From Eledone cirrhosa (Eukaryota), in assembly GCA_964016885.1 (NCBI GenBank), contig CAXHJY010001412.1, positions 13,291-77,290 on the forward strand: a stretch of 64,000 nt of DNA, in the 5' to 3' direction. Below, one piece after another: positions 1-64,000 of the stretch (the stretch's first letter is position 1; the number at the start of each line of letters is the position of its first letter). Below the pieces are notes generated by a model. It was given only the letters and a program-made list of their open reading frames with translations. It was not told where the DNA came from and did not search any database. Position numbers and translations under genes: made by a program.

Positions 1-77
1 AATTTATAATAAATTTATAAATTTATAAATTTCTGGTTGGTTGGTTGGTTCCACAACCAGATAGTTGTTTATACATT

Positions 78-120
78 GTCATAGTTCTTTCGTCACACAC
101 TCTGTGACCTCTTCAGTGAC
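78..120 (-). ncRNA. Minimal type I hammerhead ribozyme (copy 1)
   Basis: Minus strand reads GTCA-CTGAAGA-G-GTCACA-gagtg-TGTGAC-GAAA-GaaC-TA-TGAC. This gives stem I, the CUGANGA and GAAA cores, stem II, a rudimentary stem III and a UH site. Confidence 0.7.
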
Positions 121-501
121 TGGGGATTCCTTTCTTTGTTTCTGTGCCTCTCCTTTGTTCTGTCCTACGCCATTTTGTTTCTGTGTGTGTGTTGTGTGCT
201 CAGTCTGCGCATGCGCCACATCCAGGGTGTCTGTGTGTGTTTATGTTCATTTATTTATTTGTTTATTTACATGTTACTGGTTGGTTGTTTGTTCTGTGTG
301 TGTGTGCGTTTTCATTTTGTCCTTAATTGTAAGTTGTGATGTTGCTGTTCCACTCATATTTTCTATTTAATTTTGAACATAAACACACACAGACACCCGG
401 ATGTGGCCCATGTGCAGACTGAGCACACAACACACACACAGAAACAAAATTGCGTAGGACAGAACAAAGGAGAGGCACAGAAACAAAGAAAGGAATCCCC
501 A

Positions 502-542
502 GTCACTGAAGAGGTCACAGTGTGTGACGAAAGAACTATGAC
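502..542 (+). ncRNA. Minimal type I hammerhead ribozyme (copy 2)
   Basis: GTCA-CTGAAGA-G-GTCACA-gtg-TGTGAC-GAAA-GaaC-TA-TGAC, with predicted cleavage after the CUA at 538. Confidence 0.7.
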
Positions 543-675
543 AATATATAAACAACTATCTGGTTGTGGAACCAACCAACCAACCAGAAATTTATAAATT
601 TATTATAATAAATTGAAGTGAAAGCAACTGGTGCGTGTGTTTCTTATTGGCAACATGACTCTCCCAAAGTATAAC

Positions 676-856
676 AATATATATATATATACATATATAT
701 ATATACATATATATATGCATATATACATATATATAAATACATATATATATACATATATATAAATACATATATATATACATATATATAAATACATATACAT
801 ATACATATATATAAATACATATACATATACATATATATATACATATATATAAATAT
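676..856. repeat. (TA)n/(TATACA)n microsatellite
   Basis: Seen directly in the sequence. Confidence 0.95.
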
Positions 857-1416
857 GTAGGAGGTGAGTTTTATTGTAGTACAATAAAGCAATGCAGATA
901 TCGGATAAGAAGCACTCTACAGTTTGTAGGACTGGAGTATACATAATATATAAGAACAAAAGCTGGTTAAAAGAGTTCCATGTATTTTATTATGCGCATT
1001 TCAAAAACAAATATCATCATGCAATAATATTTGTGTTTTCATCAGATAAAACAGGAAGACATGATATGAAGGTTAAAAAACACATGTGGATAGTGCAGTT
1101 TTAAATCAACATATGAAAAGTAGTTTTAGATTGATGTGTGATACTGGGAAAGATATTTTATTTTGAGGGGGGGGGGGGGGATGAAAAAGAGCAGGAGATG
1201 AGAGTAAAAAGTGGAGAGGGGGGAGTATAATGAGGAAGGATGAGATAGGAGGAGAGATGGGTGATAGAGAGAGAGAGAGAGAGATAGCTTTTATAACTGA
1301 GAAAGATATATTGTTTACATAGAGAGGTTGAAAACCGTTGGAAGATAATGTATAAATTAAAAGAATTTGAAAATTAACGAAGAGAAAAATAATGTAAAGT
1401 TAAGGTTTGTATATTG

Positions 1417-1662
1417 AAGGGTTTAATAATATGTGCGATGAAAAGAAAATGTTAATATGTATTAAGAATAATATTTAAGGGTTTAATAATATGTGCGATG
1501 AAAAGAAAATGTTAATATGTATTAAGAATAATATTTAAGGGTTTAATAATATGTGCGATGAAAAGAAAAAGTTAATATGTATTAAGAATAATGTTTAAGG
1601 GTTTAATAATGTTTAGGGGTTTAATAATATGTGCGATGGAAAGAAAATGTTGATATGTATTA
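1417..1662. repeat. 60-bp tandem repeat, about 4 copies
   Basis: The unit AAGGGTTTAATAATATGTGCGATGAAAAGAAAATGTTAATATGTATTAAGAATAATATTT recurs with a 60-bp period. Confidence 0.9.
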
Positions 1663-1953
1663 TTAAAAAGAACAACAGGTAATTTAAGTAAGGATATATT
1701 GTGAGATGAGCCTGAATAAGTTAGATGAAAGGGAGAAAAGAATAATGAATTGAGGATGAATAATCTAACATCAAAAAACTGTTTATGTTTACGAAGGATT
1801 TTTACAAGGTGATATAGAGTAAAAATGTATTGTATTATGTAATAATTGATTCTATGTTAGGCAACAGTGAGAAAAGGTACAGATTAGGGGTTAGACATTA
1901 AAAGAAAAAGAAGAAAGGGAAGTGATAAATAGGAGCGATATAGAATGAGTAAC

Positions 1954-2199
1954 AAGGCCAGAATCACAAGTGCCTTTAGGGGTCTAAGTCGGGGGACAAT
2001 GACAAAGGCTTGTAGCCGGTTCTGAAGCCGCCTTGAGGCCGTTATCAAAGCCAATGGCGGGTTTATTGAGTGAGATCGAAAGAAAAAGTTATGAAGACAA
2101 ACTGACCCAAGTTTGATAAATAAATCTTAAAAAATAAAACTACTGTGTTATTTTTTCCTAGACAGTAATCTTGCGAACAAATATCGTTCGCACCCTGTA
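1954..2199 (+). mobile_element. Tc1/mariner transposon 3' remnant
   Basis: 1954-2073 translates KARITSAFRGLSRGTMTKACSRF*SRLEAVIKANGGFIE*, a typical transposase C-terminus with one internal stop. The element ends CACCCTG followed by TA at 2191-2199. Confidence 0.8.
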
Positions 2200-2542
2200 T
2201 ATTGATGACATCTGAAATTCTGTTATTTTAAATAAAGAAGAACAATTCTAATTGACACACTAGGAAATAGGATGTTAACAACAAAAATAAAACAATAACA
2301 AACATTCTAGAAGTTTCAAAGTACAAACTGTGGTATGCGAAAGGCATTAATAGAAACTTATCAAGCTATGTGATTATTGAGAGTTAGATTAAATGGGAGA
2401 AGAGAAATAGAAAATCTCTGCCATATACATATAATTAATTGTGGTTAGAGAGTAAAGACAGAAGAAGGACAATGTCCTCAAACAAGAGTGAAAATTGAAG
2501 AGTAGTTCCCTTTAGTTCCAATGTAAAACAAAATTTTGGCTA

Positions 2543-5500
2543 ATTGAAAGACACCAGTCAATGTGTATTAGTCTATTGAAAGACACCAGTCAATGTGTAT
2601 TAGTCTATTGAAAGACACCAGTCAATGTGTATTAGTCTATTGAAAGACACCAGTTAATGTGTATTAGTCAATTGAAAGACACCAGTCAATGTGTATTAGT
2701 CAATTGAAAGACACCAGTCAATGTGTATTAGTCTATTGAAAGACACCAGTCAATGTGTATTAGTCTATTGAAAGACACCAGTCAATGTGTATTAGTCTAT
2801 TGAAAGACACCAGTGAATGTGTATTAGTCTATTGAAAGACACCAGTGAATGTGTATTAGTCAATTGAAAGACACCAGTGAATGTGTATTAGTCTATTGAA
2901 AGACACCAGTGAATGTGAATTAGTCTATTGAAAGACACCAGTCAATGTGAATTAGTCTATTGAAAGACACCAGTCAATGTGAATTAGTCTATTGAAAGAC
3001 ACCAGTCAATGTGTATTAGTCTATTGAAAGACACCAGTTCATGTGTATTAGTCTATTGAAAGACACCAGTCAATGTGTATTAGTCTATTGAAAGACACCA
3101 GTCAATGTGTATTAGTCTATTGAAAGACACCAGTCAATGTGTATTAGTCTATTGAAAGACACCAGTTAATGTGTATTAGTCAATTGAAAGACACCAGTCA
3201 ATGTGTATTAGTCTATTGAAAGACACCAGTGAATGTGTATTAGTCTATTGAAAGACACCAGTCAATGTGTATTAGTCTATTGAAAGACACCAGTGAATGT
3301 GTATTAGTCAATTGAAAGACACCAGTGAATGTGTATTAGTCAATTGAAAGACACCAGTGAATGTGAATTAGTCTATTGAAAGACACCGGTCAATGTGTAT
3401 TAGTCTATTGAAAGACACCAGTCAATGTGAATTAGTCTATTGAAAGACACCAGTCAATGTGCATTAGTCTATTGAAAGACACCGTCAATGTGTATTAGTC
3501 TATTGAAAGACACCAGTCAATGTGTATTAGTCTATTGAAAGACACCAGTCAATGTGTATTAGTCTATTGAAAGACACCAGTCAATGTGAATTAGTCTATT
3601 GAAAGACACCAGTCAATGTGTATTAGTCAATTGAAAGACACCAGTCAATGTGTATTAGTCTATTGAAAGACACCAGTGAATGTGTATTAGTCTATTGAAA
3701 GACACCAGTCAATGTGAAATAGTCTATTGAAAGACACCAGTGAATGTGTATTAGTCTATTGAAAGACACCAGTGAATGTGTATTAGTCTATTGAAAGACA
3801 CCAGTCAATGTGTATTAGTCTATTGAAAGACACCAGTCAATGTGTATTAGTCTATTGAAAGACACCAGTCAATGTGTATTAGTCTATTGAAAGACACCAG
3901 TGAATGTGTATTAGTCAATTGAAAGACACCAGTGAATGTGTATTAGTCAATTGAAAGACACCAGTGAATGTGAATTAGTCTATTGAAAGACACCGGTCAA
4001 TGTGTATTAGTCTATTGAAAGACACCAGTCAATGTGAATTAGTCTATTGAAAGACACCAGTCAATGTGCATTAGTCTATTGAAAGACACCGTCAATGTGT
4101 ATTAGTCTATTGAAAGACACCAGTCAATGTGTATTAGTGTATTGAAAGACACCAGTCAATGTGTATTAGTCTATTGAAAGACACCAGTCAATGTGAATTA
4201 GTCTATTGAAAGACACCAGTCAATGTGTATTAGTCAATTGAAAGACACCAGTCAATGTGTATTAGTCTATTGAAAGACACCAGTCAATGTGTATTAGTCT
4301 ATTGAAAGACACCAGTCAATGTGAAATAGTCTATTGAAAGACACCAGTGAATGTGTATTAGTCTATTGAAAGACACCAGTGAATGTGAATTAGTCTATTG
4401 AAAGACACCAGTCAATGTGAATTAGTCTATTGAAAGGCACCAGTCAATGTGAATTAGTCTATTGAAAGACACCAGTCAATGTGTATTAGTCTATTGAAAG
4501 ACACCAGTGAATGTGAATTAGTCTATTGAAAGACACCAGTCAATGTGAATTAGTCTATTGAAAGACACCAGTCAATGTGTATTAGTCTATTGAAAGACAC
4601 CAGTCAATGTGAATTAGTCTATTGAAAGACACCAGTCAATGTGAATTAGTCTATTGAAAGACACCAGTCAATGTGTATTAGTCTATTGAAAGACACCAGT
4701 CAATGTGTATTAGTCTATTGAAAGACACCAGTCAATGTGCATTAGTCTATTGAAAGACACCAGTGAATGTGTATTAGTCTATTGAAAGACACCAGTCAAT
4801 GTGTATTAGTCTATTGAAAGACACCAGTCAATGTGAATTAGTCTATTGAAAGACACCAGTCAATGTGTATTAGTCTATTGAAAGACACCAGTCAATGTGT
4901 ATTAGTCTATTGAAAGACACCAGTCAATGTGTATTAGTCTATTGAAAGACACCAGTGAATGTGTATTAGTCAATTGAAAGACACCAGTGAATGTGTATTA
5001 GTCAATTGAAAGACACCAGTGAATGTGAATTAGTCTATTGAAAGACACCGGTCAATGTGTATTAGTCTATTGAAAGACACCAGTCAATGTGAATTAGTCT
5101 ATTGAAAGACACCAGTCAATGTGCATTAGTCTATTGAAAGACACCGTCAATGTGTATTAGTCTATTGAAAGACACCAGTCAATGTGTATTAGTCTATTGA
5201 AAGACACCAGTCAATGTGTATTAGTCTATTGAAAGACACCAGTCAATGTGTATTAGTCTATTGAAAGACACCAGTCAATGTGAATTAGTCTATTGAAAGA
5301 CACCAGTCAATGTGTATTAGTCAATTGAAAGACACCAGTCAATGTGTATTAGTCTATTGAAAGACACCAGTGAATGTGTATTAGTCTATTGAAAGACACC
5401 AGTCAATGTGAAATAGTCTATTGAAAGACACCAGTGAATGTGTATTAGTCTATTGAAAGACACCAGTCAATGTGTATTAGTCTATTGAAAGACACCAGTC

Positions 5501-8500
5501 AATGTGTATTAGTCTATTGAAAGACACCAGTCAATGTGTATTAGTCTATTGAAAGACACCAGTCAATGTGTATTAGTCTATTGAAAGACACCAGTGAATG
5601 TGTATTAGTCAATTGAAAGACACCAGTGAATGTGTATTAGTCAATTGAAAGACACCAGTGAATGTGAATTAGTCTATTGAAAGACACCGGTCAATGTGTA
5701 TTAGTCTATTGAAAGACACCAGTCAATGTGAATTAGTCTATTGAAAGACACCAGTCAATGTGCATTAGTCTATTGAAAGACACCGTCAATGTGTATTAGT
5801 CTATTGAAAGACACCAGTCAATGTGTATTAGTCTATTGAAAGACACCAGTCAATGTGTATTAGTCTATTGAAAGACACCAGTCAATGTGAATTAGTCTAT
5901 TGAAAGACACCAGTCAATGTGTATTAGTCAATTGAAAGACACCAGTCAATGTGTATTAGTCTATTGAAAGACACCAGTCAATGTGTATTAGTCTATTGAA
6001 AGACACCAGTCAATGTGAAATAGTCTATTGAAAGACACCAGTGAATGTGTATTAGTCTATTGAAAGACACCAGTGAATGTGAATTAGTCTATTGAAAGAC
6101 ACCAGTCAATGTGAATTAGTCTATTGAAAGGCACCAGTCAATGTGAATTAGTCTATTGAAAGACACCAGTCAATGTGTATTAGTCTATTGAAAGACACCA
6201 GTGAATGTGAATTAGTCTATTGAAAGACACCAGTCAATGTGAATTAGTCTATTGAAAGACACCAGTCAATGTGTATTAGTCTATTGAAAGACACCAGTCA
6301 ATGTGAATTAGTCTATTGAAAGACACCAGTCAATGTGAATTAGTCTATTGAAAGACACCAGTCAATGTGTATTAGTCTATTGAAAGACACCAGTCAATGT
6401 GTATTAGTCTATTGAAAGACACCAGTCAATGTGCATTAGTCTATTGAAAGACACCAGTGAATGTGTATTAGTCTATTGAAAGACACCAGTCAATGTGTAT
6501 TAGTTTATTGAAAGACACCAGTCAATGTGAATTAGTCTATTGAAAGACACCAGTCAATGTGTATTAGTCTATTGAAAGACACCAGACAATGTGAATTAGT
6601 CTATTGAAAGACACCAGTCAATGTGTATTAGTCTATTGAAAGACACCAGTCAATGTGTATTAGTCTATTGAAAGACACCAGTCAATGTGAATTAGTCTAT
6701 TGAAAGACACCAGTCAATGTGTATTAGTCTATTGAAAGACACCAGTCAATGTGAATTAGTCTATTGAAAGACACCAGTCAATGTGTATTAGTCTATTGAA
6801 AGACACCAGTCAATGTGTATTAGTCTATTGAAAGACACCAGTCAATGTGTATTAGTCTATTGAAAGACACCAGTCAATGTGTATTAGTCTATTGAAAGAC
6901 ACCAGTCAATGTGTATTAGTCTATTGAAAGACACCAGTCAATGTGTATTAGTCTATTGAAAGACACCAGTCAATGTGTATTAGTCTATTGAAAGACACCA
7001 GTCAATGTGAATCAGTCTATTGAAAGACACCAGTTCATGTGAATTAGTCTATTGAAAGACACCAGTCAATGTGTATTAGTCTATTGAAAGACACCAGTCA
7101 ATGTGTATTAGTCTATTGAAAGACACCAGTCAATGTGAATTAGTCTATTGAAAGACACCAGTCAATGTGAATTAGTCTATTGAAAGACACCAGTCAATGT
7201 GAATTAGTCTATTGAAAGACACCAGTCAATGTGTATTAGTCTATCGAAAGACACCAGTCAATGTGTATTAGTCTATTGAAAGACACCAGTCAATGTGTAT
7301 TAGTCTATTGAAAGACACCAGTCAATGTGTATTAGTCTATTAAAAGACACCAGTCAATGTGAATTAGTCTATTGAAAGACACCAGTCAATGTGTATTAGT
7401 CTATTGAAAGAGACCAGTCAATGTGTATTAGTCTATTGAAAGACACCAGTCCATGTGCATTAGTCTATTGAAAGACACCAGTCAATGTGTATTAGTCTAT
7501 TGAAAGACACCAGTCAATGTGAATTAGTCTATTGAAAGACACCAGTCAATGTGAATTAGTCTATTGAAAGACACCAGTCAATGTGTATTAGTCTATTGAA
7601 AGACACCGTCAATGTGTATTAGTCTATTGAAAGACACCAGTCAATGTGTATTAGTCTATTGAAAGACACCAGTCAATGTGTATTAGTCTATTGAAAGACA
7701 CCAGTCAATGTGTATTAGTCTATTGAAAGACACCAGTCAATGTGAATTAGTCTATTGAAAGACACCAGTCAATGTGTATTAGTCAATTGAAAGACACCAG
7801 TCAATGTGTATTAGTCTATTGAAAGACACCAGTCAATGTGTATTAGTCTATTGAAAGACACCAGTCAAAGTGAAATAGTCTATTGAAAGACACCAGTGAA
7901 TGTGTATTAGTCAATTGAAAGACACCAGTCAATGTGTATTAGTCTATTGAAAGACACCAGTGAATGTGTATTAGTCTATTGAAAGACACCAGTCAATGTG
8001 TATTAGTCAATTGAAAGACACCAGTCAATGTGCATTAGTCTATTGAAAGACACCAGTGAATGTGTATTAGTCTATTGAAAGACACCAGTCAATGTGCATT
8101 AGTCTATTGAAAGACACCAGTCAATGTGAATTAGTCTATTGAAAGACACCAGTCAATGTGAATTAGTCTATTGAAAGACACCAGTGAATGTGTATTAGTC
8201 TATTGAAAGACACCAGTGAATGTGTATTAGTCTATTGAAAGACACCAGTCAATGTGAATTAGTCTATTGAAAGACACCAGTCAATGTGTATTAGTCTATT
8301 GAAAGACACCAGTCAATGTGAATTAGTCTATTGAAAGACACCAGTCAATGTGAATTAGTCTATTGAAAGACACCAGTCAATGTGAATTAGTCTATTGAAA
8401 GACACCAGTCAATGTGTATTAGTCTATTGAAAGACACCAGTCAATGTGTATTAGTCTATTAAAAGACACCAGTCAATGTGAATTAGTCTATTGAAAGACA

Positions 8501-9300
8501 CCAGTCAATGTGTATTAGTCTATTGAAAGAGACCAGTCAATGTGTATTAGTCTATTGAAAGAGACCAGTCAATGTGTATTAGTCTATTGAAAGACACCAG
8601 TCCATGTGCATTAGTCTATTGAAAGACACCAGTCAATGTGTATTAGTCTATTGAAAGACACCAGTCAATGTGAATTAGTCTATTGAAAGACACCAGTCAA
8701 TGTGAATTAGTCTATTGAAAGACACCAGTCAATGTGAATTAGTCTATTGAAAGACACCAGTCAATGTGAATTAGTCTATTGAAAGACACCAGTCAATGTG
8801 CATTAGTCTATTGAAAGACACCAGTCAATGTGCATTAGTCTATTGAAAGACACCAGTCAATGTGCATTAGTCTATTGAAAGACACCAGTCAATGTGAATT
8901 AGTCTATTGAAAGACACCAGTCAATGTGTATTAGTCTATTGAAAGACACCAGTGAATGTGTATTAGTCTATTGAAAGACACCAGTCAATGTGTATTAGTC
9001 TATTGAAAGACACCAGTCAATGTGAATTAGTCTATTGAAAGACACCAGTCAATGTGCATTAGTCTATTGAAAGACACCAGTCAATGTGAATTAGTCTATT
9101 GAAAGACACCAGTCAATGTGCATTAGTCTATTGAAAGACACCAGTCAATGTGCATTAGTCTATTGAAAGACACCAGTCAATGTGCATTAGTCTATTGAAA
9201 GACACCAGTCAATGTGTATTAGTCTATTGAAAGACACCAGTCAATGTGTATTAGTCTATTGAAAGACACCAGTCAATGTGTATTAGTCTATTGAAAGACA
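2543..9300. repeat. 32-bp tandem satellite, about 211 units
   Basis: The unit ATTGAAAGACACCAGTCAATGTGTATTAGTCT repeats head to tail with no spacers. Confidence 0.98.
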
Positions 9301-9477
9301 ATTAAAATTCATCATCATCTGTATATTTGAAAAAAATAGAGGAAAAAAAAAAATTAAATAATGAAAGTAAGAGAAAAGGAGGCAGGAGCAGCAGTCTGTG
9401 TGTGTTCGTGTCTGAGTCTATGTGTGTTTGTATTCTGTCTTTGTTCACTAGTGTGTGTTTATGTGAACTCAGAATGT

Positions 9478-9995
9478 AAATTACAAGGAGACTGAATGAA
9501 ATATTCCTGGAGCATGGCTCTGTGGACAAGCTGCTGAAGGACATGCTCAGTAAGTGGAATATAAACCATTTCTTCAGAACTGCATATTTCAAATTGGATT
9601 GTGAAGAGACACAATTGAACAATGAAGGCCTGAAAAGAGACACATCTTACCAGGACAGGATGAGAAGTTGGTGCCACAAACAGCCATATTCAGGTATGAA
9701 TGTCCAATATCCAAGTACAGCACAACAGTGACTTGATGCTGAGGGAGGGCCTGCATCCATTCAGATCAGGGATGAAGCCTGGATAAAGCCCAAAATGCAC
9801 ACTGCATGTCGCAATGGCGAAAGGGGACAGTAACAGCTGTGAATTCCCAAAACAATGTGTTCATAGATGTGAGCAGCACTCCAACCCGATGAACATCACA
9901 GAAAGAGTGATATCTGCCAAGGTGGATGGTGGACTTTGACATGGAATAAGAGTGTGTGAGGGATCTTGAGATCAGGAAAGGGGTTATGGATGGCA
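9478..9995 (+). mobile_element. Degenerate Ty3/Gypsy integrase C-terminal relic
   Basis: Frameshifted peptides include LNEIFLEHGSVDKLL, KWNINHFFRTAY, GIVKRHN*TMKA (resembling NGxVERxxRTIK), IRDEAWIKP...SQWRKGTVTAVNSQNNVFID (SH3-like) and YLPRWMVDF. A purine-rich tract follows. Confidence 0.65.
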
Positions 9996-9997
9996 TC

Positions 9998-12456
9998 ATT
10001 CAATGTAGAAGAGAACTGAGAGTTCCTAAAAAATAACTTACTAGAGGCGACGGATGAGATCTGTGGCTGGAGTAAGACCACAAGCAGGAGGAGAGTGACT
10101 TGGTGGTGGAACAATAAGGTAGATGAGGCAGTTAAGGCCAAGAGACAGGCATGGAAAGAATGGAAGAACGGGGGGAAGCAGGGTACATTACATAGAGACC
10201 AAGAGGGAAGCTAGGCGACAAGTATACTGAGCTAGGAGGGAAGCAGAGGATAGAAAATTCAAGCATGTTTTGCAACGTGAGGACCAGAAACAGGAGGTGT
10301 TCAAGATTGCGAGGCAGTGTGTCAGAGAGAATTGTGATGTCATTGGAGAGAAGTGTATCCGGAATGATAAAGGTGAGCTTGCCCTCACAAGTGCTGAGAA
10401 GAAAGATGCATGGAAGAGTCATTATGATAGATTACTAAATGAGGAGAATGCATGGGAAGAAGAGACCCTACCCCAAGTAGACCCTATAGAGGGGCCAGCA
10501 GTACAAGTCAGCAGCAGCATAGTAAGTAAGGCAATCAAAGATATGAAGATGGGGAAGGCAACCGGTCCATCGGGTATAGCTGCCGAGATGCTGAAGGCAT
10601 CTGGGTCTGTAGGTCACACTATAACCACACGTATTGTTAACCAAGTAATACTAGAAGGTGTCATACCAAAAGATTGGTGCAGTAGCATCATTGTCAACTG
10701 CTACAAAGGTAAAGGTGATGCACTAGATAGAGGAAACTATAGAGGTATAAAGCTGATGGACCAGGTCATGAAAGTAACAGAAAGAGTTATAGCACAGTTG
10801 ATTAGGGACCGGGTGAAACCAGACGAGATGCAATTTGGGTTTGTACCAGGAAGAGGCACCACTGATGCCCTCTTCCTTGTCAGGCAGTTACAGGAAAAGT
10901 ACCTAGCTAAAAGTAAGCCACTCTACTTGGCATTTGTCGATCTTGAGAAAGCCTTTGACAGAGTTCCACGTGCTGTAATCTGGTGGGCTCTTAGAAAACT
11001 AGGAGTAGATGAATGGCTTGTGAAAGCGGTACAAGCCATGTATAGGGGAGCAGTCAGCAAAGTTAGGATTAGCAATGAGTATAGCGAGGAATTTAGCGTA
11101 CAGGTTGGGGTACACCAGGGCTCTGTTCTTAGCCCCCTCCTGTTCATCATAGTCCTGCAGGCAATAACGGAGGAGTTTAAGACCGGATGCCCATGGGAAC
11201 TCCTGTATGCTGATGACCTCGCACTTATAGCTGAATCTATGGTAGAACTAGGAAGAAATTCCAAACTTGGAAGTAGGGACTAGAAAGAAAGGGTCTCAAA
11301 GTCAACATGACAAAGACTAAGGTCCTTGTAAGTAGACGAGAAAACAGAACCCAGATCCCCTCAGGGAAATGGCCTTGCTCAGTATGTAGGAAAGGTGTAG
11401 GTAGGAACTCCATTCTCTGCCCCAAATGCAAACAATGGGTACACAAGAGATGTAGCGGGATCTCAGGAAGCTTAATTAAGAATGTAGGCTTCACATGCAG
11501 CAGCTGTGCTGGGACAGCAAGCAGCCACAGGAAACAAGCACCACCAATCTCTGGGAGGGCTCTGTAGAAACAGTAGACAGCTTCTGCTACGTAGATGACT
11601 GAATTAGCAGCGGAGGTGGGTGTTCAGAAAGTACAATAACTAGGGTAAGAACGGGATGGAAGAAGTTTAGGGAACTACTACCACTGCTAGCTGCAAAAGG
11701 CTTCTCCCTCAGAATGAAAGGCAGACTGTATGATGCGTGTATCCGAACAGCAATGTTACATGGTAGTGAGACCTGGGCGCTGAAGGTGGAAGACTTACGT
11801 AGATTAGAGAGAAACGAAGCCTGCATGCTCCGATGGATGTGTAATAGTAATATACGCGAACGACAAAGCATAAATGAATTGAGAGAGAGACTGAGCATAA
11901 GAGGAATCAAATGCTGTGTGCAGGAGAGGCGGTTGCGTTGGTATAGACATGTGACGCGTATGAAGGATGACAGCTGCATAAAAAGGTGCAGAGCACTAGA
12001 AGTCGATGGAAACCGCGGAGTGGGGGGACCCAAGATGAGGTGATAAAAGCCGACCCTACCCAATTACACCTCTCAAAGGCGATAACACACGACCGTGACC
12101 TCTGGCGTCACGCAGTAATACAGAGTACCTGACCTCCCATGGGTACAAGCTGAAGCATATAGACAATATGCCCCCACACCCCCCACTGCAAGGTGGTCGT
12201 GGAGGTGCCACGGCAAAAAAGCACCCAGCCCACACTGTAAAGTGGATGTGTAGGCGCCACGGAAAAGCACCCAGCACTCACTGTAAATGAGGTTGGTGTT
12301 AGGAAGGGCATCCAGCTGTAGAAACCAAGCCAAATCAGTTCCTGTATGAGCAAGGCATGGTCAGCCGACCAGACACTGCCCACAACAGGACAACCCGTCT
12401 AACCCATGCTAGCGTGGAAGAACGGACGTAAAACGGTGATGATGATGATGATGATG
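9998..12456 (+). mobile_element. RTE-clade LINE, 5'-truncated and disrupted (subfamily A)
   Basis: ORF 10270-11283 has RT motifs (NYRGIKL, QFGFVPGRGTTDA, FVDLEKAFDRV, GVHQGSVLSP, LLYADD). A Cys/His finger and the HGSETW/RRLRWY domain follow in other frames, and the element ends in a (GAT)n tail at 12438-12456. Confidence 0.95.
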
Positions 12457-12918
12457 CTGCTGGATGAGGCAGGAGGATTGTAGTAGACTAGTATCGGGCC
12501 TCTTTCTTGGCAGCTAGCAGACATATTTTAATGAGTTCTTTGGAACCCCAAAATGTCTGGCCATAGTTTGTATGAGCTGAGTTTGTGGATTACACTACTA
12601 GATAACAGGGTCATGTCCCCCCCCCCCCATTCGCATCTTAGCAGTGATGCCCTCAAACCCTTCTGTGGTGAGGGAGATGTGGTTTCCTAGATTTTAAAAA
12701 AAATCAAGGTGTTGGTGAGGATGCAAGACACATTCACTTTTCTTCCTTTTAATATTTACCAGACAGCTAGCAGCCATTACCTGGAAAATAATGTTCTATT
12801 GTAAAAAGGAAGTTTCTATGTTACAAATAATATATTGTTCCTGATATAAATTCATGAAGAATTACCATAATTTTCATTCAACAAAGTGGTGACTAATTCA
12901 GTGCATTATTTCCTATTA

Positions 12919-13110
12919 GGGTGGTGAATTGGCAGTATCGGTAGAGGGTTGGACGCCATGCTTTCTAGCATAGTTACGTCCCTTTACATTCTGAGTTCAA
13001 ATCCCACCGAGGTTAACTTTGCCTTTCATCCTTACGGGGTCGATAAAATAAAGTACCAGTAATGTACTGGGTAATTGCTGGCCTTGTGCCTTAAGTAGAA
13101 ACAATTATTT
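12919..13110 (+). mobile_element. tRNA-derived SINE (octopus OK-like)
   Basis: A-box TGGCAGTATCGG, B-box GTTCAAATCC, central GCCTTTCATCC...GGGGTCGATAAAATAAAGTACCAG and an ATTATT tail. An imperfect ATTATTTCCTATTA duplication flanks it, and several copies occur in the window. Confidence 0.85.
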
Positions 13111-13261
13111 CCTATTAAACGGCATGTATAACATTTATGTGTGTTGGTGGTTATAACACCTTTAATTGGATGGTCACGGTTGGAACAGCACAAAAAAAAA
13201 GATGGAGAATCACCCATTGAAGTATTATCAAATTATATATATATATATATATATAAAAGGG

Positions 13262-13587
13262 ATAAAGAACCCCTTTGATCACGATTGGCCATGCGTTTTT
13301 GTACCTAGAAAATTCTCAGAGGTACAAGCCTAGGCAAGGTTTTTTTTTGTGGAAGACCAGCAGTTGTCCATGCATACCAGTCTCCTCTCTCCATGCCACC
13401 CATATTTTCCAAGACAAAGGCTGATACAGCTTGGCAGCAGTGACGTAACTTATTTTTGCAGTTGATTGAACTGGAGCAACATGAAATAAAGTGTCTTGCT
13501 CAAGGATACCACACACTGCCCGCTCCAGGCCTAATTGAACTCATGATTGTGAATCCATCACTCTAATGCCTAAGCCACATGCCTTCA
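13262..13587 (-). mobile_element. tRNA-derived SINE, second family
   Basis: The minus strand starts GAAGGCATGTGGCTTAG and contains TCCTTGAGCAAGACACTTTATTTCATGTTGCTCCAGTTCA. A related copy lies at about 35790-36010. Confidence 0.7.
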
Positions 13588-13599
13588 CACATATATATC

Positions 13600-15500
13600 A
13601 TCAACATCACTTTATATTTACTTTCCATGCTGGGTTTGACGAGTTATGATTTAAGATTAAATAAATTGTAGAGACTTCATTTGTTACATACATTCCATAT
13701 TTGGCATGGTATCTATGTCCTTCCTTTACAGAATGCACTGGGTCTATTTTATCATGACACCAGCACTCACACTTTACAGAGTGTACTGGGTGTATTTTAT
13801 TTGGGCACCAGCACTAGAGAGGTTGTAATATGCTAGGTCAGACTGGCGAATCCTCTCTTCCGATTGTTTACCACTTTACAGAGTGTACTGGGTGCACTCC
13901 ATCGTGGCACCAACACTAGAGAGGTTATTAGGTACTTTACAAGGCCAGAGAGTCTTCACCATTCTGGTGTCTCAGTCTGTTCACCCATCACTTTATGGAA
14001 TGAGTGGGTATAGAGTATTCCATTGTGATACTGCCACTTTGGAGACTGACTCATTCTCTGTACAGTGACACCACATTTATTTTTAGCATTGCTGCTTGCG
14101 CTGATGGCTGCGTCTTTTGTATTATGGCTTATTTGCCAGTCTGCTCTGTCCTGTATCATCTTCTTCAGGTTCAGACTCTTGAAGTCATTCTTCACATCTA
14201 TCTACCTATATGTGTATGTGTCCCTAGTTTAGAATAGTTACCCTGTATCCTGGTGTGTCATAAAAAGCGATTAAAAGGGTTAGTGTCAGGAAGAGCTGTA
14301 AAGTATTGCCTCAAAAAGTCCTGTCTAACCCATTCTATTTCCAGTTTTTCTCGTAATTCATCTGTGCTTAGTAATTCATACACACTAATGTTATATATCC
14401 AGTGGAACTTCTTTAATTTGTTTCTTAATCTTTGCACATTCTCTGCATTCACTGTCCATGTCTCGCTACCAGGCAACATTGCACATTGTTCATTGCTATG
14501 ATACAATCTACGCTTTGCATGAAGAGAGAATCCTTTCCAGCAGAGATAGTAACTCCCTCAACATTTTCCACCTTGTTCTATTTTATGACTAATATACTTT
14601 TGAAGCAGCTACCCCCACTGTGTATTATCAAGATAACACAACTTATGCTGACTGTTCATTACTCTTGTGTCACATACAAAGTTTACCTTCTCAGCTTATC
14701 TTTGATCTTACTACACCTCTTATGTACCCATAGTTTACAATAAGTACACCACGTGGAATTCTTACCTAATCTTTTTCTATTAATCACAGCCTTGATGTCA
14801 GTCGTGTCCTCACCTCTTTCCTACTAAAATGTTACTCAATAAAGTTAAAGATCTTCCATAGATCTGGGTGTAAGAACTAGATCATTAACATTCACAAGTT
14901 GCCACAGACAACCTGTAATTGCCTGGAAAACTGTAATAAACAAGAGGGGCTGAAAATGAAGCCTTGAAGGACACCTATCTGCACACTGAACCCATTATCA
15001 ACTCTCACTTTACATCACTGCACATAGCTTGCCATTCATCTTTTTAAATACAAGGTAAAAAGAGTATTGTACCCAATTAAAGGCCTTCTCCAAATCAATA
15101 CTATGTACAGTGGTTTATACTTAACTAAGAACTGTTCTTGCAACTGTTTCCCAATGAAGAAGGCATCAATAACAGTCCAACTTGGCTTAAATCTGAACTG
15201 TATATGTGTGTGTGTCTGCATGAACATGAATAAACATCCATGGATGAGTTGAGAAAAGAACTGGGCCTCAAGGAATAAAATACAATGTACAAGAGAGAAG
15301 ACTGTTAGTAAGGACATGTGATGTGTATGGATGATGGTTGTTGGGTGAAGAAGTATTAAGTGTTCCCGGTGGAAAAAAGCAGTCAAAGGGGAAAACTGCA
15401 AAACACTGACACTCGCAGAAGAGATGAAGGAACACAAGTGAAGAACAGCTGTGGTGGAGAAGACACATGGAAACACACAAAAACAGGCGTGTTTGCATGA
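13600..15500. mobile_element. Old, fragmented RTE LINE pieces in both orientations
   Basis: Minus-strand MLPGSETWTVNAENVQRL and IDAFFIGKQLQEQFLVKYKPLY, plus RTE 3' UTR motifs. A plus-strand piece lies at about 15240-15500. Confidence 0.65.
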
Positions 15501-15509
15501 TGAACTACC

Positions 15510-15646
15510 ACACAGTTTCTACCTATCAAATTTCACTCACAAAGTATTAGTCAAACAGAATCTATGGTAGACTTAGCCAAGGTAACTGAAGCTAAAACCA
15601 TGCGCTTGTTAAGAGGAATTCTTAACAATGCAGTTATTTCTGCACA
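15510..15646 (-). mobile_element. Degenerate OR-like SINE
   Basis: Minus-strand TTTGTGAGTGAAATTTGATAGGTAGAAACTGTG resembles the plus-strand copy at about 30655-30800. Confidence 0.45.
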
Positions 15647-15944
15647 TATAAACATATATATCATTATCATCATTTAATGTCCATTTTCCCTACAGGGCTA
15701 CTGCCCTTCTAGGCAGACCAAGGACCTGCATCTTGCTTAAATACAGTCCTATCTACTAAGTGCATTTTACCATGACACCAGCACTAGAAATGTTGTTATG
15801 CCTTTGACACAACTGAAGGGTCCTACAAATCCTTTGTTTGGCAAGTTTTCTGCCTGTGCATGCATGTATGAAAGTTCTAGTTTAAAAGCTACTGAGCCAC
15901 CATGAAAACAAAGTACCTGAAATATGTAGATTCTGAGAAATTCA

Positions 15945-18900
15945 CATCATCATCTTTTAACGTCCATCTTCCACGCTTGCATGGGTTTGGACGGGAATTT
16001 TCCCACTTGAGGCAAGATTGGTCGTCTTGCTCGTATAGGACTGTCTGGCGGGTTTTCTACGGCTGTATGCCCTTCCTAACACCAACCACGTTTACAGTGT
16101 GGACTGGGAGGTTTTTACCGTGTTACCTACACGGTCACATTACAGCGTGGACTGTGTGTTTTTTTTGTCGTGACACCTACACGACCTCATTTGTTTCGGA
16201 CTGGATGTTGTGGTACCAACATAACTTTACATTGAAAGGGGTGGTGTGGATGGGGTGGGGGTAGTGGGACTGGGGTGTATTTTTATTAGAGGTGCCTACT
16301 GACTGTAGGTTTCGCTTTGTACTTAGGCAAGGCAGGTCTTCTGTATTACTGTGTAACGCCAAAGATCTCGGTCCAGTGACATTGTCTTGGAGAGGTGTAA
16401 TTGTGTGAGGTTGGAATTTATCAAGTCGTTCCAGGTTTTTCTGGGTCTGCCTACTCCATGGCTACCGTCTATTTTTATCGCCCTGCACTTTTTTATACAG
16501 CTGTCGTCTTTCATGCGCATCACATGACCGTACCAACGTAGTCTTCTCTCGAGTAAACAACATCTGATCCCTTTTATTCCTAATTTCTCCCTTAGTTCGT
16601 TTATGCTTTGCCGTTCACATATATTACTATTCCACATCCAGCGGAGCATGCAAGCTTCGTTCCTCTCCAGTCTGCATATATCCTCTGCACACAAGGCCCA
16701 TGTCTCACTGCCATGTAACATTGCTGTTCATATGCAGGCATCATACAGCCTGCCTTTCATTTTTAGAGATAACTCTTTAGCAGCCAATAGTGGTATAAGT
16801 TCTCTGAACTTTTCCATCCCGTTCTGACTCTAGCTACTGTACTTTCAGAGTACCCTCCACCACTGGTGATTTTGTAACCCAGGTAACGGAAGGTGTCCAC
16901 TATTTCTATAGAACCATCTGTGCAATGGAATGAGCTAGTATTCTGTCGGCACTTGCTGCTACTTATTGCACCAGAGCACCGGCCACATATAAAATCTATA
17001 TTTTTAGTTAGCTTACCTGTGATCCCACTACATCTTTTATGCACCCATACTTTGCATTTGGGACATAAAATGGAGTTTCTGCCTACTCCTTTCCTACACA
17101 CTGAGCATGGCCATTTCCCAGATGGGACTGGTGCCCTATTTTCCTTCCTACAAACTAGAACTTTAGTCTTAGACAGGTTAATTTTAAGGCCTTTTGATTC
17201 TCGGCCATGCTTCCATGTTTGGAATTTCTTCTCTAGTTCGGCCATTGATTCAGCTATGAGCGTTAGATCATCTGCGTATAGGAGTTCCCATGGGCAGCCG
17301 GTCTTGAACTCCTCTGTTATAGCCTGAAGCGCAATAATAAATAGGAGGGGGCTAAGAACGGAGCCCTGATGAACACCAACTTTTACGCTAAACTCTTCAC
17401 TATATTCGTTGTTAATTCTAACCTTGCTGACTGTTTCTTTATACATGGCTTGTATAGCTCTCACAAGCCATTCATCAACACCTAGTTTTCTAAGAGCCCA
17501 CCAGATAATGGAGCGGGGGACTGTCAAAAGCTTTCTCCAAGTCAACAAAAGCTAAGTATAGGGGTTTACTTTTCGCTAGGTACTTCTCCTGTAGTTGCCG
17601 TACAATGAAAAGAGCTTCTGTGGTACTTTTACCTGACACAAACCCGAACGCATTTCATCTAGATCAATTCGCTCTCTGATTAGTTGCGCTATTACTTTTT
17701 CTGTGACCTTCATGACCTGGTCGATTAATTTAATGCCTCTATAGTTACTCCTATCTAGGGCATCTCCTTTACCCTTGTAGCAGTTAATGATGATGCTGCT
17801 ACGCCAGTCCTTCGGAACGACCCCATTCTGTATGACTTGGTTTACTATCCGGGTGACCATAGTGTGTCCCACCGTTCCAGATGCTTTCAGCATTTCAGCA
17901 ACTATTTCCGAAGGCCCAGCCGCCTTACCCGTCTTCATATCTTTGATTGCCTTACTTATTATACTACCTTCAACTAGCACTGCTGGTCCCTCTATTGGAT
18001 CAATGTGGAGCAGACTGTCTTTCTCCCAATTATTCCCCTCATTTAGTAGCCTTTCGTAGTGACACTTCCAAGCTACCTTCTTATCAGCATCAGTGATGGC
18101 AAGTACATCATCATCATTAAGGACACACTTCTCCCCGACAATATCACTGTTTTCCTTGACGCATTGCCTAGCAATCCTGAACACCTCACGTTTTCGGTCC
18201 TCGCATTGTAGAACATGCTTGAACTTTCTTTCCTCTGCTTCCCTTCTTGCGAAGTACACTCGTCTCCTAGCTTCCCTCCTGGCCACTTGATAGTCTTCTC
18301 TACTTCCCCTATCCCGCCATACTTTCCAAGCCTGCTTTTTGGCCTTAATTGACTCCTCCACCTTACTATTCCACCACCACGTTACTCTCCTCCTGCCTAT
18401 AGGCCTACTCCAGCCACAGACATCATCTGCCGCCTTCAGCAGGTTAGCTTTCAGGAATTCCCACTGTTCCTCTATATTGTACGACTAATTGCTCTTCCTT
18501 ACTGTCAAAAGCATCAAGTAATATGCTTTTAAATTTATTACTGGCTGTGGGGCCCTTTAGCTTCCATATTTTTCTCCTGAGGATAGTCTTCCTCTGTTGT
18601 CGAGTACGTGTTGTCCTGACTATGCGGTCGCTGACTATGAGTATGTTGGGAGGTGCGTTCTTCGTGGGGGAGGGATTTAGTGTTTACAACAGACACTATA
18701 TCACGTCTTCTGGTAAGGATATAATCTATCTGACTGGCGTGTTCCCCTGATCTATAGGTGATCAAGTGATTGTCTTGTTTTTTGAAGTTAGTGTTACAGA
18801 TAGGTTATTTGCGTCACAGAATTCCAGGATTCTGGAGCCTTCCTCATTTCTAGTACCAAACCCATAGCCTCCATGGATTCCGTCATAGCCATCACAATGT

Positions 18901-19536
18901 TGTCCAACGTGACCGTTTAGGTCGGCAGCAATAATTATGTAGTCACTGTCGGTTATTTGGGAGGTAGTGAGCATCAATGTCTCATAGAATCTGTCTTTTA
19001 TAATGCCAGGCAGTCCGGATTGGGGTGCGTACGCAAATATTACTGTCACAGTAGTTCTATTTAGGACAAGTCTTATTTTAATTATTCTGTCGTTCACTCT
19101 ATTTACGTCTATTATCTTATCTACCCATTTTCTGCTAACATGATTCCTACCCCACCCAGAAAAGCTTATAGCATCGTTTTTTACCCACAATGAATCTAGC
19201 CGACCTACCCCTCCACCTGGTCTCTTGGATACAGCAAACATCAACCTCCTTACGTTCAAGCATTTCTACAACCTTGTTAGAGCGACCTTTTAAGGTGCCT
19301 ACATTCATGGTACCAACTCTGAAGTTTTGGATTGCGTTTGGTGGGTGGGAACGGTGGGGCGCGGGGAGGGGGCTGGGGTTATGTTGGCCATCCACGGCCG
19401 AAATAAAGAGGAGGAGTCTTTGCCTTTTCGTCCGGCAGCATGAGGTGAATTTGTCTTTATCTTTGGCATTGTCACTGAGTGTCAGATTTTCAGACTCTCC
19501 AGAATTCCCTAGTCCATCCATCATATCAAAAGGCAA
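15945..19536 (-). mobile_element. Near full-length RTE LINE (APE endonuclease, RT, PHD-like finger), multiply frameshifted (subfamily B)
   Basis: Successive minus ORFs: FRVGTMNVGTL/CCIQETRW (19147-19536), AYAPQ/ADLNGHVG (18762-19259), SQIDYIL (18538-18765), RT (17576-18361 and 16763-17548 with YADD) and HGSETW (16323-16721). The (CAT)n tail is at 15945. The 5' end is not defined. Confidence 0.95.
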
Positions 19537-21092
19537 CCAGAAGAAGTGATAGCATAGGCTGCTGACTTATGATTGGTCTAAATAATAATGGTGGCGAGTG
19601 GGGGCGGGTGGGAGGGGTATGGGTAGTTAACGAGAAGGTTTAAATAAAATCCTCGAATTTTGGGCATAATTGGACAAGCATATAACAGTAATAAGCGAAT
19701 AGTGGGATTTTAAAATACAAGAAGATTATTTAGAACAACCAGACAGAATTATAGAATAGCATTGAAAAAGAGCAAGGATTCTGGGCGATGATACGGATAT
19801 ATGGATGGACCGGGAAGATGGAGAGACAAGAAAAATGGCATTTTACATTACATTTCACAGGAGAGCGAGCAGTGTGACCATTAATAAGATTTGACAAATT
19901 CTGAGATTCGTACCTTGTAACAGGTTTGAGATTGTTATTTTAGAAAAACAAACGAGAAGGTTATAAAACATCAGAATTTTCGGCCAAAATTAAACAAACA
20001 CACTATGTATTAATCCTAAAAAATACATACCTAAATGCAAACATCATTTAATGTCTATTTGTTCATGTTCACAGACACATCTTTACCTAATTTAACTGGA
20101 AGCCAGGTTTTAAAGCAAGAAATTAACAAGAAAGCAAGATGACTGTTTTGATTTTAGTGTAACTCAATGTCTTCCCACCACAATAGTTTTATTATCATAC
20201 CTATACATATGTAATGAACTCATTTTACAAGTGTTGCACTTAGAATTTAAAACAGTTGAGGACCTTAACAAGAATGACAGGTTATTATTATTATCATTCA
20301 ATGGTTGATAAAAAAAAAAGATCCAGTTGTATAACAAAGTAACTTAAAAAATTATGATCAATAAAAATATTTTTCCTGAGATTAATTTCTTCTTCAATCT
20401 GGAACAAAGAGTATATTGATTCTATTAATAAAACTGAAGCTCACTGGTTGCCCAGCAATGCTTAATTAGATAAACATATGGGATTTTTGATAAAATGAAT
20501 TTAACCTAAGTTAACAGCACAAGTAGGAGAGGCTAGATGATAGAATGCATAGGGTACCAGTCACACAACCAAGTCATCAGTGGTCTATATTCTGTTACAA
20601 GCACATTCATTCTCAAATTTATAGTAACCTTATGTGAGTGTATGTGTATTTGCATGTTTATACTTATATACTCATACATATAAATGTATACATATGCAGG
20701 TTAGTTGCAGATAGTTTATCCACAAAAATGTTTGTAATTAAAGAATTATTAAATTAGTCTATTTATTTCATATTATATTTGCTGATTTATTTTTTATTAT
20801 TTTTGTAGATGCTTGAAGTTGGTGAGGTGGTTTGATTTAAAAAAAACTGGGGATCCTTGGACTAGAGATTATATATGATAAACAAGTTGCATCTTTATTG
20901 ATATTGTTTATTTTACTTCATGTATGTTCCCTTGTTGAACTAAGAGGTAATGATTGTTAGCTTTTATTAGTAGTGGTTACAAGGATGATGATGATGATGA
21001 TGTTCTACAACAGTTTAAAAGTGTTTATATTTATCTAAAAACCTTTCATCATAATTTTATGTAGGAATCTTTATTAAAATATGTTAATAATG

Positions 21093-21309
21093 GTTTCTTA
21101 TATAGGCACAAGGCCAGCAATTTTGGGGAAGGGGAAAGTCGATTATATCGACCCCAGTACGTGACTGGTACTTTATTTTATCAACCCCATAAGGATGAAA
21201 GGCAAAGTGAAACTCGGCAGGATTTGAACTCAGACTATAAAGCGGCGTAACTCTATACTGCAAAGCATGGCATCCGACCTTCTACCAATACTGCCAATCC
21301 CCCACCTTC
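21093..21309 (-). mobile_element. OK-like SINE with 16-bp target site duplication
   Basis: Reverse complement of the 12919 family. AAATATGTTAATAATG is duplicated at 21077-21092 and 21310-21325. Confidence 0.85.
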
Positions 21310-21607
21310 AAATATGTTAATAATGAGAATGTTAGTTACTATATATCTCCAAATTTTTGATTATTTTCAAAATGATTTCAAAATCATAGGCAGTATCTTT
21401 CCTTAGAAATATGGTAATGAAAAGTTAATATTTAGTAAAATTTATTGAACTGCTCCCCCATTATCAATCTCCTCCCACTATCACCCCATATATGTCTACC
21501 TAATCTGAATATGGGAATTACATGCACAGTTAATTTTTATTTTTTTACCAAAGTGACAATTTACAATTAGCTGAAGAGAAATTTTCCAAAATCTGTATCA
21601 TTTCACT

Positions 21608-22620
21608 ATCATCATCATCACCGTTTTACGTCCATTCTTCCACGCTAGCATGGGTTAGACGGATTGTCCTGTCATGGGCAGTGTCTGGTCGGCTGACCTT
21701 GTTTTGCTCATACGGGAACTGATTCTGGCTTGATTTCTACAGCTGGATGCCCTTCCTAACACCAACCTCATTTACAGTGTGGACTGGGTGCTTTTTTTCC
21801 GTGACACCTACACGTCCACTTTACAGTGGGAGGGGGTGGGGGCATATTGTCTATATGCTTCAGCTTCAGCTTGTACCGTTGGGGTGGTTGGGTCTTCTAC
21901 ATTACTGCGTGATGCCAGACTTCTCGGTCCTGTGTTATCGCCTTTGAGAGGTGCAATTGGGTAAGGTCGGCTTTTTTCACCCCATCCCAAGTCTTCCTGA
22001 GTCTCACCACTCTGCGGCTTCCATCGACTTCTAGTGCTTTGCACCTTTTTATACAGCTGTCGTCCTTCATACGCATCACATGTCTATACCAACGTAATCC
22101 TCTCCTGCACACAGCATTTGATTCCTCTTATGCTCAGACTCTCTCTCAATTCGTTTATGCTTTGCTGTTCGCATATATTACTATTACACTTCCATTGGAA
22201 CATGCAAGCTTCGTTTCTTTCCAGTCTATGCAACTCTACACACAACGCCCAGGTCTCACTACCATGTAACATTGCTGTTCATATGCATGCATCATACAGT
22301 CTGCCTTTCATTTTGAGGGAAAAGCCTTTTGCAGCTAGCAGTGGTAGTAGCTCCCTGAACTTCTTCCATCCCGTTCTTACTCTGGCTACTGTACTTTCAG
22401 AACACCCATCTCTGCTGCTAATTCGGTCACCTAGGTAGCAGAAGCTGTCTACTGTTTCTACAGAGCCCTCCCAGAATTTGGTAGCGTTTGTTTCCTGTGG
22501 CTGTTTGCTGCTTGCTGTCTTGGTGCAGCTGCTACATTCTTAGATAAGCTTCTTGAGATCCCACTACATCTCTTGTGTACCCAGAATTTGGATTTGAGAC
22601 AGAGGATGGAATTTCTATTT
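21608..22620 (-). mobile_element. RTE LINE 3' fragment (subfamily A)
   Basis: Closely matches the reverse complement of about 11400-12456, including the 3' UTR and (CAT)n tail. Confidence 0.92.
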
Positions 22621-22699
22621 GTTTGTAGATCCTAATTAACAACAATCAAACTAGAAAGTAATTTACATTTTCTTAATGATAAAGTAAATTATTTTCTGG

Positions 22700-22746
22700 T
22701 TAACCCATGCTAGCATGGAAGGTAGACGTTAAACGATGATGATGAT
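22700..22746 (+). mobile_element. Very short RTE 3' end
   Basis: TAACCCATGCTAGCATGGAAGGTAGACGTTAAAC(GAT)n matches the RTE terminus at 12400-12456. Confidence 0.8.
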
Positions 22747-22974
22747 AATTTATCTTAATGATAAAGAAAGCTACCTTTGAATGAAGAGAATCTCAAATAC
22801 TTAGGCATCAAGTACTTTGTGATGACTCCTACCACGAAGTGGTTTTAAGTTCAAACATTTATTCTTCCAAGAAATAAATACCAAAAATATCTGAACCGTT
22901 GAAGAATATTTCAATAAATGTATTATTTGTTTGTCTCTTTTTACATAAAGATATATTAACGCTTTCAAATAAAG

Positions 22975-23290
22975 TAATGATCAGAGAGTCACTCCAAATA
23001 GAGCCACTATTTCTCCGAATTGAGATATTACAGCTGCAATACTATGGGCATGTGGTTATAATGTCTCAGGAAAGAATCGCTGGACAGATTTTACTGACAA
23101 AATCAACCGGCAGGAGACCAGGGGTAGACCCTGAGCAAGATGGTTGGATAACATCGATGAGTTTGGCTGGTCACACTTGGAGATCCAGCTGGATCAGTTG
23201 GAGATGGTTGCTTCTGAAAAGACCCACAGGAAGGAGTGTTTGAGGACTCTTCCCCCATGACCCTCTCAGGAATTAATGGGAGAAGAAAAA
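22975..23290 (+). mobile_element. 3' fragment of a different RTE-clade LINE
   Basis: IRESLQIEPLFLRIEILQLQYYGHVVIMSQER...GRRP(RGRP)..RWLDNI is an RTE C-terminal domain signature. Confidence 0.7.
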
Positions 23291-23744
23291 GATTACTATA
23301 TTTCCAATGAAAGACATTGCCTTTGATTTTCCAATCATTGTGAAAATAACCAATTTAGATGTATTTTTGTTATATGGCTTTTTCATTATTTTGTTGGTGT
23401 TTGGACTTTAGCTTAATAATGATTATTACACCAAATTATGATACAAGGTATTAGATAAATATAAACACTTTAAAATAAACATTAGCATACAATAGAACTA
23501 AGAACAGTTTCAGTCAGTTTGGTAGCAAAAGAATTAAAAAGACTTCAGTGTTAACCCTTACTCCTCTCCCAAGAATTAATGTAAGTAGAGAAGTTAGCTC
23601 CTAAAGTCTCTCCAGACTTTTAAGCTGGAGTTTAAACTTAACTTTAAAACAAATTTCTTGCAGAATTCAAACGTGAAATTAATGATTAGGTTTTAAGAAA
23701 AGCTTGCCTGTGATATAAAGCTTTCCCAGTCTGAGGTGGTTGAC

Positions 23745-24965
23745 AGCTTCTGCTACCTAGTAGAAGAGGGTGTTCTGAGAGCATAGTAGTTAGAATAAAG
23801 ACAGGATGGAAGTTTAGAGAGCTACTACCTCTGTTGACAACAAAGGGTCTCATCCTATGAATGAAAGGTCGGCTGTAAGACAACTGTCTGCAAAGTGTGA
23901 TGCTGCATGGTAATGAGACATGAGCAGTGAATGCAGAGGATATGTGATGACTAGAGAGAAATGAAGCAAGCTTTGATGGATACACATTTTATGTATGTTT
24001 TCCATACCGGTATTGATGGAATGGATGGGCTGTTAATTTATGAAACTAGACAAGTCAGATGATCATGTTTTGGTCATACACTCCATTTTGGTAAGGTGTC
24101 TATGGCTGGATGCGCTTCCTAATGCTCACCAGTTTACATTGTGCACTGGGTGCATTTTATCATAGCACCAGCATTACCACTTTATAGAGTGCACTGCATG
24201 TTTTTTTTTATTGTGGCACCAGCATGACCACTTTACAGAGGGGACCAGGTGCTTTTCATTGTGACATCAATACTAGCACTTTACAGAGTGTACTGAGTGC
24301 ATTTTATGGTACCAACACTAGGGTGATTGTTATGTCCTTGACCAAGCTAGAAACCTTATATTTTTAAACCTAGCAAAGACTGCATAAGCCTTCCTCTTGT
24401 AATTGTTGAGTTGACCCCATTAGACTATTTTAAAATGGTACAATGGATGATTGGAGCTAGTATGGTACGTGACAACCTTTCTAGTGTTGAATCCACTATA
24501 AAGGCATCCAGTATACTCTGTAAAGCAGTTGCTATTTGAATACTAACAACATAGGACAGAATGGACTTCAGTTATGTCAAAGACATAACCTTTCTAGTGT
24601 TGGTACTACAATAAAATGCACCTAGTACACTCTGCAAAGTGGTCGGCATTACAAAGAGCATCCAGCCCTAGAAACAATATCACAATGGGTAGAGAGGACT
24701 CTTTGGTTGCATCAAAGGCAAGACAACCTCTCTGGTGCTATAATAAAATGCACCCAGTACACTCTGTAAAGTGATTAGCATTAGGAAGGGTATCCAACCA
24801 TTGAAACCGTGCCAAAATGGAACGTATTTGAACGAGATGTTTCATCCAGCGTAGGAGTTGGATGAAATCAAAGCTTCTGTTTTCATAGACAATAGCTCTA
24901 ATTAAGTACAGACTTGGTTTGTAACACCCCATCCAACCCATGCCAGAATGGAAAAATAGATATAC
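23745..24965. mobile_element. Degenerate RTE fragments and reiterated 3' UTR modules
   Basis: A plus-strand GWKFRELLPLL...LHGNETW piece lies at 23745-23985, with a minus-strand 3' UTR at about 24000-24340 and a plus-strand 3' UTR at about 24500-24960. Confidence 0.65.
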
Positions 24966-25935
24966 AATAAGTTCAATAGTAGATAGGAAGGAATGTGCTG
25001 AAAGAGTAACTCCAAATTTGAAGGATGAAAAAATTAGGAAAATTGTTTGGCATGTGATCTAGGAAGTAAGGCATTGTATGAACATTAAAAAGATAAGAAC
25101 TCTTTAATAAGAAATGATCTAGATCAGAAACCCTTGACCCCTTATCAACTTCAGGCATCTACAAAAATTAAGTAAATAAATCAGTAAAGAGAATATAAAA
25201 TAATTAGACAGTGTATTTTTTTGTACTATTTTATGTATCTTCATTTCTTATACAAATATCAGATTTTGGTACAAATGTTCAACAAAAAAAAACATCCAAG
25301 GCCCTGACCGAGATTGAAGCATCATCAAAGGAAAAAAACAAGCAATGTAGTAATAGTTGGTATAGAGAGGGAAAGTTGAAAGAATTTCACAGAACCATAG
25401 AGACTGGTGATTAATCTCCCTGATGACATTTTATTGTACATATCAAATAATTCAAAGATCATGAAGAAGAATGAAAAAAAAATCCTTATTTTTCTAAGTA
25501 CACTCCTGGTGGTGGAGAAATGTCAGCAGATGCAAATTGGGTGTTCACAGTAAGAGTAATGTTTGTATGATTTTATTTATTGTAGAGCTGAGCAATGGGA
25601 GTGAGATTGGGTGGATGATGCCATCAGAATAGTAATAGCTGGTTGGGAGACAGAGAAAGGTTATTCATGTAGAAGAGAAAGAGTGAAGAGTGTTGGAAAG
25701 ATTTGGTATCAAAAAGGTTATGTAATGACTGAAGTGATGAATTAGTAGCAATGAAGATTAGATAGGTAACCAATCAGTCAAAATATTGGGAACTCATATT
25801 GGTGGGTGTTGTGACAGAAACTAAATTCAATGTCTTATAATTACTAGTCATTTGTAACTTTCTCCATTTCAGCAAAACTTGCCTTCCTACACTATCTTCA
25901 AATATACAAGATTCATGCTACAGCTTTATCAGACA

Positions 25936-26860
25936 CTAGCAGTAAAGCCCGGCGTTGCTCGGGGTCGCTCAGTAGCTGTGTTAAAGTTACAATGTTAAGT
26001 TTCTTTTTTGGCTTAAAAACTGTAGTGTCTACTGTGCAGACTTGCATGTGGTGTTTTTGATTAATATTCCCTCAACCAACAATATGCCTTATGAAGTTAA
26101 GAAAACATAACGATAACCCGAATGTTATAACAAAAGAGGATGCTGGGGATAGAAACTGCACTGGTTATTTATTAACAAAGATCGAAAATGTAAACACTGC
26201 AACGCAGAGAAAAACATTAGCGTAACCAAATTATCAGTTATGTCTGTCTGCACGCCTATATCACCTCTCTGCACGACTGTCTGTCTGCACGCCCATATCA
26301 CCTCTCTGCACGACTGTGTCTGCACGCCTATATCACCTCTCTGCACGACTATCTGTCTGCACGCGTATATCACCTCTCTGCACGACTGTCTGTCTGCACG
26401 ACTGTCTGTCTGCACGCCTAACGACGAAATATTTGCTTGTTTTACGTAGTCTTTAAATAGACTTGTTTTCAAGTAAAAATATTGTTTTAAAATGCTTTTA
26501 AATGGAAATGAAGCAAAACGGAAGCTTAGTGTTCGAACTGATGAATTTTGCAGGTCAATATTTTGCTATGTCATTTTAAACGCTGAGAAAGTCAGCGTAA
26601 TTTTTTACGTAAGACGCTCAATGTAAACAGAACAAAGGGAAATAACTGATAACTTACGCTCAAAAATCGATACATTATATTCGATTTCGTCACATAGGGT
26701 GGGTCAATTTGAAATATTTTTTTTCCGATGTCTTCGCTAGGGCTCAATGTACAAGTATAGCAATTTCGGTGCAATTCCGTGAGAGATTCTAAGAGGAGAT
26801 GTGTGCCAAAAATCGATAGACAGACAGACAACCACAGTTTTATATATATATATATATAGA
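25936..26860 (-). mobile_element. Non-autonomous Helitron, both ends intact (925 bp)
   Basis: The minus strand begins TCTATATATA... after an A and has (TGTC)n near the 5' end. It ends with the hairpin CCCGAGCAACGCCGGG and then CTAG followed by T, so it is inserted at AT with no TSD. Confidence 0.88.
26241..26418. repeat. About 37-bp minisatellite inside the Helitron
   Basis: TGTCTGTCTGCACGCCTATATCACCTCTCTGCACGAC repeated about 4-5 times. Confidence 0.9.
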
Positions 26861-27055
26861 TTGTCAAGAACTGAAATCAGAAATACAGCAATTTGGGCAT
26901 AATTTAACCCTTTTGGAGTTGCCTCTGATTCTATGACAAAAATGTTTATTTTAAAAGTTTTTATATTTATCTAAAAACCTTCCATCATAATTATATGTAA
27001 GAACTGCTTATATAACCGTGTACATACATCCAAAAGATGTGAGCATCATAGGAAC

Positions 27056-27130
27056 CCACATTGGCACATACAGATATAGTACCACATTGGCACATACAGA
27101 ACCACATTGGCAAATACAGATATAGTACCA
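27056..27130. repeat. Short tandem repeat
   Basis: CCACATTGGCACATACAGA(TATAGTA) three times. Confidence 0.8.
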
Positions 27131-27473
27131 ACATATACAAATATAAAGACTCACATTATCTTCCTTTCTTTCTTTTAACCTAATATCTAATATCAGCTGA
27201 GAATTTTAACAACTTATAGACATACAGTAACTATTGATGAGAGAGAGAGAGTAGAGAAAAGAAGGTAGGAAGTGTGTGTTTGAACATGAGTGAGGTCTAT
27301 TGTCTAAATTTAACTTTGAAGCCACAAAGCTATCAGCTTTAATTGATAAGAATTAGCTCAACATTGAAGTTTTAGGTTAAGGAATGGTACAGTACCATCC
27401 CCCACTCACACAATAACTCCTTCCTAATTCTTCTATGACCCACTATCTGTGAAAACTAGTGTACCATCTATAT

Positions 27474-27655
27474 AGTAGCAATTTATTTTTCTTGAATCAT
27501 TGACATTTCTTCTTCTCTCTGTTACCTCTTATCCCTATTCTTATCAATATGAAATACTCTTATTCTTTATATAAACAGTAGCAATTTATTTTTCTTGAAT
27601 CATTGACATTTCTTCTTCTCTCTGTTACCTCTTATCCCTATTCTTATCAGTATGA
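27474..27655. repeat. Local direct duplication of about 78 bp
   Basis: AGTAGCAATTTATTTTTCTTGAATC...CCCTATTCTTATCA occurs at 27474 and at about 27577. Confidence 0.85.
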
Positions 27656-29167
27656 AGCCTGCAGCTTCATTCCATCCTCTCTCCTCTGGCTATTATTGAA
27701 TAGGTAACATTGCACACTAAAATGGTCTGTTTGCCTCATAAATTATCAAGAAACATAATTCTTTTTAAAAACAGGTTTTTCCATAACCCTGAATGATCAT
27801 GGTTTTATTTTTTATTCACTTTGGCCCACAAAAGATAAACATTTCCACTCCAAGAATATTTGGCAATCCTTACTTTATATGATATACACACCTGAAAGCC
27901 TCTCTATCATTATATATATATATCCTTTATCATTTCCTGAAAAAGCTTATTTTTCCTTTAATTAACTCTTGACATCATGTGTCATATGAAATTACATTTG
28001 CAAATCATTCTTGAAAAGTAAAGTAAAAAACTCACAAACAAAAATCCACTACAACGGTATCACACATTAAAACAGTCTTTACTCTATTACAGATTCCATA
28101 AGCATTTCAATTTAAAAAAAAAAAAGCGTTTTGTTTAGATATTTTCTGGTAAATAGCAGAAAAACCACCTTTCGGGTGGTTTTCTGCTAGCATGTGTAGT
28201 GTGTATATTGATATTATACGCAAGTATATATGCATGTAGATATGATACATCAAATAAAATCGTAATTGACAATATACACAGAAATTGAACGAAGACTGCG
28301 TTACACTCTCTTATGTAATCATTAAAAAAAGACGATATTATATATAAACTGCATTAGGAGAAAATTAGTGACTTAGTGACGGAAATATACGAATGTTTAT
28401 TTAAGCGATTGCTAACCGAAAGTGTTGACATTTGAAAGTTTTAAAGAAGTGAATCTTAAAATAAGTAACAAAATTATTTATATTTAATCAAGAATAACAA
28501 AATTTAGTAGATAAATTATGTAATATTCATTCATTATTTATTCAAAGTAATCCAACTTATTTTACAAACGGGATAAAAAATATATATTTATTATAGTTTA
28601 GATTAAGAGTTAAACTTAGCTACTCCGTTTTCTGCCCAGAATCTTTTTTTTAATCATTCAACTTTAGCCTTCTTTTTAACGGTATACTTAATATGGGAGC
28701 TTCTAAGTAATCACTAGAGCTACTGGAAATAGCAACCAAATCCCTCTCAAATCACTCAACCATCTTATGAATGGAAGGTCACATTAAACCAATATAGTTC
28801 TGGATGATCATAATTGGAAAATAGTTCTGCTCAATAAATAACTATTGACTTTAATAGAAATGCATTTAAGATGTGATTATTAATGAAAACAAAATTAGAA
28901 AGCTGTGATTTTGTTTTAATTGCGTTGTGTAGTCAATCAAGTCTTTCTATAAATTATTCTAAATAAAGATTTATTGTACATAGCTAGTTTCATAAAGGAA
29001 TATAGTAAATAGAAGCAACTATTAGAATCAACTGTAATAAAGCCTGTTGTACACACACACATATATTCTTGGTGGTATTTCTTACTACTAGAGTGAGAGC
29101 AGTTTCAAATGAGTAACCAATATAAATTAGTAGGGAATATATACCTTATTAACATTATTTAATTTAA

Positions 29168-29359
29168 GGGCGGTGGATTGGCAGTATCGGTAGAGGGTCA
29201 GACGCCATGCTTTGCAGCATAGTTACGTCCCTTTACGATCTGAGTTCAAATCCCGCCGAGGTTGACTTTGCCTTTCATCCTTACGGGGTCGATAAAATAA
29301 AGTACCAGTAATGCACTGGGTAATTGCTGGCCTTGTGCCTAAAGTAGAAACAATTATTT
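29168..29359 (+). mobile_element. OK-like SINE
   Basis: Near-identical to 12919-13110, with ATTATTTAATT on both flanks. Confidence 0.88.
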
Positions 29360-29387
29360 AATTAACCTTTACAAAAAAAAGGGTTAA

Positions 29388-29535
29388 ATAATTGTTTCTA
29401 CTTTTGGCACAAGGCCAGCAATCATCCCAGTGCATTACTGGTACTTTATTTTATCGACCCCCGTAACGATGAAAGGCAAAGTTAACCTCGGCAGGATTTG
29501 AACTCCGAACAGAAAGGGGCGTAACTCTGTGCTAA
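29388..29535 (-). mobile_element. OK-like SINE, 5'-truncated
   Basis: Reverse complement of the 3' three-quarters of the preceding copy. Confidence 0.85.
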
Positions 29536-29882
29536 ATGTTAATAAAATGTGTGTGTATCTGCACCAGTCACAGCAAACATTATATCGACACTGTTTATAA
29601 AGAACTGAAGAAAGCAAAGTCCCTCGATAATCAATACACCTTGCATCGTAGAAGTTCAACAAATACTTAGTGGTATATACCAAACTTAGAAAATAAAGTA
29701 TGGGTGGACATCAGGGAAAGCATCCAGCCATAGAAAACTTGCTATAAAAATCTTATCTTTTGTCTTGCTGGCATGGAAAAAGTTGACATACAAGTGATGT
29801 CAAGACAATTTTTAAAGTGTACCTGATCAACAAAACAAAGAAATATTATTTCTTTGTGGTTCAGTAAAGTATGAAGGGAATC

Positions 29883-29976
29883 TTTACAATTGGTGTAACA
29901 ATATGAAAATTGCTTTACAATTGGTGTAACAATGTAAATTGCTTCATAATTGGTGTAACTATATGTAAATTGCTTT
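29883..29976. repeat. About 30-bp tandem repeat, 3 copies
   Basis: TTTACAATTGGTGTAACAATATGAAAATTGC-like unit. Confidence 0.8.
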
Positions 29977-30094
29977 CAAACCCGACACCATGGGAAAAAA
30001 TGAATGAAAACAAAAAGATAAATACTGAATAAATCTATACATAACAAACCAACAAGGGAGCTCTTTAGCAATTAATAATAATTTAACAATTAAT

Positions 30095-30390
30095 AATAAT
30101 CGTTTCTACTTTTGGCACAAGGCCAGCAATTATCCCAGTGTATTACTGGTACTTTATTTTATCGACCCCCTCGGCAGGATTTGAACTCAGACCATAAAGA
30201 GCCGTAACTCTATGTTGCAAAGAATAATGGCGTCCGACCCTCTACTGTAAGGCACAAGGCGACCAATTTTGGGGGAGAGGAAAGTCAATTAAATCAACCC
30301 CAGTGTATTACTGGTACTTTAATTTATTGACCCCGGAAGAATGAAAGGCAAAGCTAACCTCAGAACATAAAGGGCCGTAACTCTATGCCA
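30095..30390 (-). mobile_element. Two tandem partial OK-like SINEs
   Basis: GGCACAAGGC...TACTGGTACTTTA...GACCCC occurs twice (about 30095-30246 and 30250-30390). Confidence 0.8.
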
Positions 30391-30656
30391 CAAGAAGAAA
30401 GAAAAAAGGTACAATATGGTTTTAGGTCTGCTCCATCAAGTTTGACTTGGGGCTAAACAACAATGCACATCCATAATGAGCTGATGAAATTGCTCACCCT
30501 TCTAGAATTAGAATAATTTAATGTATGTTGGAATGATCATTACTGGAACGTCTATAATCATAAGTCCAATGGAAAGTGAGCGTATTTAAACAACAGCATA
30601 CATTCATAATTTCAGTTCAGATTTATATGAACTCTATAAACATACTGTTTAAAGAT

Positions 30657-30905
30657 AAGGCATGGCCAAATGGTTAAAAAGTTTCCTTTGTAATCATGAG
30701 GTCGCAGATTCGAGCCTATTGTGTGGCATCTTGTATAAATGTGAGTTTGGTCAACCCAAGCCTTGTGAGTAAAAATGGGAAGAGGGAAACTGTTTGGAAG
30801 TCTATTGGATGGACTATACTTACTGGAAAGACCAGTCACACACTCTGTCATGCTGACTCTCTATGTTAAAGGTACACATGTCAGCCACTCGCATGTTAAT
30901 TTCCT
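30657..30905 (+). mobile_element. Degenerate OR-like tRNA-derived SINE
   Basis: TGGCCAAATGGTTAA A-box, GATTCGAGCC B-box, then CAAGCCTTGTGAGT...GGAAACTG. Confidence 0.55.
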
Positions 30906-32153
30906 CAACAGGTATTTTCACTGAACAACTAGAATATTCATCGTCAAAACTAATGGAGATCCATTCCATTGTTTATAGTAAATGTGAGTTAGTAAAATAC
31001 AGAAGACATCGAACTACCTGCTTGAGTTCTGAACTTAAATCTTTTATTTTATGGGGCAGAAAAATTAATTCTACTGTTTCCCAGTTCACTCCACTATAAC
31101 ACAGTCAATTAACAGAGTTGGCAGAACATTGGACAGAATGATTTGTGATATTCATTCCAGTGTTCTGAGTTCAACTTTGCCTTCCACCCTCTTCAAATAG
31201 TACCCTTTAAGAACATTTAAGTTATGTTCCAAGCACCAAAGTAATGAGGAAGTTAGTTATATACTAAATCTCTCCACATTCTTTATTATTTTCAGAATCC
31301 TTTGCAGTGTCTTTTGTTAGAAACAGTGGTAAAAGGGAAATTAAATAGCACAAAGAGAGTTCCTTTGCTGCTTTTTAATATATACAAGTGTACTCATGTC
31401 ATCAAATATATGATGATGCATGATAATAAGATATGAATGATTTGTAGAGAACATGAAAGACAGATCACAAGTGAGTCAAGAGGTGGTTGTGCATTAAAGA
31501 CGTCACCTGAAGTATGCAGGGGAGAAGACTACAATTGTTATGGATATGTGGTGTAAATGGAGAATGTAAGCTGAACAAAAAAGTGCCACTGAATGTACTT
31601 ATATCAAACAGGACCATCTTCACAGCATTATAGGCCCCAAGCAAAAGAATGTACAGGAGCCCCTATATACATAATCACAGCATACATAGATTAACATTGA
31701 GCCTCCAGGCAATTGCTCAGTACACCTATGCTTTAAGATGGCACTGATGCCAGAGGGAAAAAGTTGGTAAAAGTCAAATCTCTGAGCCTTACAGAAAAGA
31801 TGACAATGGTGAGATGTTGCAAGGTACACTTAACCAATCATTGCCAGCATAGATAAACATACATTAAAATGTTTCCAATGATAACAAGGAGGATAACATA
31901 CTATGGAATGACAGTTTCTTAGAGTTCTCTTGCATTCATACATTTGGTTAAAAACTAAACACGCAACCTAAAGTTTCCATATATATTTTGACAGAAGCAT
32001 TAAGACTGCATTTCTATAAATACCTCATTTTAAACAATCAATCTTTTACATGAATCAATACGTATTGTGTATTTGTAGGGATACTTTTCTGAGCATAACT
32101 TTTTATGAAATCTCTCTCCCATTATCTATTTCTCTTTCTCTCTGGGAAGAAAA

Positions 32154-32407
32154 TAGAGAGAGAGAAAAGAGAGAGAAAGAGCCAGAGAGAAAGGGTGAGA
32201 GAGAGAAAGGATGAGAGAGAGAGAAAGGATGAGAGAGAGAGAAAGGATGAGAGAGAGAGAAAGGATGAGAGAGAGAGAAAGGATGAGAGAGAGAGAAAGG
32301 ATGAGAGAGAGAGAAAGGGTGAGAGAGAGAAAGGATGAGAGAGAGAAAAAGTGAGAGAGAAAGAAAAAGGGTGAGAGAGAAAGAAAAAGGGTGAGAGAGA
32401 GAAAGAG
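32154..32407. repeat. GA-rich 18-bp minisatellite
   Basis: GAGAGAGAGAAAGGATGA repeated. Confidence 0.9.
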
Positions 32408-32743
32408 ATCAAAGAAAACTAAAGGAGGAAGAAAAACAGAATTTGATGTCACAAAAACTAGAAAGAGCAACCACCATTTTAAAGCTATTTTCCTTGCTAA
32501 AGCAGGAGTTAGCCTTGTTGACCCCATGATATGGAATCTTTTATGAAACAATTTTTACAGCCAGATGCCTTACCTGGCACCAACTCTTTTATTCAATTTT
32601 TACAACACACAGGGATACAATGTACTTATTCTTGACCAGATATACATAGTATATGAAAAACTCATGAAGAAAAATTATCTTTTAAAATGTATATTTTAAA
32701 AGATAATTTTCATGTTCACATGTTATGGAATCAAGTTAATAAT

Positions 32744-32931
32744 TTTTTTCTACTTTTGGCACACGGCAGGCAATTATCCAGTGTATTACTGGTACTTTAT
32801 CTTATCGATCCTGTAAGGATGAAAGGCAAAGTTAACCTCGGTGGGATTTGAACTCAGACTATAAAGGGCTGTAACTCTTTGCTGCAAAGCATGGCGTCCG
32901 ACCCTCAACCGATACTGCCAATCCACCGCCA
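32744..32931 (-). mobile_element. OK-like SINE with 16-bp TSD
   Basis: Full-length copy, with GAATCAAGTTAATAAT duplicated at 32728-32743 and 32932-32947. Confidence 0.88.
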
Positions 32932-33239
32932 GAATCAAGTTAATAATATAAACAAGGTAGATAAAAGAATTTAAAATAAATACGGAAATATAAAAGCCTG
33001 TCAAATAAATGCAAAATATATCTTTAAAGTATAGAGCATAAGGTAAAACATTCTATAGAATTTTAATATCCTATTATGTAACAAAATCCAAACTACAATA
33101 AAAAAAATGACATTATCAATTTTTTCAAATAACCCATATGGTACGAAAACTACTAGTTTGCCTATATCAACAGCAGATATAACAAGGATTAAAACCATTG
33201 TATTGTGATAAAAATTCTATGAAAGAGAAGAAATTCAGC

Positions 33240-33443
33240 AACCTCGAGCCGCGTCCTCGTCAACAGGGTTCTTCAAAACACAACAGAACCCTCTGTGTTC
33301 AGAGAACATGAGGCTGCCTGTGAGACGTGGGACCGGCTGGGACTTAGCCCAGTAGACGTCCCTCCTCCTTCTTCCCCTGTTGACGTGAAGTCCCCCCAAC
33401 GCACTTGGGATGCCATCCAGTGCAGCCTGGCCTCAGACAGGCT
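33240..33443 (+). mobile_element. CRE-like non-LTR fragment
   Basis: Encodes ...VDVKSPQRTWDAIQCSLASDRL, and its last ~60 nt are homologous to the start of the CRE fragment at 36511. Confidence 0.6.
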
Positions 33444-34190
33444 CACGAACGTAGACCATCACACCACCACTACGGCGATTAATGCGGTCCTTGCGGAAAA
33501 GGTTGTACCCAGTAATGCTGAAAACCCCATCACAGAGTAAGGAATGTGCCCATGTTTCCGTGACTGTGATGAAGTCAGGGTCGATGCTTCTGACGTAGGA
33601 TTCAAACAGATGTATCTTGTTGCATAAACTGCGAGCATTTAAGGACAACAATTTGTACCCTGCTCGCAGTTTATGATGGTGTGTAGAGGGTGGCAGGTTG
33701 TTCTGGCCTAGTTTCCCAGAGCTGTAGCAGTTTTCTCATTGCCAGCCACTGTGGGCAGATCACACTCAGACCAGCTGGCATCTCTCTTCCAAACCTCCAG
33801 ATCTTAACAAACCTCCAGATCTGCCCATCATCACGCAGACTAAAACTTTCATGTTGTGCTGAATTCCGATTCAAGGAAGCTGCAGCACGGAGCTTTGGAC
33901 GTACATGGGGTGGTAGGCCTGGGCGTGTTCGGAAGGTAATCCGATTTTCACGCCCAGCTTTAACAGAGGCCAGATGGTATGAGATTGCCTCAGCGGGGTC
34001 CGAAAAAGACAGCCTGATGAGTCTGGGTTTTGGACCAGGTCGACCAAGGCAGAGAGCACCCTTTGGTGGAACACAACCTAGGTCTTTGGCTGAGCTGGCA
34101 GCAAATGCCTGAAGATCAGCCTTGTCCTCCGGTACCCCAATGGCAATTACTTCATGGGTAGCAGATTCCGCAGTCTTCTCAGTGTGGAAC
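33437..34190 (-). mobile_element. CR1-group LINE 5' part (ORF1 remnant and APE endonuclease N-terminus)
   Basis: LSLNARSLCNK...FITVTETW...GYNLFRKDR...GGVMVYVRE (33433-33651), with upstream VIAIGVPE...LGRPGPKPRLIRLSF resembling a LINE ORF1. Confidence 0.8.
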
Positions 34191-34586
34191 TTTACTGTGA
34201 AAGTACAATAGCATATATAGAGTAATGTGAATGCTAAAGGGTTAAAGCATGCACTTTTTCCTAAATATTGTTTCATATATATGTACAAAATACTGTGTTT
34301 CTCAAAATATATATGGCTCTTTCCATCTCTCTATATATATATCTTTTAATTTGAATTATACACATATATGCCAGTAGCCATAGAAAGCTTGCGAAAGGAT
34401 CAGTCGTGTGAAGGATATAACAGCCTCTTTAGTGTATAAATACACTTAGTACATCTGTAAAGTGGTTGGTGATTAAATTTTAATTGTAATATTTAATATT
34501 TGATAAGATGGATTACATCGAAACCAAGATTTTATATACTTTATAAAACTCTTATTTTTTTTTTAAATTGTTGTTCTTTTTTCAAT

Positions 34587-34742
34587 AATTGTTTCTATAT
34601 TTGGCACAAGGCCAACAATTACCACAGTGTATTACTGATGCTTTATTTTAACCCTGTAAGGATGAAAGTTAACCTCGGCAGGATTTAAACTCAGACTGTA
34701 AAGGGCCATAACTCTATGCTGCAAAGCATGGCATCCTACTCT
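34587..34742 (-). mobile_element. OK-like SINE, partial
   Basis: Matches the other copies of this family. Confidence 0.75.
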
Positions 34743-35789
34743 TTCTTCAATTATGTCACTTTGATATATCAAAGAAGAAAAAAAAGATTCTTTAAATATA
34801 TTTCCATGCTGTTTCCATTCTTACTTCTTTTCTATAACCTTTGTTTTGAATAGAACTTTGCTCCCTTTTAGTGAGTGAGTGAGTGAGTGAGTGAGTGAGG
34901 GAGTGTGTGCGCGCGCACATGTGCGTTTTCTTCTTTTTTTTTGTATATATATAATTATCATAAGCACAATATAAACACATGTAGAAATACACTCTCTCAC
35001 ACATATACACTGAAACATTTAGGATTCTAGACAGACATGTGAGCAATACAACAGTATTAGTAATCAGAAATTAAATACATTTGGTTGTAAATTACTAAGT
35101 AGCACTAACCAGACTGTAGTTGTTGGTCAGAAATAAACATTGACATTATTGGTCAGATCTAATGTGTAGCTGGAGGGTAAAGAAAGTTGACCAAAGTGAG
35201 TCATTTCCAAAGTTGTTGTTCTTTATCAATAATTGATGTATGCATGAATGACAACATAAACATGGAAGTTTTACTTACTAATTGTTTTTGTTTTTATTGT
35301 TTAGTACCAGATGTGTCCTATGATTTGTTTGTTTCCAGCTGTGACTGTCTCGTCTTCCCACCCACCACAACTAGACACTATATCTAGCACTACAATTTTC
35401 AATGTGTCTTTCTTTTCAAAAAGAGAGTAATGTGTGCTTTGAAGGAGATATGGCTGCCATTTTTAGCAGGTCAGACGGTTACATATATTTCCTTGATTGG
35501 TTTTAGTCCTCAATATGTAGTGACCAAGTAGATTTAATATCTGGTCAGTCCTCCATATGTAGTGATCAAGTAGACCTAAAATCTAGCACATAAACTTGCA
35601 TCACCCATAGAGACCTATATGAATTGGCTATATGGTGCTCAGTGTCTGACAGCCCATCTAATCCATGCAAGCATGGAAGATAGACATTGTTTATGATTAT
35701 GATGATGGTGATATTAAAATACATGATACTTAAATTTACATAATAAAGAATATTTACTCATGAAAAGTTAAAAAAAAAAAAAAAGTAGG

Positions 35790-36012
35790 CTTATCCCAGT
35801 TTCGTGTAGCATTAAGCAACTGAGAATATAAGTTTCACCTCTGGATAGGATTTCAGTCCAGTGCTGCCGCTATTGTCCCACCTGTGGCTGCTGCTGTTCA
35901 ATTTTTCAGTGAGTGAACTGGAGCAAAGGGAAATTAAGTACCTTGCTCAAGGACACAATAACCACCCAGTGCAGAGATTGAACCCATACCATTACAATCT
36001 TAAGCCTAACAT
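35790..36012 (-). mobile_element. tRNA-derived SINE related to 13262-13587
   Basis: Shares GAACTGGAGCAA...CTTGCTCAAGGACAC and ATTGAACCC. Confidence 0.6.
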
Positions 36013-36510
36013 GAGATGAAGGAGGAGGAGGAGGAGGTTCAACTAAAATAATTTTTGAAAAGTTGAGCCAGCAATAACAAACAGTGATAGTACTATTTGT
36101 GATTGTACTATTTGTGATAGTAACATAGCAACTACATTAGAAATTAAAACTCTAATCAGCTACTATTTTCCTGATTGTTTATTATGTATGATACCTTTCA
36201 CCTAAAACACCCTATAAATAGATCAATATCTAAACTAGAATTCAAAGTGACTAATCTGCTGCTATGTGCCTTGTCATATTTAAAGTCAAATTTTGTTGTT
36301 ATTTATCCACCCCTATTATGTTTCCTAGATGGTAACAATGAAAAAAACAACAACACTGATAACAATGAAATGATAAAACAATGACAACAATGCTTTAGAT
36401 TATTCATATATAATCTTTCAAAATTAGACATAATTACAAAAATATCGACTACTAAATTTGATGACAGCATATGGTGTTCTATATTTGCTAGTTATTACTG
36501 GTATGGTGTT

Positions 36511-37477
36511 TTGACATCAAGTCCTCCCCAGGGTATTTGGGATGCCATCCAGTGCAACCTGGCCTCACACAGGCTAACGCACCAGCTCAACCAGCACCAC
36601 CTTGTAAACCCACAGCAGTGCTTGGCTCCATGCCTTCTCTACTGCAGCTGGACAATGATAGCCCATGCATCAGGGTTTCGCTAAGGCTTGGTCTCTGGAT
36701 CTACGAGCCACGCAAATGTCATTGCGGATCCACCGTTGACTCTTTCGGCCGCCACCTGCTTTCCTGTCGTTACAGTGCCAGCGGCCCTCAACGAAGTCAT
36801 AAAGCATGGCTCAGATGCTGCCAGCTTGAACCAGTGGGGCTGGTCCGAGGGGACAGCAAAAGGCCAGACGGCATGACCATCTTCCCATTCCGCTGTTGCA
36901 AACCCCTTGTCTGGGATGCCAATTACAGCAACACATTCCCCAGCAGCAACCTGATGCAGTCTGAGTAACCCAGATTCTGCTGCACTTCAGGCTGAGGAGG
37001 GCAAACTCTCCAAGTACCGGTCCCTCTCCGACAGGTTTGCAGTCAAGCCCCTAGCAGTGGAGACTTCTGGTGTCCTTGGCCCTACTTACCACCCTACTTG
37101 GCCCTACTTACCACCACTGGCGCATTTCCCTCACCATCCTCCGGGGAAACGCCTTCTCCATTCTGTCCGCTGGGACTATGGGGTGGCCAGCACATGGGAC
37201 CCCATTTGCTCATAATAGTGAAAGATGGGGAGGGCGAGAGAGATGGAGGCAATGACAGTGGGCGTTCGGCTCCTCTGTATTCAGACCTGGTGTACATGTA
37301 TACTTACTGTCTTATCATATAGACATATTTATGAATATATGTATTGTTTTTTATTAGAATGTTTTTATAACATGGAATGTTAAGACTACATCTGTGACGT
37401 ATACTCGAATATATAGTGTTCTGGTGCTATTAAGTTAGACATGGCCTGGGCCAATACTGGCCGAAACCTATCAAAGT
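36511..37477 (+). mobile_element. CRE-clade non-LTR retrotransposon 3' fragment (zinc knuckle and restriction-like endonuclease)
   Basis: Frameshifted motifs CHCGSTVDSFGRHLLSC, EPVGLVRGDSKRPDG..PF...LVWDA, AEEGKLSKY..L..F...AVETSG and ISLTILRGNA. A 31-bp imperfect direct repeat flanks it. Confidence 0.8.
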
Positions 37478-37975
37478 TATATTTGCTAGCTATTATTGAT
37501 ATGGTGTTCTATATATTTGCTAGCTGTGTTCAAATGAGGTTACCATCTATTGCTATATTACAGGTGTTTATGAACATTAACAGGACATTTTTTAAACTCA
37601 AGAAATAATCAAGTGTAATGTAGAGGAACAAGGTAAAAAATGAAATCTTTATTAACTGTAAAGCATTTTTTGTCAATCCCTCACACAATGTCAAAAACAC
37701 AAATTAAAAGGCAGAAAATGGAGATGGGGACAAATGTTCTAAAATGGTTTCATTTAAGGGTAAAAAAAAAATCAGCATTTTCTGTCAATGTTGTTCTCTC
37801 TCAGATTACATTTATAACAAAAAACTCAGATTACATTCATATATATATAAAAAACCACAAACCCTCCATTTCAATTCTACTTTTGAAAAGCGTAAGAACT
37901 GTGAAACCGGTAAAGGAACCAAATAAATATTCTTAAAAAGACTCAGTTGCATTTTAGATTTCATCTGTTTTCCTT

Positions 37976-37981
<6 letters not shown>

Positions 37982-38029
<48 letters not shown>
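37982..38029. repeat. (AG)n microsatellite
   Basis: Seen directly in the sequence. Confidence 0.95.
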
Positions 38030-38032
<3 letters not shown>

Positions 38033-38049
38033 TGTGCTCAAATCTATTT

Positions 38050-38982
38050 ATTGGCATCTATCATAATGCCCATTTTTAGAGAGAAACCCCTTGTGGCCAA
38101 TAGCGGTAGGAGCTCTCTGAACTTTTTCCATCCAGTTCTAACTCTACTACTACTACACTTTGAGAGCACCCTCCTCCACTGCTGATTTTGTGACCCAGAT
38201 AACAGAAGGTGTCTACTATTTCTATAGAACCATCTGGGCAGTTGAAGGTGATAGCATCCAGTGGGTCCTTGCTACTTACTGCACCTGACCATCAGCCAGA
38301 TATAAAATCTATGTTCAGATATAAAATCTGATCCCACTACATCTTTTGTGTACCCATAGATTGTATTTGGGACATAGAATGGAGTTTCTGCCTACTCCTT
38401 TCCTACACACTGAGCATGGCCATTTCCCAGAGGGTACCTGTGCCCTATTCTCCTTTCTACATACTAGAACCTTAGTCTTAGACAAGTTGACTCTAAGGCC
38501 TTTTGATTCTAGGCCATACTTCCATGTTTGGAACTTCCTCTCTAGTTCAGCCATGGATTCAGCTATAAGAGTTAGATCATCTGCGTATAGAAGTACCCAT
38601 GGGCAGCCAGTCTTAAACCCCTCTGTTATAGCCTGTAGGACAATAATAAACAGGAGGGAGTTAAGAACAGAGCCCTGTTCAACCCCTACTATTACGCTAA
38701 ATTCATCACTATATTCATCACTAATTCTAACCTTGCTGACTGTTCCTCTATACATGTATAGCTTTTCAAGCCATTCTTCTACTACTAGTTTTCTAAGAGC
38801 CCACCAGATTTAGGTGTGTGGGACTCTGTCAAAGGCCTTCTCCAGGTCAACAAAAGCTAAGTAGAGGGGTTTACTGTTAGCTAGGTACTTCTGCAATTGC
38901 CGTACAAGGAAAAGAACATCCGTGGTACTTTTAGCTGACACAAACCCAAACAGCATTTCATCTAGATCAATTTGGTCTCTGA
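38050..38982 (-). mobile_element. Internal RTE LINE fragment (RT and PHD-like finger)
   Basis: ORF 38315-38755 contains LLYADD and CSVCRKGVGRNS, and is similar to 16760-17680. Confidence 0.9.
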
Positions 38983-38984
38983 CG

Positions 38985-39832
38985 TTCTAGACCCAGGATC
39001 ATATATACACCGTCTTCGACAATATATCTCTCACCTTGCTCCTGCAAGCACCCGTCGACAGAACACGGCCACACGGCTACGTAGGTAGCACCACCAGACC
39101 ACTCCACATAAGAATAAAAGAACACCTCAATACTAACGCTTCCTCATTTAAGAAACACCTAGTTAAATGCAAAAACACCTACAAAACCATAACAGTTAGG
39201 ATAGAAACTAAGGAAAGAAACCTCGGCAATCTTAGAATTAAGGAAGCACTAATTATAGACAAAACACAACCACCAATCAATAATAGACTAGAACTCAACA
39301 CCAAATTTATAACTTGATAGAGCTTCTAGCCCCATATTTACCCCCCCCCCACACACACACGCTTACACCTCCACTTATTCTCTCTCACACACACACATAC
39401 ACACACAAAGACCAGTTCTAACACGAGATAACATCTATCCCCCACATTTACGTATAGACATATCTTCTCACTCTCACACACACACTCACATACTTACACC
39501 TTCATGCATTCTCCCACACACTTAAACAGGCATGTACAAAAAAAAAAAAAAACTTTTAAAGGGAGACTACTCTTTATCCACCTAACTTTAACTCTTTGAC
39601 ATTAGAGATAGAACAGATACTCTATACCATTTCCTGTCAGCATGACTTGGCAAGCTATTTAGAACACTGGTTTAACCACTTTACTTCCCTCCGAAGAAGA
39701 GATATTATCTCAAAAATTAAGGACATTTAAATAAATCTAAGGTAAAAGACTGTCAACAATATCTTTTGCATTTGCATTCTTTATTCTATGTCCATACCTG
39801 CATTGTTTTGGCTTTATTATACATATACAAAC
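38985..39832 (+). mobile_element. Penelope-like element 3' fragment: GIY-YIG endonuclease and CA-rich UTR/pLTR
   Basis: YVGSTTRPLHIRIKEH...H...LRIKEALII....P.IN* (to 39317), then (CA)n tracts and a decayed hammerhead at about 39686-39723. Confidence 0.88.
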
Positions 39833-39834
39833 GT

Positions 39835-40010
39835 TTATATATATATATATACAAATATATATATACACATATATATATATACAAATATATATATACAAAT
39901 ATATATATACAAATATATACATACAAATATATACATACAAATATATATATACAAATATATACATATATATATATACAAATATATACAAATATATATATAC
40001 AAATATATAC
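39835..40010. repeat. (TA)nCAAA microsatellite
   Basis: Seen directly; the same motif resumes at 42590-42802. Confidence 0.95.
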
Positions 40011-42590
40011 AAAGGTCAAATGGCCTGAGGGCCACCTCCTCCCTGGAATGACGTCAATAGAACAGAGACAGACGGAATCCCTGCTGGCCCTCACACACAG
40101 GCTGTTCATGGAGCAAGCAATACTCCTCCCAACAAGAGGCGAAAATGTCCTGGACCTCTGTTTTACAAACAACGAAGTGCTCATCCACAATGTAAAGGTG
40201 ACACCAACAATTCTCTCGGATCATAACTTAGTAGAGCTAATGATATGTGGTCCAAGAGAACCAACAGAGACAAAACCACCAAGAACTCCGGGACGCTATC
40301 CAGCCTTAACTTCTACAAGGCTAACTGGAAAAAGATTAAGAGTGAAATCCGGAAGCAAACATGGAGTGAAAACACTGCCACACAAAACACTAACAAACAA
40401 TTTCAACACTTCATGACAACGATACACACCATATGCAAAAAGTTTGTCCCGGAGAAAGAGGCAAACAGACACAAAAATCTTATTCCCAGAGATAGGAAAA
40501 TCCTTATGAGACATAGAACTAAACTCTCAAACCAGTTGAATAGTCAACAAAACAAAAACAAGAAGGAATCCTATTTGAAACGTGCACTACTTGACACCGA
40601 GATTGCACTCAAACTTTCACATGAGAATGAGAGGGCAAAGAAAGAGAACAGGGCCATAGAAAACATTAAAACAAACCCTAAGGCCTTCTTTAAATTTGCA
40701 AAAGAAACTGCCTCAGTACACTGCAAGATTGGGCCACTCTTCCACACGGACGGTTCATTAACCGAAAACCCCCAAGAGATATGTGAAATACTGAACGAAC
40801 AGTACAAAAGTGTGTTCACATGTCCACTGAGGCACATGCAAATAACAAAGCCAGAGGAGTTCTTTGATGCCACAACACTACATCAAGAAATGGCAACCAT
40901 CAACCACATAGACATAACGGAGGAGGATGTGGTGTACGCCATTGATGAAATTAGAACAGACTCGGCTGCTGGACCTGATGGATTCCCAGCAGTTCTCTTA
41001 AAAATATGTAAGCGGGCCTTAGCAACTCCACTGAAGATGCTCTTCAGAAGCTCCTTGGCTAGCGGTGTACTACCCAGGGAGCTGAAAGAAGGCACAATAT
41101 GCCCTATCCATAAAGGAGGTAGTAGAGCGGAGGCCAAGAACTATAGGCCAGTCTCCCTGACGTCGCATATCAGTAAGGTCATGGAGCGAGTCGTCAGAAA
41201 GAAACTAATCACTTTCCTCGAAGAAAATGACCGCCTGACTAGCACGCAACATGGCTTCCGCCCAGGAAGAAGCTGCCTTACACAGCTGCTACATCACTAC
41301 GACTGGGTACTGAGACAACTACTAGACAGCTCACATGTGGACGTGATATATCTTGACTTTGCGAAGGCCTTTGACAAGGTCGACCACGGAATGATATGTC
41401 ACAAACTACATGGACTCGGCATAACTGGAAAAGTAGGTGAGTGGCTGCATGGCTTCCTAAGGGACAGAAGCCAGGCAGTCGCAGCAAATAGGGCCCTCTC
41501 GAGGGAAACACCGATAACAAGTGGGGTGCCCCAGGGGACAGTCCTGGGACCACTACTGTTTTGGGTGGCTCTCTCGGACATGCCCTCCGTGGTGCATGCA
41601 ACAACATCCCTCACTAGCTATGCTGATGACACTAAGGTAGCACAGGCAATCAAAAACCCGGCTGACGCTGCCCTTTTACAGCAGGATCTGGATGCCATAT
41701 ACAGATGGGCGGAAGAAAACAACATGCAGTTTAATGCTGGCAAATTCCAAGCCCTACAATATAAACCTGCAAACACAAATATAGTGGAACACAGCTACAC
41801 AGGACCAGGAGGGACCGATATCCCCGTGTCAAAATCGATACGAGACCTGGGCATAGACATGAGCGATGATGCATCTTTTTCTTCACACATCATGAAAGTG
41901 GCGACAATGTGCAGACGACTCGCTGGCTGGATCTTGAGGACTTTCCGGGCAAGAGATTGAGACACCATGTTGACACTGTGGAGGACTTTTGTCCTAAGCC
42001 GCCTGGACTACTGCTCCCAGTTGTGGTCACCCCATAGTGTCAAACTAACCACGGAGCTTGAGGCAATCCAGCGAAGCTACACCAAGAGGATTGCCAAGAT
42101 GAGGGAGACAAGCTACTGGGAGAGGCTGAAGGAACTGAACCTCTACTCCTTGGAGCGAAGACGGGAGAGATACGCAGTGATCTACATGTGGAAAATCCTG
42201 GAGGGACTAGCACCAAACTTTGGCATTGGGAGCTGGACCAACCGTCGAACAGGACGTCACTGTGTGGTGCCAAAGGTCCCGTCTTCCACATCTAGAATAA
42301 GGAGCAGGTATTGCAACAGCCTGGGATTCAAGGGCCCTCAACTCTTCAACAGGCTGCCGAGGCATCTGCGAGACTTGCATGACGTGGAGGTGGATGTCTT
42401 TAAGAAACCTCGTTATCCAGGATCACGGATGAGCCCACAGCAAGAAACGAGGGAAAACTAAGGGCAGCAGCAACAAACTCCCTCTTACACCAGTGGCCAA
42501 CCTATACAGGCTGGAGATAAAATGTGTAGCAACAAGGGCGGTGCCCCAGCATGGCCTCAGCCGGATGGCTGAAACAGGTAAAAGAGTAAA
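40011..42590 (+). mobile_element. CR1-clade LINE, 5'-truncated ORF2
   Basis: Endonuclease tail ([16 protein letters not shown]) and ORF 40245-41960 with NYRPVSLTS, QHGFRPGRSC, YLDFAKAFDKV, SGVPQGTVLGP and YADDT. The same frame continues after one stop (LYSLERRRER), and a 3' stem-loop CAGCC/GGCTG precedes the tail. Confidence 0.93.
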
Positions 42591-42801
42591 TATATATATA
42601 CAAATATATATATATATATATATACAAATATATATATATATATATACAAATATATATATATATATATACAAATATATATATATATATATACAAATATATA
42701 TATATATATACAAATATATATATATATATATATACAAATATATACAAATATATATATATACACAAATATATATATATACAAATATATATATATACAAATA
42801 T

Positions 42802-43622
42802 ATCATCATCATCAACGTTTAACGTCCGTGTTCCACGCTTGCATGGGTTTGGACGGGGGTTTTCCCACTTGAGGCGAGAGTGATTATCTTGCTCGCATAG
42901 GACTATCTGGCGGGTTTTCTACAGTTGGATGCCCTTCCTAACACCAACCACATTTACAGTGTGGGGCTGGGAGGTTTTTACCGTGTTGCCTACACGGCCA
43001 CATTACAGCGTGAACTGTGTGTTTTTTTGACATGACACCTACACGATCACATTTGTTTCGGCCTGGATGTTGTGGCACCAACATAACTTTACATTGAAAG
43101 GGGTGGTGTGGATGGGGTGGGGGTGGTGGGATGGGGGTGTATTTTGTTAGAGATGCCTACTGGCTGTAGTAGGTTTTACTATGTATTTAGGTAAGGCGGG
43201 TCTTCTCTATTACTGAGTACCGCCAAAGGTCTCGGTCCAGTGACATTGTCTTGGAGAGGTGTAAGTGTGTGAGGTCGGAGTTTATCAGCTCGTCCCAGGA
43301 TTTTCTAGGTCTGCCTATTCCGTGGCTACCGTCTATCTTTATTGCCCTGCACTTTGTTATACAGCTATCGACTTTCATGCGCATCGCGTGTCCGTACCAA
43401 CGTAGCCTTCTCTCGAGTAAACAACATCTGATCCCTCTTATTTCTAATTTTTTCCTTAGTTTGTTTATGCTTTGCTGTTCACGTATATTACTATTACACA
43501 TCCAGCGGAGCATGCAAGCTTCGTTTCTCTCTAGTCTGCGTATATCCTCTGCACACAATGCCAAGGTCTCTCTTTCTTGCAAACTAGAACTTTAGTCTTA
43601 GCCAGGTTAATTTTAAGGCCTT
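42802..43622 (-). mobile_element. RTE LINE 3' fragment (subfamily B) with internal deletion
   Basis: (CAT)n tail and ORF 43187-43582. At about 43570 the sequence jumps from the ETW region to the GLKINLAKTKVLVC region. Confidence 0.9.
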
Positions 43623-43630
43623 GTATATAT

Positions 43631-44633
43631 CATCATCATCATCATCAACGTTTAACGTCCGTGTTCCACGCTTGCATGGGTTTGGACGGGGGTAGTCCCA
43701 CTTGAGGCAAGAGTGATTGTCTTGCTCGCATAGGACTGTCTGGCAGGTTTTCTACTGTTGGATGCCCTTCCTAACACCAACCACATTTACAGTGTGGGTC
43801 TGGGAGGTTTTTACCGTGTTGCCTACACGGCCACATTACAGCGTGGACTGTGTGTTTTTTTTGTCGTGACACCTACACGATCTCATTTGTTTCGGCCTGG
43901 ATGGTGTGGCACCAACATAACTTTACATAGAAGGGGGTGGTGTGGATGGGGTGGGGGTGGTGGGATGGGGGTGTATTTTGTTAGAGATGCCTACTGGCTG
44001 TAGTAGGTTTTACTATGTATTTAGGTAAGGCGGGTCTTCTCTATTACTGAGTACCGCCAAAGGTCTCGGTCCAGTGACATTGTCTTGGAGAGGTGTAAGT
44101 GTGTGAGGTCGGAGTTTATCAGCTCGTCCCAGGTTTTTCTAGGTCTGCCTATTCCGTGGCTACCGTCTATCTTTATTGCCCTGCACTTTGTTATACAGCT
44201 ATCGACTTTCATGCGCATCACGTGTCCATACCAACGTAGCCTTCTCTCGAGTAAACAACATCTGATCTCTCTTATCTCTAATTTTTTCCTTAGTTTGTTT
44301 CTGCTTTGCCGTTCACGTATATTACTGTTACACATCCAGCGGAGCATGCAAGCTTCGTTCCTCTCTAGTCTGCGTATATCCTCTGCACACAATGCCCAGG
44401 TCTCACTGCCATGCAGCATTGCTGTTCGTATGCAGGCATCGCACAACCTGCCTTTCATTTTTAGGGAGAACCCTTTAGCAGCTAATAGTGGTATAAGCTC
44501 TCTGAACTTTTTCCAACCAGTTCTGACTCTAGCTACAGTACTTTCAGAGCACCCTCCCCCACTGCTGATTTTATCGCCCAGGTAACGGAAGCTGTCCGCT
44601 ATTTCTATAGAACATACATATATATATACATAC

Positions 44634-44664
<31 letters not shown>

Positions 44665-44743
44665 CATATATATATAGAACCCTCTGCGCAATTGAAAGAG
44701 CTAGTATTTTGTGGGCACTTGCTGCTACTTATTGCACCAGAAC
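43631..44743 (-). mobile_element. RTE LINE 3' fragment (subfamily B) interrupted by microsatellite
   Basis: ORF 44021-44635 is nearly identical to the adjacent copy, with a TA/TACA insert at 44614-44672. Confidence 0.92.
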
Positions 44744-44782
44744 ATATATATACATACATACATATATACATACATACATACA

Positions 44783-44814
<32 letters not shown>

Positions 44815-45001
44815 CACATATACATACATACATATACACATATATATATATACATACATATACACATATATATATATACATACATATACACATATATATA
44901 TATACATACATATACACATATATATATATACATACATATACACATATATATATATACATACATATACACATATATATATATACATACATATACACATATA
45001 T

Positions 45002-45540
45002 ATGGTGGCTGCCAACTCGTTTTCGAGTACGGCCACTACTTTATATCCATGTAGGAGAACCCCTACCGATGCGCTGAACGAGTGTGACTTTTCAGTCCGG
45101 CCAGCGACTTGAAAACCCCGGTACAAACACTACACATGTGACAATTATTGACACATAGTGCTGGGCCCATGGTGCCATGTGACGACAAGTGCAGAGAGAT
45201 CTCCAGATATAAAGCAATGCCTGTGCCGTGAAGCTTTTATAGTGAGCAAAGGCACTGCACAAAGCCAGTCCCACTCTCTTAACCAAGATGATATTTACCA
45301 AAAAGAAGAACAAGTCAACATCATTGGATATCATCAGGGTTGCAGGTGTGATATCAGAGTTTTCCTTCTCCTAGAATTCTGCCTTGACAAAGGCTAAGGG
45401 GTCATCTCTCCCGGTGATTTTGGATGGCCATTGACTTTTAAGAGCTCCTTTGCCCTTTGACAGGTTTTGTTTTTAGTCCTGCAGGATGTCCAAAGTCACC
45501 CTCCCTCACCAAGAAACCTTGGTGGGTTGCCACTGGCAAC
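45002..45540 (-). mobile_element. Bipartite RTE-derived non-autonomous element, copy 1
   Basis: Shares the 3' end ...CTCGAAAACGAGTTGGCAGCCACCAT with four other copies; 539 bp. Confidence 0.85.
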
Positions 45541-45955
45541 ACATATATATATATACATACATATACACATATTATATATATACATACAATTACACATATA
45601 TATATATACATACATATACACATATATATATTACATACATATACACATATATATATATACAATACTATATATACTTACATATATATATATATATATATAT
45701 ATACATACATATATAATACATAACATATATATATATATATACAATACATACATATATATATACATATATATATACTATATATATATTATACATACATATA
45801 TATACATATAATATTATAAATATATATATATATATATACATATATATATACATATATATATACATACAATATATATATATTATACATATATATATATATA
45901 TATAACAATATCTATATATATATATATATATATACATATATATATACATATATAT

Positions 45956-45986
<31 letters not shown>

Positions 45987-46172
45987 CATATATATATACT
46001 ATATATATATACATACATATAGTATATATATATATATACATATAAATATATATAGTATATATACATACATATATATATACATACATATATATATATATAT
46101 ATATTACATACATATATATATATATATATACATACAATATATATATATATTATATATACATATATATATTAC

Positions 46173-46229
<57 letters not shown>

Positions 46230-46278
46230 CATATATATATACATATATATATATATACATACATACATATATATATAC

Positions 46279-46493
<215 letters not shown>

Positions 46494-46494
46494 C

Positions 46495-46531
<37 letters not shown>

Positions 46532-46548
46532 CATACATATATATATAC

Positions 46549-46599
<51 letters not shown>

Positions 46600-46616
46600 C
46601 ATACGTACATACATAT

Positions 46617-46647
<31 letters not shown>

Positions 46648-46691
46648 CATACATACATATATATATACATACATACAAGTATGTAATTAAC

Positions 46692-46749
46692 CTTTATGCT
46701 CTGATGAGTCCCACTTATAGTGCGGATGAAACAATGTTAGCAAGTAAAG
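46692..46749 (+). ncRNA. Minimal type I hammerhead ribozyme in a PLE-like island
   Basis: CTTTA-TGCT-CTGATGA-GTCC(CAC ttata GTG)c GGAT-GAAA-CaatG-TT-AGCA-ag-TAAAG. Both cores are intact and stem I is extended. Confidence 0.7.
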
Positions 46750-47330
46750 ATATGCATATGCTATAAGCGTTCTTTGTTAGTTATTATATTACGGCTCTGT
46801 CCTCAGACATTGAGCTAACCTCATACTACCTGCTGGATAAGTGGAGTATTACACACCCCTGATCCTTTCCCTAGCATACTATATATATATACATACATAC
46901 ATACATATATACATACATACATACATATATACATACATATATATATACATACATACATACATATATATACATACATACATACATATATATACATACATAC
47001 ATACATATATATATACATACATATATATATATACATACATATATATATACATACATATATATATACATACATACATATATATATATATACATACATATAT
47101 ATATATATACATACATATATATATATATATATATACATACATATATATATATATATACATACATATATATATATATACATACATATATATATACATACAT
47201 ATATATATATACATACATATATATATACATACATATATATATATACATACATACATATATATATATATACATACATATATATATATATACATACATATAT
47301 ATATATATATACATACATATATATATATAT

Positions 47331-47361
<31 letters not shown>

Positions 47362-47402
47362 CATACATATATATATATATACATACATACATACATATAT
47401 AT

Positions 47403-47433
<31 letters not shown>

Positions 47434-47500
47434 CATACATATATATATATATATATACATACATACATACATATATATACATACATACATACATATATAT

Positions 47501-47535
<35 letters not shown>

Positions 47536-47628
47536 CATACATATATATATATATATATACATACATATATATATATACATACATATATATATATATATAT
47601 ACATACATATATATATATATATACATAC

Positions 47629-47663
<35 letters not shown>

Positions 47664-47765
47664 CATACATATATATATATATATATACATACATATATAT
47701 ATATATATATACATACATATATATATATATATATACATACATATATATATATATATATACATACA

Positions 47766-47805
<40 letters not shown>

Positions 47806-47810
47806 CATAC

Positions 47811-47843
<33 letters not shown>

Positions 47844-47849
47844 CATACA

Positions 47850-47909
<60 letters not shown>

Positions 47910-47950
47910 CATACATACATATATATATATACATACATATATATATATAC

Positions 47951-47981
<31 letters not shown>

Positions 47982-48057
47982 CATACATATATATATATAT
48001 ACATACATATATATATATACATGCATACATACATATATATATATATACATACATATA

Positions 48058-48103
<46 letters not shown>

Positions 48104-48308
48104 CATATATATATATATATACATACAAACATACATATATATATATACATATACATATATACATACATACAAACATACATATATATATATACATATACAT
48201 ATATACATACATACAAACATACATATATATATACATATACATATATACATACATACAAACATACATATATATATATACATATACATATATACATACATAC
48301 ATATATAT

Positions 48309-48339
<31 letters not shown>

Positions 48340-48459
48340 CATACATACATACATACATATATACATACATACATACATACATATATACATACATACATAT
48401 ATATATATACATACAATATATATATACATACATACATATATACATACATACATATATAC

Positions 48460-48492
<33 letters not shown>

Positions 48493-48493
48493 C

Positions 48494-48526
<33 letters not shown>

Positions 48527-48680
48527 CATACATACATACATATATACATACATATATATATACATATATATATACATACATACATATATACATACATATA
48601 TACATACATATATACATACATATATACATACATACATACATACATACATACATACATACATACATACATACATACATACA

Positions 48681-48712
<32 letters not shown>

Positions 48713-49035
48713 CATACATACATACATATATATATATATATACATACATACATATATATATACATACATACATATATATATACATACATATATATATATA
48801 CATACATATATATATATATATACATACATACATATACATACATATATATATATATACATACATATACATACATATATATATATATACATACATACATATA
48901 TATATACATACATATATATATATATACATACATACATATATATATACATACATACATATATATATACATACATATATATATATATACATACATACATATA
49001 TATATACATACATATATATATATATACATACATAC

Positions 49036-49103
49036 ATGATGGCTGCCCCCTCGTTATCGAGTATGGCCATTGCACAATAAAAAAAAAAAAAAAAAAAAAA
49101 AAA

Positions 49104-49187
<84 letters not shown>

Positions 49188-49372
49188 GAAAAAAAAAAAA
49201 AAAAAAAAAAAAAGGGAAAAGATATATATATATATATATACACACATATATATACATATATATATACATACACATATATATACACACACACATACATACA
49301 CATACATACATATATACACACACACATACATACACATACACTCACACATATATACACACATACATTAATAAC

Positions 49373-49415
<43 letters not shown>

Positions 49416-49494
49416 GCAATAATATTAATAACGACAACAACAACAATAATATACATATTCATATATATGTACACACACACGCACGCACATAAGC

Positions 49495-49532
<38 letters not shown>

Positions 49533-49825
49533 GATAGCAACTAACAGTGCTGCGATCGAATGTGGCTTTTTAGCCCAGCCAATGATCTAAAATGTCTTGC
49601 ACAGAGTCGGCAACCAAAACATTTACTGGGAATAGTCGGCTGTGGTTGGAGTTCGTGTACTTTTGCATGTCGCTTGAGTCCTCCTGCTGATTTACATTCT
49701 CTACCACATGTTTGGCAAGCATGATGAGTAGCATCTCCAACAGCAGCCTGGTAGTCAACCACTGGTCTTACTTTATGACTGCGAAGATGACTTTCGAGTC
49801 CAGCTTTGCTTAGGCAGAGTCTCGC
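49036..49825 (-). mobile_element. 3' end of an RTE LINE with three C-terminal C2H2 zinc fingers
   Basis: ..[37 protein letters not shown] and [23 protein letters not shown] (stop at 49541). A microsatellite-rich UTR follows, ending TGGCCATACTCGATAACGAGGGGGCAGCCATCAT(GTAT)n. Confidence 0.75.
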
Positions 49826-49924
49826 ATACATATATATATACATACATATATTATACATACATATATATATACATACATATATATATACATACATATATAT
49901 ATACATACATATATATATATATAC

Positions 49925-49957
<33 letters not shown>

Positions 49958-49989
49958 CATATATATACATACATACATATATATATACA

Positions 49990-50025
<36 letters not shown>

Positions 50026-50097
50026 TACATACATATATATATATACATACATATATATATACATACATATATATATACATACATATATATATATACA

Positions 50098-50143
<46 letters not shown>

Positions 50144-50226
50144 CATACATATATACATACATATATATATATATATACATACATATATATATATACATAC
50201 ATATATACATACATATATATATATAC

Positions 50227-50644
50227 ATGGTGGCTGCCAACTCGTTTTCGAGTACGGCCACTACTTTATATCCATGTAGGAGAACCCCTACCGAAGCGCT
50301 GAACGAGTGTGACTTTTTAGTCCAGCCAGCGACTTGAAAACTCTGGTACAAACACTACACCTGTGACAATTATTGACACATAGTGCTGGGCCCATGGTAC
50401 CATGTGAGGACAAGTGCAGAGAGATCTCCAGATACAAAGCAATGCCTGTGCCGTGAAGCTTTTATAGTGAGCAAAGGCACTGCACAAAGCCAGTCCCACT
50501 CTCTTAACCAAGATGATATTTACCAAAAAGAAGAACAAGTCAACATCATTGGATACCATCAGTGTTGCAGGTGTTATATCAGAGTTTTCCTTCTCCTAGA
50601 ATTCTGCCTTGACAAAGGCTAAGGGGTCATCTCTCCCGGTGATT
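50227..50644 (-). mobile_element. Bipartite RTE-derived element, copy 2
   Basis: Same 3' end, 5'-truncated; 418 bp. Confidence 0.85.
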
Positions 50645-50676
50645 AATATATATACATACATATATATATACATACA

Positions 50677-50731
<55 letters not shown>

Positions 50732-50742
50732 ACATACATATA

Positions 50743-50811
<69 letters not shown>

Positions 50812-50839
50812 ATACATACATATATATATATATACATAC

Positions 50840-50875
<36 letters not shown>

Positions 50876-50883
50876 ATACATAC

Positions 50884-50919
<36 letters not shown>

Positions 50920-50959
50920 ATACATACATATATATATACATACATACATACATATATAT

Positions 50960-51000
<41 letters not shown>

Positions 51001-51013
51001 CATACATATATAT

Positions 51014-51044
<31 letters not shown>

Positions 51045-51133
51045 ACATACATACATACATATATATATACATACATATATATTACATACATACATATATA
51101 TATATACATACATATATATATATATATACATAC

Positions 51134-51168
<35 letters not shown>

Positions 51169-51173
51169 CATAC

Positions 51174-51208
<35 letters not shown>

Positions 51209-51279
51209 CATACATATATATATATATATACATACATACATATATATATATATATACATACATACATATATATATATAC

Positions 51280-51310
<31 letters not shown>

Positions 51311-51598
51311 CATACATATATATATATATATACATACATACATATATATACATACATACATACATATATATATACATACATATATACATACATATACATA
51401 CATATATATATATACATATATATATACATACATATATATATACATACATATATATATATATATATACATATATACATATATATATACATACATATATATA
51501 TATATATATACATACATATATATATATATATATACATACATATATATATATATATATACATACATATATATATATATATATACATACATATACATACA

Positions 51599-51636
<38 letters not shown>

Positions 51637-51832
51637 CATATATATACATACATATATATATATATACATACATATATATACATATATATACATATATATA
51701 CATATATATACATACATATATATATATATACATACATACATATATATATACATACATACATATATATATATATACATACATATATATATATATACATACA
51801 TACATATATATATATATACATACATATATATA

Positions 51833-51873
<41 letters not shown>

Positions 51874-51993
51874 ATACATACATATATATATATATATACA
51901 TACATACATACATATATATACATACATACATATATATACATACATACATACATATATATATATATATACATACATATATATATATATACATAC

Positions 51994-52064
<71 letters not shown>

Positions 52065-52283
52065 CATATATATATACATACATATATATATATATATATA
52101 TACATATATATATACATACATATATATATATATATATACATATATATATACATACATATATATATATATACATACATATATATATATATATACATACATA
52201 CATACATATATACATACATATATATATATACATACATACATACATACATATACATACATACATACATATATATACATACATAC

Positions 52284-52738
52284 ATGGTGGCTGCCAACTC
52301 GTTTTCGAGTACGGCCACTACTTTATATCCATGTAGGAGAACCCCTACCGATGCGCTGAACGAATGTGACTTTAGTCCAGCCAGCGACTTGAAAACTCTG
52401 GTACAAAGGCTACACTTGTGACCATTATTGACACATAGTGCAGGGCCCATGGTACCATGTGATGACAAGTGCAGAGAGATCTCCAGATATAAAGCAATGC
52501 CTGTGCTGTGAAGCTTTTATAGTGAGCAAAGGCACTGCACAAAGCCAGTCCCACTCTCTTAACCAAGATGATATTTACCAAAAAGAAGAACAGGTCAACA
52601 TCATTGGATACCATCAGGATTGCAGGTGTTATATCAGAGTTTTCCTTCTCCTAGAATTCTGCCTTGACAAAGGCTAAGGGGTCATCTCTCCCGGTGATTT
52701 TGGATGGCCATTGACTCTTAAGAGCTCCTTTGCCCTTT
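52284..52738 (-). mobile_element. Bipartite RTE-derived element, copy 3
   Basis: Same 3' end, 5'-truncated; 455 bp. Confidence 0.85.
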
Positions 52739-52824
52739 ACATACATATACATATACATACATACATATACATACATACATACATATACATACATACATAC
52801 ATACATATACATACATATATATAT

Positions 52825-52875
<51 letters not shown>

Positions 52876-52881
52876 CATACA

Positions 52882-52917
<36 letters not shown>

Positions 52918-52963
52918 CATACATATATATATATACATACATATATATATATATATACATACA

Positions 52964-52995
<32 letters not shown>

Positions 52996-64000: not shown

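Follow-up and report, generated by a model that had tools for sequence, protein, structure and literature searches.

A truncated three-finger RTE end and related small bipartite elements in a polarised microsatellite array of Eledone cirrhosa

A fragment at positions 49036–49825 (minus strand) of the 64,000-nt stretch of Eledone cirrhosa DNA analysed here (the window) was confirmed to be the broken 3′ end of a single-ORF, RTE-type non-LTR retrotransposon. It was recovered by a profile to which only homologues contributed (E 2.6e-30), and its longer relatives encode an endonuclease (EN), a reverse transcriptase (RT) and three C2H2 zinc fingers. Five small bipartite elements with a closely similar terminus lie in or beside the same (TA)/(TACA) array. 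We consider it probable that the truncated three-finger RTE end and the small elements, as derivatives of a sister family, were inserted by TPRT into an array that already existed.

The fragment and its longer relatives

The ORF remnant (49541–49825, on the minus strand like all parts of the fragment) encodes 94 residues followed by a TAG stop. It consists of the C-terminal half of finger 1 (49775–49825), whose cysteines were lost through truncation, and two whole fingers, finger 2 (49655–49717; Pfam zf-C2H2) and finger 3 (49547–49612; H-x4-H, Pfam zf-C2H2_4). The 3′ UTR that follows (471 nt, 49070–49540) contains the (GT)n, (ATT)n and poly-T tracts described in an earlier, sequence-only reading of this DNA, the latter two as (ATT)14, (ATT)25, T25 and T27, and (AT)n as well. 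With the terminal hairpin motif (34 nt, 49036–49069), beyond which the array begins with GTATGT, the 3′ UTR comes to 505 nt. The same reading called the element a probable autonomous partner and triple-C2H2. The latter term holds for the relatives; the fragment retains two fingers and half of the first, and is not itself autonomous because EN and RT are absent from this copy.

As that reading had anticipated, the finger peptide recovered EN-RT-zinc-finger elements. In a protein search (138 candidates), RT was present in 13 of 16 longer homologues and EN as well in 7 of the 16, and these proteins were 38–52% identical to the fragment peptide across 95–98% of its length. APE endonuclease and RT motifs were found in all five full proteins checked. 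When 245 stored proteins, a set enriched for the lineage by the preceding searches, were ranked by best single local alignment, the top 32 all carried this C-terminus. An exon or retrocopy of a spliced host zinc-finger gene, the objection that the sequence-only reading had itself raised, was rejected as scarcely credible: multi-finger proteins did lead by summed E-value in a search of 1.84 billion proteins, and a protein Atlas search with the peptide gave generic C2H2 clusters, but the multi-finger matches were mostly partial, spread over many stretches and only ~28–38% identical, the full-coverage matches were RT-linked, and the 3′ end bears the hairpin of the clade.

We assign the lineage to RTE provisionally, on its architecture, tail and 5′-UTR features rather than on a tree. 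No protein from a named RTE came back from any search, and the PDB matches were confined to L1 ORF2 (E 5e-24) and R2. Nine metagenome loci were confirmed out of 98 pattern matches, several of them near-complete, single-ORF elements of ~4.6 kb with leaders of 0.8–1.1 kb. The ORFs of the relatives span 1110–1199 codons, and no ORF1-like frame was seen, the longest ATG-initiated ORF in the leaders of three relatives encoding 81–135 residues. A very short 3′ UTR is usual in the RTE clade; it measures ~20–130 nt in the relatives and 61 nt in the small element, but 505 nt in the fragment. A search for near-length proteins gave three matches (38–45% identity), and across the protein searches, where the best identity was ~52%, no full-length copy of either window family was recovered. 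In prokaryote genomes the lineage was confirmed in none of eight pattern matches; two weak single-finger loci from viral contigs (L010 and L011) were kept out of the analyses.

Two further features of the relatives were observed. The same end occurs in other hosts: the C-termini of three proteins (P0113, P0178 and P0008) continue through the terminal hairpin and on to repeats of TA or ATGT. Upstream of the ORF, a leader segment of ~300 nt (L001:780–1090 and its equivalents in L003, L004, L006 and L007) is conserved far above the expectation for a UTR; it has no Rfam match and is absent from the small element. Several of the relatives' ORFs lack an early ATG, and this segment is a candidate translation-initiation element.

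The terminal hairpin and the small elements

The stem-loop that the sequence-only reading saw in both the fragment and the small element proved to be a conserved and covarying structure. The two termini differ, as reported there, at 5 of 34 positions (6, 14, 21, 22 and 31), none within the GCC/GGC or CTCG/CGAG pairs, and the differences at 21 and 22 abolish extra stem pairs that are possible in the small element. A scan of both window strands with up to 11 mismatches found solely the five small copies and the fragment. The hairpin followed by CATGT ends all nine metagenome loci, and the (ATGT)n tail is long in five of these and 1–3 units in the other four. A terminus profile made from eight loci, with window sequence excluded and L002 left out here and in the alignment as a near-duplicate of L003, placed the six window termini at the top (E 0.012–0.41; next match 4.7). 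Over 10 sequences, 97% of cells in the hairpin pair, with two-sided changes in four of seven pairs. None of 500 shuffles reached its covariation score, and slid controls were 27–61% paired. The terminal hairpin is thus a real and old structure. By analogy with LINEs of the stringent type, in the available text of PMC3747384 and PMC6007223, we infer that it may serve as the RT recognition signal.

The small element is present in five copies, all on the minus strand: 45002–45538, 50227–50645 (5′-truncated), 52284–52738 (with a 2-nt deletion in the coding relic), 54692–55074, and 59204–59745, the longest, which has 13-nt and 2-nt deletions. They are 96.0–98.1% identical and have a single 3′ end and five differing 5′ ends. 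In the second copy, a 23-nt stretch (50578–50600) is identical to the RTE 5′-UTR domain of OegopSINE (supplement of PMC5786205), as it is in four of the five copies. A motif of ~70 nt (50436–50509) is common to the 5′ UTRs of full-length three-finger relatives. Downstream comes the coding relic, which runs from the last part of finger 2 through finger 3 to a stop (50288–50419), and then a 61-nt UTR. The relic retains ~43 in-frame zinc-finger codons and was detected in all five copies by the homologue profile (E 4e-9 to 4e-7). The ten-residue peptide of the last finger, said by the sequence-only reading to match between fragment and relic, takes one form in four of the copies and a variant form in the fifth.

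The leader motif links the small element to the 5′ end of the lineage, as the same reading had suggested it might. An alignment of four loci has 45 invariant columns, of which 34 remain so when a small copy is added. A covariance model of these four relatives' leaders, for a region picked by eye after the likeness had been noticed, found all five small copies at E 0.002–0.003, with the next match at 0.57; nhmmer leader profiles, which use sequence only, did not detect the small element. The motif is predicted to form a hairpin with a pseudoknot, in which 88.8% of cells pair (2 of 500 shuffles). Its two-sided changes were equalled in 45 of 500, which is not significant, and the motif of the small element folded alone gave a different fold (z -0.58). 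The case for a pseudoknot, which would include one compensated pair, is weak. Rfam gave no match at gathering to the small element or the leader motif, only matches with chance-level E-values, and no ribozyme is proposed. Judged by their sequences, the small elements are bipartite derivatives in which the leader motif is joined to the finger relic and terminus. A tRNA-headed SINE was rejected, as ARAGORN found no tRNA genes and Rfam gave no real match to tRNA, 5S or 7SL. The small element could have a decayed head, or a longer 5′ end when untruncated.

Two observations concern individual segments of the small element. At 45436–45507, within its leader, depth in run X6 is ~200-fold above that of the rest and there are many loose contig ends, so another abundant repeat shares this segment. 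At 50288–50395 (minus strand) and its equivalents, an ATG in the relic stands in an ACCATGG context and opens a 35-residue, single-finger peptide whose frame is open in three of the five copies. The open frame probably reflects merely a young element; it could be translated.

Is the fragment's family the parent of the small elements? Over the 27 codons of finger 3, 47–51 of 81 nucleotides are identical between the fragment and the three in-frame relics, and third positions account for most of the differences (pS 0.80–0.99, pN 0.25–0.27). The two lineages thus appear from their sequences to have separated while constrained as coding sequence, well before the small copies multiplied. Given the saturation at silent sites and the very unequal lengths of the 3′ UTRs (61 and 505 nt), against near-identity among the small copies, the fragment's family is probably not the parent, which is most likely another autonomous family. 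As the hairpin occurs throughout the clade, it singles out no partner. The designation of the fragment as the probable partner is therefore not supported in that form, on both the clade-wide hairpin and the saturated silent sites. What fits better is the fallback of the sequence-only reading, that the true partner may be a relative of this copy: on the silent-site evidence, the fragment's family is probably a sister of the small elements' source family, and a possible trans-mobiliser. That source was not found by a search with the relic peptide, among the stored proteins or by aligning contigs to the copy at 45002–45538. Among the contig ends listed, one contig in run X4 (depth 5.4) leaves the small element at 45198, beside the inferred junction, which is a hint only.

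A working partnership would not require descent, and by way of the hairpin the fragment's family could act in trans to mobilise the small element. We regard this as possible, if doubtful. The fragment's terminus is the closest found to that of the small element (29 of 34 positions identical, compared with 18–23 of 34–35 for distant relatives), F-[KR]-SLAGL and H-x4-H are common to both, and both lie in one array in one orientation. Words from the fragment occur in at least 18 runs of 14 studies, none of those listed being an RNA run, and the small element was present in all four sequencing runs examined (its summed depth was near 10^6 in one of them, a figure that is not a copy number). Set against these are the saturated silent sites and unequal 3′ UTRs, the difference in the extended stem at positions 21 and 22, and the lack of any intact copy among those recovered.

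The microsatellite array as target

The polarised (TA)/(TACA) array (45543–63999) hosts five of the six inserts, and the sixth, at 45002–45538, lies at its edge. On the plus strand ATACAT occurs 1580 times and ATGTAT 17 times; in bases 1–44600 the counts are 40 and 27. All six inserts are co-oriented, with the tail strand matching the array (p ~0.03 by arithmetic, if they are independent). The 3′ flank of each insert mirrors its own 5′ flank, as shown by G count (r=0.96) and by an 8-mer permutation test (p=0.004, six inserts, with the 3′ boundary of the fragment one base off). Together, the co-orientation and matching flanks, for six inserts in one array, point to insertion into a pre-existing microsatellite, and the flank match fits this better than it fits RNA-templated tails alone. 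It is likely that the fragment and the small elements insert into such repeats as their target. Among the relatives, L003 begins with (ATGT)n, the sole such case among three loci with long leaders. L006, L008 and L009 have tails of at most three ATGT units, and L008 then enters unique DNA, so insertion in the clade is not strictly confined to this target.

The sequence-only reading proposed that the zinc-finger array could supply recognition of TA/TACA, which is plausible by analogy. In a stronger form, the three fingers would be the main target reader, binding AT-rich or (TACA)n DNA and tethering the endonuclease. Helix positions -1, 2, 3 and 6 on the reading face are nearly invariant (S, A/G, G and S/R/N) in 13 of 13 homologues at ~50% overall identity, and three fingers and the ATGT end are both present in the clade. 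In canonical TGEKP arrays, the first His of one finger is 11 residues from the next Cys. The spacing here is long and variable, at 18–31 residues in all 13 homologues, none of which is a canonical Krüppel array with short TGEKP-type linkers. The predicted structure consists of three separate fingers without a fixed relative orientation (pLDDT 81.5, pTM 0.33), and a fold search with this model gave no match at E<=0.001. The peptide scores above the Pfam thresholds of zf-C2H2_jaz and zf-met as well, two families that bind RNA. A precedent comes from SALL4, where AT-rich DNA is read by small residues at helix positions and ZFC4 has such residues at -1, +2 and +3, as do these fingers (available text of PMC9838217). 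The likeness is an analogy only: binding by the TGEKP-linked pair of SALL4 has been measured, whereas the fingers of this lineage have long linkers. We hold finger-led targeting to be rather doubtful, and rank it below tail pairing combined with an endonuclease preference.

The array could also have arisen with no targeting at all, from the elements' own tails, followed by slippage or conversion that homogenised the flanks too. The available text of PMC2887409 gives this some footing, since RTE sites are described there as apparently not sequence-specific and RTE tails as generating microsatellites. Within the window, the overlaps that could represent TSDs (5–30 nt inside repeats, where RTE TSDs are ~7–15 bp) reached only p=0.067 by permutation, and the 3′ flank of the copy at 45002–45538 consists of ~10 tandem copies of a 26-mer. 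Tail-derived growth accords less well with the 5′ side, where all six junctions, at differing truncation points, directly abut microsatellite. It must also contend with the mirroring of local 5′ flanks by 3′ flanks, which extends to a rare GTGT variant found on both sides of the copy at 45002–45538, and with two copies that run on with ATAT instead of ATGT. We judge an untargeted origin to be quite unlikely, and prefer insertion into existing repeats.

Some other sequences in and around the array deserve mention. The 26-mer tract spans 44742–45003, and the 26-mer is also found at the 5′ flank of the same copy; the tract is either a minisatellite that predates the insert or a target duplication that became amplified. 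Short non-repeat islands occur in the array at 46677–46879, 53560–53745 and 60291–60510, the second being a piece of a SINE-like repeat that is also present at 42796. Elsewhere in the window, 16323–19265 (minus strand) holds another degraded LINE family, in which a PHD finger (Pfam PHD, 30.9 bits against a cut-off of 24) interrupts the RT domain, with related pieces at 10231–12043, 38315–38971 and 43187–44741. The protein Atlas contains a cluster with RVT_1, EN and PHD (48% of members). A 32-bp satellite occupies 2543–9300 (211 copies, 96% matches), and an unrelated non-LTR RT ORF of 577 residues, which continues past one stop, lies at 40227–42461 (plus strand).

A proposed mechanism and its relation to known elements

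We propose the following account. By homology, the intact element has a long structured leader and one ORF of ~1,100–1,200 aa encoding APE endonuclease, RT and three C2H2 fingers. Its protein would bind the terminal RNA hairpin, a structure established by covariation. After a nick by the endonuclease within the microsatellite, the end of the RNA, ..CAU(GU/AU)n, would pair with the TACA/TA strand, and this pairing would both prime RT and fix the orientation of the insert. The fingers, with their small reading-face residues, would contribute a low-specificity affinity for nucleic acid, and site choice would not depend chiefly on them. The constant 3′ end and the varied 5′ ends seen in the window would follow if RT stops early. 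The small element would have arisen by internal deletion within the sister family, retaining the signals of the 5′ leader together with the final ~200 nt; that family, and perhaps the fragment's family too, would copy it in trans. Tail-target pairing has been proposed for RTEs before (available text of PMC6007223).

Both RTEs with zinc fingers and bipartite derivatives of RTEs have been described before. The closest comparison is RTE-2_OV of Octopus vulgaris, which has a single 1109-aa ORF with EN, RT and C2H2, like the fragment's relatives, and UTRs of ~600 nt, in which microsatellite fills the 3′ UTR from the end of the ORF, as in the fragment (available text of PMC9115989). That text does not describe its finger count, target preference or a non-autonomous partner. 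The primer LineR7, from the end of the RTE-2_OV ORF, has no match with up to three mismatches in the window, and RTE-2_OV is thus probably another family than the fragment's. In Bov-A, RTESINE1/2, WALLSI3 and RTE-N2_Lch, part of a 5′ UTR is joined to an RTE 3′ end, the same plan as in the small element (available text of PMC5786205). The small element differs from them in retaining in-frame finger codons and in being confined to microsatellite in the window, and none of six marker motifs taken from its leader motif occurs in the supplement of that paper.

Known RTE/SINE pairs share with these elements a covarying 3′ hairpin, a short repeat tail, tail-target microhomology and many 5′-truncated copies; they differ in their dispersed sites and preference for T stretches, whereas the window inserts have the same microsatellite on both flanks and a fixed orientation (available text of PMC6007223, PMC3747384 and PMC2887409). 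A likeness to the window inserts is also seen in Dong, on (TAA)n, and TRAS, on telomere repeats, which insert into pre-existing simple repeats (available text of PMC2887409). The protein here, in contrast to those of Dong and TRAS, combines APE and RT with C2H2 fingers at its C-terminus. Dong and TRAS belong to the R4 and R1 clades, respectively. In the full-text literature searched, as far as its text was available, we found no RTE lineage described that combines three fingers, an ATGT tail and insertion into microsatellite, and nothing on the three-finger lineage in the available text of PMC10294476 and PMC10085705; such an element may be catalogued in Repbase, Dfam or subscription journals, which lay outside this scope.

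As first claimed, with the fragment copy as partner, the finding would be modest and mostly within known biology. A broader proposition is that a widespread sublineage of RTE uses a C-terminal array of three small-residue C2H2 fingers to target (ATGT)n/(TA)n microsatellites, that only the 5′ pseudoknot and the 34-nt 3′ hairpin are needed in cis, and that bipartite parasites mark, and help to grow, the multi-kilobase polarised TACA arrays of the Eledone genome. Taken as a whole this is unlikely, and a shade more so than finger-led targeting by itself. RTE proteins are in development as gene writers that copy an RNA template and integrate at random (available text of PMC13708176), and an RTE that is naturally directed to repeats would be of practical interest for gene writing. 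The small element, as a natural minimal template of leader motif and terminal hairpin, points to the cis signals. Should a three-finger RTE lineage indeed insert into existing TA/TACA arrays in a fixed orientation, it would be an exception among the RTEs, which are described as non-specific in their sites and as makers of microsatellites, and it would allow long microsatellite tracts and retroelements to expand jointly in repeat-rich invertebrate genomes.
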